From: a virus | Taxonomy: Duplodnaviria > Caudoviricetes | IMG/VR virus record: IMGVR_UViG_3300013426_000016 | Coordinates: 32,001 to 96,000 of that record | Direction: 5' to 3' (one strand) | Length of the DNA: 64,000 nucleotides | Shown: one piece after another, positions 1 through 64,000 of the stretch | How positions within the stretch are numbered: the first letter of the stretch is position 1 | How the letters are laid out: each line of letters starts with the position of its first letter | The notes under the pieces: generated by a model | Seen by the model: the letters and a program-made list of their open reading frames with translations, nothing else | The model's database searches: none | What the model was told of the DNA's origin: nothing | Translations under genes and position numbers: made by a program

Positions 1-1
1 T

Positions 2-196
2 CTTGCTGAGTACATGAAAAGTTATTTTATGTATCGTTATTGGTCTAAGTGTGAATGGGAGTTTATAATTGTAGATTGGCCATATAAAGATAAAGTAGAA
101 GACTCAAATCCTATAAAAATCGATGTTTGGGATCAAATACAACTGAATTTTTTAGTAATTATCGATTTAGTTTGGAACTATTTAAAAAATAAATAA
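2..196 (+). CDS. hypothetical protein, probably 5'-partial
   Basis: Frame is open from the window start and ends in TAA. Confidence 0.6.
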   Translation, partial: LAEYMKSYFMYRYWSKCEWEFIIVDWPYKDKVEDSNPIKIDVWDQIQLNFLVIIDLVWNYLKNK

Positions 197-198
197 AA

Positions 199-513
199 AT
201 GAAAAAAGAGACTATAATTGGACTTTTTGTAGCTTCTATTCTTTGTATAAGTCTTGCTATATACTCAGTAATAATAGACGAAAAACAACATAGCTACCAA
301 CGTCAACAAATAGAACAAAGAGATGCATTTATACAAGAGTATTTAGATTCTCTTTATGTGCTTAAAGACGAGTTTGTTCTTACACCAAGTAATGAAAAAA
401 CAATTCATGCTTTAGATTCTCTTGGATTAGAGTTTGCCACTAAAACAAGTAAACTAAATTATTATAAGTACGCCCTCGATATAAATTATCTACAAGAAAA
501 ATTACACAAATAA
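199..513 (+). CDS. hypothetical protein with N-terminal TM/signal segment
   Basis: MKK followed by a hydrophobic stretch; TAATG overlap with the next gene. Confidence 0.7.
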   Translation: MKKETIIGLFVASILCISLAIYSVIIDEKQHSYQRQQIEQRDAFIQEYLDSLYVLKDEFVLTPSNEKTIHALDSLGLEFATKTSKLNYYKYALDINYLQEKLHK

Positions 514-1271
514 TGGATAAAATTATTATTATTCCAGATGTACATGGAAGAAACTTTTGGAAATCTACACCAAAAGATGCTAACTTAATTTTTCTAGGAG
601 ATTATTTAGATCCTTACTTAGATGAAGAAGAATTTCAAGAATATGATTCTTATTCAGATCCTAATTTATTTAAAAAGCTTAAAGAAAATCTTTTGGAAAT
701 AATTCAAGTAAAGAAGGAAAGACCAAATGATGTAATACTTCTTTTAGGAAACCACGATCTTCCGTATATGGACATTGGGGAATTTTGTTGTCGGTATACT
801 ACAGATTTACAACAAATAAAAGAATACAAATCCATTTTTAATGAGAATAGAGATTTATTTCAACTTTGTTATACTCTGAATACAGAAAAAGAAAAATATC
901 TTTTTTCTCATGCAGGGATTACAGAGCCTTGGATAAATGAACACCCAGAATTATTTAGTGACATAAAGGAAGAAGATTTGCCTCAATATATTAATAAACT
1001 TTTTAAAGAAAAGGATATCTATCTTTATAGAGCTTTAAATGAAGCTTCTTTTTATAGAGGAGGTTGGACTATAGCAGGTTCTTTAGTTTGGGCAGATCTT
1101 CAAGAAATGGGTAATTTTAATATCTTAAAAGGCTATTATCAAATTATTGGTCACAGTCAACTTAAAAAAGATCCTTATATAGGAGAAGATTTTTGTTGTA
1201 TAGATACAAGAACTTGGTATGATTTAAATGATTTAGAACAACGTATAAATGGAAGAAATAGAAGTAATTAA
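513..1271 (+). CDS. calcineurin-like metallophosphoesterase
   Basis: Motifs DVHG, GDYLD, LLGNHD, FSHAG and IGHS. Confidence 0.9.
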   Translation: MDKIIIIPDVHGRNFWKSTPKDANLIFLGDYLDPYLDEEEFQEYDSYSDPNLFKKLKENLLEIIQVKKERPNDVILLLGNHDLPYMDIGEFCCRYTTDLQQIKEYKSIFNENRDLFQLCYTLNTEKEKYLFSHAGITEPWINEHPELFSDIKEEDLPQYINKLFKEKDIYLYRALNEASFYRGGWTIAGSLVWADLQEMGNFNILKGYYQIIGHSQLKKDPYIGEDFCCIDTRTWYDLNDLEQRINGRNRSN

Positions 1272-1587
1272 AACTCCAAGACAATATCAACTTTATTACG
1301 GAGGTTATACTTATAAATATATAGAAGATAAGTACTTCGAATCTTATACAGGAATTAAACTAAACCCAGGAGAAGTTACAAAAATTCCATTTAAAAAAGG
1401 GTATTGGCTTGTTGACAGAAATGAAAACTGTTTTTTAAGCACTTCTCCTTGGGTGGATGGATGGTTTTATCCAAACCCTATATGCAAAAACATAATTTCA
1501 TATAAACAGAATCTAACTCTTATTAACATTCCTGAAGAAGGTAAGTTGCTCTCTGAGAAAGAACTGGAAAATTTATTTAAATTTTAA
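1249..1587 (+). CDS. hypothetical protein (paralog of next gene)
   Basis: Starts MEE and ends ELENLFKF. Confidence 0.7.
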   Translation: MEEIEVIKTPRQYQLYYGGYTYKYIEDKYFESYTGIKLNPGEVTKIPFKKGYWLVDRNENCFLSTSPWVDGWFYPNPICKNIISYKQNLTLINIPEEGKLLSEKELENLFKF

Positions 1588-1588
1588 A

Positions 1589-1939
1589 ATGGAAGAATAT
1601 TACATCGCTAAAAGAACAACCGGGGATGTATATTTATATACAGAAGGACGTTGTTATGCAGTGCTCAGTGTACGGGAGTTTAAAATTCTTACAAATGTAG
1701 TACTAAAAGAAAATACAGAATATAAATTTCCTATTATAAGAAATAAATATTATGTGGTACATTCTGGAGGTAGTTATTTTATAACAAATACCCCTTATTT
1801 GAATTATATATACTTATATCCACATTCTACAATAACAAGGATCCCATGCAAGTTAATGACAAACCTAAATCTTCCAGAAGCTGTATCTGGTATTACACCA
1901 TTAACAGAAGAAGAAATAGAAAATTTGTTTAAGTTTTAA
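1589..1939 (+). CDS. hypothetical protein (paralog of previous gene)
   Basis: Starts MEE and ends EIENLFKF. Confidence 0.7.
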   Translation: MEEYYIAKRTTGDVYLYTEGRCYAVLSVREFKILTNVVLKENTEYKFPIIRNKYYVVHSGGSYFITNTPYLNYIYLYPHSTITRIPCKLMTNLNLPEAVSGITPLTEEEIENLFKF

Positions 1940-1955
1940 ATAAATCACAAATAAA

Positions 1956-1987
1956 TTTGTTTTTAACAAAACAAACATATATCTTTA
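1956..1987 (+). promoter_or_regulatory. Bacteroidetes-type sigma-A promoter (-33 TTTG / -7 TAnnTTTG-like)
   Basis: TTTG at 1956-1959, a 20-nt spacer, then TATCTTTA at 1980-1987 (one mismatch), in an intergenic gap. Confidence 0.55.
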
Positions 1988-2006
1988 CGTATAAATTTTA
2001 ATTTAT

Positions 2007-2162
2007 ATGTCTAAAAATCTCATGAATGATCTTGATAAATATCAAGACTCTAAGACTTCAGAACAGTTTAAACGTAAACCAAAGAATCCAAAAAACAAGC
2101 ACGTTAAAACTAAAAAACGTAAAGAGGAAACTTTGGAATACATTGAAGACTGAGAAGACTAA
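2007..2162 (+). CDS. small basic hypothetical protein (51 aa, code 4)
   Basis: ATG 2007, in-frame TGA at 2151, TAA 2160-2162; Lys-rich. Confidence 0.6.
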
Positions 2163-2178
2163 CCATTAACTATTTTGA

Positions 2179-2233
2179 GAGTATAGATTAAAGCGCCTCC
2201 ACGTGGTTATACTTGGGTAACGCTAAACGCTTT
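2179..2233 (+). ncRNA. candidate minimal HDV-like (theta-like) self-cleaving ribozyme
   Basis: P1 GAGUAUA/UAUACUU with G1-U wobble; P2 AAAGC/GCUUU; P3 GCC/GGU; L3 UCCACGU; P1.1 CC/GG; minimal P4 GUAAC; J4/2 GCUAA containing the candidate catalytic C2223. Confidence 0.7.
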
Positions 2234-2249
2234 TTTAAAAATATTACTT

Positions 2250-2552
2250 ATGAACATATTTAGTAAACTTTTTAAAAAACCTACGCCCAAAGTAGAAACT
2301 CCTCAAAAAGATTTGTCTACACTCAAACAGTTCGATGATGTCTGAATACAAATAAATGATGAAATATATGAGGGATGGGTAGTAAATATAGTTAATGGAG
2401 AAATACAAATAGTTTTTTCAGACAGAGATAATAAATTACAAGATATTTCTTTTATGAAAGACAGACCTTTAAATAGAACTTTCATTAAAGAAAAATATAG
2501 AACCTTATATTTAAATAATCCTAATTATGGAATCGGTTCAAGAAACAGCTAA
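2250..2552 (+). CDS. hypothetical protein (100 aa, code 4)
   Basis: Open frame once TGA 2343 is read as Trp (DDVW-IQINDEIYEGWVV); ends TAA. Confidence 0.7.
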
Positions 2553-2658
2553 ACTTTTAATTAAAGTTATAGATAATTACTTTCTTTGTAGAGCAACTAG
2601 AACTCAACTTATAAATGCAAAGAATGCTTTAGAAAATTTATTAAAATAACACACTTTT

Positions 2659-2719
2659 TACGGTCTTATAGGTTAAAAATGTATTGCGTATCATCTTTAC
2701 TCTATAAGGCCGTATTTTT
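2659..2719 (+). terminator. long hairpin followed by U-tract, putative intrinsic terminator
   Basis: TACGGTCTTATAG ... CTATAAGGCCGTA 13-bp stem followed by TTTTT. Confidence 0.6.
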
Positions 2720-2739
2720 GTCCTTTAAAATATGTTAAA

Positions 2740-3108
2740 ATGAAAAAGTTTTTTATTATTCTTTTTGCCATAATTCCATTTTTAGGAAATGCACAAACTG
2801 TTTTTTATAAAACCACCGAAGTATCAGTTGCATTAAATGGAAGATGGCAAGAGTGGCAAGAAACAAATGATGTCACTGTAATGATTAATTTCGATGATTG
2901 GATTGTTAAAATTCAAACAGTTGTTCCACAGCAGTATATTTTCTCTTCAGAACCTGTAAATATAGATAAAGAAACCATAGGAAACAAAGCCTTAGATCAA
3001 GATGGCGATCCATGTGTTGTTAAATTAAGAGCAGCAGATGGAGAACCTTTACAGATTTATGTGCTATATGGAAATAATGGTTGGGTATATAATTTAAGAA
3101 AACTATAA
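2740..3108 (+). CDS. exported hypothetical protein
   Basis: Bacteroidetes-style signal peptide MKKFFIILFAIIPFLGNA|Q. Confidence 0.75.
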   Translation: MKKFFIILFAIIPFLGNAQTVFYKTTEVSVALNGRWQEWQETNDVTVMINFDDWIVKIQTVVPQQYIFSSEPVNIDKETIGNKALDQDGDPCVVKLRAADGEPLQIYVLYGNNGWVYNLRKL

Positions 3109-3659
3109 TGAATCCTTTTAAATACATTTATAGAGTAATAAAAACTACTTATCTGAATTTAAGATTTCCTTTTCTTTGTTATAGAAATAAAAATGGGAAA
3201 CGTATATGGATTTATCCATATAATTGGTATTGTTGGATTCCCACAGGCTGGAAAAAAGCTTTTGGCATACAAATGTGCAAAGAGATTAAACAGTATCTTA
3301 AAAAGAGTCCTTTTACTATAAATGATATAAAAGAAAAGTTTGGTCGATTGGATATTAATTATACTGGAGGAAATCGAGACATAGATAAAATTCTTATGAA
3401 GTATGAATATATTTCAGAAAGAACATGTATTATTTGTGGAAAACTTGCTACAGGATATACTCCTATAGAAAGTTGGCAGTGTCCTTATTGTGATAATTGT
3501 AAGCCAGAAAATAAACTCTTAATTGAATATGGTATTTCTATAGAAATTAATGAGAAAAAGTATACTTCACAAGATTGGTATGGGTATACAGGAAATATTA
3601 ATCATAGAAACGATAACGCTTATATAAATGAATTTAAACAATATTGTGAACACTTTTAA
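3108..3659 (+). CDS. hypothetical phage protein with Zn-ribbon
   Basis: KEKFGRL motif and CIICG...CPYCDNC. Confidence 0.7.
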   Translation: MNPFKYIYRVIKTTYLNLRFPFLCYRNKNGKRIWIYPYNWYCWIPTGWKKAFGIQMCKEIKQYLKKSPFTINDIKEKFGRLDINYTGGNRDIDKILMKYEYISERTCIICGKLATGYTPIESWQCPYCDNCKPENKLLIEYGISIEINEKKYTSQDWYGYTGNINHRNDNAYINEFKQYCEHF

Positions 3660-4182
3660 GCATATAAAGAGGATTATTATCCATAAACATTGGGTTCTTT
3701 ATTATGCAAATAAATGTGGAATAACTTGGCAAGGAATTACTCATGATTTAAGTAAGTTTTCTCCAATAGAGTTTTTTGAGAGTATTAAATACTTTGTAGA
3801 AGGAAAGTCTCCAATAGAAGTTGCTAAAGATATAAATGGTTATAGTCTAGCGTGGCAACATCATAAAGGACATAATCCTCATCATTATGAGTATTGGGTG
3901 GACAACCTTGATAAAGGAGGAACTGCGATAAAAATGCCATATAAATACGTTATAGAGCTTATATGTGACTATTTAGCCGCAGGGAAAACATATAATGGAA
4001 AAGATTTTACTTTTGAAAAAGAGTATAATTGGTTCTGTAGAAAGATTTTACTTTCTTCTCCAAAAATGCATCCTAAAACGCTTGTTTACTTGTGTGCAGT
4101 ATTTGAAACTATTGCCAAAGAAAATAGAGTAGATAGAATACTTTTAGATAAAGTTAAAAAAGAAATTGAATATGATGTATAG
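3628..4182 (+). CDS. HD-superfamily hydrolase (DUF5662-like)
   Basis: HK..V, HDLSK, HHKGHNPHHYEYW, ELICDY.AAG. Confidence 0.75.
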   Translation: MNLNNIVNTFKHIKRIIIHKHWVLYYANKCGITWQGITHDLSKFSPIEFFESIKYFVEGKSPIEVAKDINGYSLAWQHHKGHNPHHYEYWVDNLDKGGTAIKMPYKYVIELICDYLAAGKTYNGKDFTFEKEYNWFCRKILLSSPKMHPKTLVYLCAVFETIAKENRVDRILLDKVKKEIEYDV

Positions 4183-5167
4183 TTTTGATGAAATAGGACT
4201 TTTACCAAAAACTATTTCTACTATAACTTCTAGAAAAGAAGTAAATCCTTATAAAAATGGAAAACTCCCCATTTTTGTAGCTCCTATGACTTGTTTAATT
4301 GATGCAAATAATATAGGAGTTTTTCAAAATAGTGCTTTTATTCCTATTTATCCCATTTTCTTTACTGAGAATGTAGAAAGAAGATTTGAAATTGCAAATG
4401 GTTCCTGGGTAGCTGTTTCTCTGAAAGAATTTAAAGAATATTTTGTAGAAAACCCTCTTCCAAAAAATAGATTACCCTACAGAATACTAATTGATTGCGC
4501 ACAAGGCCATATGAAAAGTATTTTTACTCTAGCACGTAAAGCAAAGGAATATTATGGTACTAATCTTATTATTATGGCTGGAAATATTGCAAACCCAAAT
4601 GCTTATGATGAGTATTGTAAAGCAGGAATTGATTATGTTCGTGTGGGAATTGGAGGAGGAAGTGGTTGTCTAAGTTCCGTTTTAACAGGAATACACGCAT
4701 CTTTGCCTTATTTGCTCACCGAAATAATTAAAAGAAAAATAGATATTTTGACACAAATTTCTTTGCTTACTGAAAAGAGTAAAGAGTATCTATGTCTTAC
4801 TAGGATTGTAGCAGATGGTGGAGTAAATAATATTTCTAAAATTATGAAATCTCTTGCTTTAGGTGCAGATTATGTAATGATGGGAAGTATGTTTGCTAAT
4901 TGTGAAGAAATACGTCTTAAAGGTTTGTATTATGGACAAGCTTCAGAATCAGGACAAATAGATCGTTTTGGAAAGATTGTTAATGAACCAGAAGGATGTA
5001 GTCGAAACTATATACCAACTACAGATTTAGCAACTCTTGCAAAGAAAATAGAAGATATTTTACGCTCTACTATGTCTTATGCTGGAGCTAAAACTCTTAA
5101 TGATTTTATAGGAAAAGTTAGATATGAAATACAAACTATAAATGAGTTTAATAGTTATAATAAATAA
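4172..5167 (+). CDS. IMP dehydrogenase / GMP reductase family protein (no CBS domains)
   Basis: IFVAPM, IDCAQGH, AGNIA, VRVGIGGGSGC, IVADGG, ALGADYVMMG, LRSTMSYAGA. Confidence 0.85.
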   Translation: MMYSFDEIGLLPKTISTITSRKEVNPYKNGKLPIFVAPMTCLIDANNIGVFQNSAFIPIYPIFFTENVERRFEIANGSWVAVSLKEFKEYFVENPLPKNRLPYRILIDCAQGHMKSIFTLARKAKEYYGTNLIIMAGNIANPNAYDEYCKAGIDYVRVGIGGGSGCLSSVLTGIHASLPYLLTEIIKRKIDILTQISLLTEKSKEYLCLTRIVADGGVNNISKIMKSLALGADYVMMGSMFANCEEIRLKGLYYGQASESGQIDRFGKIVNEPEGCSRNYIPTTDLATLAKKIEDILRSTMSYAGAKTLNDFIGKVRYEIQTINEFNSYNK

Positions 5168-5179
5168 TCTTAGGTAATA

Positions 5180-6466
5180 ATGACTGAATCTGAATATCTT
5201 TTACTTAGAGAAAAATATTTTTGTCCAGAGTATTATGAAAAACTCATTATCGATACAAGAGAATTTCCTAAAAAGATTATAGTTATAGATGCAACGAGAA
5301 TTACATCGAAATTCGATTACCACTTTTATATTACAGAAATTACAAAAGAGGCTCTTATTAATTATATATATACTGATGAACTTAAAATTTGTACGGAATG
5401 GCTTGGATCTGTTCTTTTGAAAGAATCAAATATTGTTTTCTTAGGAGATACATATTCTAATATATTTCAGTTTTTTATTAGTTATAGCCAATGCTTTTCG
5501 AAGATATGGGTTTATGTCCAATATATGAACTATGTCTATGATCCTGTATTTTTCGATTTGTTAGCAGCACTTAAACAATATAATATACCAATAAGAGGTC
5601 TTATTGAAATATTATTAACTTCAAATCACAGAAAACTTGTTTCTTCTAATAGATTAATACAAGACAATTTTGGTGTTAAAATCCCAACATTACGTGTATT
5701 AATTTCATTATTAGAAAAAAATCTTGCCGGTGATTTAGTAGGTAGTTTTACTGCGGTAAAATCTTTATTTAGTTGTTCAGATAAACAAGCTTGCGAATAC
5801 ATAGACCTCATTAAATGGGAGGATAAAGAAAGAATTAATAAAAATCTCCTTTCTAAGGAAAGTAAAAAGGAATTGCGAAGATATTATAATTATTTACATA
5901 CAATAAAAACTTTTAAACCTGAACTTGTGAGTATGTATCTCGATTACATCATGTTTAGAGATAGTATTGTAAATCACAATATTTCAAATTTTCCTAAGTA
6001 TCCAAAGGACGTAAATAAGTTAGCCTCTTTGCATGATAAAGTTTTTGAAATTTTTAGAGAAGAGAAAGTTTATAGAGAAAAGAATTTATTATCTACAATG
6101 CAAATATCTTATGAAGCTTTTTACAAAAAGGCAAAAATGTTTGAATTTTCTGATTCAGAATATAGTATAATTGCTGTAAAAGATTTAAAAGATTTAATAA
6201 CAGAAGGAAAAGAGTTACATCATTGTGTAAGTTCTTATATTGAATCTGTAGGAAAAGGGAAGGAATATATTTTATTTTTAAGACAAACTCCAAATTTGGA
6301 AACACCTTATTTTACTATCGACATTACCCCAAACGGAAAAGTGAGACAAATACATGGATATTGTAATTGTGATATTACAGATGAAATACTTCCGTTTGTA
6401 AAAAAATGGGCAACTAAGTTTAATTTGGACATTTCAAACTTTTCTAAAGTTTGTATCCATCTTTAA
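5180..6466 (+). CDS. PcfJ-like domain protein
   Basis: C-terminal LITEGKELHHCVSSY...ILFLR...PYFTI...QIHGYCN. Confidence 0.75.
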   Translation: MTESEYLLLREKYFCPEYYEKLIIDTREFPKKIIVIDATRITSKFDYHFYITEITKEALINYIYTDELKICTEWLGSVLLKESNIVFLGDTYSNIFQFFISYSQCFSKIWVYVQYMNYVYDPVFFDLLAALKQYNIPIRGLIEILLTSNHRKLVSSNRLIQDNFGVKIPTLRVLISLLEKNLAGDLVGSFTAVKSLFSCSDKQACEYIDLIKWEDKERINKNLLSKESKKELRRYYNYLHTIKTFKPELVSMYLDYIMFRDSIVNHNISNFPKYPKDVNKLASLHDKVFEIFREEKVYREKNLLSTMQISYEAFYKKAKMFEFSDSEYSIIAVKDLKDLITEGKELHHCVSSYIESVGKGKEYILFLRQTPNLETPYFTIDITPNGKVRQIHGYCNCDITDEILPFVKKWATKFNLDISNFSKVCIHL

Positions 6467-6493
6467 TAGCTATTTTATATAGCTATTTTATAA

Positions 6494-6567
6494 GGACATT
6501 TAGTTTAATGGTTAAAAAACAAAGATCTTCAAAATCTTAGATAACTGTTCGATTCGGTTAATGTCCG
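6494..6567 (+). tRNA. opal suppressor tRNA, anticodon UCA (probably Trp)
   Basis: Acceptor stem GGACATT/AATGTCC; D arm GTTT/AAAC; anticodon stem AAGAT/ATCTT with loop CT-TCA-AA; T arm AACTG-TTCGATT-CGGTT; discriminator G; no encoded CCA. Confidence 0.9.
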
Positions 6568-6636
6568 CTTAATATTTATATATTATGATTAAAAACTTTA
6601 ATATTATTTATTCCTACAAGGAAAATTTATACAACA

Positions 6637-6846
6637 ATGAAACATTCAACTAAAAAATCCACAATTTTAACTAAAGACTATTCTCATTTAGACAACAATA
6701 CTTCAGTTTCTAAAGAAGAAAATAATTCTTCACAAGCTACAGAAATTACCTATCTTTCAATGGCCGATTTGACTATAGAAAAATATCTAGAAATATTGAA
6801 AGCAGCTTTTTTGGGTGAAAAAATAGAATGTGGGAAGAACATCTAA
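6637..6846 (+). CDS. hypothetical protein
   Basis: ORF in the co-directional gene run. Confidence 0.45.
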   Translation: MKHSTKKSTILTKDYSHLDNNTSVSKEENNSSQATEITYLSMADLTIEKYLEILKAAFLGEKIECGKNI

Positions 6847-7286
6847 AACGTGCAGAATTTTCTTTTGGAAAATATAAAGGAGAAGAAAATTTATCCCCTT
6901 TAGAAAAATGCGTTATATTAATGAAAGAACATAACTGTTCTTATAAACAAATTAGTTTACACCTCGGTTGCTTAAATAAAAAGTACATTAGAGAAATTTT
7001 ATTAAAATATAGACCCGATTTACTTAATATAAAAACTCCTCCAGTAAAAAAAGATTATATTGAAAAACGAGTTATAGGAATTATTTCTAAATATAAACAA
7101 ATTTCCTTTGACTTAGAAGAATTTGATAACTGTGATTTTTATATAGAAAACGGGGAATTGAAGTTTAAAACTGAAACTGATGATATTTATATTTTTAATG
7201 AATTTGACGAAAGGACTAAATTATCTATATTATATAATATAGCAAGACTTTTAAACATAGACATAAAAACAACAGAGTTTACATAA
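6828..7286 (+). CDS. hypothetical protein, possible HTH DNA-binding
   Basis: LSPLEK...CSYKQISLHLG resembles a helix-turn-helix. Confidence 0.55.
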   Translation: MWEEHLKRAEFSFGKYKGEENLSPLEKCVILMKEHNCSYKQISLHLGCLNKKYIREILLKYRPDLLNIKTPPVKKDYIEKRVIGIISKYKQISFDLEEFDNCDFYIENGELKFKTETDDIYIFNEFDERTKLSILYNIARLLNIDIKTTEFT

Positions 7287-7666
7287 TGAGAAAAACAAAA
7301 AAGTATTACAGAGATCTAATTAATAAAGATAAAAATTCTGCTTTTTCCATTGCAGAAGAAGTCATTACCAAATATGGAACCCACACCAAAACTCGTGGAG
7401 AAAGAACTGTTCTTGCAGAGTCTAGTTTTCCATGGAATTGTCAGGTACATGGATTTAGTATTTATAAAAAGAAATTTTATGTAGATATTTATTGGCAAGG
7501 AGATTCTACAGATGGTATAGCAGCCGTTCTTTTTAAAGATGCTATTAAGGGTACTACTATATATAGAGAAGTAGATGGTCCATATGAAATACATGGTAAT
7601 TTACAAATTACTTCAGAAATGGTATATGAAGCACTAAAAGATTTCGCTAAAAGATATTTAAATTAA
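7286..7666 (+). CDS. hypothetical protein
   Basis: TAATG-coupled ORF. Confidence 0.7.
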   Translation: MRKTKKYYRDLINKDKNSAFSIAEEVITKYGTHTKTRGERTVLAESSFPWNCQVHGFSIYKKKFYVDIYWQGDSTDGIAAVLFKDAIKGTTIYREVDGPYEIHGNLQITSEMVYEALKDFAKRYLN

Positions 7667-7675
7667 TTTAATTTT

Positions 7676-8737
7676 ATGGATTTTAAAAAAGGTTATGAAT
7701 CTGGTAGATTTTCTGAGACTAAACTTTTTTTGGAAGAATATGGTGTACTTCCAAATAAAGTTGTGTTTAATTTAGAAGAGGACTCTTTTAATTTGGAAGA
7801 AATTACTCCAGAATTTATTAAAGAAAAGTTTCCCGAAGCTATTTACGCTAAAGTAGAAACTTTGGGAGAGGCAAATAATAACTCTGATGTAGAATTTTTC
7901 GATATAGAAACACTTACAACTCCATTCGATGAAAATTCTATTTCTTTATTCGAGGAAAAGTGTTTCACCTTTATATGTCCAGATAAACTTATTATTTGGT
8001 ATTGTGATCCTATAGATGTTGGCGCTAAATTAGAAGCTTCTCTTTCTATTTTGCCACGAACAAGAGAAGCATGTAAAGCAACAGAAGTTAAACTTGTAGC
8101 ATTTAATCAAGATTATTACACTATTTCTTCTAATATCAATCCTATGGAAATAGATATAAATGAAAATTATAATGACGATTTCTTTCCAGTTTATAAGGAT
8201 ATAGAAGAATTCCTTTTTAATAGAGAGAGTGGTTTAATTGTACTAAGAGGTAAAGTAGGCAGCGGTAAGACCTCTTTTATACGTCATTTAATTACAACTC
8301 ATCCAAATAATTATATTTTGGTAACAAATACTCTTGCAGAACATATAGCATCGCCAGAGTTTATTTCCTTTATGCTTGATAATAAGGATAGTGTATTTAT
8401 TTTGGAGGATTGTGAACAAATTTTGATGGATAGAAGTACTAACTTTAATGGTGCTATAGCTAATATATTGAACATGTCAGATGGGTTGCTGTCAGATATT
8501 TTTAATATAAAGTTTATTTGTACTTTTAATGCCGATATTAACAAAATTGATCCAGCTCTTTTAAGAAAAGGTCGTTGTTTTGCTAATTATGAATTTAAGC
8601 CATTGTGTTTAAAGAAAACAAATGCTCTTTTGAAAAAATTGAATCATCCAGAGAGTACAGTTCCTATGACCTTGGCAGAAATTTATAATTATAATGATAC
8701 TGATTGTAATGTGAAAACACAAAAAATGGGTTTCTAA
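7676..8737 (+). CDS. AAA+ ATPase
   Basis: Walker A GKVGSGKT, Walker B ILEDCE, second region of homology TFN...IDPALLRKGR. Confidence 0.9.
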   Translation: MDFKKGYESGRFSETKLFLEEYGVLPNKVVFNLEEDSFNLEEITPEFIKEKFPEAIYAKVETLGEANNNSDVEFFDIETLTTPFDENSISLFEEKCFTFICPDKLIIWYCDPIDVGAKLEASLSILPRTREACKATEVKLVAFNQDYYTISSNINPMEIDINENYNDDFFPVYKDIEEFLFNRESGLIVLRGKVGSGKTSFIRHLITTHPNNYILVTNTLAEHIASPEFISFMLDNKDSVFILEDCEQILMDRSTNFNGAIANILNMSDGLLSDIFNIKFICTFNADINKIDPALLRKGRCFANYEFKPLCLKKTNALLKKLNHPESTVPMTLAEIYNYNDTDCNVKTQKMGF

Positions 8738-10323
8738 TGATTAATGAATTATTGTTTGAACAAGATGCACGAAAAAAGATTAAAGCTGGTATAAATACTG
8801 TGGCTGAAGCAGTTAAATCCACTTTAGGGCCTAAAGGAAAGTGTGTTGTGATTAAAGATCTTAATGGAAAAATAAAACTCACTAAAGATGGGGTTTCTGT
8901 AGCAAAAGAAATTAATTTGAGTGATTCCTTTGAAGATACTGGAGCACAACTTATAAAACAAGCAGCCATTAAAACTTTAACTGCTGTAGGAGATGCTACA
9001 ACCACAAGTACCATACTCGCACAAGATCTTATAAATAGAGGAGATGAAGTTCTTACAGACTCTAATTTTCCTAAATTGCAGCAAGGTATTTCTCTTGGTC
9101 TAGAACGAGCACTTGAATATATAAAGAAAGAAGCACGATCTATAAAGCAAAATGATTTGCAAAGCGTTGCTACTGTTTCAGCAAATAATGATTATGAAAT
9201 TGGAGAAATCATTGCTAGAGCGTTTAAGAAAATTGGTAAAGATGGAGTAATTTCTGTAGACGAATCTACTAATTATCAGACTTATGTGGATGTAACTACT
9301 GGAATGCAATTTGATAAAGGATATATTTCTAATCATTTTGTAACCGATGTAATTAAAGATACCTGTATTCTTGAAAATCCTTATATTCTTATTACAGAGG
9401 AAAAGATTACAAAGATGTCTAGTATAGCTCCTCTTTTAAATGAAGTTGCTTCTGAAAATAAAGCTATTCTTTTAATTGCTTCTGATTATAGTGAAAATGT
9501 TCTAGAAGCTCTTCGTTTAAATGTATTAAATGGAGTAATTAAACTTTGTGCAGTTAAAACTCCAACGTTTGGAGAATATAGAAAAGCGTTTTTGCAAGAT
9601 ATTGCCATTCTTACTAAAGGTAGAAGTATTAATTATGATATGGGATTGGAAATAGAAGATATAACTATTTCTGATTTAGGTCAGTGTAAAAAAGTAATCG
9701 TAAATAAGGATACTACTACTATTATAGGAGGAGAAGGTGATATTGATAATAGAGTAAAAGAACTTAAAGAAGATCTTGCTCGAATTAAGGCAGATGCCAC
9801 TATGGATGGCAGTTTTATGATTGATTTTCTTAATCAGAGAATTGCTAAACTTACTGGAGGTATTGCTAGAATTTATGTAGGAGGAACTACAGAACTCGAA
9901 CTTAAAGAAAGGAAGGATAGAGTTGAAGATGCAGTTGCTGCTACTAAAGCTGCTATAGAAGAAGGAATTGTAGTAGGAGGAGGATTAACTTATTATAACA
10001 TTTATAATTATCTGGACCAAAATTATCCAAGTGATTTAGATGTTAAACTTGGTTATGAAATCTTTAGAAATGCTTTACTTGCCCCACTTCACCAACTGTT
10101 TAAGAATAACGGCATTGTTACAGAAAAAGAGATTGAGAAATATACTTCTCAATTTACTGATAAAATTGGATATGATGCCAAAAATAACCTCATTACAGAC
10201 CTTTATAGAAGTGGGATAATAGATCCTGCCAAAGCAGCCAAACATGCTCTTAAAAATGCCGTTTCTGTGGCAAATTTATACCTTTCTATTTCTTGTGTAA
10301 TCAGCCCAATTATTGTTCAGTAA
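8737..10323 (+). CDS. groEL: chaperonin GroEL (phage-encoded)
   Basis: STLGPKG, TKDGVSVAKEI, GDATTT, GMQFDKGY, KERKDRVEDA, EEGIVVGGG, GIIDP. Confidence 0.95.
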   Translation: MINELLFEQDARKKIKAGINTVAEAVKSTLGPKGKCVVIKDLNGKIKLTKDGVSVAKEINLSDSFEDTGAQLIKQAAIKTLTAVGDATTTSTILAQDLINRGDEVLTDSNFPKLQQGISLGLERALEYIKKEARSIKQNDLQSVATVSANNDYEIGEIIARAFKKIGKDGVISVDESTNYQTYVDVTTGMQFDKGYISNHFVTDVIKDTCILENPYILITEEKITKMSSIAPLLNEVASENKAILLIASDYSENVLEALRLNVLNGVIKLCAVKTPTFGEYRKAFLQDIAILTKGRSINYDMGLEIEDITISDLGQCKKVIVNKDTTTIIGGEGDIDNRVKELKEDLARIKADATMDGSFMIDFLNQRIAKLTGGIARIYVGGTTELELKERKDRVEDAVAATKAAIEEGIVVGGGLTYYNIYNYLDQNYPSDLDVKLGYEIFRNALLAPLHQLFKNNGIVTEKEIEKYTSQFTDKIGYDAKNNLITDLYRSGIIDPAKAAKHALKNAVSVANLYLSISCVISPIIVQ

Positions 10324-10610
10324 TGTTACAATTTCCAGAAAAAATATATCTTCATAATTTAGGTCACGCCTATAGTTCATTTAAAAGAGAACTTATTTAT
10401 AAAGATATTAAAGGTGATGTAGCAAGATACGTAGCTACAGAAGTTTCTCGTATTATAGGAAATCTTGATGATATACAAGCAATTGACTTCGATGGGGGCC
10501 CTTTCTTAGGAGTAGGAGATTCTCTTTTTAATTCTTTTGTAATTACAGGCTTTGTAAGAGATAAGAAAACTAAAGAGATTTTAGTACTTTTGACAAAATG
10601 TTCTATTTAA
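10323..10610 (+). CDS. hypothetical protein
   Basis: ATG overlaps the groEL stop codon (TAATG). Confidence 0.7.
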   Translation: MLQFPEKIYLHNLGHAYSSFKRELIYKDIKGDVARYVATEVSRIIGNLDDIQAIDFDGGPFLGVGDSLFNSFVITGFVRDKKTKEILVLLTKCSI

Positions 10611-10975
10611 ACTTAATTTTAATACTTGCTATTTCTTGGTTTTTAGGACAGGATAGAGCAAAGGCAGGTAAAGCAATAGGTTTCCGCTCATTATGTATAG
10701 TAATGTTAGGAGCTTATTGTTTTACATATTCAGCTTATATGCCTTCTGGAGGAATTGATTACCATGTTATTGCACAAATAGTTTCTGGTATTTCTTTCGT
10801 AGGAGCTGGATTAATTTTTAAGGACAAAAGTGTCCATAATTTAACTACTGCAATTCTAGTCTGGGCCTCTGCAAGTATAGCAGTATTATTAGGTTTAAAT
10901 AAGATTTTAGAAGCAGTAACTATAACTATTATAATTCGATTAGTTTTACTTTATAAAAAGAAAGAAAAATGTTGA
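10598..10975 (+). CDS. MgtC/SapB-family membrane protein
   Basis: AIGFRS..IV.LG, AQIVSGISFVGAGLIF, NLTTA..VW. Confidence 0.85.
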   Translation: MFYLNLILILAISWFLGQDRAKAGKAIGFRSLCIVMLGAYCFTYSAYMPSGGIDYHVIAQIVSGISFVGAGLIFKDKSVHNLTTAILVWASASIAVLLGLNKILEAVTITIIIRLVLLYKKKEKC

Positions 10976-11340
10976 AAGAACGATTTTATTATGGCAGAGA
11001 GTATAAGCTAGCAAATATACCTTGCCTTATTTCTGACAGAGGAGAACTGCTTGCTACTGGCGAACCTCTACAAGTTAAGAGTCTTCCAAGGATTACTATT
11101 TGTGGCATTTGGGATACTAATACTAATATTATGTATTTTGGAGTTTCTAGATGTAGTGCAAGAGACCATTTTGATAAAAGAATTGGTAGAGATATTGCTT
11201 ATTCTCGTGCTCTAAATAAACCATTTAAAGTGGTTAAGATTCCTCCTACTTTGCATGTAAGTGATACTTTTATGTCTACTGCCAAGCTTATAGAGGAAGA
11301 AGTTATGAGTATGGTATATCCTATTAACCTTAATGGATAG
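10969..11340 (+). CDS. hypothetical phage protein
   Basis: G.SRCS..D.FDKRIGR.IA..RA motif typical of a small phage protein family. Confidence 0.7.
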   Translation: MLKERFYYGREYKLANIPCLISDRGELLATGEPLQVKSLPRITICGIWDTNTNIMYFGVSRCSARDHFDKRIGRDIAYSRALNKPFKVVKIPPTLHVSDTFMSTAKLIEEEVMSMVYPINLNG

Positions 11341-11785
11341 CTATACCATTTATTGTGATGGTTCTTACCAAGCTTCTATAGAATGTGGTGGCTGAAGTGC
11401 TATTATTATAAAAGACGATACTATTATAAAGAAACTTTATTGTGGTTGTAAACATACTACAAATAATAGAATGGAACTAAAGGGAGTTTTAGAAGCTTTA
11501 AAATATTTTAAAACTCCCTCTATTCTCACCATTTATTCAGATTCTCAGTATGTAGTTAATTCTATTAATGCAAAACAAGTATATAAATGATTTGAAGAGC
11601 ATGATTATTCTAAGAAAAACTTAGACTTGTGATTTGAGATCATTGATTTACTTGACTTTCATACAGTTAACTTTATATGAGTAAAGGGGCATAATAAAAA
11701 CAAATATAATGAGTTAGCTGATTTATTAGCAGTTCATGCCGCACAGTGTCTTAATTTAGAAGAAGATGTTCCAATTAGTATTTAA
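11333..11785 (+). CDS. rnhA: ribonuclease HI (code 4)
   Basis: YCDGS, GGW, TNNRMEL, YSDSQY, NLDLW, WVKGH, NELAD. All four Trp are TGA (11393, 11588, 11630, 11678). Missing from the ORF track. Confidence 0.95.
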
Positions 11786-12131
11786 AAAAGTAGGAAATCA
11801 TTGGTATTTAGATATTCCTCATGAAAATCCATCTGACTTAAAACTAGATAGAAGAATTGAGTTCCTATTAACAAAAGCAGATAAATATAACGATAAAATA
11901 GTTACTGTTTATTTGCATGAGTTAACAGATGTTATTATAGAAGAAGGTTTAATCCAGTTTCAGGAAAGTGATTTTCAGAGGTATTTCTTAACTAACGATG
12001 ACTTTCAAATGAAAATGTGGATAAATAATAGAAAATTTACTATTTCTAGTAGTTTATACACATTAATCGAGAATTATTATCACTTAGATTTACACTTAGT
12101 TGCTTATAGAATAAGTTTATATGGAATTTAA
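11766..12131 (+). CDS. hypothetical protein
   Basis: ORF in gene run; F.K....WYLDIP. Confidence 0.7.
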   Translation: MFQLVFKKVGNHWYLDIPHENPSDLKLDRRIEFLLTKADKYNDKIVTVYLHELTDVIIEEGLIQFQESDFQRYFLTNDDFQMKMWINNRKFTISSSLYTLIENYYHLDLHLVAYRISLYGI

Positions 12132-12276
12132 AAAAATTGATGAAGTAGAAGCTTCTATTAAGGAGAGTTATATTAAAATCCTTAAGGAAAGAATTAGTCT
12201 TATGAAACAGTCCATTGTTGCTATTGAGGACGCTTTAGATTATCTTATAGAAGATGCTACAAAAGAGAGTCATTAA
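12121..12276 (+). CDS. small hypothetical protein
   Basis: 51-aa ORF filling the gap and overlapping both neighbours. Confidence 0.5.
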   Translation: MEFKKIDEVEASIKESYIKILKERISLMKQSIVAIEDALDYLIEDATKESH

Positions 12277-12571
12277 AGCTAAAGTAATGGCAATTAGAAA
12301 GGACCTTTACTCCAAATATGTATTTCAGAATATTGATGAGGCAGAAAACAGTTTATATAGATATTTAACTGTTACAAGATGTCCAAATTGAAAAGAACCA
12401 GAAGATTTACGTGTGGGAGATGAAGGTTTTTTAGAATACGAAGATGTTAAAAAAGGAGATATTTATAAAGATAAAATAACAGGTGAAGATAAACAAATCC
12501 AGTATGATAACCTTTATTTTATGAACTTTGTAAAACAAATAAAAGATAATGTAAAAGAATATAGTTTTTAA
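12254..12571 (+). CDS. hypothetical protein (code 4)
   Basis: Open frame with TRCPN-TGA(W); ends TAA. Confidence 0.7.
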
Positions 12572-12590
12572 TATGAAAGATATAAAGAAG

Positions 12591-13424
12591 ATGACAGAAT
12601 TTGGAGAAACACTTAATACAGCACTTAACTCAGTTAATATGTATGTATGAAAGACATATAATGGTACAGAAGTAAAGCTTATAGAAATGACACCAAAAGC
12701 TCTACAAAAAGCTTATAATCATGTAAATGAAATGCTTTATAATAAGAGTAAACTTACACCAGGTAAGTACCAAGTAAAGAAGAATATACAGAATTATATG
12801 GCTAGTTGTAATGCAGAGTTGTTCATGCGTTATTTGCTTTACGAATGTAACATTGATTGTCTTAAAACAAATATCCAAATTATCGATTTTCTTAGAGAGA
12901 GTAAACGAGCTAATAATTTGAGTTCTACAGATTCAGTTACTACCGTATTTTCTAATGCACCGAGAGAATTTGAAACTGTCACCATTGGGCAACTTTTAGA
13001 TGCCTGTTTAGATAGATTGGGAGTATTTAATCGCAAAATGCTTACTGATAGTTTTATCCTTGCACAAGGTATTTGGCTAACAGATGCTGAAAAGAAAGAT
13101 CTTACGGAGTACGATGATAATGGAAACAAAAAACCATGAATTAATGTAATTAAGGAAAGACTTATGCTCCCAGTAGGAACTAAACTGAAACTTAATTCTC
13201 ATGGACTTTCTTACAAGGAATTTAGAGCTATTATACATCTTACAGAACTTCCAAAGTTCTCGAGCCTTCCAACAGATACTCTTCTTTTACTTAGAGACAA
13301 GATATTTGTACTTCTTGATTACGATACTGATTTCTTTATTGAGAAATGGTTGAAACTGAAATCACAAATAGAAGAAGTAGCTAAGGAAAGAGAAATTTCA
13401 CTATACTCTTCAGAACAAAAGTAA
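12591..13424 (+). CDS. hypothetical protein upstream of PolA (code 4)
   Basis: Joins track ORFs 12687-13139 and 13164-13424 in one frame through TGA; alternative start at 12573. Confidence 0.8.
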
Positions 13425-15448
13425 TGATTTTATATTTAAGTAATCAGACACCTTTAATAGAAGACAGTAGATATAGACTTACTACAGTCGAAGAGGTCTT
13501 AGATTTATTTAAAGATATAAAATTAGTACAATTTGACACTGAAACAGATGGATTAAATCCTCATTTAAAACAGTTAATGACTCTTCAGATAGGTTCTGAT
13601 AAAATAGATACTAGAGTGGTTATAGATTGTACTACTGTAGATATACACCTATTTAAAGAGTTCTTGGAAAGCAAAATGCTTGTTTGTCATAATGGTAAAT
13701 TTGATTTACAGTTTCTTTATAAACAAGGAATTGTTCCAAGAAAAATTTACGATACTATGATTGCAGAACAACTTTTATATTTAGGTTATAGACCTGGTTA
13801 TATAAGTTATAGTTTAAAAGCTTGTGCTGAACGATATCTTGGTATAGATATAGATAAAACTGTTAGAGGGCAAATACGTTGAAGAGGAATAGATGCAGAA
13901 GTAATTGTTTATGGAGCAGGAGATGTAACTTATTTAGAGCAAATAATGTGAAAACAGTATGCTGAAGCAAAACGACAAAATTGCCTTAAAGGCGTACAAA
14001 TAGAATGTGAAGCCGTTCCTGCCATTGCCTATTTAGAATATTGCGGTATTTGTCTTGATGCTAAGAAATGGGAAGAAAAAATTATTAAAAATAAAAAATT
14101 AGTTGTAGAGTATAAAGAGCAATTAAATAATTTTGTAGTTTCTTTAAATGAAGGAAATAATCCTTTTTGTTATTTAGATCCACAAGGAGATCTTTTTTCT
14201 GGTTTTTCTGATAAACCTTCTTGTATAATAGATTGAAATAGTCCAGCACAAGTAACAGCTTTGGCTAAGTATTTAGGTTTTGATACTTCCACTCAGGATA
14301 AGAAAACAGGAAAAGATAAAGACTCTGTAATGGAAAAAGCATTAAAACCTCAGAAGGGAATTAATGACGAATTTTTAAAATTATATTTTGCATATAAAGA
14401 AGCTGCAAAGGAAGTCTCTTCATTTGGATATGGGCATATAAATGCAGTAAATCCTCTTACTAATTGTATACATACTACTTGAAGACAAATAGGAACTGCC
14501 TCAGGAAGAATGTCCTGTGGTGAAGGTACACATCCAGATGAAGAACTCGCTCAGTATAAGCATTTACCTAAGGGTGCTTGTCCTAAAGTTAATTTACAAC
14601 AATTACCTGCGGACGAAGAAACTAGAAGTTGTTTTATCTCTCCTCCTGGGCATTTAATGGTAAGTGCAGATTTCAGCGCTGAGGAAAGTCGTTTGGCAGC
14701 AGAAATTTATAATGAACCTGTTCTACTTGAGGAGTTTTTACATGGAAGTGGAGATGTGCATAGTGTATTTGCAAAGACTTTTTTTGCTAAAGAGCTAGAA
14801 GGAGTTCCGGTAAAAGACATTAAAGAAAAGTATCCAGAGTGAAGAAAGTTAGCAAAAGGTCCAGAATTTGCACTTTCTTTTGGTGGAGGCACAGGCCCTA
14901 TAAAATCTATTGTTCAGTGTTCGGAAGAAAGAGCACAAGAAATTTATAATAATTACCAAAAAAACATGAAGGCAACTTGTGATTTTGCAAGAAAAGGAGC
15001 TTTATTTGTTAAATCTCATGGTTATATTATTATAGATCCATATTCGGGAAATCGAATGCACTGAGCAGATTGAAAGGACTGATATAAAGAAGAACAACTA
15101 ATGAAATATGGAGGATATAACTCATTTTCTAAAGAACAACAAAATGAGCATCGAAAAACAGGTGCCTATTGGGAAAGAATGGCTAGAAATGCAGTAACAC
15201 AAGGTTCTGGAGCTGTAATATTAAAAATAGCCTTAAAGAATTTATTTGACTATATAATAGATAATAATTATTTTAATAAAATTAAAATTGTTGCCGCAGT
15301 ACACGATGAAATTGTTTGTACTTTTCCAGAAGAAAATAAAGATTTTCCAAAAATATTAGAACAAACTATGGAAAATGCAGCAGCAGTTTTAGTACATAAA
15401 TTACCTATACCAGCTGAAGCTAGTGTAGGAAATCATTGAATACATTAA
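13424..15448 (+). CDS. polA: DNA polymerase family A with 3'-5' exonuclease (674 aa, code 4)
   Basis: FDTET, HNGKFD, IDWNSP, TASGRMS, VNLQQLP, ADFSAEESR, AKGPEF, NAVTQG, AVHDE. Nine in-frame TGA join four track ORFs; ends NHWIH-TAA. Confidence 0.95.
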
Positions 15449-16356
15449 TGAAAATAAATTTACACCTTTTAAGAACTCTTTATTTGATTAATAGAGGGTC
15501 TAAAACAGAAGCTCCTATGCTTAATTTTATTTTAAATTATTGTAGGAATCTGAAAAATGTAGACATAGAAATAGATAATGAAAAAAATCTGTTTATAACT
15601 AAGAATACTACAAATCCTCTTTATATGCCTTGTATCATAGCGCATATGGACACTGTATTTGATTATGATTTTGAAAGAGAGCTTGTACAGAAAGGAAATT
15701 TTATTACAGCCAGAGATGCTAAAACAAAGGCTCCTTGTGGTTTAATGGCAGATGATTCTAATGGTATTTATTGTGCTTTGAGATTACTCGATATTATGCC
15801 AAATATTAAAATCTGTTTTACAACACAAGAAGAAATAGGAGGAATTGGAGCTGTAGTAGCTACTGAAAACACAGAGTTCTTTAATAATGTAAATTTCTTT
15901 TTACAGGCAGACAGAAGAGGGAACTCTAACATAATCACTTTTACAAATGGAAGAAAAATTGTTTCAGATAAATTTGTAGAAGATATAACACCTATAATTA
16001 AAAGGTATAATTATTCTACTACAAATGGTATTTTTACCGATATAGGAGAAATTGCCTTTTGGTGTGGTATTTCTGGAATTAATATTTCTTGTGGGTATTA
16101 TAATGAGCATACGGTAAATGAAACTTGTAATACAGTTGAATTACATAATTGTCTTTATCTTATGAGAGAATTAATAAATACTCTTAAAGATAAAGAACCA
16201 TATAAAGTAGAATTTGCTCCAAATAAAGATCTTGATAGATCTCTGTTGAAGTATAATGACTATTTCTCATATAATACACATGATTATCTGTTTGAACCTC
16301 TTCCTTGTGACACCTGTTCAGATATGGACTGTATGAATTGTACCAAAACATTTTAA
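15448..16356 (+). CDS. M20/M28-family zinc peptidase
   Basis: AHMDTV, ADDSNG, QEEIGGIG, QADRRG, GYYNEH. Confidence 0.85.
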   Translation: MKINLHLLRTLYLINRGSKTEAPMLNFILNYCRNLKNVDIEIDNEKNLFITKNTTNPLYMPCIIAHMDTVFDYDFERELVQKGNFITARDAKTKAPCGLMADDSNGIYCALRLLDIMPNIKICFTTQEEIGGIGAVVATENTEFFNNVNFFLQADRRGNSNIITFTNGRKIVSDKFVEDITPIIKRYNYSTTNGIFTDIGEIAFWCGISGINISCGYYNEHTVNETCNTVELHNCLYLMRELINTLKDKEPYKVEFAPNKDLDRSLLKYNDYFSYNTHDYLFEPLPCDTCSDMDCMNCTKTF

Positions 16357-19300
16357 TGGACAGAACAGAAAGACAGAAATTAGGAATTAAACGCTGATTA
16401 GAAGCCGGAGCTATCGGAACGCTCGAATACGGTACGGGCGTAGGTATCGAAATAATAAAAGCCTAGCTTCTTAGGAATAAGAAGTTTTTATTGGGCAAAA
16501 TCGGTAAAACTCCAAAAGGACAATACCGAGGTAATTTAACTAGTAATATAGTTAAACACCGTAGAGCGTAGGGAATGAACCTAAAAATAGAATATAATTT
16601 CCCCAAGAGTGTCCAATACCCCAACTGAAATAAGTGGGTAAAAATGTACGCCGAGCTATAAGGTAACTTATAGAACTAAAGGATAAAAAACCTTTAGGAT
16701 AACATTACTGAAGACCCGCACTGCTATAATGGCTATACAGCTATTATTAAGAAAGAATCCAGAAGCTTCTATTTTAATCAGCGTTCCAACCAACTATCTG
16801 AAAAACCAATGAATAGAAAATCTCCAAAAGTTTAATATAGAAAATTGTGAAGTTGTAGTGATAAATACAATAGTTAGGCATACATATACTGTTGATTTGC
16901 TAATAGTCGATAAATAGGCTTTGTTGACTTTAAATTTACTTAATTGTCGGGAACTTCCTTAGAGTTCTTTCTACTAAATTATAATAGAAATATATATAAT
17001 GGTGAGAATAATTACCTCAGTATAGTAAAAAAGAAAGAAATTGGATAATCCGCAGCCAAGCTTCTAATTTAGAAGAAGGTTCATCGACTATCCCAAATGG
17101 GAGTACAGAATAAAATTCTGGAAACAGTAAAATTTATAATTTTTAATTAAAAAATGAAAAAACTTTATTATTTTTATACTTTATCTACAACAAAAGATAT
17201 ATCTAATATTAGATACGTAGGCGTTACTACTCGTACTTTAAAACAAAGATTAAGTGGGCATAAATATTGTGCTCTGCATAAAAATAAGAGATCTACCGCA
17301 GTTCATAAATGAATGTATTCGGAATATTTAGCTGGAAATGATATAATTATTTCTCAAATAGATTGTTGTGAAGAAGCTGTCTGAGAGGAAACAGAAAAGT
17401 ATTGAATTAAAGAATATCAAAACAAAGGGTTTAAATTATTAAATATCCAAAAAGGCGGCTCCGGAATAGTAACAAAAGAAATGAGAAATAAAGAAGGGTT
17501 GCAAAGAAGTATAGATGCTCATAAAATTCCAGTATATGCTTTAGATGATAATTTAAATGTAGTTTTAGAATTTTCTTCAGCTGTAGAAGCAATTCGATTT
17601 TTTGGAGGAAAAAGTAAAACTGCTATATCAAATGCTATTTCTAAAAACGTTAGTACTAAAAAATCATTTGGTTATTACTGAGTAAAACAAAATGATTATA
17701 AAAATGGAAATTTTTATGTTAATACCACTCCTAACTTTGAAAGTTTTAAAAAGAAAGTGTATCAGTTTGATAAGAACGGTACGTTTGTAAAAATGCATGA
17801 AAGTATAAAGAGTATAGAAAGGTATTATAATATACAAAATTCTTCTCCTTTAAGACACGCTATAAGAAAGAAAAGATTATATAAAAATTCATTTTGATCT
17901 TTTGAAAAAGAAGCCGACTTTGATTTAAATTCTCCATTTAGATTTTTTGAAATAGATAAAAATGAAAATATAATAGATAGGTATTTAAAAGTTGAAGATA
18001 TTTTGAAAAAATATAACTGCTCTTCTAATTTTTTATACAAAAAGGATAAAAATACTAAAGGTATATTACCCAATGGTAATAAAATTATAAAAAATAAAAA
18101 TTATAAATAAGATATAGTCAGACTTTATATGAAAGTATAAAGAGTTTTGGAAGCACATGGTGCGGCCGCTACAACCCTCCTTTCTATCTTTACTACAGTT
18201 AGTTATAGAATGCTTTTATGCTTAACTGCCACTATAGATAGATTAGATGGTAGAGGAGAAATCCTTAAACAATATGCACCAGTATGTGATCAGATAACCT
18301 TAACAGAAGCAACTAAAGAAGGTTGAGTAGCTCCAGTTAAAAACTATTTAGTTCTCTTAGATGTTGATTTACAGCCATATAAAGAATTAGATAGAAAATT
18401 TAATAGCTATTTTGCGTTCTTTGGCTTTCAGTTTGATACAGCTATGAACTGCTTGCAAAACTGACGCTTTCGCAACAAATATGCTAAAGAAATAGGTTCT
18501 GATCCAAAAACTGTTTTACAAATGAGTTCCTGTTGAATGAAGGCTTTACATGCAAGGAAATCCTTTATAGAAAACCATCCTAAGAAAATAGAAATTTGTA
18601 GAAGAATAATAGATGCAAAACCGAATACTAAAGGTATTTTATTTTGTCCTACTATAAAATTTGCAAAAGAAATTAAAAGGGGAAAGGTTTTATACTCTGC
18701 ACAAAAAACTTCTGAAAATAAAAAAATTATAGAAGAATTTAATGTTGCGGAGAAAGGATGAATCGCTTCGAGTCGTATGTTGAATGAAGGTAAACCAAAA
18801 AATCTAATTTAAAAGACATTTAATGAAAAAATTTTATTTATACACACTTAATGATCCTAGAACAAATGTTCCTAAATATGTGGGAATTACTTGTAATTTA
18901 CAACAAAGATTAATGTACCATCTAAAAGACACCGCAGATACAAAAAAGACACGTTGAATACATACTTTAAAAGAAGAAGGTATTACTCCTATAATCACTA
19001 AATTAGAAGAATCTGAAGATATTTATAAAATAATTAATCTAGAAATAGAGTATATTAAAAAGTATAAAGAAACTTTAGATTTAGCAAATACAACTATCGG
19101 TGGTGAATATTATGCAATTGGTACTCCAATAGATTGCTATGATTTACAAGGTAATTATATAGAAACTTTTTCATCTATGGTGGAAGCTCTGCCTGGGATA
19201 AAACACTATAGTGGTATTTCTGCTGTATGTAATCATAAACGAAATTATGCTTATGGTAAAATCTGAAGATATCAGGGAGAGCCTGTTACTAAAGAAGATT

Positions 19301-20219
19301 TAGAAAAAGTTAAAAAATCTCTTAATAAAGCTAAATATAAAGAAGTTTTAATAATAGATTTAGAAGGAAATATCTTAGATAGATTTCCTTCTTTAACTAA
19401 AGCCGGTCAAAGTAAAAAGTGGGGATCTATCAGTAATTTACGTTGTGCGATGAAAGGGCATAATGCCCATGGAAATTCTTTTCTTGCTAAGAATCATTTT
19501 ATTTGTTCTTCCATGGAAGATTTTTATGAAAAACGTAAAAAATATGAAGATTTTTTAAAATCTAAAATTGTTCTTCAATATACTTTAGATGATGAATTTA
19601 TAGCAGAATATCCTTCAGTAATGGAAGCAAGTCGTGTATTAAATAAAAGTTGGGCTTCAATTTTTAGATGTTGTAAAGGACAACAACAAGAAGCTCATGG
19701 TTTTAAATGGAAACTTAAGTTTTAAATATAAATACGCCGTGTAATAAAGTAATTTATTATAGTATAATACCTGGATATCGTTGAAAGCTAAACTTTTTAA
19801 AAGCATGCTAACTTAACGAGGCAAAGAGCTAAAGACTCAGCCCTAGAGACTAGATACAGGTACCCCTATTTTAGGGTGAAGATATAGTCCAGACTGTAAA
19901 CAATTTTTTGGAAAGCGAAAGCTTTTAGCAGTAGGTAGATATTCAAGGACTTACAACAGGAATCATAATGAATGTGAATAGTTCTAAAATTTCTAGTGTC
20001 CAAAAAACTGGTCGTTGTTGTAGATTTGCACCTAATAAAGTTGCAGAAATATTTACATTGGCCATTAAAGGAACTCAGGAAGTAAAATGGTTTAATAACA
20101 GTAGCACAACAGAGTATATAACTATAAATGACTCTACAGACTTAGACAAAGTATTAAATGGAGAAGAAATAAACTCTCGACAAAGAGAGTGAACAGAAGA
20201 TAAAACTTATAGATTTTAA
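16356..20219 (+). CDS. superfamily 2 (DExH) helicase split by three group I introns (~405 aa spliced, code 4)
   Basis: Exons 16356-16445, 16711-16911, 18150-18791 and 19935-20219 restore GTGVG|KT, IVD|EAH, LTAT, NEG|VDI and QKTGRCCR. Confidence 0.9.
16446..16710 (+). mobile_element. group I intron 1 (no ORF) in helicase Walker A
   Basis: P1 TAGGT/GCCTA with U-G at the 5' splice site; terminal G16710; removal restores G|KT. Confidence 0.85.
16912..18149 (+). mobile_element. group I intron 2 in helicase Walker B
   Basis: P1 AGTCGAT/GTTGACT; Q-like AATCCGCAGC, R-like TCGACTA and S-like AAGATATAGTC; terminal G. Confidence 0.9.
17154..18110 (+). CDS. intron-encoded GIY-YIG homing endonuclease with NUMOD1-like repeats (code 4)
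   Basis: YFYTL...IRYVGVT...QRLSGH...E..W...LLN; repeats such as VYQFDKNGTFV. Confidence 0.85.
18792..19934 (+). mobile_element. group I intron 3 in helicase motif V
   Basis: Core follows the ORF (CTAGAGACTA ... GAAGATATAGTCC); IGS TACGCC near 19733; removal restores EG|VD. Confidence 0.85.
18823..19725 (+). CDS. intron-encoded GIY-YIG homing endonuclease with NUMOD1 repeats (code 4)
   Basis: FYLYTL...PKYVGIT...QRLMYH; VLQYTLDDEFIAEYPSVMEA...GFKW. Confidence 0.85.
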
Positions 20220-20239
20220 AATGACTTAAATAGTAATTT

Positions 20240-20833
20240 TTGGAACTAAATACGATTTTAAATTTAATGTCAGCTTACAATCTCACAGCAGATGAGCTGC
20301 TTTTAATTTATATAACCCTCTTAGCAAGAGACGAAGAGGGTAATGCTACTTATTTTTCACAGTGATTTAATAATGGAGGAAGAGAAAGACTTAGAGACTT
20401 ATTTTCTTCTTTAAAGGAAAAAGGAGTAATCCTTAAATCTTATAATCCAGAATCTTATATACCTAATGATATAGAGTTTAATAAAAATTTTTTAAAAAAG
20501 TGATATAAATTTTCTGGAGAGATGGGCCAAGAATTACTTAATGCTTATCCTTCATTTTTAAATATACAGGGAAAATATGTTCCACTGAAAGATGTTTCTA
20601 AAAGATTTGCTTCTTTAGATGACTTTTTTAATTTTTATGCTACACAAATAGGTAGTAATCCGGAAAAACATAAAGAAGTAATGGGAATTCTTAATTGAGC
20701 TAAAGAAAATAATTTACTTAATTTTGGAATTTTAAATTTTGTAATTTCTAATCAGTGGAATAATTTGAAAGAACTTAGAGATAATCCAGAAATGGTGCCT
20801 ATATACCAAGATAGTATTTTAACAGATGACTAA
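20240..20833 (+). CDS. hypothetical replication-associated protein (code 4)
   Basis: 197-codon frame with three TGA, directly upstream of DnaB; TTG start (alternative ATG 20267). Confidence 0.7.
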
Positions 20834-21932
20834 TGTAGATTTACTTTTTAAGAAAATTGATGAAGGTAGAGCTGGAAAAAATATTGGATTGAGTACAGGT
20901 ATACCTAAATTAGATAAATATACAGGAGGAATCCAAAAAGGTGTTTATACACTTATTTTTGGACTTTCGGGTTCCGGAAAGACTTCCGTAGCTTTATATA
21001 ATTATATTTATCGCCCATTAAAAGATAATCCCGAAAAAGATCTTAAATATATTTATTTTTCTTTGGAATTAGGAGCAGATGTTTTGCTCAGCAAACTCCT
21101 CTGTTTATGGGTTTATGAGGAATTTGGAGTAATAATACCTTACTCCTCTATAATGTCTTGAAAAGAGCCTTTAAATGACGAATTTTACAATTATATATGT
21201 AAGGGAAGAAAATGACTAGAATCTATTTCTGAAAAACTTATAATAATAGATACTAATCTTTCTTCAAAAAACTTTTATTCTAAAATAATGACATTTTTAG
21301 AAGAATGAGGGACATTTAAAGAATCTGAAGATGGAAGAAGAAAAATATATATTAAAAACAATCCAGAGCAGTTTGTAACAGTTGTTCTGGATCATATAGG
21401 TCTATTACTTTGTTGTGATGGACATACTAAAAAACAGGAAATAGATTTAGTTTCCCAGTATGCAGTATCTTTAAGAGAGAGATGTGGTGTTTCTTTTGTA
21501 ATTTTACAACAAGAAAATAGAAATTCTGCATCCTCCGATAAAATTAAAATGGATATGACAGACTGTAGTCTAGACGGCCTTAAAGATAGTGGCAATACTG
21601 GAAATGATGCAGAATTATGTATAGGAGTCTATAATCCTATAAAATTTAAATTAAAAACTAAATCTGGTTATCCAATAATTTCAGAAGACAACGGTTTTGG
21701 TTTTACGGGCTTTAGAAATCGAATTAGATTTTTGCAGATCATAAAGAACCGTACAGGCCCTTCTGATAAGTCTATTCCAGTAAACTTTTTTGGAGAAATC
21801 GGTCTCTTCAGAGAATTACCAAAACCAGAAGAAATTAAAAATCCATTGGACTATATGTCCTTAAACCCAAATAAACAAGAGATCGTAGAACCAGACAGTT
21901 CTACAAAAAAATTTATTTCATATGAATTTTAA
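20826..21932 (+). CDS. dnaB: DnaB-like replicative helicase (code 4)
   Basis: LSTGIPKLD, GLSGSGKT, YFSLE, VLDHIGL, LQQENR, LKDSG...DA, IIKNRTG. Confidence 0.9.
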
Positions 21933-21935
21933 AAA

Positions 21936-24900
21936 ATGGCTATAACATTACCTACGACAAAAATTCCTGCTACTACTCAAGATCCTAAATACTTAATCCT
22001 TTTTGGATTACCAAAGGTTGGAAAAACAACAATTCTTTCTACTCTTGAAGGAAATTTAATTTTGGATTTGTAATAAAGTCCCTATAATCAGTAATGATTA
22101 TAGCAAACCCCTTGAATTTTTGGAAAAACTGTTATATTTATTCCCATTTTCAAAAATATTTTTTTGTATATTTGTAAATGGTTTTAAGTATGTTTAACAG
22201 TTAATCAAAAGCTAAGTATGAATGATATAGAAAAATTATGTTTATATAAAGGAAAAGAAGTAGAAACTAAAATTGAAGATGTTGATTATCAATCTAATAA
22301 AGAATTTCAATCTGATTTTTACAATGTTATAAAAAGCATTTCGCAAAAAGTAAATGGCAAATATATGTATTTTTACATAGTAGAGTGTAAAAAATGTGGA
22401 TCTCTAAAAAAGATATATAGGTCAGATTGAAAAAACCAAAAACTTAGAATGTGCAAAAGGTGCCTCTCTATTACAAAAAGAGAATCTCACATTGGTTATG
22501 AAAATAAAACATATAAAGTTGTTGGTATTAATTTTGAGAGAAGTAATCAAAATAAAAGACGTGTTTATTATGATGTTGTATGTAAAAATTGTGGCGCAAA
22601 ACTAGTGTTACGTTGAGATGCAATTTATTCTGACACTAAAAATACGCGCTGTTCAAAGTGCTGTGGAAATAATATTATTCCATCAGAAAATGCCGTATAT
22701 AATGTTTTATACAACTCATATAAACAAAACGCAATTATGCGTAATTTTGGTTTTGAATTAACAAGACAAGAATTTAATAATTTAATTTTACAAGATTGTT
22801 TTTATTGCGGAAATCCTCCTCACGAAGTACAGTCATTAAAACGTTATAATAAAACAGGAGTTCCTATTTTTACAAATGGAATAGATAGAAAAAATTCAAA
22901 TTCTGGATATACTATTGAAAATTGTGTCCCATGTTGTGAAATGTGCAATAGAATGAAATTAAATTATGATATAAATACTTTTTATAAACATATATATAAA
23001 ATATATCATCATAAAAGTTTAACGACTATCTCGCAAGAGAGTACATCACAAGCTAATGGTGATGGAAGTGGGGGGTCTCCAGAAATGGAGAATGATATAG
23101 TCTAATCTGCATGGCGACATGCAGCTGCCAAAAGCGCATGTAATGTTGCGAATTACATGGAATATAAATGTTTGAAAACGGTTCTGATTATGTTTCTGCA
23201 CTTAAAATGAAAGTTAATTCTATTAAAGAACTTAATGAAATCTGTACAGCTATAAAAGAGGCCAAATGTCCATACAAATATATTACAATAGATACTATTA
23301 CAGCAGTAGAGGAAATGGCTAAACCTCTAGCAATTAAACTCTACCAAGATTCCCCAATGTTTTCTGAGAAATATGCAAATGTTAAAGATCCCGCAGCTCT
23401 TCCTAATGGTTCGGGATTTTCATTTTGGAGATCCTCAATAGAACTCATTATTAACAAAATTGCTTCTTGTGCCCCAAATATTATAATTTGTGGACACGTT
23501 AAAGATGCTGCACTTTCAGAAAGCACAAATGGTAATTTAAAAACTCTCGATTTAACAGGTAAAATTTTTGCATAAAATAAAAAGTATTTTTATATTTGTA
23601 TTTATAAAATAATCGAATATGGAAAATACTATTAGTACACTTTATTTAGAAGGTTTGTCAAGTAGACAAATTTCAGATTTTTTAAAAATAGATAAAAAAG
23701 AAGTAGATTTATATATAATAGATAATTATTTTACAGAAAAGAAAAATTCTAAACAAAAAATAACAAAAGAGATTTTAAAGGAAGCTTTAAGTTTAAAATA
23801 TAAAGGAGAAACTTTTGAAAATATAGCTAAAAAATATAACCTTTCAAGTAGTCTTTTTACACAGAAATTTAAAAAACTTAGAATAGATTATAATTCAAGA
23901 AAATATGATTATTCTTTATTAAATAAAGAAACTGTTACTGACATAGTTAAAAAATTTAATGATGGGTATACCGTTAACGATTTAATTAAAATCTACGGTT
24001 TTAATAAAACTGTTTTGGCAAACGTTATTAATGAAAACGGAGGAAATACAACTCCATGTTCTTTTTGTTCTACTATATTTGATAATATAGATACTGAAGA
24101 AAAGGCATACTGGTTAGGGTTTTTATATGCAGATGGTTGTGTTGGAAGTAGAGATAATTCTCTAGAATTATCTTTACAACTTTTAGATGCAAAACATTTG
24201 TATAAGTTTAAAAGTTTTTTAAATGCAGAAAACAAAATTGCTTTAGACTTTAAAATAGGTACATTTGGAAGGTGTAGATTTTCTATTTCTAATAAACATT
24301 TTAAAGAAACTTTAATTTCTTTAGGTTGTTTTCCGCAAAAGTCTTTAAGGTTAGAATTTCCAAAAGAAAACCAAGTTCCAACAGAATTTTTAATCCCTTT
24401 TATTAGAGGTTATTTTGATGGAGATGGTTGTTTATCCCACACTTTTAGTGATACTATTAAATCTCGTTTCACAGTTAAAACTAGTTTTATTGGAACAAAA
24501 GAGTTTATATTTTCTTTACTGAAGTTCCTCAAAACACAAGAAATTTTTGGATCTATTTATAAAAATAAAACTTATAAAGATAATACTTTAGAAGTAAAAT
24601 TCAATAAAACTAATTCTGTTAAATTACTAAATCTTATATATAATGATGCTTCTATTTATTTAGATCGAAAATTTGAAAAATACAAATTTTATGCTAAGCA
24701 TCATAATTTTGCCGTCTCTGTAAGTGATTACAGAGATTATGAACGAACAATATCGGAGAAGGCTAAACACTGAATAAATAAATATTTTAATATAGATTTT
24801 GATACAGTGCACGCTAACACCGAGATAACTAAAAAACGTAACGGGTTTTTAGCATCGTAACGCATAGAGGTTGAAACTATATATTTTATAGAATAAAATA

Positions 24901-25226
24901 CCTCCACGAGTGTTCGTTATCTTTTTAAAAAGATAAATATATATGCTGATCTTATGAGAAATTATAAGAATTAAGAGATAAAAAACTCTTAAGATAACAA
25001 AATGAAAACTTCGAGAATTTTAGCTGCAAAGTCAGACGCAATCGGTTTCGTGCACCGAAATGAAAATAGTGATCTTTGTATACAGTTTGGAACTGATGGA
25101 GAAGTACTTACTGGAGCAAGACCCCAACATCTCGCAAATAAAGATATTATAGTAGCAGAACGTAAAGAGGATGGTTCTTTTGTTCCACATTGGGAAAGAA
25201 TCTATCCATCTCTTAATAGCAAGTAA
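21936..25226 (+). CDS. AAA-family phage NTPase (AAA_24/Sak4-like) split by two introns (~247 aa spliced)
   Basis: Exons 21936-22067, 23171-23560 and 25005-25226: GLPKVGKT, LILD|FENG, ITIDT, ICGH, LDLTG|KTSR..DAIG. Confidence 0.85.
22068..23170 (+). mobile_element. group I intron 4
   Basis: P1 GGAT/GTCC; R TTTAACGACTA, S AATGATATAGTC; terminal G23170. Confidence 0.9.
22218..23105 (+). CDS. intron-encoded HNH-type endonuclease with Zn ribbons (code 4)
   Basis: CFYCG...GIDRKNSNSGYTIENCVPCCEMCNRMK; two track ORFs joined by TGA; C-terminus overlaps the intron core. Confidence 0.85.
23561..25004 (+). mobile_element. group I intron 5
   Basis: Removal restores TG|KT; IGS TTTGCC at about 24708-24713; core resembles intron 1; terminal G25004. 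Confidence 0.85.
23619..24860 (+). CDS. intron-encoded LAGLIDADG homing endonuclease with N-terminal HTH repeats
   Basis: AYWLGFLYADG and FIRGYFDGDG; TGA 24771 reads through to TAA 24860. Confidence 0.9.
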
Positions 25227-25582
25227 TGGAAGCAACTATTAAAGTGCAGAATAATAAATTAGTTTTAAACAAAGAGGCTACACAACTTCTTGGTGTTAAA
25301 GCTAATGATCGAATTGCAGTAAATTATTGATCACAGAATGCAGAAGAGACTTTTCCAGTAATTGGAAGAGCCTCTTTATTTGCTTGTGACGGAAACAGAT
25401 TAACGAAATCTAACACGGTTTCCTATAGAGGAGCACAAAGAGACATTTTGCTCCAATATGGAAATTATTTTAAACTAGAACCATTTAAACATTATTTTAA
25501 AATGGTTAAAATAGAGGAACCCGAAATTACCTCTGAAGAAACATTTGAAGAAGAAGAAGAATATCTTAACAATTTAATTTAA
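25226..25582 (+). CDS. hypothetical protein (code 4)
   Basis: TAATG-coupled, one TGA, acidic C-terminus. Confidence 0.7.
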
Positions 25583-25589
25583 AACAAGT

Positions 25590-26258
25590 ATGAATTTTAA
25601 TTTTGATGAGGCCCTTAAGGCAAAAGAGACAGGTAAATTTCTTTCATTTGGTATAAAGGACGCTACTTTTAAGGGCGTTGAATATGGCCAGCAGACAACT
25701 CAGAGTGGTGAGGATCTTGCTTATATGGCTATGAAGTTTGATATTGATGGTTATGGAGACTATGAGGCTAAGATTTTTGAGCCTCGTTCTAATGAGCGCC
25801 AAGAAATGCAGTGGGGACTTACACCTTCTCCTCTCGATCATTTTCTTATTATAGTACGAGAGTTGCTTGAGGCAATTGCTCCAACAGCTTTTGAAGAGCT
25901 TAATGAAGGCAAAAAGAAGCTTTCTGGTAGCTTTAAACAAGTAGTAGCTGCGGTTGCTAGTATGACTGCTCCGGGCATTGGAACAAAGACACAAATTAAG
26001 CTTGTTCCTAATAGTAAGGGTTACGCAAATCTTCCTGCATTTCCGGCTCGTCTTACTAAAGATGGACAGCTTGGAATTTCCACTCGTATTATTGGAAAGG
26101 ATCTTACTCTTACAGCACGTGAGCTTAAGCAAATTGAGACAGCACAGGCAGCTAAGCCAACGCAGATGTCTACTTCTACCACTACAGATACAGTAAACTC
26201 TATGCTTGATGATCTTAACGGTTCGGATTCTTCTTCAGATTCAGATTTACCGTTCTAA
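25590..26258 (+). CDS. putative single-stranded DNA-binding protein
   Basis: Acidic tail ending SDLPF; lies between the AAA ATPase and primase. Confidence 0.7.
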   Translation: MNFNFDEALKAKETGKFLSFGIKDATFKGVEYGQQTTQSGEDLAYMAMKFDIDGYGDYEAKIFEPRSNERQEMQWGLTPSPLDHFLIIVRELLEAIAPTAFEELNEGKKKLSGSFKQVVAAVASMTAPGIGTKTQIKLVPNSKGYANLPAFPARLTKDGQLGISTRIIGKDLTLTARELKQIETAQAAKPTQMSTSTTTDTVNSMLDDLNGSDSSSDSDLPF

Positions 26259-26261
26259 GAG

Positions 26262-27266
26262 ATGGAAATAACTTTTCCAGTTATTCTTTCTAAAGAGCTT
26301 ATTTATAATAAAGTTCGTGAAGAGGAAATCTTGGAGTATTATTTAGGTATTCCAGTAAAAAAAGGTTTATTTAAAAGTCCATTAAGAAATGATAATTCTC
26401 CCACTTGTGCTTTTTATAGAGCGCGTAATGGAAGGATTATTTTTAAGGACTTTTCTGGAGCATTTTCTGGAGATGCTATATCTGTAGTTATGGAGAAATT
26501 CCAATGCAGTTATATGAAAGCTCTTCAGATTATAGCGAATGACTTTGGGATTGTAAAAAATGAAAATCTTAAAGTAAATAAACCTAAAATGGAATACTCA
26601 GGTAGTATATTGGAAGAAAATAAAACCAGTATTATACAAGTAGAAATACGAGATTTCCAAGATTACGAACTCGCTTGATGGAAAACATATGGGATTACAG
26701 AAAAGACTCTAAAACACTTTAGGGTCTTTTCTTGTAAGAACATATGATTAAATGGTACTTTATTTCATTTAGAAACAAGTAAGCAAAAGATTTTTGGTTA
26801 TTTTGGAGGAACAAAAGATGGAGTAGAAAATTGAAAAATCTACTTTCCTGGGAAAAAGAAATATAAATTTATTTCTAATTGGAAAGCAACTAAAATACAA
26901 GGAGCCGCCCAATTACCAAAAGAAGGTGGAGAGTATTTAGTAATTACAAAATCTCTTAAAGATTGTATGACTTTATATGAATTTGGAATTACAGCAATCG
27001 CTCCTAACTCAGAAAATTTATTTGTTACTCCTGCTCAGTATGAGAAATTAAAAACTAAATTTAAAAATATTTTAATTGTTTATGATAATGATTTAGCTGG
27101 TATCCACGGATTAAATAAGATTAGAAAAGAATTTCCTGGAACAAAAGTAGCTTTTATACCAAGAAAGTATGAAGCAAAAGATATTTCTGATTTCTATAAA
27201 AAATACGGAAGAGAAGAAACTCAGAAATTGATAACCACAGCTAAAAATTTTTATTTTAATGGCTAA
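26262..27266 (+). CDS. DNA primase (TOPRIM; code 4)
   Basis: SPLRND..P, FKDF, VITKSLKD, APNSE, YDNDLAG, KDISD; three TGA. Confidence 0.9.
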
Positions 27267-27648
27267 AAAACGATCCGCAAACTATTGTCGTACAAAAGGA
27301 AATACTTTTGAGCGTAAAATAGTAAAAGAGCTGAAAGAACTTGGATTTAACGTAGGTACTACAAGAAATAACTCTAGAACAGAAGATGCAGATAAGGTAG
27401 ATATATATGATGTAGATAATACACTACCTTGTAAGATACAATTAAAAGCCACACAACAAACTCCACAATATTTTAAAATACGTTCAGAATCTTCTGTTAA
27501 AGCAGAAGACTTTGTAGTACTTTGATCGAAACAAGAAAAAAGAACTACAAATATAGTCTCAGTTGGAGAAGTTGTAATTATGGATAAACAATTATTTTAT
27601 AAACTTATAAAACCTTATGCAAATGGAAAAAGTACAAGTGACATTTAA
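27259..27648 (+). CDS. Holliday junction resolvase-like PD-(D/E)XK nuclease (code 4)
   Basis: RTKGNTFER.I..EL..LGF, VDI, IQLK; extends past TGA 27523. Confidence 0.75.
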
Positions 27649-27823
27649 GAACGAAGAGAAGGAAATTAAGATTGACCTTAATTATGATCACAGTTCAGGA
27701 ACTCTGCATTATGATGTAGATCTCGGAGAGTATAAGAAGGACTCTTCTATAGATCTTACTGTATTTCTCGCTACTATGTTCTTAAATAGTCTTAATTCAG
27801 ATGAAACAGTAGATATAGAATAA
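27617..27823 (+). CDS. hypothetical protein
   Basis: ORF in gene run. Confidence 0.6.
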   Translation: MQMEKVQVTFKNEEKEIKIDLNYDHSSGTLHYDVDLGEYKKDSSIDLTVFLATMFLNSLNSDETVDIE

Positions 27824-27827
27824 AAAA

Positions 27828-29048
27828 ATGTTACCATTACTTTCAGATAGTTTAAAAAATCTTCTTTTGTCTATTTCTGAAGAAAATGACAGTGATATAA
27901 TTAATGATCTTCTTGTTGCTAATGAGTTAGTCGAAATAGCAAGAAGTTTTAATGATCCAAATTTCGATAAAAGTTTTTCTAAAAACATTTCACAACTAAT
28001 TAATGATAATTACAGAATGCTCACTTTTCGTCAAAATGAATTATTAATTTCATTTTTGCCTAAAGGAAAAGATCCTATTTATACAAGTGAAAATAAATGG
28101 GGAAGAACAAATCGTCAATTTGGTAAACCTGCACGAATAATCCAAAATCTTTTAGTAAAGAAATATTCTTGCAAAGAATTCGAGGATTTTCAGAATTTTT
28201 TTAAGGCTAAAGTATCTGAAATAGATTTTCGTATTGTAGAAGGATCTGATATTACAAAGTATTATAACAAAGAGAATTACTACCAAGAAACAGGAACTTT
28301 AGGAAATAGTTGCATGCGTTATAGTACTTGTGAGTCTTTCTTTACTATTTATGAGGATTATGCAAAAATGCTTGTAGCCTTTAAAGATGATAAAGTTGCA
28401 GGGCGTGCTCTTATATGGGAAATAAATGGAGAAACATATATGGATAGAGTATATACTTATGTAGATTATTTGTATAATGCTTTTATCATGTATGCAGAAG
28501 ATCATCATTGGTACCATAGAGAAGATAATTCTCTTCTTAGCGATGGGGAGGATCAAAATTTTGTAGGACCTAAAGATGATTATGAAAGATCTTTTTATCC
28601 AAGTTTGGAATTAAAAATTAATCCTGGATATGAAATATTTCCTTATATGGATAGTTTTAGATACTATTGTCGAGATACAAATACTCTTTGTACCTCTTGT
28701 TGTGATGATTGTATATATCTTTCTAATACAGACGGCCGTATTGGGGAATCTTATTATTGTGCAGATTGTGGAAGAGAATTTATTAGTAACGAATATCCGG
28801 AAGAGTTACATTACTCAGAATATGCCGATAGAGATCTTTGTAATGATTGTTGTTGGTATTGTGAATATTTAAGGGACTATATTCCAGATACTGATCCTGT
28901 GGTGGAAATGAAATGTGGTGATATTACTGCATGGGATGTTCCAGTATCTTATGTAGAAGACCCAGACGAGTATGAGGAAATTAATGATATTTATTATAAA
29001 TTATCTGCCTATACAGAAGAAGAACTCGAAGCTATAAGAAATGAATAA
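27828..29048 (+). CDS. conserved phage protein with Cys-rich C-terminus
   Basis: NSCMRY, GRALIW, YMDRVY, FPYMDSF and several CxxC motifs. Confidence 0.75.
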   Translation: MLPLLSDSLKNLLLSISEENDSDIINDLLVANELVEIARSFNDPNFDKSFSKNISQLINDNYRMLTFRQNELLISFLPKGKDPIYTSENKWGRTNRQFGKPARIIQNLLVKKYSCKEFEDFQNFFKAKVSEIDFRIVEGSDITKYYNKENYYQETGTLGNSCMRYSTCESFFTIYEDYAKMLVAFKDDKVAGRALIWEINGETYMDRVYTYVDYLYNAFIMYAEDHHWYHREDNSLLSDGEDQNFVGPKDDYERSFYPSLELKINPGYEIFPYMDSFRYYCRDTNTLCTSCCDDCIYLSNTDGRIGESYYCADCGREFISNEYPEELHYSEYADRDLCNDCCWYCEYLRDYIPDTDPVVEMKCGDITAWDVPVSYVEDPDEYEEINDIYYKLSAYTEEELEAIRNE

Positions 29049-29808
29049 AATACGTTATGATTTACTCCCTGTAGAAGGAATTACAGAAGTAAACAAAGTG
29101 CTTACAAATAAATTAAAGGAGCACGATAAAAATGAATGGAAGTACGGAATTTCCTGGACTGAAGTTTTATCCTCTCTTAAGAAACATTTAACAGAATTTG
29201 AATTGGGAAATGACTATACAGAAGAAGGTTTGCTTCAGATAGCAGAGGTTGCAGCAAATGCTCTTATCCTTGCAGAATATTACTCTATATATCCACAAGG
29301 TGATGATAGACAAATAACTCCTCTTACTAAAAATATAGTAGCAGTTGATTTAGATGACTGTATATTTGACTTTACCGGGAGTTATGAAAAAAGATTTGGT
29401 GTACAACTATCTGATTATTGGAATGGAGACTATAATATGTCTGATAATTTAAAGGAACTTCAGAAAGATAAAGATTTTTGGGTAAATATGCCTGTCATTT
29501 CTGAAGTTCCTTTTGAGGTAGATTATTATGTAACAGCTCGTAGTATACCTGTGGAATGGACACAAGAGGCTATACAAAAGAATAATTTACCAAAAGCTCC
29601 TATATACAGTTTACCTTGGAATGTATCTAAAATAGATACTTTAAAGAAACTAGGAGCTACTATCATGATCGATGATAAATTTAGTACTTTTAAAGAATGT
29701 AAAGACAACGGAATTTTTTGCTATTTAGTAACTACAAGAGCAAATAAACGTTATAATGTCGGACACCATAGGATTAACAGTGTTTCCGAACTCACAAAGA
29801 TAAAATAA
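29041..29808 (+). CDS. dATP/dGTP diphosphohydrolase-like (DUF5664) domain fused to a HAD 5'(3')-nucleotidase
   Basis: N-terminal RYDLLP...VLT...WKYGISW...SLKKHL...GL...NAL; C-terminal VDLDDC...VTAR...K...MIDD. Confidence 0.75.
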   Translation: MNKIRYDLLPVEGITEVNKVLTNKLKEHDKNEWKYGISWTEVLSSLKKHLTEFELGNDYTEEGLLQIAEVAANALILAEYYSIYPQGDDRQITPLTKNIVAVDLDDCIFDFTGSYEKRFGVQLSDYWNGDYNMSDNLKELQKDKDFWVNMPVISEVPFEVDYYVTARSIPVEWTQEAIQKNNLPKAPIYSLPWNVSKIDTLKKLGATIMIDDKFSTFKECKDNGIFCYLVTTRANKRYNVGHHRINSVSELTKIK

Positions 29809-30845
29809 TGCAAATTAAACTTTCAGAATTTAACATTTTTCCAATTGCAGACTCTGCAAGAAGGGCAGATATTAGTGATGAAATATATTTTGGAGAAAAA
29901 TATAAACACTATATTAGCAATTCCAAACTTGCCTCTATATGCCCTTCACAAGGTGGTAGTATGGAAAAGTATTATGGTCCAGCAGAACGTATAGAGACTT
30001 CTAGTCTATCTTTAGGAACAGTTATACATACCCAAACTCTTCAGCCAGGAGAGTTTGAGTTAGCTCCTAAAATAGATAAACCAACAGCAAAGCTGGGACT
30101 AGCTTGCGATAAATATGTTAAGCATATAAAGAAAGGTCTCTCTAAAGAAGAAGCTGCGAGAAAAGCTTGTTTAGAAGCTAGTTATTATGTTAACCAAATA
30201 GAAAAGTATTTTCCAGCGGTAATTGAGAAAGGGGATATATTTTATGAAAAAGTAAAAGATTATGCAGATAATGTATTTACTTTGGATAATAAAGCTTGGG
30301 ATACAGCAATGATTTGTATAGAGAATCTAAAGAAAGATAGACTTATACAACAGAAACTCCACCCTCTTTCCGATTTTTTAGAAGAACTTCCTTCTTTTAA
30401 TGAAGACACTTTATTTCTTGATTTTCTTGTTACATATAAAGATAGATACGTAAAGCTCTCTTTTAAAGGAAAACTCGATAATTGGACTATTGACACAGAA
30501 AATAAAATCTTAACCTTAAATGATTTAAAGACTACTGGACATTGTGTTACTTGGTTTACAAATAAAGAATACGGTTCCTTCTATAAATATCACTATGCAA
30601 GACAATTGGCTCTTTATAAGATTATGTTAGAGGAACTTTGTAAGAATGAGTACGGATATACTACAAAACAGTGGCAATTTAAAACAAATATTCTTGCCGT
30701 AGAAACAGTACTAGAAAATAACACAAGATGCATTCCTATAACAAATACAGCACTTAAAGAAGGAAAAGCTGAATTATATGATTGCATAAAAAGAGTGGCT
30801 TATTACGAAATGTTTGGCCACAAGAAAGAAGTAAAATTTGTATAG
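29808..30845 (+). CDS. PD-(D/E)XK exonuclease (RecE/ExoVIII, DUF3799-like)
   Basis: ISNSKL, LGTVIH, KGKLD, DLKTT, YHYARQLALY. Confidence 0.85.
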   Translation: MQIKLSEFNIFPIADSARRADISDEIYFGEKYKHYISNSKLASICPSQGGSMEKYYGPAERIETSSLSLGTVIHTQTLQPGEFELAPKIDKPTAKLGLACDKYVKHIKKGLSKEEAARKACLEASYYVNQIEKYFPAVIEKGDIFYEKVKDYADNVFTLDNKAWDTAMICIENLKKDRLIQQKLHPLSDFLEELPSFNEDTLFLDFLVTYKDRYVKLSFKGKLDNWTIDTENKILTLNDLKTTGHCVTWFTNKEYGSFYKYHYARQLALYKIMLEELCKNEYGYTTKQWQFKTNILAVETVLENNTRCIPITNTALKEGKAELYDCIKRVAYYEMFGHKKEVKFV

Positions 30846-30851
30846 TTTTAC

Positions 30852-30882
30852 TTTGAAAAAAGAAAAAGTTTTTCTACCTTTG
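30852..30882 (+). promoter_or_regulatory. Bacteroidetes sigma-A promoter
   Basis: TTTG, 19-nt spacer, TACCTTTG; intergenic. Confidence 0.75.
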
Positions 30883-30919
30883 TAGAAAAGATGTTTAATT
30901 TAAAAAATGTAAATGAATT

Positions 30920-31417
30920 ATGAGAATTGAAACTATTAATGCTTTCTCTTATGAGGAGGCCAAGTCTAAGGCTCGTGAGATGGGTCTTAATGTAATTAAG
31001 AATGTAACTTCGACTTTTAAGAAGAATCCAACTGATGATTATACCGATTTTGCTCAGAAGATCTTTGAGCGAGATAAGATTACCAATGTTAATGGTATTG
31101 CTTACATGATCGTAGTAGAGCCTGGTTGCCCAGACACTCGTACACGTCCTTATGAAATAAATAATATTGTTCCTAAGGGAAGTCTTACTAAGAAGCGTGT
31201 ATTTGAGGTACGTACTTCTACAGATAAATATGTAGGAGAGGCACCTAATAAGGCTGCTGCTATAAAGATTGCTAAGGAGCGTATGTCTGAGTTTAAGGAG
31301 GATCTTTTTTGTCGTCAGATATATAAGGTGGATCGAGACCATGAGATTGCTTTTGTTGTAAATTATGTTCCTGGGATTCACACCAAGTTGGGTACTTACG
31401 TTGTATTTGGAAATTAA
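30920..31417 (+). CDS. hypothetical protein, monocistronic
   Basis: Flanked by its own promoter and terminator; AAG/GAG/CGT-rich codon usage. Confidence 0.8.
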   Translation: MRIETINAFSYEEAKSKAREMGLNVIKNVTSTFKKNPTDDYTDFAQKIFERDKITNVNGIAYMIVVEPGCPDTRTRPYEINNIVPKGSLTKKRVFEVRTSTDKYVGEAPNKAAAIKIAKERMSEFKEDLFCRQIYKVDRDHEIAFVVNYVPGIHTKLGTYVVFGN

Positions 31418-31445
31418 TTTCTTGCCATAATATTTTTATTTTTAT

Positions 31446-31482
31446 AGAGTCCGTAGAGTCTTTTTCTACGGGCTCTTTTTTT
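31446..31482 (+). terminator. intrinsic terminator
   Basis: AGAGTCCGTAGA/TCTACGGGCTCT stem followed by a T-run. Confidence 0.85.
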
Positions 31483-31492
31483 AACTATAGAG

Positions 31493-31879
31493 ATGTACGA
31501 TTTAGTAGATTTATTTTTTAGTACGTCTTTTAAGAAAATAGAAAAAGGGCATTGTAAAGTATATCTAGATATAGATCCAACGTATAATTCTGTCTATATA
31601 GGATTTGCAGGAGAAAAAGATTGGAAACGCCCTTATTCACACAAAAAAGACCTACTAACAGAAGCCCATAAACAGAACCCTAATCGAAGAGTATTTAGTA
31701 TCGAAGGGCTGTCTTATAAAAATGCTAGAGTATTAGAAGCATTTCTTATAAAATATGGACAAGAAAAATATGGTTTAACAAAACCAAAAGGCGAAATTAA
31801 AGAAAACATTCTCCTAAATAAAAGAAGAGAAAGAGTATGAGAGAAGTATATAGAAGAAACGTTAGTAATTTCTTCTTAA
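31493..31879 (+). CDS. small GIY-YIG-like protein (code 4)
   Basis: KVY...VYIG...KRPYSH...LEAFLI...LLNK. Confidence 0.55.
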
Positions 31880-31920
31880 TAAATTAAACACTTTTATGTT
31901 TAACTTTAAATTTTTTAAAA

Positions 31921-34900
31921 ATGCAAGTAATTAAAAGAGACAAAACTATCCAAGAGTTTGATTTTAATAAAATTGTTACAGCTTTAAATAAAGCTTTTGG
32001 AAAGGAACAATGATTTAATGAAGATGGAGATTTAGTAACGATTCTAGTACAAGAAGATATTAATAGTGCTTTAAATGCTTTGGAATCTCCTTATCACATA
32101 GAAGATATACAAGATGCTGTAGAGAATGCTTTGATGGCAAATCGCTGTTTTAGTGTTGCTAAAAAGTATATTTTGTATAGAGAGAAACATGCACAAATAA
32201 GAAAAGAGGTTGAGAAAAATTTACAATTTATAAATAAATTTATTTCTTCAGATAACACTGCAAATGCTACTATAGACGATAATTCTAATGTTAGTAATCA
32301 TAATATTGCTGTTTTAAATGCTGAAATACATAAAGAAAATAATCAAAATACAAATTATAGACTTTTAGAGGATACTATAAAACAACTATATCCAGATTTT
32401 GATTACAAACAATTTATAAAAGATTGTAATTCAATTTGTTATGTACATGATTCAAGTTCTCAAATTGGAATGCCTTATTGTGTCGCTATTACTATGTATC
32501 CTTTTCTTACAGAGGGTATTAAAAAACTTGGAGGACTTTCCGCAAAACCAGAATCCCTAGAAAGTTTTTGTGGAATATTTATAAATATGGTTTTTGCTAT
32601 AGCGTCTCAATATAAAGGTGCTGTTGCAACGCCGGGTTTTCTTTTATGTATGGATTGGTTTTGTAGGCAAGAATGGGGAGATGATTATATTTATCATTTA
32701 GATAAAGTTGTTTCTTTAGGAAAGAAAAATCGTACTATTGAGTCTCAAATTGTTCAATATTTTCAACAAATAACATTCAGTATCAACCAACCCGCATCGG
32801 CACGCGGAGGGCAATCAGTTTTCTGGAATTGTTCGATCTTTGATAAAGAATTTTATAATACAATGTATGGAGATTTCTTTTTTCCAGATGGAACTGCTCC
32901 AGTTTGGGAAACCTTTAATTGGTTGCAAAAAAAGTATTTGCATTGGCTCAACCAAGAGCGTTTAAAAACTCTTTTAACATTTCCAGTAGTTTCTGTAGCT
33001 TTAATTTATAGGAATAATCAATTTGTAGACCAAGAGTTATTTGAATATGCCTGTCAAGAGTATTCTGAAGGAAATTCATTCTTTACATATATAAATGATT
33101 CTCCGGAAAGCTTAAGTTCATGCTGCTTTTCAAAAGACCAAAAGATTTTATGGAAATCTTCAACATCTGGAGTTCATTTAACTACCTTCGAAGAATTTAA
33201 AAATCTTCCATATAGTGGAAATAAAGAAAATTTTAAAATATTTCATAATGGAAGTTGGGTAAAAGGAAAATTTGTAGAACTTCCAAATAGAAAAATGTAT
33301 GAAGTTACTACATTTAATAATAAGAAAATTGTTGTAACAGATAATCATCTTAATCCAACTCTAAGAGGTGATATTCCAACTTCTGAATTAACGATAAATG
33401 ATTATTTACTTTTTAATCAACAGCCTACAAATGCAATTTCTGAAAACGATGAACACTTAACATACGAACAGGGGTTTGTAATTGGAACGTTTTTAGGAGA
33501 TGGAAATTTTGGTTCTGAGCAAAATGGAGTAATTTATGATATTAATCTCTCTTTAAATTTGGAAAAGCATAAAAAATGCATGGAAATGTTGGATATTGCA
33601 AACCAACAAGTGGGTGGGCAAAATAAGCCATATCTTGCTTCTATATATAATAATGTTTATCCAGTTAGACTTTCTTCTAAAGAATTAGTAGCATTTATTA
33701 CAAAATGGACTAATTGGAAAAGAGGGACTTATGCTTTTAATAAAGAACTAAATCTTAATTGTTTGTTACAATCTCTTGATTTTAGAAAAGGTATTTTAGA
33801 TGGGTGGTACGCTACGGATGGAGGAAATTCAAATCGTTGTTATACAACTTCTCCAAAACTTGCAGAATGTATGGAGGTATTAATTACTTCTCTTGGACTT
33901 AATTCAATTATTGATATTTCAGATCGTACTGACGAAGCGGTTATTATTAGAGGGGAAGTGTATAAACGAAATTATCCTTTATATTGTGTTCGTTGGTACG
34001 AACCTGCAAATCATCGCAAAAATAAGGATACTGAGAATTCTTGGATTAAAAAGAATAATTCTATTTACTTTAAAATCAAGGATATACATGAAATAGAATA
34101 TTCTGAAAATGTATATTGTTTTGAATGCAGTGAACAAGAGCCTTATTTTACTCTTCCGAATGGTATAATTACTCATAACTGTCGTCTTTCTTCTAAAATT
34201 TCAAAACCACAATTTAATTTTACAAATGGACAAATAGGGGAAATGACTGGTAGTCAGAACGTTATAACACTCAACTTAAATAGAATCGTTCAAGATTGGT
34301 ATAATACATTAGATACTGAAATCGCATTTAAAGAGAAGAGAGGGAAACCTTCTCCACATTTTATTGGAAGTCTCTTAATTACTGACAGAGAGTATCAAGA
34401 AAATTTACAAACTTATCTGATTGAAATTCTAGAAAGAATTTATAAATACCAAACAGCATATAATACATGTCTTAAACGCCTTTTGGAAGCAGGTCTATTA
34501 ACTACTTATACAGCAGGATTTATCGATCTTAAAAAACAATATTTAACTATAGGTATTAATGGATTAAATCAAGGTGCGGAATTTCTTGGATATCAATGCA
34601 ATAAAAATGAAGCTTATAAAAGATTTTGTAATTTAATTTTTGGAACTATTAAAGAACAAAATCAACTCCATAAATCTAAGTCATTGATGTTCAATACAGA
34701 ATTTACACCGTAAATGAACGTGCGGTGTATAAACCTTTCTTAATTGACTCGAAACTCCCTAGTGGACAACGAGGCGCAAGCAGGAGAATTCCGTGCAGCG
34801 TGAGAGACTAAATAGAAAGGACGTAGAAATACGTATGTAATAGTCCGAACTCTATGGTAACATAGAGAGTTAATTAGAAATAATTAACCGTCTAATATAT

Positions 34901-37452
34901 AAAACATTAAAATTTATTTTGATTTTTCCTGGAGAATCGTTATATTTGTATATAAATAAATTTATATAAATATGATCGATGTTTCAAAATTAAATGGATT
35001 AAAATTAATTAAAAGTACGAGAATGGAAATGCCTAAGAACGCAACGTGTTGTGTTTGCGGTGCAACTAGACAAGAAGGAAGATTTCGAAGATTTAATGAA
35101 TATTGTATGTGTGAAAAGCATTTTATGCAAATGATTAATTATGAGAAGATTACCGATCCATCAAAACGTGTCCATAAAAAATCTAAAGAAGAATTAACTT
35201 GTTGTATTTGTGATAACCCTAAAATGGGATGTATTGATGGTAAACCTTATTGTAGAAGGCACTATATTCAAATGAGTAGGAAAGGAGAAGTTAGCGAAAC
35301 CATTTATTCTCCAAATGAGTGAATAGATTGTGGAGATTATTATGAATGCATTTTAAAAGATAAAAATGCAAAGGAAATTGCTCGTACTAAGATTGATAAA
35401 GAAGATAAAGGAAAATTTAAAAATTATAAATTGTATGCAAGGCATCAAAAAGATAAGATGTATGCCCACATTTCAGTACTAGGAACTGGACGTAAAATTG
35501 CCGTGCATAGATTTTTAATGGGACTTGGAGATGCTAAATATACAATAGATCAAGTTGTAGATCATATAAACGGAGATTCCCTAGATAATCGAAAATCTAA
35601 CCTCCGTATATGTACACAACATCAAAATGCACAAAATTTAAGGAAGAAAGGAAAAGTTGTAGGAGTTAAATTTATTAAAAAATATAACGGTAGTAACTTT
35701 TCTAAATTTTCAGCTGTTATTATGCATAATTATAAATCTATTCATTTAGGATATTTCAATACCAAGGCAGAGGCCGTATTAGCACGAATTTCATATGAAA
35801 GAAAGATTTGTGGAGAATATGGTCCGAATAGAGATTTGTTTTATATATTAGATCAGCTCTCTCCTTTGAAGGAACTTAAAAAAATGTTCCCCGAGAGCGT
35901 GTAACAGAATGGCGAATCAGCTTCGATTAAGCTTTATAATCGAGATAAAAAAGATGGATATTGGATTCCAGAAGATACAAATCTTTATGCGAGCTATATC
36001 TATAAACCAAATGACCAAAATATTTCTATTTTGGATAAAATTTATCTTCATGGTAAAGACTTTTGTGGAGATAATTTGGATGGTGGTTCTGCTGCTCATC
36101 TAAACCTCGATTCCCACTTGACAAAAGAACAGTATAAAAAGCTTTTAACTTACGCAGGAGATGTTGGATGTAAATATTTAACATTTAATGTGCCTAATTC
36201 AGAATGTCAAGACTGTGGTTTTATAACGAAAATTCCAATTACAAAATGTCCACATTGTGGTAGTACCAAAATTGACTACTACGATAGAGTGATCGGGTAA
36301 AATGTTAATTGCCCCCATTGTAGGTGACTACAATGGAAAACGCCGAATTTGCTGGAAACCCCTAAGAGCCCATTTGCCTATATGGAGAGAAATCAGAAAC
36401 AAGTAATGGGATGGTTCATGATGTAAGTCTAAAAACAGATATAATGGGAAATCAGCAGACACTATTAAAAATAGGACTAAAATATTTGTGTATTCGCACA
36501 AAATTTTATATATTTATATAGGGTTTCAACGACTACCAAGGCGCACCATAAGTGGTGAAGGTATAGTCTATTCCTATGTTTTATTTTTAATATGTTAATG
36601 TATGAAAGAAATTAAAAAATGTGATGTATGTGGAGTTTTATCTACATATAAAAGAATTAAGTATGTAACTGAAGCTAATAAGGGTTTGTGTGATAAACAC
36701 CGTATGCAATTTTCGAATCATGGTAAATTTTTTGACACCAATTCACGTGGAGTATTCGATTTAAATGAAGTGCGTGTTTTTGAAGATTATGCAGAAATAG
36801 ACACATATGATCAGTATGGTAATATAGTTACTACTTTTAAAATAGATTTAGATAATATTGATTTAGCAAAATCCAGAAAATGAAGAACAGTTTTTAAAAG
36901 AGACAAGCCTTATTTATTTTCAGGAAACCAACATAAGGAACGAGTTTATTTCCATCGATTAATTGTTGATTGTGGAGATATGCAAGTTGATCATATTTCA
37001 GGAGACACCTCCGATAATAGAAAATCAAACCTACGACTTGTTACAATCCAAAATAATATGAAAAATTTACAAAAGAAATGTAATAATAAATCTGGAATAC
37101 GAGGGGTTTCTTTTGACACAAAAAGACAAGTTTGAAAAGTTGATTTCTCATATGAAAAGAAGCGAATTTATCCGCATTCATTTCATAAAAAGGAAGAGGC
37201 AGTCTACTGTAGATATTTACTTGAAAAAACCTTATTAAAAGAATATAGAAACACTTCTAATGATTCTGAATATGAAAAATATATAAAAATGTTATCCGAA
37301 TCTCAAAAACACGACATACAAGAACATGTTAAAGATAAAATAGCGAAAGCTAAGGTATAAAAGATTTAACTAAAATAAAAAATTGGAGTGCTGGAAGACA
37401 ACAAGAGCAAAAAACCAGAGTTTACTCACATATAACAGAAGAAATTAAATAA
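31921..37452 (+). CDS. nrdD: anaerobic (class III) ribonucleotide reductase with one intein and two introns
   Basis: ATP cone (MQVIKRD); exons 31921-34711, 35912-36298 and 37364-37452; PYC, SSC|CRL, EFTP|CES, CxxC..CxxC, RVIG|YLT..WS.GRQ.E. Confidence 0.95.
33124..34179 (+). mobile_element. intein with LAGLIDADG endonuclease in NrdD (352 aa)
   Basis: Starts CFSKD and contains VTDNH, IGTFLGDG and LDGWYATDG; ends ITHN before the +1 Cys. Confidence 0.95.
34712..35911 (+). mobile_element. group I intron 6 in nrdD
   Basis: 8-bp P1 TACACCGT/GCGGTGTA; GAGACTA ... TAATAGTCC core; terminal G35911. Confidence 0.9.
34972..35904 (+). CDS. intron-encoded HNH/AP2 homing endonuclease (code 4)
   Basis: VHRF...VVDHINGDSLDNRKSNLR, IHLGYF..KAEA; N-terminal Zn motifs. 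Confidence 0.9.
36299..37363 (+). mobile_element. group I intron 7 in nrdD glycyl-radical loop
   Basis: P1 GGGT/GCCC; TGCTGGAAA, AATCAGCAG, TTCAACGACTA, AAGGTATAGTCT; terminal G37363. Confidence 0.9.
36602..37360 (+). CDS. intron-encoded HNH/AP2 homing endonuclease (code 4)
   Basis: FHRLI...VDHISGDTSDNRKSNLR...SGIRGV...W; two TGA. Confidence 0.9.
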
Positions 37453-37739
37453 TGCCAAAAATAAAGAAATATTATGTACTAAGAGCAAGATACGCTTTAA
37501 AAGAAGGAAAACGATTGCCTAAGACAACTTGGGGTTATGATTATAACTGGTTTTTACCAGCTATATGTTTGGCCTTTAAATGGATAATAAATAGGCTTAT
37601 TTTCCATACAGACGATGTTATTATATTTACAAAAAGAAAGTCTTTTACTCCTGGATATATGTGAACAGTTGGAGGTAGTATAATAGACTCAAAAACAGGA
37701 GAAAGACATAAATTTGAATTTTTAAAAAAGAAAGATTAA
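37452..37739 (+). CDS. hypothetical protein (code 4)
   Basis: Reads through TGA 37662 to TAA. Confidence 0.6.
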
Positions 37740-37743
37740 TCTT

Positions 37744-38139
37744 ATGGGACTAGATAATGGAATTAGGATAAAGGGTATGTCTGAAGAAGATTATGATAAA
37801 ATGCCCTATAAAGAGAGTGTACAGTTTTATACAGAATCCAATTGTATAGAACCAGTATACTGGAGAAAATGCTGGGGACTTCGAGAAGTAATACTCGATG
37901 TTCTCCATATGAAAAATGATGAGTATAAGAAAGAAATAGACCCAGAGGATATTCCAGCAATTATAAGAAAATTGAAACCTTTCCTTTCTCGTGATTACTG
38001 GGATGAATATGCAGACTCTATTTGGGAATATGATGAATACTTCGATGTTGTTTATAAACAACTAGTATTTCTCGAATGGTTTAAAGTATATTATAAAGAC
38101 CATCCTAATCTAGAAGTTTATTTTTACGATAGTTATTAA
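37744..38139 (+). CDS. hypothetical phage protein
   Basis: MGLD...YWRK...FYDSY pattern. Confidence 0.75.
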   Translation: MGLDNGIRIKGMSEEDYDKMPYKESVQFYTESNCIEPVYWRKCWGLREVILDVLHMKNDEYKKEIDPEDIPAIIRKLKPFLSRDYWDEYADSIWEYDEYFDVVYKQLVFLEWFKVYYKDHPNLEVYFYDSY

Positions 38140-38140
38140 T

Positions 38141-38341
38141 ATGAATATTGTAGTATTGAATTATGCTACTGGTGATGTAGATTATATTTCTAATTTACCA
38201 GAAGGTTTGCAAGTAGAAGCTATTGATAGTATCTTAGAATTAATGTATCATTACAGTGAAATTTCTTGGATGACTGTAGATAACTTTAAAGTAAATAACT
38301 ATACATATAACCAAAAAACTGGAGAATTTGAACATGTTTAA
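38141..38341 (+). CDS. hypothetical protein
   Basis: ORF in gene run. Confidence 0.65.
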   Translation: MNIVVLNYATGDVDYISNLPEGLQVEAIDSILELMYHYSEISWMTVDNFKVNNYTYNQKTGEFEHV

Positions 38342-38717
38342 AAAGTATATAAGAGTTGGTAATATCGAAGCGAGGAATCCTACTTATTTAGATGATAGAG
38401 AAACTAAAGATATTGATATAGTATGCTGGGAACCAAATTCTTATTATGGTAAAGAAGATGAGTACCTTTGGGATGAGGATGGTATAGCACATCCTAGAAA
38501 TAGACCTTATATTTATATTTACCCAAGCTGTTTTAAAAATCCAGAGACTTGCTATACAGTAGCTACTTTTATATATAATGAAAAGGAACCTTGTTATAAT
38601 TTGACTTATACGGGATTTAGACCATTTGAGCTTTCAGAAAAAGATGCACAAGACTTTTCATATATACTAAAATACTTGTATAAAGTACTTAAATACGAAT
38701 TAAAAGAGGATGATTAA
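38328..38717 (+). CDS. hypothetical protein
   Basis: ORF in gene run. Confidence 0.7.
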   Translation: MNMFKKYIRVGNIEARNPTYLDDRETKDIDIVCWEPNSYYGKEDEYLWDEDGIAHPRNRPYIYIYPSCFKNPETCYTVATFIYNEKEPCYNLTYTGFRPFELSEKDAQDFSYILKYLYKVLKYELKEDD

Positions 38718-39198
38718 ATATGTAGATACAATGGTTACTTTTAGAGAGATCCCAGATGAGATTTCTCTTTGTATAAGTATTTCTGGATGTCCAGGCCATT
38801 GTAAAAATTGTCACTCACCATATTTAGCACAAGATATAGGAGAGATTCTTAACAAAGAGTCTCTCCTTTCTCTTATAAAGCAGAATGCAGGAATTACTTG
38901 TGTTGTCTTTATGGGAGGAGATCAGGCTCCTAATAGTATTTCTTGACTTGCTAAATGTGTAAAAGAAGATTACCCAGATTTAAAAGTGGGTTGGTATTCT
39001 GGAAAAGAAAATCTTTCTTCAGAAATAGATTTAAATTATTTTGATTATATAAAAATAGGACCATATAAAGAAGAGTTGGGAGGTCTTGATAAACCTACTA
39101 CTAATCAGCGTTTATATGCCTATAATCCCGCTTATTCAGATTTTACAATAGATAAAAGTTGGAAAGATATAACTTATAAATTTTGAAAAAATGATTAA
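38710..39198 (+). CDS. nrdG: anaerobic RNR activating radical SAM enzyme (code 4)
   Basis: EIPDEISL, CPGHCKNCH, FMGGD, WYSG, IKIGPY, TTNQRLY; two TGA. Confidence 0.92.
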
Positions 39199-39397
39199 TA
39201 TATTTATAAAGAAAGGTTGGAAACTTAACCCTAATGAAAAGATAGTAAACTCTATCATTACAAGATGTGAAGCAAATAATGGAGAATGCCCTTGCCATAA
39301 TCCCGGTTTTTCTAGAGAAGACAGGCTTTGCCCTTGTAAGGAGTATAGAGAAAACGATATTTGTCATTGCACACTTTATATAAAAGATGAGAAATAG
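39191..39397 (+). CDS. ferredoxin-thioredoxin reductase catalytic-subunit-like protein
   Basis: LNP...CPC...CPC...CHC.LY signature. Confidence 0.85.
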   Translation: MINIFIKKGWKLNPNEKIVNSIITRCEANNGECPCHNPGFSREDRLCPCKEYRENDICHCTLYIKDEK

Positions 39398-39752
39398 TGA
39401 ATTACAAAAACTTCTTAGCCAGTATCCAGGTGATTATGATGTCTGCTTGGACTCGGCTTATCCTTGGGATACGCAAATAAAACTTGTAGATCCATACTTT
39501 TTTATTGATAATGATAATGGCCAAATTGAGTTGTCAGTCTCAGAAAAAGATGAGGTTTCTTTTTGGCATCTAATAAAGGATACTCCAGAAGAAAATAGAA
39601 TGTGTTTGTGTAAGAAAAATCTTATATCACCTGTAACAGTAGGTATATACACAACTCCTAAGAAAGTATGGCTTGAGTATACAACTCTAAAAGAAATACC
39701 ATATGAAGAATTTAAATATTGGGCATATTTGCCTGCTATTGACTGTATATAA
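39387..39752 (+). CDS. hypothetical protein
   Basis: ORF in gene run; ends YWAYLP. Confidence 0.65.
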   Translation: MRNSELQKLLSQYPGDYDVCLDSAYPWDTQIKLVDPYFFIDNDNGQIELSVSEKDEVSFWHLIKDTPEENRMCLCKKNLISPVTVGIYTTPKKVWLEYTTLKEIPYEEFKYWAYLPAIDCI

Positions 39753-39800
39753 ATTACAGTTATTAAATATTTTACAAAATTTATCTTTAATTATTTTATT

Positions 39801-40277
39801 ATGCGCGTAAAACTTAAGAAACTTAATGATAAGGCAATAATGCCAGATAAGAAGAAACCAGGAGATTTTTGTTATGATGTAGTTGCAACAGAAGAAAAAG
39901 AAGTTGCCCCTAACGTATGGCAATATAAGCTTGGTTTTGCTTATGAATTAGATGATAATGATTTTCGTCTTAAGAACTGGAACAAGACAGCTCCGGGGGA
40001 AAAGATGAATGTATGTATAAGTTTTCGTCCTAGATCCAGCGTTTGGAAGACAGGAATGGTGCTGAGTAATTCAATAGGCACATTAGATGAATTTTATCGC
40101 GGCGAGGTGATGGCTGTATTCTATCATGTAATGCCTAATATGCCACGTTATAAAGTAGGAGACCGTATAGGACAAATCTATCTTAGTACCGCACTCCCTA
40201 TGCAATTTGAATGGGTAGACGAAATTAATATGGATACTGAGCGTGGAGAAGGTGGATTTGGAAGCACTGGAAAATAA
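39801..40277 (+). CDS. dut: dUTPase
   Basis: RPRSS, GTLDEFYRGE, GDRIGQ, TERGEGGFGSTG. Confidence 0.95.
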   Translation: MRVKLKKLNDKAIMPDKKKPGDFCYDVVATEEKEVAPNVWQYKLGFAYELDDNDFRLKNWNKTAPGEKMNVCISFRPRSSVWKTGMVLSNSIGTLDEFYRGEVMAVFYHVMPNMPRYKVGDRIGQIYLSTALPMQFEWVDEINMDTERGEGGFGSTGK

Positions 40278-40284
40278 AATAAAT

Positions 40285-40644
40285 ATGGAACAAAGAAATC
40301 TTACATTTGAAGAATTTTGTAAACTCCTAAGCGGAGAAGATATTACAAAGAAAGAAAAAGATTATTCTAAAGTAGAAGATTATCTTAATTCTACATACCC
40401 AGATATTCAAACTTCTGATGATCACGGATGTAATCTATCTACATTCTGTAATGGAAATCGAGTATTAAATGCTACTGCGTATATTCCTTTTGAAAGACAA
40501 TTTAATGATGGATATACATATGGAGTAAAAGAAAGACAATTGCTTTGGGTATTAGCTATGCGTTATAGGGACTACCCAAAGAAGTTAAAGCTTGTTAAAG
40601 ATCTTTTATATTTGGAATTAAATGACGAAAAGGGAACTGTTTAG
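40285..40644 (+). CDS. hypothetical protein
   Basis: ATG 40285 follows the dut stop codon. Confidence 0.65.
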   Translation: MEQRNLTFEEFCKLLSGEDITKKEKDYSKVEDYLNSTYPDIQTSDDHGCNLSTFCNGNRVLNATAYIPFERQFNDGYTYGVKERQLLWVLAMRYRDYPKKLKLVKDLLYLELNDEKGTV

Positions 40645-40784
40645 AAGTCTTACTAAAGCACAACGAAAGGAGGTTCAGAACCTCCTTAGTAAGGCTTATT
40701 ATGAAGGTTATTTACTAGGAAAAGAAGACTCTAACGTAGTAAATAAACTTAAATATTAATTTTAGCAGAAAAAGATATGAGGCG

Positions 40785-41042
40785 ATGACGAAAGAAGAAT
40801 TTAAAAATTATATAATTAGATATGTAAATACAGAAAAAACTATACAAGAACTAAAAAATAAATATGGTGTAGATTTAACAAATTCTAAATTTTCTAATTT
40901 TTATAATGAGTATAATTACTTGCTACACAAATTATTATCTTCTTTATTTGGGGAAACGAAAGCTTTTTTAATAGAGGATTATTGTTTTGAACAAACGGAT
41001 CTTTCTTTTTCTGAATTATGTAAATTATTAAATATAGAATAA
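40785..41042 (+). CDS. hypothetical protein
   Basis: ORF in gene run. Confidence 0.65.
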   Translation: MTKEEFKNYIIRYVNTEKTIQELKNKYGVDLTNSKFSNFYNEYNYLLHKLLSSLFGETKAFLIEDYCFEQTDLSFSELCKLLNIE

Positions 41043-41043
41043 T

Positions 41044-41289
41044 ATGGAAATAAAACTGACTAACGGCTGTATTTGCGATAATATTAAAATCGATAATAGA
41101 GATGCAGATGAATATAGTTGTGAAGAACTACAAAAAGTTGTATGTCGTTGTATAAATACATTACAAGACCCCAGAGATTTAATAGATATACTAAGAACCT
41201 TTTTGTATAGTAATGGAAGCTATAAAGACTTGTATACCTGCGAAGAATGCGGAGATACTGTTAGCCAATATACATATAAATTAAACTAA
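41044..41289 (+). CDS. hypothetical Cys-rich protein
   Basis: GCIC...CEECGD. Confidence 0.65.
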   Translation: MEIKLTNGCICDNIKIDNRDADEYSCEELQKVVCRCINTLQDPRDLIDILRTFLYSNGSYKDLYTCEECGDTVSQYTYKLN

Positions 41290-41295
41290 ATAATT

Positions 41296-42678
41296 ATGAA
41301 AATCTCTAAATCTAAAACATTTAAAGATGAGTACTGCGCGACTATAGTACAAATAGGAAATATAGAATCTATAGAAGGAAAGGATAGAATAGTTAAAACT
41401 ATAGTAAATGGTCTTTCTATAGTAATAGGAAAAGCAGATTTCAAAACAGGGGACTATGCTGTTTATTGTGCTAATGAAACTGTAATTAATCCTACTTATC
41501 TTAAGCAGAACTCTATGTATGATATTCCTTCTTTAAATGCAGATACTACTAAAAGAGGATATATAAATAAGGCTGGGAGACTCCGACTTATAAAACTTGG
41601 TGGTGTACCTTCTTATGGAATGCTTTTACCTGTAACAAGTATAGCAAGGTTTGTTAATGAATCTATAGAAGATGTTACTGATTTTCTTGCTTCTCATGTA
41701 GGAGAGGACTTCGATGAGATAAATAAGGAGAGATTTATACAAGTTTATGTTCCTCCTGTAAAAGAAGTACTAGTAAGAACATCTAAAGGAAAGAAGGCAG
41801 AAAAGAAACTTAAGCGGTTTAAAACTATTATCGATAATACATTTGCATTCCATTATGATACAGAAGGTCTGCAAAAGCACATGACGGATATAAAGCCGGA
41901 TGATGAAGTTTATATCTCGGTTAAGATACATGGTTCAAGTTTTATCGCTGCTAATATTCTCACGAATCTTCCAACCCCTTGGTATAAAAGACTCTGGAGA
42001 AAATATATACAACATCTCTCTCCTTATATGCAGGATTATGATCTTGTATATGCTTCAAGACACGTTATTAAAAATGAATATATAAATCCAAAACAAAAAC
42101 CAGGAGGATATTATTCTGATGATATTTGGGGATATTGGGCACAAAAAATCAAAGGTCTTATACCTAAAGATTATGAAGTATATGGAGAAATAGTTGGCTA
42201 TGGCCCTACAGGAATTCCTATTCAAACAGATTATGATTATGGGTGTCTTCCAAATACAGAAAATCCTTGTAAATTAATGATATATAGAATTACACATAAG
42301 GGTAAAGAACTAGATATTCCGGAAGTTATCAGATTTGGAAATCAGTTAAAGGAACAACTTGGAGATTGTATTATGGAGTTCCCTCTTATGTATGTAGGAA
42401 CACTTAAAGCATTGTATCCAGAAGTTCCTGTAGATAATCATTGGCATGAAAATGTTCTCGAAAAATTGAAAGTAGAAAAAAGATTTCTTATGGAAGAGAA
42501 TGAACCTTTGTGTAATAATAAAGTACCAAGAGAAGGATTTGTATTAAGAAAAGCTAATGACTCTATTGCAGAAGCTTGGAAACTAAAATGCTTTAATTTC
42601 TTGAGTAAAGAAAGTAAACGTATGGATAAAGGTGAAGTGGATTCAGAAATGTTAGAAGGTTATGAAAGTGATATTTAA
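41296..42678 (+). CDS. RNA ligase (Rnl2-like, with N-terminal OB/tRNA-binding-like domain)
   Basis: IEGKDRI..KLGGVPSYG; ligase motifs KIHGS, VYGEIVG, REGFVL, WKLK. Confidence 0.85.
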   Translation: MKISKSKTFKDEYCATIVQIGNIESIEGKDRIVKTIVNGLSIVIGKADFKTGDYAVYCANETVINPTYLKQNSMYDIPSLNADTTKRGYINKAGRLRLIKLGGVPSYGMLLPVTSIARFVNESIEDVTDFLASHVGEDFDEINKERFIQVYVPPVKEVLVRTSKGKKAEKKLKRFKTIIDNTFAFHYDTEGLQKHMTDIKPDDEVYISVKIHGSSFIAANILTNLPTPWYKRLWRKYIQHLSPYMQDYDLVYASRHVIKNEYINPKQKPGGYYSDDIWGYWAQKIKGLIPKDYEVYGEIVGYGPTGIPIQTDYDYGCLPNTENPCKLMIYRITHKGKELDIPEVIRFGNQLKEQLGDCIMEFPLMYVGTLKALYPEVPVDNHWHENVLEKLKVEKRFLMEENEPLCNNKVPREGFVLRKANDSIAEAWKLKCFNFLSKESKRMDKGEVDSEMLEGYESDI

Positions 42679-42794
42679 GGAAGAATATAAGGCTAAGCCT
42701 GTTACTAGAACATGTACAAATATGTCTAAGGAAGAAATTATTAAAATTTATGATTTAGATAACCCAGATATAGAGTGGTATAAATTTGTTGAGG

Positions 42795-43121
42795 ATGAAT
42801 AAAAAACAACTTTTTTTGCTTCCAGCAGAGACTATTTTGGAGATGTGAAATACATATATGCGATATAGGGAGAAACCTTATAAACCTTATTATATAAATG
42901 ATAAAAATACTTTAAATTTTGTATTAGAGGGGCTTACTCCACACGAAGTCCTAAAAAAAGTAGGATATGGAGATTATCGTTATTTTGATAATTATTTTAT
43001 ATTAAATGACTATCAAAATCTGGTTTCTTACCAAAATCTCGATGACTTTATAAATTATGATGAATTAATAAAGTGGATAGATGATAATCCAGAAATTGTA
43101 CATAAAGAATGGAATCTTTAA
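42795..43121 (+). CDS. hypothetical protein (code 4)
   Basis: Extends the track ORF upstream through TGA 42846. Confidence 0.65.
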
Positions 43122-43645
43122 TTAAAAATCCAAATGTTCTATATATCTATGATTTTAGAGGAGAGGCGTTTGGTTTAGAAAATATTTGAAAATACTTAGT
43201 TATAATTAAGGAGAATAGAGCTTTAACAACAGATCTTCCTGTAAAAGTGATTACTATTTCAGAATGGTTTGAACTCATAGAAAAATGTGAAATCTTACCT
43301 TGGATATGTGCATGTATTAATAAAAAATACATACTTAAAGAGCATGTAAAGCTAATGATGAGTACAAATCCTTTACAGTTAAGAAAGAATTACGAGGAAG
43401 CTAAAAAACAAGCTTCTACTAATTTTGAATGGATGAATCTTTTTATTCGTATTGGTTGTACAAACCAAATTATAGAAAACCACAAACTCAGAAGATTAGA
43501 TTTCTCTTCAGCATATAGAGTGTTTACTTATACTAAGAATCCAGAAGAAACTTTCTATAAACTAGGAAGTAGAGAAATCGCATGGTTAAAACGCTATACA
43601 GACGAAATGTATTTAAAAGATAAAATGAAATGCAAACAATCTTAG
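43109..43645 (+). CDS. hypothetical protein (code 4)
   Basis: ATG 43109, TGA 43187 in frame with the track ORF. Confidence 0.65.
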
Positions 43646-44523
43646 TATTAAAAGGAGTCCCTGGGTCAGGTAAAAGCACTTATGCTAAAACCTGGCTGGG
43701 GGAATCTCCAGAAACACGTGTTATCGTAAATAGAGACACAATTAGAACAGAACTTGGTTGTTTTCCTATAGGAAATAATGCACAAGAAAAAGAAGTTTCT
43801 AAAAAAGAAATAGAATATATTACCAATGCTATCAAAGAGAATAAAGATGTTTGCATAGATGCGACAAATCTTAATTCAAAAACCCTTGAAAAATGGACTA
43901 AATTAGCCTCAAATTTGGGTGTGAAAATAGAATATAAGGAATTTATCATCTCTCTCGATGAGGCCTTAAAAAGGGATAAAATAAGAGAAAAACCAGTAGG
44001 TAAAAGAGTACTTTTTAGTTTTTTTGAAAGATATTATCCAGAAGAATTTAAAATCTTTTTTACAGATAAAAGACTTTCGATTAAAAAAGCTGAAAATAGA
44101 CCCTATAAGAAAGCAATTATTTGCGATTTAGATGGTACACTAGCGCTTCATACAGGGCGTTCCCCTTATGCATATAATGAACTTTCTACCGATGTAATTA
44201 ATAGTGATTTAAAAAGATTACTCTTAACTCTAAGTCACAATTATGATATTTTATTTGTTTCTGGTAGAGAGAACTCTTGTAAAGAAGCTACTAAAGAATG
44301 GTTAATTAAAAATTTTGCTGATTTGTGGAAAGTAGAATGGAGACTTTATATGCGTAAAACAGGTGATTTTCGCAAAGACGCAATTGTAAAAGAAGAAATT
44401 TATAAAACTTATATAGAACCAGAATACGACATAATAGCCGTTTTTGATGACAGGGATCAGTGCATAAATATGTGGAGAGATCTTGGATTATTATGTTGTC
44501 AGGTTTGGTACGGAGACTTTTAA
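43630..44523 (+). CDS. pseT: polynucleotide 5'-kinase/3'-phosphatase (T4 PseT-like)
   Basis: GVPGSGKST, NRDTIR, DATN; HAD domain CDLDGTLA, VSGR, RKD..VK, FDDR. Confidence 0.92.
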   Translation: MQTILVLKGVPGSGKSTYAKTWLGESPETRVIVNRDTIRTELGCFPIGNNAQEKEVSKKEIEYITNAIKENKDVCIDATNLNSKTLEKWTKLASNLGVKIEYKEFIISLDEALKRDKIREKPVGKRVLFSFFERYYPEEFKIFFTDKRLSIKKAENRPYKKAIICDLDGTLALHTGRSPYAYNELSTDVINSDLKRLLLTLSHNYDILFVSGRENSCKEATKEWLIKNFADLWKVEWRLYMRKTGDFRKDAIVKEEIYKTYIEPEYDIIAVFDDRDQCINMWRDLGLLCCQVWYGDF

Positions 44524-44524
44524 A

Positions 44525-44785
44525 ATGATTACAGAAATATTTAAAATTGGAGCAGACTGGTGCCTGCCGTGCAAACAGATGGATAAAGAGTTGAAAGACT
44601 TCGCTCTCGTTCCAGTTAAATATTTTGATGCTGATGACAACACAAATCTTTGTGATAAATATAATATAAAGAACCTTCCTACTCTTCTCTTTATGAGTGG
44701 TGAAGATGTTGTTTATCGGCATACAGGATTTATGACTAGAAAACAGATTGAAACTAAAATACAAGAATTAAATGAAGCTAATTAA
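44525..44785 (+). CDS. thioredoxin
   Basis: ADWCLPCK, YNIKNLPT, RHTG. Confidence 0.9.
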   Translation: MITEIFKIGADWCLPCKQMDKELKDFALVPVKYFDADDNTNLCDKYNIKNLPTLLFMSGEDVVYRHTGFMTRKQIETKIQELNEAN

Positions 44786-45635
44786 TAGTTATACAGAATA
44801 TATACCACAACTTCCTGGTGTTATAGGCATGTATAAGCATATAGAAAGAGCTATGCGAAATTGTTATCGTTCTGAAGATAAAATTACAGAAGACTCTTAT
44901 AACAGAATGCTTGAACTTGCTAAGAAAAATCACCATTATTCAGTACTTGAACATGGTACGGTATATTTGAAAATACCTCGCTTTAAAAGTACTGCTTTAG
45001 ATGAAAGGATTAAATTTTATTTAAATAATCATTGGAGTAGAGTATATATACATTATATAGAAGACACTTATTATGCTTATATAACTACGAACTTTAGAGT
45101 AATTGTAGAAAACGAAAAGTATGTAGACTTAAATTATATCTGCGAACCAGAACAGTATCATGAAAAGCGATATACATTTAAAGTAGTTTGTTCAGAAGCT
45201 ATAGCAAGAGAACTCAATAGGCATCGTATTTTTTCTATAGCACAACAAAGCACACGCTATTGTAATTATAGTAAGGGAAAGTTTGGAAATGAACTTACTT
45301 TTATTGTTCCACAGTGGTTATATGAACTAGAGCCTACATATAATGTGGCAATGCTTAAAGATCTAGCTGCTAAGGACACTAGAGTTAGAACTTATTTAGA
45401 AGCACTTGCCTCAGCAGAAGAATCTTATATACAACTGACCACAGGAGAACCTGCTTTAAAGGCCCAGGAAGCAAGAGGGGTACTTCCTTTAGATACTGCT
45501 ACTACAGTGTTTTATACTGCATTTAAAGACGATTGGTATCAGGTAATTGATTTGCGTTCTTCAGAATATGCACATCCGGATGTTAGAGTAATAGTAAATA
45601 CCATTAAAGAAACACTAGATGAAAGTATTGATTAA
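44772..45635 (+). CDS. thyX: flavin-dependent thymidylate synthase
   Basis: HYSVLEH, RELNRHR, QQSTRY, EARGVLP, LR..EYAHP. Confidence 0.95.
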   Translation: MKLINSYTEYIPQLPGVIGMYKHIERAMRNCYRSEDKITEDSYNRMLELAKKNHHYSVLEHGTVYLKIPRFKSTALDERIKFYLNNHWSRVYIHYIEDTYYAYITTNFRVIVENEKYVDLNYICEPEQYHEKRYTFKVVCSEAIARELNRHRIFSIAQQSTRYCNYSKGKFGNELTFIVPQWLYELEPTYNVAMLKDLAAKDTRVRTYLEALASAEESYIQLTTGEPALKAQEARGVLPLDTATTVFYTAFKDDWYQVIDLRSSEYAHPDVRVIVNTIKETLDESID

Positions 45636-45837
45636 TTATAGTCTTTATGGTATAGAATTAGACTTGCCAACTAATGCTACAAGAGAGCAACAAATAAATG
45701 CTCTCTTGACTGCTTTTGGTGGACCACAACTCTTACTTGATCATTTTATAAGGCATTTTCGAGTTATAGAAGATTTTATACCAGACATAGAACTTACAGC
45801 TGATGTGAAAGAAACTCTCCCAGAAACTACCGAATAA
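45619..45837 (+). CDS. hypothetical protein
   Basis: ORF in gene run. Confidence 0.55.
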   Translation: MKVLINYSLYGIELDLPTNATREQQINALLTAFGGPQLLLDHFIRHFRVIEDFIPDIELTADVKETLPETTE

Positions 45838-46513
45838 TACTCCGTATATAGCATTTGCTGGATTAAAGAACTCTGGAAAAGATACTGCCGCAGAAATGCT
45901 CTGTTACTGTTTAAATACACCTAAGTTTATGCATAATTATTATATGTATAAAACATTTAAGTGAGTAAAAGGAAAGTATAAAATAGTAGCATTTGCAAAA
46001 CCCATGAAGGAAATGCTTGCTATACTTTTAAATGTGCCAGTAAATAAATTTGAGGATAGGAAGTTTAAAGATTCTACTTATATTTATTTTCCAGAATTGA
46101 GAATCGAGAAAAATCCTCCTTATGAACAAGTTCTATCACAAAATGTTTTTAATAGACTTCTTGTAAGTAAGGATTACACCTTCCTTAAATGTATGTATAT
46201 TTCTATACGACAGTTAATGCAGTGTTTTGCTACAGATATAATGCGCTCAGTATTCGGAGATAAATTATGGATTTTGTCTACACTTAAAAGAAATAATTTA
46301 ATTATTTCTGATCTCAGATTTAAAGTAGAACTAGATGAAATCCATAAACAAAATGGTAAAATCATATATATAAAACGAGACTCCTGCGTTTCAGATAATC
46401 ACGCAAGTGAACAAGAAGTTCTTACTTTATATGCTAATAATGAATTTGACTACGTTATAGAAAATAATAAATCTTTAAAAGATTTGTTTAAATCTGTAAC
46501 TGAACTTATATAA
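45803..46513 (+). CDS. deoxynucleoside monophosphate kinase (code 4)
   Basis: ATG-TGA start; IAFAGLKNSGKDT, FAKPMKE, RQLMQ, ISDLRF..E, HASE. Confidence 0.85.
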
Positions 46514-46558
46514 AAATAGGCCTCTAGCAGTTTTCACTGTTAGGGGCCTTATTTTTTT
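46513..46558. terminator. bidirectional intrinsic terminator between convergent gene blocks
   Basis: A-run, AGGCCTCTAGCAGT/ACTGTTAGGGGCCT stem, then T-run. Confidence 0.85.
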
Positions 46559-49500
46559 AGTCGTTAAGGGTTTTTGCAATACCTTGGAAGTCTCTAAACA
46601 TACCAACGTTTTGAGTTACCCAGTAAGCAATATTAGATTTACCAAACATTAAATTTGTAGTTGATTTTATAAGTCTTTGCGCATTAGAAATTAAAGGAGG
46701 ATCTTGTCCAAATTGTCCAAGAATATTATTTAATTGAGAATCTTGCATAGCTCCAGTAAGAACAGCATATGCTAAATTCTCCATTGGTCCTTTATCTCGC
46801 ATAGCTAATCTTACTTTTTCCCAATTAACACCAGGATTTTCTACATCTGCGGATTGTCCAAAGATAGTATTTACAATCATTAACATAAATAATGTCACCC
46901 ACATATCATTAAAACAAAGTTTTAACATAGCACGAGTAGTTGGATTTGACCACATTTTATTTATATCTTCTTGATTCCAAGTTAATACAGCTTTCGCAAA
47001 TTTAAGGGATGCTTGTAACATACCTTGGAAAGGCAATTGATCATAATCGAAATAAAGTCTGCACTTCTCTTTTTCTTCTTCAGAAAGAGCATTAAATTCA
47101 CTTTCCAAAATGATATCTTTATGTGCTATACCATTATCGTCTTCATAAAAACGTACATATAAAGGTTTGCCATTTTTATCATATTGTTGATTTAATGTAG
47201 CAATATTATATTTACCTTCATGTATAGTTCATTGTTCCACCTTTGCAGTAAGGAATGTTTTATATTGAAGGAAAAGAGAACCAATAAAAGTATTACATAA
47301 TAAAGATTTAGATTCTTCATCATAGTGTCCATATAAATAGTCAGCATAGTTTTTAATACCTTCTGCTTCTTGTCTTGTATATGCCTGAGGTAGATTTTCT
47401 ACTTCGGTTAAACTATATTTAGAACCATCTGCTTTTCGGAAACCTTCTCGATTTAAATCTTCTATCATTTTCTGATAAAGAGAAAGTTCTTTAAGATATT
47501 CTGGACTAGACTTGTCACCTTTTACTAAATGTTTAAAACGAGCATCTTTTTTAATATCATATTGAAGAGTACCATTCTCATCTACAGAGTGAGCTTCCCA
47601 ACTTCCATCTCCCATCATTTTAGCAACAAGTAAAGACATACGATGCAAGAAATCAGGAGAAGTAGTACCTAACATTAAAGTATCCATTCCCCAGTGATTT
47701 ATATGTAACCAATTAAGTCTTCTTTGATTAGCTACCTGATTAAGAGATTGGTTTGCCATGCCATAAATAGCATTTAATTGCTGAAGCATACTTACACCAG
47801 AAGTATTTTTATGTGCTGTCTGAATAACATATTCTACAGCTTTCTTATAAGAATCCCAAGTAATTCCTGGATATAATTCTACTCCAGCTCTTGTAAGTCC
47901 TGTAATAGTACCTTGTAGAGTTTCTCGTAGGAAAGATTTAACATTTAAAGCAAGATTTACTTTAGAAAAACCTGATTTAAATACGTCTAAAAATTTAGCA
48001 ACTTGTTGTACAGGTTCTGGAATTATAGATTCACCATAAAATTTACTCTTAACTATATCATCAAAACGCTTTCTAATATTTGCCATATCTACAGTACTAA
48101 CTGTAGAACCCTTGGCATCAAGCATTTCCAAAGTAGTTTTTAAACCAGCTATAATAGGTACATATGTTTTACTTACATTAGAACGACAGAAAGCTACTAA
48201 AGAAGCGTTCATTACTAACTCCAGATCAGTTTCAAATAAACCATACCCATACTCATCTAAGCGAGATTGTCTTGCAGCTAAATTATCAAATTTAAGTTTA
48301 TTATACAGCTCTTGCTTTGTTGCAACGTAACCAGAAATACTATGTTCCGTAGGTTCAACACCCATAAACAAACCCTCTGTTAGAGTAAGATTTTCTTTCC
48401 ATTTATTTTTAGTTGTTTGCCACAAACCTAAATTTTTAACTTGTCTAGAGAATTTTGCTTCAAGTAAAGGAATTGCATAATAATCATCCATTAATTTAGC
48501 TTTTGCAAAATCTTCTTCTGTTTTAAGCTCCGGGTGTCTTAATTTAGCCATAGTTTTCAAGAAAGCATCTAACGCTTCTCTTGCTATTGGATCACCATCA
48601 AAATCAGAGGAATTTGGATCCTTTAAAATAAGGTTCTCTCGATCTGCAAACCAAGTTCTAAATACACTTTCTCCAGTACCATGAGTTTCATATAATTTCT
48701 GAAATTTAATCTGAACATCACGTCCAATTTCATAGACTTGTTTACGAACTTCCTTGGCATAATCTTCAATTACTTTACCAAGTTCTCGTATATTTACAGA
48801 AGAAGATAACGAAGGAGACTTAATCATTAAACCATTTAACTCGTAAATACGTCCTTTTTCAAAGTAATCGGGACGGTCTAACTCAGTTTTAACAGTATAA
48901 CCCAAAAGAGAGTTCAAGCCCTCTCTAAGCTTTACGTAAGCATTCCATATAGGGGTATTTTGATAACCTCTTCCTGAGAAAGGATTTATGTGATATTTTT
49001 GTTCTATAAGATTTATTCTATTCTTAAACCATTCTACAGAAGCATAATCATCATTATTTCCCTTCCCCCCATTCTCAATTACTTGACAAACATTCTCATC
49101 TGTTTCTTTAGCACTTTCGATTAAAGATTCTGCATCAGACATAAATAAAGTAGGATCTACTTTAGTAAGTCCACAAGTAGGATTCTCTTCTACTAAAGCA
49201 TCGAAATTATAAATTAAATCAGAGTTAAGAGCAGGCATTTCTATACCTAACCAAGGATTTACAACTTTGATTTCTGAGATTTTATAATTTTTAAATAATT
49301 CTGGATGCAAAGCGACATAAGACATTGCTTTCATCATTTCTACATTTCCAGCTAAAGCAGGAAGTACTCTTTGTCCTGCTTCCATATCAGAACGAGTTCT
49401 ACCAAGTAAGGAGGTTCCTTTCCATAATTTAGGTACACCCTTTTCCTTTTTAAAGTCAAAATCAGAAAGTTGCATTCTAAGTGCATCAAAAGAAAGCCAT

Positions 49501-51188
49501 ATAAGGGCAGATTTATTTCCTTTTGTAAATCTAAATAGACCTATGGAGTTGGCCGCTTCATCTTCTTGGAAAGTCCAGCTTTCTTGTAAATAAGGTCTAA
49601 AGGTTTCTTCTACAAAGTTTTTAGTATCATCTCTAAAAAGAGAAGTTAAAACAGAAATAGGATCACCTTGTTGTATAGATTTAATAGCAGCTGCTACATC
49701 TAATCGCTTAGTAGTTTGTAAAGAACCTTGTTGGCTAATAAGTTCTTGTAACTTAGTATCTAATTCACTTTCTTCACAATATGTTTTAGGCTGACCGAAT
49801 AAAGAAATACGATATTTAACTTTCCCTTCTTCATATTTAGGCTCTCCAGAAGTCAATTTGTGTACTAAACGATCTTGCTTTTTATAATATTCCACTTTAG
49901 TACGAAGATCCTCACCTCTAGCAATTACAGAGTTTTTTGGAAAAAATGCATCATTAGCCTTGGCTATTTTTTGTATGTCATCTGCTGTGAGTTCTACTTT
50001 TGGTTTAAACCAGGTTTTTACAGTAGAGGCAACTTCACCTCCTTTTAATCTACCTGGATTAGTAATAATGTCTTCAGCAATGTAGTTTACTTGTATGCTA
50101 TCTACTCCAGTTACTTCAAAAGGATCATCTTGATTTTCATATTTTAAATTTAACTTTATAGGTAAAATATTCGTATCAGATACAGGAATATCGTATTGCT
50201 CTACCATATTTCTATACATCTCCGTCTGATAAGAAGCAGCTAATTTCTTAGTAGATACCCATAATTTCTTCTCTTGAACTGCTTTATTTCCAGTGATTTG
50301 TCACCACTCTAATGTATTTTCTCCTTCGGGAGCAATACTCTTTCTTGATACCTTATAATCATATATATGACCTTTACCAAACTTGTCCACTACAAGTAAA
50401 TCTATTATACCATTAAAAGAGTCTAAATGTGCCCCCTCCAAAATAGTTTGAGCAATAGAAGATAAATTTTTAGACTTAATAGCCAACTCTGGATAAAAAG
50501 TACATTCTGGATACAAAGTCATTAGATGTTTTTTAAACTTAGTAGCTTGTTCTACTACAGAGTTAAATACATTATCAGGTAAAGTTTTGTTTACAGGAGC
50601 TTCTCCTTTAAAAACTTTTTCCATAATACTATGCACTTCTGTACCAAGTTCTGTTAATTTTGGCCAAGAAGCCTCTTCCATATCTAATACATTTTCAGCA
50701 GAAACTCCTTTCTTTTGCATAAACTCTTCTACTTTTAAACCTGTAGGAGTAGTTTTAGAAGAGGAAATATTTGGATCATTAAGTTCCGCTATAGTTGTTC
50801 TCTTGTATTCTGCCATATCCATAGGTGAAACACAAACATCTCCATTATGAAGATTAAGTGTTGTAATAGCTCGAGTAGTACCTATAGAACCAGGAATTAC
50901 TTTAATTTTATCCAAATCTTCCCCTCCTTCAAAAGGAGCACCATGATTAGGTTTATCTATAATAATTTGGTTACTAGTTATATCCGCTGTAATATTATCT
51001 ATCTTCTCTTTAATTTCTTCAGAAACAGATAAAAATTTTACAGTTCCTTTATTTTTATCTACCAATATCTGGTCTAAATTATTTAGGAGAAAAGAGTCTA
51101 GATTAGTATCTAGACCCTCTCCTAAATCAACTTGTTTTCCATTTAAGGTCAAACTTCATTTACAGTTTTCTCTTAAAATTTTATCCAT
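46557..51188 (-). CDS. giant virion cargo/RNAP-associated protein with PD-(D/E)XK-like domain (1543 aa, code 4)
   Basis: Three track ORFs join in frame through TGA; GTEVH...PEL...GIIDLLVVD...IYDYK motif. Confidence 0.8.
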
Positions 51189-54100
51189 TACAATCTTGTT
51201 CAAGTTTATTATTTTTATCTGTCTTGTTAATTAAATAAGTCTTTAACCAACCTACTTTCTGATTTTTTAGCATATAATCCTGAGAAATATCTCCCATAAA
51301 ATTAAATACTGAATATGCAAATTTTTCAACAGCTTCTTCAAGATTTAAACCTACTATTTCAGATAAATCTTTTACACCATCTGGGAATAGTGTTTTAAGT
51401 CCTTCTAAAACAATTTTATTATTAGCGAGATCAATTTCAGTTTCATCAGAAAGTTTTCCGGTAAGTACAGTTTCTATTTTATTACAAAGAACTTCTTCCT
51501 CTAAATCAGTACCAGTAAGCCAAGGATAATATTTAGTATAAGTTTCTATATCTTGCCCCGTACGCACTTTGTCTAACAAAGCATATAAAGCAACCCTATT
51601 AGGATCTGTTACATCTTTGTTTTTAATAGCAGCAAAGACAAAATGAGATAATTCATGCATTCCTACACCAATGGCATTTTTAGCGTCCAATTTAGCTAAA
51701 TTAAAATGAATCAAACCATTTTGTATAAAAGCCTTAGGAGAAGTCTTACTCTCATCTCTAAATGTACTTACAACCTTTTTATTATAATTTAATTTATCTG
51801 CAAAAGTATTAATAATATCTCTTGCACTTAAATTACCCAGTGGAGTAAAATGTGAGAGTTTAGTTTTTATTTCTACTCCAGCCTGTGATATGAGGCCTCC
51901 TGTCATAGGAAGATCGAAAGTACAATCCTTAGGAAGTTCCATAAATTGGAAACTTATAGGTTCATTAACAGATGTATCTGCATATTTACCTAACCTATAA
52001 GCAACTTCTTTTATAGGAATTTCGTAGTTCATATTTCCAGAATCAAGTTGGCCTATAAACTGATAGTATGCAGAAATCCCAGCAGGACTGTTTTTACTAT
52101 TTACCAGATTCTCAAATATACGAGTAAGTGACTGATTACCGTAAGAATTCTTATTTACAATTAAGTTATATAAGAAAAATAAATCCCCTATATTATTTCC
52201 AGCAACTGTGTCTTTAGCTATAGAGTTAAATCCAGTTAAATACTGATTATACTTTGCAAGAGAACTTTCGTCAGCATCAATTTCCATCATTTGCAATGGT
52301 AAACTATAAGTAAAAGATTTTAGCCTTCTATTCTCAGTAAGATTTAAATCTCTTACAAAAGGATTATCTTTATATACCATTTTTAAATAAGGAATAATAG
52401 CCTGTTCCATTATATGCTTAAATGAAGCAATATCCATAGCATTACTAAAAGTTAAATTTGCAACAGGTTCGCTTACACCATTAGGTTTATAAACTTCTAC
52501 AGGGCGTTTTATAGTATTAGCTAACTCTTCCAAATTAAGAGAAAAAGAGCTATTAAGAAGAAATTTATAAATCATGGTGTCATTTAAGTATCGATTAATC
52601 TCTTTATATGCCTTATCTGATAAATAAAATACTTTTTTGTTATTTAATAAAACATTTACAATAGCATCAGTTTTCTTAAACACATAAGAAGTATTATCCA
52701 ATACATCTTTAGCCACTCCATACACTTTAGCCATATTATAGAAATTAGGAGAAAGATATAGAGCCTCTAAGATATTAAATGTTCCAGAAAAATTAGTACT
52801 ATATAACTGTATAGCTTGTTGTGCATAGTTCGTATCTGTAAGGAAACGATTAAAATCAAGAAGAACAGGATTATCTCCAGCAGTTATTGGCATCATATCT
52901 ATGTTCTTACCGTAATTAAGGAAAGCTGAAATATCAGTACGTAAACCCCCGTTAACACTGGCCATTCTACCTAAAGTAGACATTTTATCTGCTGCGTCTA
53001 ACAACTGTCCTAATGTATTTAAGTTTTCCGCATTCTTCTTTACCTGTAAATATTCAAGTTTTTTACTTAAGATTTGTAAGCTTTTATATACTTTATATAA
53101 ATCTTTAGTTGTCCATGGAACATTTACTTTTACGCGTCCTCCATCACTATTTTGTTCTGCTTCTTCCAAAGCTTGGTAATAAGCATCCCACATTTCACTA
53201 GTAATACGTTCTGGAGCATAAGTCATTAGATCAGAGTTCTCAAAAGCGTCTATTACCGCAGCAATTGCTTGGGTATTAGTAGTAAAATCTTTAGTTTGGA
53301 GTAACTCTTTTCCATGTTTTTTTGCCCAAGAATTATAAAGCTGTACAACCCTTTCCTCAGTTCCTTTTTCAAATCCAGGTATTTTATCTGCTAAGAGTTC
53401 CTCAATCATCTTTTTAACTTTATTACCTCTAGTAGAATCGTCAAAAATATTATCCTTTCCTATTTCAGTAATCCAGTTAAACATTTCAGAAGTCATTATA
53501 TCAGAAATGTTTTTAAAAGGAGTTCCTAGCATGAAAGAGGTAGTATAAAAGTCTACAAGATCCGCAGTTGCATTTAATTTAGGTAAAGCCAAATCCTTAG
53601 CATTATCTGCACCTAAAGAAATGATACCTGACAAATAATCAGAAGCATTTACAGCCTTAGAATTTCGTATAGCAGTCTCTAATTGTCCCAAGAAAACTTC
53701 TTTATTTAAATTCCCATAAGCTTCTTGAGGAAAACTTCGGAAGCCTTCTAAAAGACCTTCTGTATTAGTATTTGCTAAGAAAGTTGGTTGACGCAGAATA
53801 GGATTGTTCAGCATCATAGAAATAACTTCTTGAATAGCTTCTGATAATTTACCTTCTTTTAAATATTGTCTTGCTTTATCTGCTTTAATATTTGCCATAT
53901 AAGACAGAAGATAATAAGTCTTTAGAGAAACTGCTCCAATGCCTACTACAGATTTACCTAACATATTTTGCACTTGCATTATAAATAAACTTGTAGCTAA
54001 ATCAGAAGTAACTTGCTTTTCAGCAGAACCAGAAGTAGTACTTGCAGCACGTGCTTTAAATTCTCCTGTACATTCATCTACAGCTATTTGTGCCTTTAAT

Positions 54101-57100
54101 TGCACTTCTGGAGATAAAGTGATATTTTTAATATTTTTAAATATACGTGTTTTAAGTGCTTCTGAAGAATCCCTTAGATAAGAATTTGTATGAGAATGCT
54201 TATTTAAAAGTTTTAAAAAATTAGCTTTCTTTGTTTCCCATTCAGTATCTACAACTACAGGGGTTTGGAAAGTAACTGTAGCTGTACCATTTATAGCATC
54301 ACTATTTATTTTATTTGCTATATAAATAAAGGTCTCTTTATCCTGTTTTGTTCACTCACGTACTGGTTTAGAAAGATTCTCTACTATAAAAGATCTTACT
54401 CCAGTTCCATTTTCTCCCTCTACAAAATTAACTTCATTAGGTTTAAAAAGCTTAGAGGCGTAGTAGTATCCCAAATTTCTTTGTAAAGAACTTCCAGAAC
54501 GTAATGTACCGTTTTTTAATATAGAAACTGTAAGCAGATACAGCTTATCAATGTCATAGTCACTACCTGTTAAATAGGTATTTTGTTTTGGCAAATAGAT
54601 TTCATTCTTTTCGCTGTCTGTATATGCCACCACTTTAAAAGGCATATAAGACTGCATATTCTGAGTAGGAATACGTGCTCCAATATAAGTACTTGCTTCT
54701 TTAAATGATTCATATTTATCATTAGCAAGCCTCTCTACTTCTCCTAAAAATCTATTTCTTTCCTTTTCAAGATTATTAGAGTCAACATTATTTCTGTAAA
54801 TATCTTCAAAATAATCAGAGTCTATTAATTTTTCAAAATCGTCTTCAGTTGCTACATTAATATAATTATAAGAATAAGTTCCATCACTAACTGTGGCACC
54901 TTTAATACCCTCTACTCCAGAAACAATAACTTCACCATTATATCTGAAATCCTCTCCTAAGGTACTAAATGCTGGATCGTCATTAAATTGTACACTATCT
55001 GTTAAGTGAGAACCTTCTTTTCCTATCTTTACGAGGAAAGGAACTCCATTATGATAAATGACTTTATCATAAACACTTAATTGTGTTTCTTCATCTAAAC
55101 TAAAGACCACATTTTGTAAATTATTTAAAATCTTTCTCTCGAAAAATTCTGAAGAAGTTATATCCGAAATTTTATCTGTTTTTTCTATTCCGATTTTTTC
55201 AAGTTGGTATCTACCGATAATAATTTCAGCAGGAATTACTTGGCTTTCTGGGCAATAAAAAGACACATAATTAGAAGTATCACCAAAAGCATCTTGTGCA
55301 GAAATACTAGCTTTATTTGCTAAATCTCTTACATCCTCTCCAGCCCTTACAGCTTGATTAAACTGTTTTCCGAATTTAAGAGCATTTAAGAAGTCCTGGG
55401 TTAATTGATTACATTCTGCAACTGTAGTAACTCCAAGTTTTTGAATTAATGCTGCTTTCTTTTCTGCATAAGGATCATTTTTTTTAGGGTTATCTAAGTA
55501 ATGCGCAGCTCTTACAGAATCATTATTATAATAACTGTAAGTACCTAAAGAAACACTATTTCCAGTAGCATCTATACCATATACAGTATATACAGTATCA
55601 GTACCTTTTAAATTCTTAGGTGCAGCTGTATTTACATAAATAATAGCATCTGGAGCATAATCTTTTAAATTTCTTAAAATATCATAAGTTTCAAAGTTGT
55701 CTACATAGTACTTAGTAATAACTCCATTCTCCTTTATATAAACAGTATCTTCAAACTCTATTTCTCTTTTATTAATTTCTTTTAAGAAAGGATTTAATTC
55801 TCCACCTATAATCCAAGCATTACTTGCAAGATCAGCATATGAAGAGTAAAAATGATTTTCTCCTGTATAATCTAGCCCAGTAAAACCTTGTCCTTCTATA
55901 TAGGAAATTCTATCACTAAGAACAGATTTACACTGTTCATTAAATTCTGGAAATAATAACCCATTTTTATAATACATAACATTATTATAACCAGGATTCT
56001 GTACAGCAGCAAAACCTTCATATTTTCGTCTAATAGCCCCCTTATTAAATAGAGAAATTACATTTGCCACAAAGCCACCATATAAAGTAGCATCACTAAA
56101 TGGCAAAGAGAAAGATTCTCCGTTTTTAGCAGCATCTAAGAACTTTTTGGAAAATGCCTGTGCAAGACCTATTGTATCTTTACTGCCTGTAGAAAAGCTC
56201 TCAACAAAAGATCTACCAACTAGAGTATTTAAAGCCTGTCTTGCCTGTTCTTTACTTTCAACAGAAGCATCTGCATTCTTTAAAGTATCTAAAACAGAAA
56301 CAAATCTTTGTACTTTATCGTTATTCCAAACAATGTTCCCAATGTCCTCATATACTTCTCTGGCTTCTTGGAGACACAAACCACTTTCTATAAGAGAAGA
56401 AATCATCTGAGTCATTTCAGTTACTTCCCCTTCAGCAAGTTCGTGATCAGCATCCATCATAATGCCTCCATACTTAGTAGAAAGATCGAAAGTGTAGAAA
56501 GGAGTATTATCTGCAAGAGAAGAAACAGGATTAACGTTTTCTGCTCCTACTTTACATGCTGAAGTATTTACTACATAAGCTACTTGTTTATCACGTAAAT
56601 CATATCTGATAGCTATTTTTTCTAGCATATCTACACTTGCTTCATTCCCTATAAAGGAGTTACCTTCTCTAGAAAAAGTAAAGCATCCACCAAATATTTG
56701 GTCTATATCATATAAGGTGTGATTCTGTGTAGTATCATAATTCCTTCCAGCTCTAACTGTACCATCAACAGAACGAAGTTGTTGTGTATAAACTCCATTA
56801 TTCTCAGTAAAACCTATAAGTTCTTCATATTCTAAGCTTAAAGGGTTTTGTATCCAGATAGTACCGTTCTTATTAACATATTCTCAATATTCCTGTGCTA
56901 AATTAATATTCTTATTAAAATCTAAAGAATACATTTTCTGAGTCTGTAATTCAAGACTATCATTAGCGGAATAAGAAAGTCTACGCAAATTATTTGTGAT
57001 AGCATATACGGCCCATTTTAACAACACTGGAGTATTATATGCTGCATCTATATCATGTAAAATAGTCTTTTTATTTTCTCCAGCATAAGCATCCACAACA

Positions 57101-60100
57101 GAGTTGTTTTCCAAACGAGCTTGTAAAGCAGTACATCTACCAGCACCGTCTTGAGAATCGATAGTACTTTCCACTCCCTTTGGAGTAGCAACAGCAGCTT
57201 TTCTATCTTTAACTATAGCTATATGTATTTTTTCTGTTACTCCATTTGCTTTACCTTCTTCATTTAAAATTCCTTGTGCAAAAGAGTGTATAGTAGAACC
57301 ATTAATTACAGAACGCTTAATCTGATTTACATATCGACTTGCTTCTGAGAACTCTAAATAATTATCAGCATCTTTCGTTTTATTTTTATTTGGATGTGCC
57401 CACAATTCTCCTAAAGTTAAGGTATTATACTCACCATTTAAAATTAAATTTAAATAGAAATAAGTATTAGCTATACTATGTATCTCCCCATCTTTATTTA
57501 TAAAAGAAAACTCTTTAGTATTCGGATTATAAAAACCATTATAATCTTTACGATTAGCAGGTTTCCAATTAATTAAAAGATCAAAATATGAACTTTTATC
57601 GTCTCTATTAGACTTACGTTTTAAAGAGTCATCAAATCCATTTAAAATAGTAGAAGCTAAATTTCTCTTTTCCTTTGCTTTCAAGAAATTTATTCTTGTT
57701 TCCCAATTCTCTTTAGAAGAAGATGCATTTAAGAAATTATAAAAGGTTTCGTTAATACTAACTTTCTTAGTTAAATTGTTTGTAGAAGCGTGTACTTCTT
57801 CTTTAAAATTTACACCAGCATCTAAGAAAGCTTTACGCAAATCATCTACAGATCTAAAGTTTTCTGAAATATATTTATTAATCTCAGAAAGAGCTTTTAA
57901 AGCATTTTTAGCGTTAGTATCACCATCACTGGTTAAAGCCAAAGGTTTAAATACAGAAGGAAAAACTTCTGCATAATCATGTATAAGATTTCTAGCAACA
58001 AGTACATGTCTATCCCTCTTTAAGATTCTAGCTACTTCTTGCAACTTTTCCCCATTATCATTTAAAGATTCTGTTATAATATCTTTAAGTGTTTTTCCAG
58101 TGCCAAATATAGAACTGAATACTGCATTCTTAATGGTTTTATTTAATCTCCACCCCGGCAAGAAATGTCTTGCTTTATCAGAGAAAACTGCATTTTGTAA
58201 ATAAATACCATTATCTATATCAGAACCTCCAAGCAAATAAGGAAAAAAGAAATCATCAAGAATCTGCATTTTATTAAGTTCTTGCTGATTTAAAACAACT
58301 GCGGATTTAATTTTTCCATTTACTTCAACTTCATTTCTAATCTGAGGAAGAAGGAGTAAATCTTCATCGGAAAATAAAACATTATTTATTTGTGAAGTAA
58401 TAGGATTATTTTTAGCATCATATAAACAGCTCTGCCAGTTATATTCAAGACTAGTTAATTGGAATAAAGGTAATTTACTACCAGAAAGACTAGAAACAAC
58501 ACTTTTAACAGAATCACCATAAATAATACCAAGCCTCTCTCCTATTTTCAAAAATGTATTATTAAAAGACTTAATATTAATAGTACCATCCATATTATAT
58601 ATATTAGACGGTAAAAGCCCATATTTTCCCTTGGTTCTTTGTAATGCTAATTTACTGCCTATAATTACAAACGGAAGAAAGTCATTTTCCCATTTATAAT
58701 TAGTCTCTCCCATACAAGTAGCATAATCTTCCGGTAAAGTATAAGAAAAAGCATCCTGTAAAAAATCCTTTAAAATATCAGTATTTTCAGTAGTGTTACC
58801 CACTTCTATTTTATTTCCTATTTTATAATCTACAGAAAATGTTCTACCAGTTTCAGTAGTAAGAGACAACTGTTCTACGTCTCCATTTCTTGTAATTATA
58901 GGATTGTATTTAGAAATAATATTGTCAGCTACGTTAGTACTATGAATGGTATTAAATCCTCCGTTTACTATATTTTGAATAGCAAACTTTTGAGTAAGAA
59001 TCATTTTAGACTCTAAGGACTTTGCTCCAAACATACCTGTTTCATCAGTTTGATAAACTCTATAACTGGTAGGTTCTGTTTTATAAAACATTCTGCTGAA
59101 CATGTTTTTCACATAAGCAGGAGTTCTATCTCCAAATAAGAAATAATTTATACCTCTAAGTTTATTATGTATATAAGTCTGTCTAAACCTACTAAAGTCT
59201 GAAGTAGATTTGCTATTTACAGTATTAATAGAAACAAAAGCATCTATTAAATTAGACAGATTATAGGGATTATTCGGGTCTAAGAATGCACTCTCTCCTT
59301 TATGAAAACTCTCTCTGAATTTATAGGTATCTTCTCCAAATTGAGTAGTATAGAGTAATGCTTGTTTTAAAGTTTCCATTGCTCCATTATATCCAGCAGT
59401 TCCTATATAAGAAGGTAAAATACGTCCTTTAGCATCTATTTCTGGAACTAAAGAAAGAATAGTACCAGCTAGATTACTTACTTGTTTCATTATATCCGCA
59501 CTTTCATCTTTTCCGGAGTAACCAGAATAATGTTCTACCTTAGGCACTAAAGAGTATTTCGTAACACCCTCTATACCAGCTTTTAAATAACTAGGATCTA
59601 TTTTAATATAAGGACTATTATTTTGAAGTAGTGAATCAAAGTTCTTTAAAATCACATAAGCATTATATACATCTCCTTCAGAAGTAGGATTGTCATGCAA
59701 ATATTCACCGTATGCTGTAAGAACAGTATTAATAGCATTTGTCACTTCCTCATCTGAAGAATCTATATTTAAATTAGCAGGTTCGATTTTTAATGCTGCT
59801 GTAATTAAATTAAGAAGATCATTCTTAAAATTTAATATGTTTTCTTGTGCTATAGTGATATTTGTACCCTCTACAAATGCATTTCCATCTATAAAATCAT
59901 ACTCCCCATTATTTAAATTAATAGACAAAATTGTATTTGCTAAAATTCTTTCTTTAAAGAAACTCTTTAGTTGATTATACTTTGCAGTATCAGCAAAATA
60001 AGAGCCTACATCATTTTCATCTATATCTAATTGAATACTTGTTACGGGAGTTTTAGAAGAAGGGGGAGGTGTAACAGTCTCCCCCTTAATCCAATTCTTA

Positions 60101-60234
60101 ACAGTATTCAGAGCAACTTCGGGATCAGTGAACGCTTTTGCGAACTCTTCTCCCAATCTTTCTGGATCGTTTTTATATGCTTCATATAAAGCATAAGCAC
60201 GAATAAAAAGTTTGTCAGAATATTTACACTGCAT
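51181..60234 (-). CDS. crAss-like virion RNA polymerase (two-barrel) with C-terminal zincin-like motif (3017 aa, code 4)
   Basis: SQDG, ARIPTQ, catalytic GSDYDIDKL, HELSH; two TGA join three track ORFs with stop-free linkers. Confidence 0.9.
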
Positions 60235-60249
60235 AATTTTTATTTAAAT

Positions 60250-63200
60250 TTAACAACTCATAATTTCTTCAAATTTAGCAATTTTTTCTGCGATTTCAAA
60301 ATCAGAAGCAATAGTAGAAAGTACTTTAGAACGCATTCCCTTTAAGTCCTTAGGCTGTATATTAAAGAGTCTATAAGCAATATATTCTTCCCCAGTATAA
60401 TACATAGCAGAATTAACTATATCGCCCTCACCCTTTTTAAATACATAATTCTTATATCCATTTTCTGTATAATAAAAGGCATTTCTACTACCTATAAATA
60501 AATTGGAAACCCTCCGCTCAAATGGATTCATACTATCTATAAAATAAGTTTCTTCTTCATAAAGTATATCCATACCATAAGTCTCTTTAAACCAGGACTT
60601 TATATTATTCTCATCAGTAAATGTTATTTTAAATTCTCCATTCTCTTCTACTATTTGAGCATATAACCAAGTATTACTCTTCTTCTTTAATTGTATATTA
60701 GCATCTTCGATAGAAGAAGCCGTTATATTAAGATTATTATCATTTATAAACTTCTGAAGAGGACTAATAGTAGGAGCTGGACTAACCTTTGGTGCAAGAG
60801 CAGGGCTTGGTTCTGGTGCAGGTGTAGGAGCAGGTTTAGCTGCTGGCTTACTTGGATTTCCAGTCTTTATATTAACTGCATAAGTACGCATACTCTGTAT
60901 TTCTGCATTAACATAATAAATCTTATTTCCTGGGTCTAAAATAGTATAATAAGAATTAGGTGCAGCACTGTCTTTAATACCTTTATCGTCCAAGAAAATA
61001 CCGTATTTTGCCACATTGTTAGTGATAGCTTTAGAGATATTCTCTTTTTCATTAGGTGCTATATTTTCGGAAATAAAAGCAAGCGTTCAATTAGAAGAGT
61101 AATTGTGATCATAATGAATTACATTTCCATTTTTTGTATAATCATGCATACCACGTAAAGTGATGGCTGGAATATTATTTTCATTATAATCTTTAAAAGC
61201 AGCTTTAAATAAGAGTTCAAAGTTTATAACTTCTCCTGCTTTAGGGCCAACTTTACCTAAAGAACGTAATTTACCGCTGTCTAAAGTAACCCAATGTAGT
61301 TCTCCATTAATATTTCCTATACTTACTTTATTCTTTCCAAGAGTAATATCTAACCAATGAACGTCTTTATGTCCATTCTGATTTAAAGGATTTAAGAAGC
61401 CAGATAACGCAAAAGCTGTATTTTTACTATATAAAGCACAAATACCAACTATAGCATCTGTTTTATTTTTAGAAATCAGTTGTCGTATTTTACCCTTTTC
61501 TCCATCGCTCCTAAGTAAAGTAGCATTTGCTATAGCTTCGATAGGTGCGGTATCTCCAGATTCTCCATTAGTACTAATTAAAACCTCTTTATTTGAAGAA
61601 TAACCTGCTAGTTTTCTATACTGATTAATAGCTTCTAATAAAGTATCGAAATCTACTAAACTTTGAATACCGACTAAAGTATACTCTTGATAATCAGTAA
61701 CAGACTTTCCATCAGCATCAGTTTTAAATACTCCATGCTCTGTATCTGAATCCAAAATCTTTTCTTTAATGGCAAGTTCACAAGTAATAGGACACATTAC
61801 TTTACCATTATTTTCTCGAACATATTTAGCGGTACGTTCATCCAAATTACTTAAAGAATCTTCAGAATGTACAGTAATAACTCCAGATTTTTCTCCAGCA
61901 TAAAAACCATTTTCTTTTAAGAAATCATTTAAAGGAATATGAGTAGTAGCTTCTTTAGTTATACTATCAGGTTTTACCAAGTCTATAGTACCTTTATATT
62001 CCCCAAAGTAAGAATTCCCTTGTATAAGTAATACCGGAATATCGAAATAATTTCCATTTGCACTATAAAAACGATAACTAATTAAACTTAAATCTTTTTC
62101 ATATGGACTTATCCAAGTTGTTGTATAACCTCCATTTAAGAAGGTTTTTAAAGCCATATCTATATAAAGGTTTTTAGTAGTTACTACAGATGGATCATAT
62201 AAACCAGTTCTTACATAAGAACCGATTCTTTCCACAAAATTATTTCAAACCAACGGGTCTTTAAAACCATCCGCTAATTCTGGGACAGTTCTAATATCCT
62301 TATATGAATTTTCTTGTCCATCCCATTTAAGTCCAAATGCATTAATCCGTGGATAATAAAAAGCTCTGCCAATAAAGTCTCCTTTTTTAGCCTTTCTTAA
62401 TTGTCCATTAAAACTTACATCTAAGTCCAAAGGAGTAAGTTTACCAAGTTCTTCAAAAATCTCTTTACTTCCTTTATATGGAGAAGCAAACATTTTATTT
62501 AGAACATTTAAACCAGGTTGTCCATAAACACGAGAAACTATTTTTTCTAGTTTTCTATGCACTGGATTTAATGGGTTCTTCAAATCATCTAAAGATAAAG
62601 AAGAATCTATACTCTTTTTCAACTCTCTTCCAATATAAGGAAAACTATTATCAAGAAGAGCATAAAACTCGCTCGAAGTAGTTATCCCCTCTGAAGAATT
62701 AAAGTAAGCTTCAAAACCAGAAAGCTTCTTTCTCTTTGGTTTTGCAGGAGGAACTTGCGGAGGAGGCGTTATTTCTCCTGTTTCTGGAGGAGGTGTAGTT
62801 CCTTCTATTTCCGCTTTCAAACTATCCAAATACCCTTGGTCATCAATAGGAGAAGACTCTGGTGCAGAATTAACTGAAACTGGAGTTGCTGCTCCATACA
62901 TTTGGTTTATATACTCTTCAAAATCTTTCTGTTGTGCTTCAGCATCAGAAGTAGGTGTTCCTTCATCAGTACCACTTTCAGTAGTAACAGATGTATTTGG
63001 AGCAGCAGTCTGAACTGTAGGAACATTTGTTGGGGTTGTAGGAGTATTTGTAGTAGTATTTGTAGTAGGAGTGGTAGCATTTGTAGCAGCAGTAACATTT
63101 GCAGTAGGAGTAGGCGTTGTAGAAGCAGGTGTAACAGAAGAAGGGATATTACTGTCCTCAAAAAGTTTTGGGAATTCTTGTCCCATATAAGGCTGTAAAA

Positions 63201-63999
63201 CATCTTCCATCCACTTCATAAAGGAATCTCTTTCTGTATCTGAAATTATAGACACTTGTGCTTTAGTTTCATCTGGAACAAAATTAAAGAGACTATCTCC
63301 TTCTATTTTAATTACAGATCCTTTTCTAGAACGCTGAGTAATAGTATACAAGTCTTGTGTAAATAAATATGAATCTATCTTCCCATTTCTAGAATCAACC
63401 TCTTTAAAGTCTACATCAGAAATAACATAATCATATTCTCCACCAGCACGCTTTTCGTAAGGAATAGTAAATACTTTTCCTGGTACTTCAAACTGCTTGT
63501 ATTTATTTGTTCCTGTATAAATAATACCTACCGTACCCAACTTAGAAAGATTATTTATATAAGTCTCTAAGTCTTTAGAAGAAGATACTTTCATATCTCC
63601 AAATACTTCTCCAGTGTTTTTATCCTCCCAATAATATAAGTCTCGTGATTTTAAATTACTATTAAGAAGATTACTTCTTTCTGATAATGGCATTTCTGGA
63701 TGCTCTGTTGCTATATTAATTACGGCATCTAAAGCATTAGCCATTAAATTAGTATTTTCCTTCTTAGCGAGGGTCTGAGCACGCATAGAAGTGGTTAAAG
63801 TAGGAGTTTTTACAAAATAAGTATCCTCTAAACCAGAAGTTCTAAACTCTGTTTTACCTTCATTTTTAGCTCTAAAAGTAGTACTCGGTTGTTTTAAATC
63901 CCCCATACCAATGATAAAAATACCATGTCGTTGGGCATCAGCACTTAAACGAGTTAATTCAGCTTCAGAAAGAGTTTCTATTTCATCTACTACCAATAA
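60250..63999 (-). CDS. giant virion-associated protein with SF1-helicase-like motifs, 5'-partial (code 4)
   Basis: VVDE, GDLKQ, SMR, GGEYDYV, YTITQRSR; three track ORFs joined by TGA; frame open at the window edge. Confidence 0.8.
62740..63150 (-). repeat. Thr/Pro-rich low-complexity coding linker
   Basis: TTPTPTANVTAATNATTPTTNTTTNTPTTPT...TPPPETGEITPPPQVPP. Confidence 0.7.
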
Positions 64000-64000
64000 T

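Follow-up and report, generated by a model that had tools for sequence, protein, structure and literature searches.

We analysed a 64,000-nt window (positions 32,001 to 96,000) of the phage record IMGVR_UViG_3300013426_000016 and identified a 55-nt element on its plus strand, at 2179..2233, that carries every part of a minimal HDV-like ribozyme of the theta type. The element occupies an 87-nt spacer between two small genes and lies in the sense orientation within a long block in which all genes are on the plus strand. Upstream is a small basic ORF (2007..2162, plus strand) that encodes 51 aa when TGA is read as Trp and 48 aa under the standard code; its stop codon lies 16 nt before the predicted cleavage site, A2178/G2179. 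Downstream is a conserved 100-aa ORF (2250..2552, plus strand) in which codon 32 is an in-frame TGA and which starts 16 nt after the ribozyme. A suppressor tRNA with the anticodon UCA (6494..6568, plus strand) is located 4.3 kb downstream, and its 3' end carries no ribozyme. Just upstream of this tRNA, window positions 4166-5167 and 5180-6466 encode IMPDH/GMP-reductase-like and PcfJ-like proteins, respectively.

Read from 5' to 3', the strands at 2179-2233 follow the order P1, J1/2, P2, P3, L3, P3', P1', P1.1, P4 stub, J4/2 and P2', forming a nested double pseudoknot in which all paired segments are complementary. The 5' strand of P1, GAGUAUA (2179..2185), begins with G2179 as the +1 nucleotide and pairs at 7/7 positions with UAUACUU (2208..2214), the first pair being G2179.U2214. 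A 4-nt J1/2 (GAUU, 2186..2189) leads into the 5' strand of P2, AAAGC (2190..2194), which pairs at 5/5 positions with GCUUU (2229..2233), can be extended to 6 bp by G2195, and is followed on its 3' side by a U-run (UUUUUU). P3 is formed by GCC (2195..2197) and GGU (2205..2207), its first pair being a G.U. In L3, UCCACGU (2198..2204), residues C2199-C2200 make up the 5' half of P1.1 and pair at 2/2 positions with the GG at 2215..2216. P4 is reduced to a stub with its loop, GUAACG (2217..2222), and J4/2 (2223..2228) consists of the predicted catalytic residue C2223, the trinucleotide U-A-A, and two extra nucleotides, A2227 and C2228.

Theta ribozymes were defined by Kienbeck et al. (2024, Nat Commun 15:1559, PMC10879173), and the properties that characterize them are present here: a G at +1 (G2179) with P1 in the range of 6-7 bp, an L3 of the form U-YC-NCGY whose CC pairs with the GG following P1, a P4 cut to a stub of 5-8 nt (GUAACG), and a J4/2 that opens with a cytosine followed by N-R-A (C2223-U-A-A). 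Two core blocks, CCTCCACGTGGT and GGGTAACGCTAA (24 nt together), are letter-identical to theta ribozymes, of the type validated in vitro, in the portion of the published supplement that was compared. There, L3 has the consensus T-CC-ACGT, GUAACG is a recurring L4, and a representative parse (PMC10879173) reads ACC-T-CC-ACGT-GGT-P1'-GG-GTAACG-CTAA-P2'. The initial annotation had recognized an HDV-like, theta-like ribozyme at this position, and each element it named was recovered at the coordinates given above. Its choice of C2223 as the catalytic cytosine agrees with the published parses in that portion; of the J4/2 that it read as G-C-U-A-A, the C-U-A-A part stands, while the same parses assign G2222 to the L4 stub. 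Under the published rule, sequences matching both the C and the T versions of the descriptor are regarded as true positives (PMC10879173); here the match to the T control at the catalytic position was obtained only through a register shift of one nucleotide. Taken on its sequence, the 55-nt element is almost certainly a true homologue of theta ribozymes, and we classify it as a theta-type, P4-less HDV-like ribozyme, with putative self-cleaving activity, of the isolated, non-tRNA subclass.

To judge how readily such a motif arises by chance, we compared the window with shuffled sequences. The core pattern had one match in the window and none in 100 shuffles, even with three mismatches, and this match was the only one in the complete 203,856-bp record. 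Our own theta-style descriptor was modelled on the published motif and relaxed to 0-2 extra J4/2 nucleotides, with a P2 of at least 5 bp and the catalytic C required. The structural-descriptor search, which the initial annotation had proposed as a check, returned only 2179-2233 and gave 0 matches in 300 dinucleotide-shuffled versions of the window, both strands considered. Rfam has no theta model; the F. prausnitzii HDV model, RF02682, aligned end to end with 2179-2234 at 16.7 bits (E 0.46 for 181 nt), below its gathering score of 44. A published theta ribozyme scored in the same way reached 25.9 bits and also fell short, and for this reason the RF02682 threshold is uninformative for members lacking P4. 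The sub-threshold score, together with the fact that CCACGTGG is a perfect palindrome, could be taken to mean that the resemblance is fortuitous or that the site is a protein-binding palindrome unrelated to ribozymes. The palindrome belongs, however, to the conserved L3/P3 core common to the whole ribozyme family, the shuffles were empty for both the core pattern and the descriptor, and all helices occur in the HDV order with correct spacing. This explanation is effectively refuted, and we give it next to no credence.

An exact core scan of IMG/VR retrieved 27 loci, to which 3 MAG contigs were added, and parsing of these sequences yielded 24 unique ribozymes. The MAG contigs were the only matches in the scan of bacterial and archaeal genomes and are unrelated members of the family. 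Since a MAFFT alignment shifted the length differences to the 5' end, misaligning P1, base pairs were counted with a structure-aware parse (in Python), in which P2 is the best helix found and its pairing is thus partly by construction. The 24 ribozymes have 20 distinct P1 sequences, and P1 pairs at 7/7 positions in 21 of them; most P1 positions are occupied by three or four types of base pair, which is covariation at the level of the family. P2 ranges from 5 to 10 bp, and 0, 1 or 2 nucleotides are added after CUAA, tRNA-linked members included. The P3 of the window ribozyme, GCC/GGU, recurs in L021, which is tRNA-linked, and in L023. Because the same variants occur in other members, the peculiarities of the window ribozyme lie at the edge of natural variation and not outside it; it is an extreme case among its relatives.

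Several of these related ribozymes are isolated from tRNAs. The one in L023 ends approximately 10 nt ahead of the start codon of a sense ORF (ribozyme bounds are approximate), and those in L003, L005 and L024 lie about 80-105 nt ahead of a sense ORF. On two of the MAG contigs (L041 and L042, assigned to Candidatus Coprovivens and Oscillospiraceae), isolated theta ribozymes with an identical core begin 2-3 nt after a stem-loop that is not a tRNA, an upstream partner of another kind than that of the window ribozyme. A pattern composed of P2 and the start of P3/L3 detected 36 viral loci, none of which, by eye, resembled a relative of the ribozyme; one of them (L064) has a loosely similar layout, and no ribozyme parse was obtained for it.

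The junction between J4/2 and P2 is the most unusual part of the element. The published geometry, as inferred from parsed hits in the portion of the list compared, comprises a J4/2 of 4-5 nt followed by a P2 strand of 7 nt with at most about one mismatch, and a J1/2 of 1-3 nt. The window ribozyme does not fit this arrangement, needing either a 6-nt J4/2 or a 2-bp P3, with a P2 of 5-6 bp and a J1/2 of 4 nt, so that by our reading, and with the descriptor geometry as inferred from those hits, the published descriptor would miss it. A longer J4/2 with an alternative G2195-C2228 register had already been noticed from the letters, and both are seen in our parse. In the alternative register, G2195-C2228 replaces G2195.U2207, P2 grows to 6 bp (-5.1 kcal/mol), J4/2 becomes the 5-nt CUAAA type, and P3 retains only 2 bp. 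A variant with a 5-nt J4/2 was the fastest cleaver in the published study (PMC10879173). In the standard register the 5-bp P2 has a duplex energy of -2.7 kcal/mol, the weakest among the 20 relatives, and P1, at -4.2 kcal/mol, is among the weakest. Other members with two additional nucleotides on the 3' side usually have one on the 5' side as well that could pair with one of the two, and the window ribozyme has none.

Two copies of the pentanucleotide ACGCU, at 2220-2224 and 2227-2231, lie 7 nt apart, which makes a competing pairing possible. Indeed, P1 and P2 are both absent from the nested minimum-energy fold of the 55-mer, in which 2192-2195 pairs with 2221-2224, sequestering C2223. The duplication could represent a kinetic trap, a switch, or a trace of the origin of a new P2. 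Given the weak P2 and P1, the off-descriptor junction and the competing fold, activity is likely but not assured; we predict with reasonable confidence that the ribozyme is active.

The two flanking ORFs differ in how well they are supported as genes. For the upstream 51-aa ORF, the database search recovered only identical copies, on 61 contigs, and because nothing but itself was found in the protein database, its coding status is without support from divergent homologues. The 100-aa ORF is present in identical form on 14 contigs and has homologues at 47-65% identity, the nearest two at 65% and 50%, and its Trp-32, encoded by TGA, is invariant across the aligned proteins; as judged from these alignments, it is a real conserved gene. 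Its product had no match in Pfam or PHROG. The predicted structure is a small beta-barrel (pLDDT 79.8), and a fold search with this model gave weak Sm/LSm/Tudor-like matches (E 0.05-0.3).

The phage combines a UCA tRNA with a TGA codon at an invariant Trp column, and its use of TGA is uneven. Throughout a block of about 18 kb (genome 24,803-42,600, corresponding to window positions of about -7,200 to 10,600), approximately 40 plus-strand ORFs contain no TGA, and Trp is always TGG. The sole TGA-containing ORFs in this block are the two that flank the ribozyme, with one TGA each, as the initial annotation had described for the flankers; this is a post hoc count on a small sample. TGA-rich genes start only past window position 10,600 or so. 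The record encodes three tRNAs, with the anticodons UCA, CAU and UUG, and the ribozyme lies behind none of them. Theta ribozymes of the tRNA-associated subclass cleave no more than 5 nt away from the 3' end of a tRNA, and the nearest tRNA here is the UCA tRNA 4.3 kb downstream. Neither ARAGORN nor Rfam detected a tRNA or tRNA-like element upstream of the cleavage site, which bears out the earlier remark that the ribozyme stands apart from any tRNA. The upstream promoter named in the initial annotation was not confirmed, as no sigma-70-like site was found upstream on the plus strand in a scan that excludes Bacteroidota-type and phage-polymerase promoters. A terminator scan near the ribozyme gave no terminator-like site.

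Alignment of the 100-aa ORF family located 7 loci in viral and metagenome contigs, and the ribozyme was absent from the site between the gene pair in 7/7. Three of the relatives (L030, L031 and L038) are related large phages with sizes of 164-176 kb. In two of these, L030 and L038, the 100-aa ORF homologue and a small basic ORF of 48-49 aa share 19 nt, with no ribozyme, and L031 was judged by eye to have the same overlapping, ribozyme-free arrangement. More distant relatives (L029 and L032-L035) also had no ribozyme at the site. As relatives have the overlap and no ribozyme, the element is likely a lineage-specific insertion that split a coupled gene pair. The small upstream ORFs of the window and its relatives have no significant similarity (E 0.65); their position, size and composition only suggest homology.

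The overlap in L030 (2840-3273) and L038 (1337-1770) runs through CGATGAAGAGATGA, where the downstream ATG overlaps the upstream TGA in an ATGA junction. The downstream ORF of these phages has TGA as codon 4, so that it would stop after 3 codons under the standard code, while with TGA read as Trp both ORFs continue. Neighbouring genes in L030 and L038 are TGA-free, and the two-gene module is therefore a TGA island in the relatives too. When the flanking proteins and a nearby 428-aa protein were used as queries, no close relatives were found among viral contigs, and searches of GenBank phages yielded neither DNA nor protein matches.

The nearest ribozymes are those of L004 and L020, IMG/VR phages of 171-176 kb, both linked to tRNA-Met. 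The 5' strand of P1 in the window ribozyme is that of L004, and the 3' strand is that of L020; we estimate the probability of a chance P1 match to one of the 20 distinct P1 sequences at roughly 0.5%. The three ribozymes further share an identical core, an A after CUAA, and a similar GAU in the J1/2 region. They differ in that the ribozymes of L004 and L020 start at the 3' end of tRNA-Met and have a 7-bp P2 of another sequence, whereas the window ribozyme has no tRNA within 4 kb. In L020, ARAGORN calls a tRNA-Met immediately ahead of the ribozyme. In L004, where ARAGORN calls no tRNA, the ribozyme is preceded by a T-arm and an acceptor 3' end that can be aligned to the tRNA-Met of L020. The 5' part of this tRNA looks interrupted (L004:1140-1279), possibly by an intron or an insertion in the gene for tRNA-Met.

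A homologue of the 100-aa ORF is present in the L004 phage as well, at a distance of 11.5 kb from the ribozyme there. The tRNA-Met of the window phage is located outside the window (170,178-170,251 of the record); its acceptor stem (AGCGGG...CCCGCUA) is the same as that of L020, and it is followed by unrelated sequence with no ribozyme. Alignment of the window with L004 and L020 is confined to the ribozyme itself, the flanks being unrelated. We also considered a vestigial tRNA upstream of the window ribozyme and rejected it, since ARAGORN and Rfam gave no match and the flanks could not be aligned to the tRNA-Met of L004 or L020. From these comparisons, the most likely ancestors of the ribozyme are theta ribozymes linked to tRNA-Met in related large phages; it would have left a tRNA end for a spacer in an mRNA, with P1 kept and P2 replaced on both strands.

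Based on the motif and its surroundings, we favour, with some reservation, an isolated theta ribozyme that cleaves co-transcriptionally at A2178/G2179 and separates two cistrons as the best explanation of the locus. During transcription of the operon, the nested double pseudoknot would fold, and C2223 in J4/2, together with Mg2+, would cut the backbone at A2178/G2179. Since the established HDV-like mechanism gives such ends, the upstream RNA would terminate in a 2',3'-cyclic phosphate, 16 nt past the stop codon of the first ORF, and the downstream RNA would carry a 5'-OH, with the folded ribozyme at its head, then 16 nt of AU-rich leader and, after these, the second ORF. In this way, cistrons whose counterparts overlap in related phages would be physically uncoupled, each message acquiring an end of its own and a separate fate. 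The most reasonable interpretation of the element is self-processing of an mRNA, and there is about an even chance that mRNA separation or end definition is its main role.

The peculiar junction also permits a view of the element as an inactive or crippled relic, a theta copy displaced from a tRNA 3' end that cleaves poorly and serves as neutral spacer. Its P2 is the weakest in the set, its 6-nt J4/2 lacks the compensating 5' nucleotide of the other members with two extra nucleotides, and the competing hairpin sequesters C2223; moreover, it is the sole ribozyme in the genome, is used by none of the three tRNAs, and relatives manage without one at this site. Against a relic, 24/24 core positions, 7/7 P1 pairs, P1.1 and the catalytic C are intact, P2 has been rebuilt on both strands relative to the nearest relatives with complementarity kept, and 55 nt of dead spacer is rarely retained in dense phage genomes. 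We regard a relic as unlikely. Another possibility is that the ribozyme makes the 3' end of the upstream RNA, whether the message of the small ORF or a non-coding RNA of about 1990-2178, with the U-run possibly acting as a weak terminator. Formation of the 3' end of an upstream RNA is the classic theta role, the upstream ORF has no divergent homologues, UUUUUU directly follows P2, and the predicted folding of 1990-2178 is slightly more stable than that of shuffled sequences (z -1.81). This z-score is weak, as 11/200 shuffles fold equally well, and the upstream region shows neither an Rfam match nor a tRNA-like element. The terminator scan detected no such site, and no hairpin immediately precedes the cleavage site, unlike in L041 and L042. 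Such a 3'-end function appears decidedly unlikely.

The competing fold could also be given a regulatory sense, in which a tRNA-Met-derived ribozyme was recruited to split a small conserved two-gene module dependent for its expression on the UGA-suppressor tRNA of the phage and acts as a tuned, switchable mRNA-processing element. The 5' strand of P2 would then pair either with the true P2 3' strand, giving an active ribozyme, or with the region of C2223, giving an inactive one. We consider this proposal highly doubtful; if it were true, cleavage, and along with it the fate of the TGA-containing gene downstream, would be timed and not constitutive.

The relatives' overlapping two-gene module without a ribozyme and the genes of the window phage separated by one provide a natural comparison. 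The locus is therefore a convenient place to test the effect of an intergenic theta ribozyme on message stability and on translation of its neighbours. The junction further indicates that the published descriptor, as inferred from the portion of its hits compared, overlooks natural variants in which J4/2 is longer and P2 short. The advance is incremental, as this class of RNA, its presence in phages and its existence as a stand-alone element are already published; what is specific here is the off-descriptor junction and the informative comparison of loci with and without the ribozyme. The window ribozyme sequence did not appear in the part of the PMC10879173 supplements searched, and our literature search returned no work on the isolated theta class later than that paper.

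Among known systems, the isolated theta ribozymes (Supplementary Data 2) are the closest. The initial annotation implied that a stand-alone element would be new; 526 of 1281 published occurrences are, however, already isolated from tRNAs, and metagenome reads add a further 7704 sequences (PMC10879173). Isolated members are mostly intergenic, with more than 96% in sense orientation to the nearest gene, and a function has been proposed only for the tRNA-associated subclass, namely 3'-end formation of the upstream RNA (PMC10879173). The window ribozyme shares with the isolated members, in the portion of the list compared, the topology, an identical L3, P1.1, GUAACG and CUAA, and a 7-bp P1 starting from G, and like them it occupies an intergenic site of a large phage in sense to its neighbours. 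In contrast to the entries in that portion, it has two extra J4/2 nucleotides with no 5' partner, a P2 of 5-6 bp instead of 7 bp, and a J1/2 of 4 nt, and its P3 starts with G.U, whereas the entries pair GCC with GGC and ACC with GGT. The window phage appears to read TGA as Trp, while only 5.6% of the published theta-containing genomes use code 4, and none of the genomes in which a theta ribozyme adjoins a suppressor tRNA is predicted to use it (PMC10879173); the ribozyme-free UCA tRNA of the window phage is consistent with the latter figure.

More distant are the F. prausnitzii HDV ribozyme (RF02682) and the HDV-like ribozymes with a full P4. The order of the fold is the same, and the L3 consensus and the J4/2 GCUAA align, but in the window ribozyme P4 is a 6-nt stub, and the score is 16.7 bits against the gathering score of 44. 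The HDV-like ribozymes at the 5' ends of R2 and L1Tc, as described in PMC3774820 and PMC4035085, offer a parallel to the proposed processing, in that the downstream RNA is freed with a 5'-OH and the ribozyme forms its 5' end. These are large ribozymes of eukaryotic mobile elements, and the resemblance is one of mechanism and not of membership.

Follow-up and report, generated by a model that had tools for sequence, protein, structure and literature searches.

Reassignment of TGA to Trp in the Zeta group of crAss-like phages was reported by Yutin et al. 2021 (PMC7886860), mostly in late genes; a per-gene TGA analysis is not given in that paper, and PolB and intron ORFs with multiple TGAs are shown for OLWB01000021 (Fig. 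7c). Borges et al. (10.1101/2021.08.26.457843) described recoding as a timer of late genes and lysis, with stops enriched or depleted by gene family, a recoded homing endonuclease and 'variable' use in replication genes. In the code-block phages of Pfennig et al. (Mgcod, 10.1101/2022.06.29.495998) the code follows the strand and replication is unrecoded. Lera (Babkin et al. 2025, PMC12386605) is an opal-recoded Zeta phage.

The locus studied here lies in a window of 64,000 nucleotides, carried by a phage genome of ~157 kb between 888-bp repeats. The phage belongs to a clade that reads UGA as Trp, within the Zeta group of large gut crAss-like phages. Its terminase, primase and polymerase are all related to crAss-like/Zeta genomes (the terminase gave no match as a single-sequence query, while an alignment query succeeded), and the primase is related to that of OLWB01000021 at 60% identity. 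The 145-192 kb genome class and the many introns and inteins of the Zeta group are present, with a split helicase, AAA_24 ATPase and NrdD. In trees of terminase, portal and capsid the genome is nested inside the TGA clade, with G003 (late-arm TGA share 0.80) as its sister. A prophage in a host chromosome was rejected; the high-GC flanks of the record come from another phage, whose terminase and DnaB they encode.

Genome size, intron and intein load, suppressor tRNA and PolA/PolB swaps are shared with the Zeta phages of Yutin et al.; unlike in their account, the whole replisome core is recoded here and the adjacent metabolic genes are not. In Lera the replication genes stand in the same order and the major capsid gene is TGA-free, but Table S1 lists both of its helicases, and also primase, resolvase, PolI, RNase HI and dNMP kinase, without suppressed stops; a helicase ORF is nevertheless described as disrupted in the text of that paper. 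The logic of Borges et al., that the products of genes interrupted by in-frame stops have to await the change of code, is common to both cases. However, replication is in standard code in their crAss-like and Agate examples, whereas the boundary lies inside the middle genes here, and their enrichment is replaced by depletion from a neutral level. As in the Mgcod phages, a suppressor tRNA is located at the 5' end of the region using the recoded stop; unlike in them, the code changes gene by gene on one strand.

Gene identities in the following list are from Pfam and PHROGs, and the ratios are TGA:TGG.

513-1271, plus strand: calcineurin-like phosphoesterase, 0:5 (0:43 over 8 genomes)
6494-6568, plus strand: tRNA with UCA anticodon, opal suppressor (ARAGORN; Rfam RF00005, 64 bits)
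11333-11785, plus strand: RNase H, block start, 4:0 (48:7 over 13 genomes)
11766-12131, plus strand: 121-aa ORF of no assigned function inside the block, TGA-free in 13/13 genomes (0:27)
12254-13424, plus strand: two conserved ORFs of no assigned function, 105 aa (1:0) and 283 aa (2:2)
13424-15448, plus strand: family A DNA polymerase (PolA), 9:2, the highest TGA count of any gene in the genome
15436-16356, plus strand: M42-peptidase-like ORF, TGA-free, 0:1
16356-20219, plus strand: SF2 helicase, 7:1, delimited by tblastn with intact relatives; four exons with approximate borders (16356-16448, 16717-16914, 18150-18791, 19941-20219)
17154-18110 and 18823-19725, plus strand: GIY-YIG endonucleases in SF2 helicase introns, 5:0 and 2:3
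20240-20833, plus strand: 197-aa ORF, 3:1, DnaD-like by synteny with Lera only; profile searches gave no match
20826-21932, plus strand: DnaB-like replicative helicase, 3:1
21936-25226, plus strand: AAA_24 ATPase, three exons, TGA-free, 0:2
22218-23105 and 23619-24860, plus strand: HNH-type (2:0) and LAGLIDADG (1:1) endonucleases in AAA_24 introns
25590-26258, plus strand: probable single-stranded DNA-binding protein (SSB) by synteny with Lera, 0:1; no profile match, codon usage resembling that of the capsid gene
26262-27266, plus strand: DnaG-type primase, 3:2
27259-27648, plus strand: RusA-like resolvase, block end, 1:0; its sole Trp is TGG in G006 and four close loci
27828-30845, plus strand: adjoining TGA-free run of a 406-aa ORF (0:5; a function search matched only unnamed viral clusters), dATP/dGTP diphosphohydrolase (0:6; 1:71 over 12 genomes) and PDDEXK nuclease (0:4)
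31921-37449, plus strand: NrdD with an intein and two introns, extein 1:9, intein 0:7
41296-45635, plus strand: RNA ligase (41296-42678, 0:6), PNK (43630-44523, 0:7) and ThyX (44772-45635, 0:3)
45803-46513, plus strand: dNMP kinase, outside the block, 2:1 here and TGA-rich across the clade (34:10)
46557-64000, minus strand: three giant virion RNAP/cargo genes (3:22, 2:18, 3:19), the third extending past the window end

The giant late-arm ORFs encode 1548-3017 aa, and DxDxD motifs occur in two of the three. The virion RNAP (51181-60234, 2:18) was named from its D-Y-D-I-D motif and synteny; a comparison with PDB gave no match.

In-frame TGA stands at conserved Trp positions of essential genes. 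Where TGA here is aligned to standard-code and amber-code relatives, W is the commonest residue (53 of ~110; F 14, Y 10), so that TGA is read as Trp in this genome, as judged from the alignments. No phage release factor or TrpRS (class Ib synthetase) was found in the phage genome.

The sequence-only reading had counted TGA and TGG by hand in RNase H, PolA, DnaB, primase, phosphoesterase, RNA ligase, PNK and virion RNAP, and in the split SF2 helicase and NrdD extein; all of these counts were exact. The heterogeneity between genes that it had reported was reproduced genome-wide (chi-square 292 vs a permutation mean of 139, p=5e-5). With homing endonucleases left out, a scan statistic selected 10598-27648 (p≤0.001 with both codon and gene-order shuffles), and the replisome block (34:15) differed from the late arm (78:270) at p=1e-10; the replisome genes proper have 30:7. 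The contrast survived a composition control. GC3 is similar in all gene classes (0.16-0.25), as is the neutral baseline, taken as the A share at Lys/Glu/Gln third positions (0.72-0.83), and composition was rejected as the cause. The block is a mosaic: the SSB-like, AAA_24 and M42-peptidase-like genes and the 121-aa ORF are without TGA. Intron homing endonucleases are TGA-rich like the block (18:7).

Comparison was made with 12 diverged relatives, giving 13 recoded genomes with clade averages of ~40% protein identity. In the relatives the helicases, primase and RNase H carry TGA (replisome genes 297:117), and the neighbouring nucleotide-supply and RNA-repair genes stay TGG; NrdD and NrdG are intermediate (34:60). 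At least one TGA is present in 88 of 91 replisome gene-genome pairs, and the per-gene rank correlation of TGA in the early arm is 0.85 across the clade. PolB of G002 is TGA-free (0:6). Polymerases inside the block have 53:14 and those at a downstream position 19:29, a contrast that probably reflects one relocation event. Replisomes of the amber-recoded relative and of Lera are stop-free.

What had been proposed as a peak of TGA in replication rather than late genes is a property of this genome only (p=2e-11): 11 of the 12 relatives gave p>0.1, and the remaining one p=0.009, uncorrected. The relatives' late-gene TGA share is 0.63-0.69 vs 0.72 in the replisome. The late-arm share here is 0.19, and the peak appears because this lineage alone removed most late-gene TGAs; the three giant virion genes, TGA-poor here, are TGA-rich in the relatives (422:247). 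TGA is still found in 33 of 52 Trp-containing late genes (0.58 in relatives), with a rank order matching that of the relatives (rho=0.70). As to conservation, the recoded replisome is a feature of a deep clade and the replication peak is not. Of the late-only pattern, recoded stops in structural and lysis genes are present, and replication in standard code is absent.

Positive selection of TGA in the replisome, which a selected switch would call for, is not supported; TGA occurs there at its neutral frequency and is as variable as silent sites of other kinds. Its share vs the Lys/Glu/Gln A share is 0.69 vs 0.74 here (p=0.42) and 0.72 vs an expected 0.77 in the 12 relatives, with a significant excess over neutral expectation in no genome. 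Between genome pairs, Trp sites of replication genes differ at 50/164 vs 519/1634 for Lys/Glu/Gln, a comparison that is not independent of the equilibrium test because silent sites are near saturation. The strain-level test is independent and small: among ~20 close strains, 4/29 Trp and 56/361 Lys/Glu/Gln sites of replication genes are polymorphic. There was no 5' bias of TGA within replisome genes (p=0.43), and the dispersion of Trp sites was 1.66 vs 0.9-1.4 in controls, a difference that is not decisive. None of the three signs of positive selection (excess, 5' position, invariant sites) was found. In the TGA-free class Trp sites are frozen, with 5/146 differing vs 475/1441 Lys/Glu/Gln. Selection acts against TGA outside the replisome, as depletion from the neutral level.

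TGA share drops with a codon-bias proxy (rho=-0.50; -0.61 among non-metabolic genes). Once codon bias and the TGA-free metabolic class are accounted for, a replisome term adds nothing in the relatives (log-likelihood -1271.8 to -1271.3).

The replisome could not be made on a standard-code host without efficient UGA readthrough, with nine TGA in PolA and seven in the SF2 helicase; on this point the earlier proposal stands, and dependence of the replisome on UGA suppression is well supported. With somewhat better than even confidence, its recoding is taken to be a by-product of relaxed selection, from AT drift combined with purifying selection elsewhere. The phage tRNA(UCA) would read UGA as Trp in a Bacteroidota host presumed to use the standard code, and its location on the early/middle arm, 5' of the replisome genes, suggests that suppression has probably set in by the time replisome translation begins. 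Where UGA costs little, AT-biased mutation would push Trp codons to ~75% TGA, close to the levels of the replisome core, homing endonucleases and low-copy late genes. Purifying selection would hold TGG in two groups: genes whose products are required before suppression sets in or independently of it (nucleotide supply, host-DNA nuclease, RNA repair, GroEL), and genes of highly abundant proteins (capsid, SSB). Both groups are observed to avoid TGA, and these reasons for it are the probable ones. Gene order alone fails to explain the TGA-free genes, because they are interleaved with and downstream of the replisome, and the codon-bias proxy barely separates them from it (-0.148 vs -0.178). On the by-product reading, DNA replication would come after the change of code, and yield would scale as e^n, n being the number of UGAs. 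The late-gene purge of this lineage may be due to a single suppressor tRNA that probably cannot meet late demand. It is odd on the by-product reading that the lineage purging its late genes kept nine TGAs in PolA.

A selected licensing switch, for which the clade-wide partition of genes at such low protein identity, the near-universal TGA in replisome genes, its retention here while the late arm was purged, the stop-free replisomes of sister lineages and the difference between block and downstream polymerases would speak, is thought rather unlikely. Replisome UGAs would be kept so that synthesis starts after host takeover and nucleotide-pool remodelling, and many UGAs per gene would, at the same low probability, give a steep threshold. 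Equally doubtful is a clade-wide selected checkpoint within the middle genes, with nucleotide-pool, host-DNA-degrading and RNA-repair enzymes in host code and multi-UGA helicases, primase and RNase H awaiting an efficient suppressor before a steep start of replication. The neutral level of TGA, without 5' bias or clear fixed-site excess, argues against the switch, as do the TGA-free PolB of G002, the replisome-like behaviour of homing endonucleases and dNMP kinase, and the equally recoded late genes of relatives. Neutral single sites would nevertheless be compatible with a selected gate: genes having 4-9 Trp each would acquire it at no cost, and only where TGA approached zero would selection come into play. 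An effect of expression level only, in which suppression is imperfect from the start, TGA share tracks protein demand and no stage of blocked replisome exists, is improbable. It agrees with the TGA-free capsid, Ig-domain protein and SSB, with the correlation among non-metabolic genes and with the shared late-gene rank order, but virion RNAP and terminase (TGA 0.5-0.7) have codon-bias scores similar to those of the TGA-free metabolic class (18:381). Adding a class term on top of the proxy, which is crude, raises the fit by 245 log units.

For the carrier or dormant state also suggested earlier, in which the genome would wait unreplicated until suppressor builds up, no sequence evidence was found, and it is considered very improbable. 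A carrier-like state has been hypothesised for crAss001 (PMC8375218) and left open in a review (PMC10136315), but the crAss001 data are silent on recoding, no sequence feature connects the tRNA with a signal for dormancy, and the record flanks are those of another phage, not a host chromosome. Recent acquisition of the TGA-free genes was the alternative offered by the sequence-only reading; a recent gain of these genes, or of this genome's late arm, from standard-code donors is largely refuted by the sequence comparisons and hardly credible. Zeta phages do swap polymerases and modules (PMC7886860), and trees of the fast-evolving RNAP genes are unreliable (those made here were anchored on the studied genome's sequence and not relied on). 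Yet the genes are old: dGTP diphosphohydrolase, PDDEXK nuclease, PNK and RNA ligase have orthologues clade-wide and in both outgroups, standard-code and amber-code relatives included, with other silent sites near saturation and Trp still TGG. The trees of terminase, portal and capsid likewise place this genome within the TGA clade, and at the same positions close relatives have 20:15, 17:10 and 17:6 vs 8:25, 6:16 and 3:14 here.

The suppressor gene precedes the recoded block by 4.8 kb in the same orientation; the tRNA has a Trp-type loop and a G73 discriminator. Among the genomes in which this tRNA was detected, 9/9 have it 3-14 kb 5' of RNase H and in the same orientation; it was not found in 4/13 recoded genomes. 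The amber relative G015 has its suppressor on the late strand, and its replisome contains 0 TAG vs 60 CAA/CAG. The position of the suppressor may predict the set of recoded genes. Pyrimidines are avoided directly after TGA in late genes (0.47-0.53 vs 0.67-0.68, p=2e-8; control flat), as expected if host release factor still competes.

Published models put the code change between replication and late genes; in this widespread clade it must precede replication, and the boundary separates individual genes of a single co-directional cluster. Late-only sister lineages offer a natural comparison. As the neutral baseline makes clear, recoded stops can reach a high share without being selected for, which bears on the reading of other recoded phages.

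A conserved TAnnTTTG was not found before early-arm genes, and a sigma70 scan for promoters separating the TGA classes gave chance level only. The motif is present 5' of one late gene in 15/15 genomes and Shine-Dalgarno sites are few (6/140); together with TGA avoidance and the +4 bias, these observations bear indirectly on whether the host uses the standard code. TGA as a near-end terminator was rejected for PolA codon 672 and NrdG codon 159, which are W in relatives; the 137-aa ORF at 10598 has another candidate near-end TGA.

The 203,856-bp virus record, of which bases 32001-96000 form the window, contains an AT-rich crAss-like phage of about 157 kb bounded by two 888-bp repeats. These direct copies (record positions 24866-25753 and 182053-182940) are 96% identical and flank the crAss-like genome. 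The flanks (1-24865 and 182941-203856, outside the window) have a G+C content of about 50% and carry a terminase and a DnaB of another phage. The record is most likely chimeric, assembled across the repeat that both parts share; alternatively, the two phages may truly have recombined. In sequence searches the polymerase matched crAss-like phages, and the primase matched many phage contigs of 160-180 kb from gut and rumen, among them OLWB01000021, a Zeta genome whose PolB, with multiple TGAs, was already on record (Yutin et al., PMC7886860). Reading TGA as sense lifts coding coverage from 75% to 91%, and TGA positions align mostly with Trp in standard-code relatives. tRNA searches located the following feature in the window:

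6494-6568, early strand: tRNA with UCA anticodon

The motif TAnnTTTG precedes the same late gene in 15 of 15 genomes, and Shine-Dalgarno motifs are scarce. Both are marks of Bacteroidota, and because of them the putative host is probably a standard-code member of this group. TAnnTTTG also lies directly 5' of two intron endonuclease ORFs (window ~22150 and ~23580) and in the gap past PDDEXK (~30875; a TTTG is found 19 bases further upstream). These are possible promoters for the host RNA polymerase.

The sequence-only reading placed a concentration of TGA in the DNA-replication block (11333-27648). Recounting gave the same TGA:TGG values for every gene that it had counted by hand, among them 7:1 for the spliced helicase and 1:9 for the NrdD extein. 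Heterogeneity is far above chance, and an unbiased scan recovers the same block. Base composition is even across the gene classes of this genome, and the heterogeneity stays when composition is controlled.

In-frame TGA:TGG by gene class in this genome
Upstream class, 2:67
Block, 34:15
Downstream class, 9:78
Late arm, 78:270
Homing endonucleases, 18:7

TGA and TGG form a two-fold purine box like those of Lys, Glu and Gln, which were used as baseline. In the block, 74% of Lys/Glu/Gln codons end in A and 69% of Trp codons are TGA (p=0.42). In the other classes, homing endonucleases excepted, the TGA share is far under its own baseline. The block is therefore not enriched; the rest is depleted. 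The NrdD intein (33127-34179) is TGA-free (0:7), as expected for a sequence translated as part of its host gene's reading frame; the intron-encoded endonucleases differ. A 406-aa Trp-rich protein (27828-29048) adjoining the dGTP diphosphohydrolase is also strongly kept TGA-free (3:65 in eight genomes).

The comparison was repeated with 12 near-complete TGA-recoded genomes, an amber-recoded relative (G015) and a standard-code relative (G016). The early-arm partition between replisome and metabolic genes is conserved in the 12 TGA-recoded genomes. Counts in relatives are 297:117 for the replisome core, 18:381 for nucleotide-supply and RNA-repair genes, and 1:53 for SSB, AAA_24, M42 and a 121-aa ORF. 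The early-arm rank correlation between relatives and this genome is 0.85, and closer short loci show the same partition. A literature search of incomplete coverage found no paper describing it; Babkin et al. (PMC12386605) mention DNA-processing enzymes in the context of recoding.

The claim that TGA peaks in replication rather than late genes applies to this genome only (p=2e-11). The contrast is nominal in the relative G008 (p=0.009) and significant in none other, the late arm of the relatives being equally recoded. Virion RNAP counts are 422:247 in relatives vs 8:59 here, and those of terminase, portal and tail 408:181 vs 14:32. By ORF, the relatives have a TGA share of 0.58 in both block and late arm, vs 0.70 and 0.22 here. 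The late-arm level is thus not conserved (0.19 here, 0.48-0.84 in relatives). This genome is the sister of G003 (late arm 0.80) and is nested within the TGA clade, so the low late level is a lineage loss. At 24 late-arm sites TGG here corresponds to TGA in G003, and the reverse occurs once. The loss covers window 46557-64000 and the remaining late arm, and could mean that the lineage is partly giving up recoding. No more than three tRNAs were detected here by ARAGORN. Throughout, major structural genes are TGA-free (11:145). UGA followed by U is a strong termination signal. Late TGAs shun a following pyrimidine, far more strongly than replisome TGAs, which suggests that the host release factor still competes there.

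By the established workings of translation, the full-length yield of a gene carrying n UGAs is e^n on a standard-code host. For PolA this comes to 0.2% if e=0.5, and to 63% if e=0.95. TGA-free genes would be translated before suppression or without it; translation of the replisome and of late genes would come afterwards, and abundant proteins would avoid UGA at every stage. With the replisome translated after suppression, replication would follow the code change. Transcripts for replication and for nucleotide metabolism belong to a single middle class in crAss001 (PMC8375218); by analogy, the TGA partition would order proteins post-transcriptionally. The timer model of recoding comes from Borges et al. 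(10.1101/2021.08.26.457843), who already termed its use in replication genes variable.

The proposed suppressor-gated replication switch stands in part. The recoded replisome is conserved and the tRNA lies upstream of it, but replisome TGA is significantly above baseline in no genome. Between genomes, and as segregating variants among strains, the Trp sites of replication genes vary at the Lys/Glu/Gln rate, as if neutral, and purifying selection elsewhere keeps those of the TGA-free class frozen as TGG. Replisome genes have no 5' bias of TGA. The single Trp of RusA is TGG in several relatives, and PolB of the relative G002 has no TGA. A codon-bias proxy accounts for capsid and SSB, not for the metabolic class; after both proxy and metabolic class are fitted, a replisome term adds nothing. 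That the replication delay is itself adaptive is a live alternative, favored by the nine TGAs kept in PolA though the lineage purged its late arm, and by polymerases inside the block being richer in TGA (53:14 vs 19:29). Sequence cannot decide this, because genes with many Trp codons would be gated even if no single site were under selection.

In each of the nine genomes with a detected UCA tRNA, this tRNA is located on the early strand, 3-14 kb upstream of RNase H. ARAGORN and a hairpin search did not detect it in G002, G010, G012 and G013, all near-complete and heavily TGA-recoded. Its position upstream of the block matches the rule for suppressor placement given by Pfennig et al. (10.1101/2022.06.29.495998). 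In G015, TAG is absent from the replisome (0 vs 60 CAA/CAG) and abundant in late genes; its amber tRNA lies on the late strand upstream of terminase. Replisome genes of phage Lera are listed without suppressed stops (PMC12386605 Table S1), and four unlabelled tRNAs stand at the head of its late strand. Given these stop-free replisomes with late-strand tRNAs, vs the early-strand UCA tRNA here, replisome recoding does not follow automatically from low expression and is instead associated with a suppressor on the early arm.

Four relatives carry UCA tRNAs of 93-94 nt with an extra arm:

G001 72236-72329 (locus L106:12233-12329), - strand
G005 59870-59962 (locus L114:19870-19965), + strand
G008 80187-80280, - strand
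G009 162826-162919, - strand

The additional hairpin is at the variable-arm position and has the loop TCCAAA; its stems differ yet pair. The loop resembles the anticodon loop of normal tRNA-Trp, and the hairpin may be a decoy for the host TrpRS. The UCA tRNA of this genome lacks it. Judged on titles, a literature search returned nothing obviously about UCA tRNAs with an extra arm. Amber (CUA) tRNAs are present in three genomes without evident TAG recoding, as likewise reported for Lera:

G005 41394-41466
G014 16354-16434
G016 1831-1981
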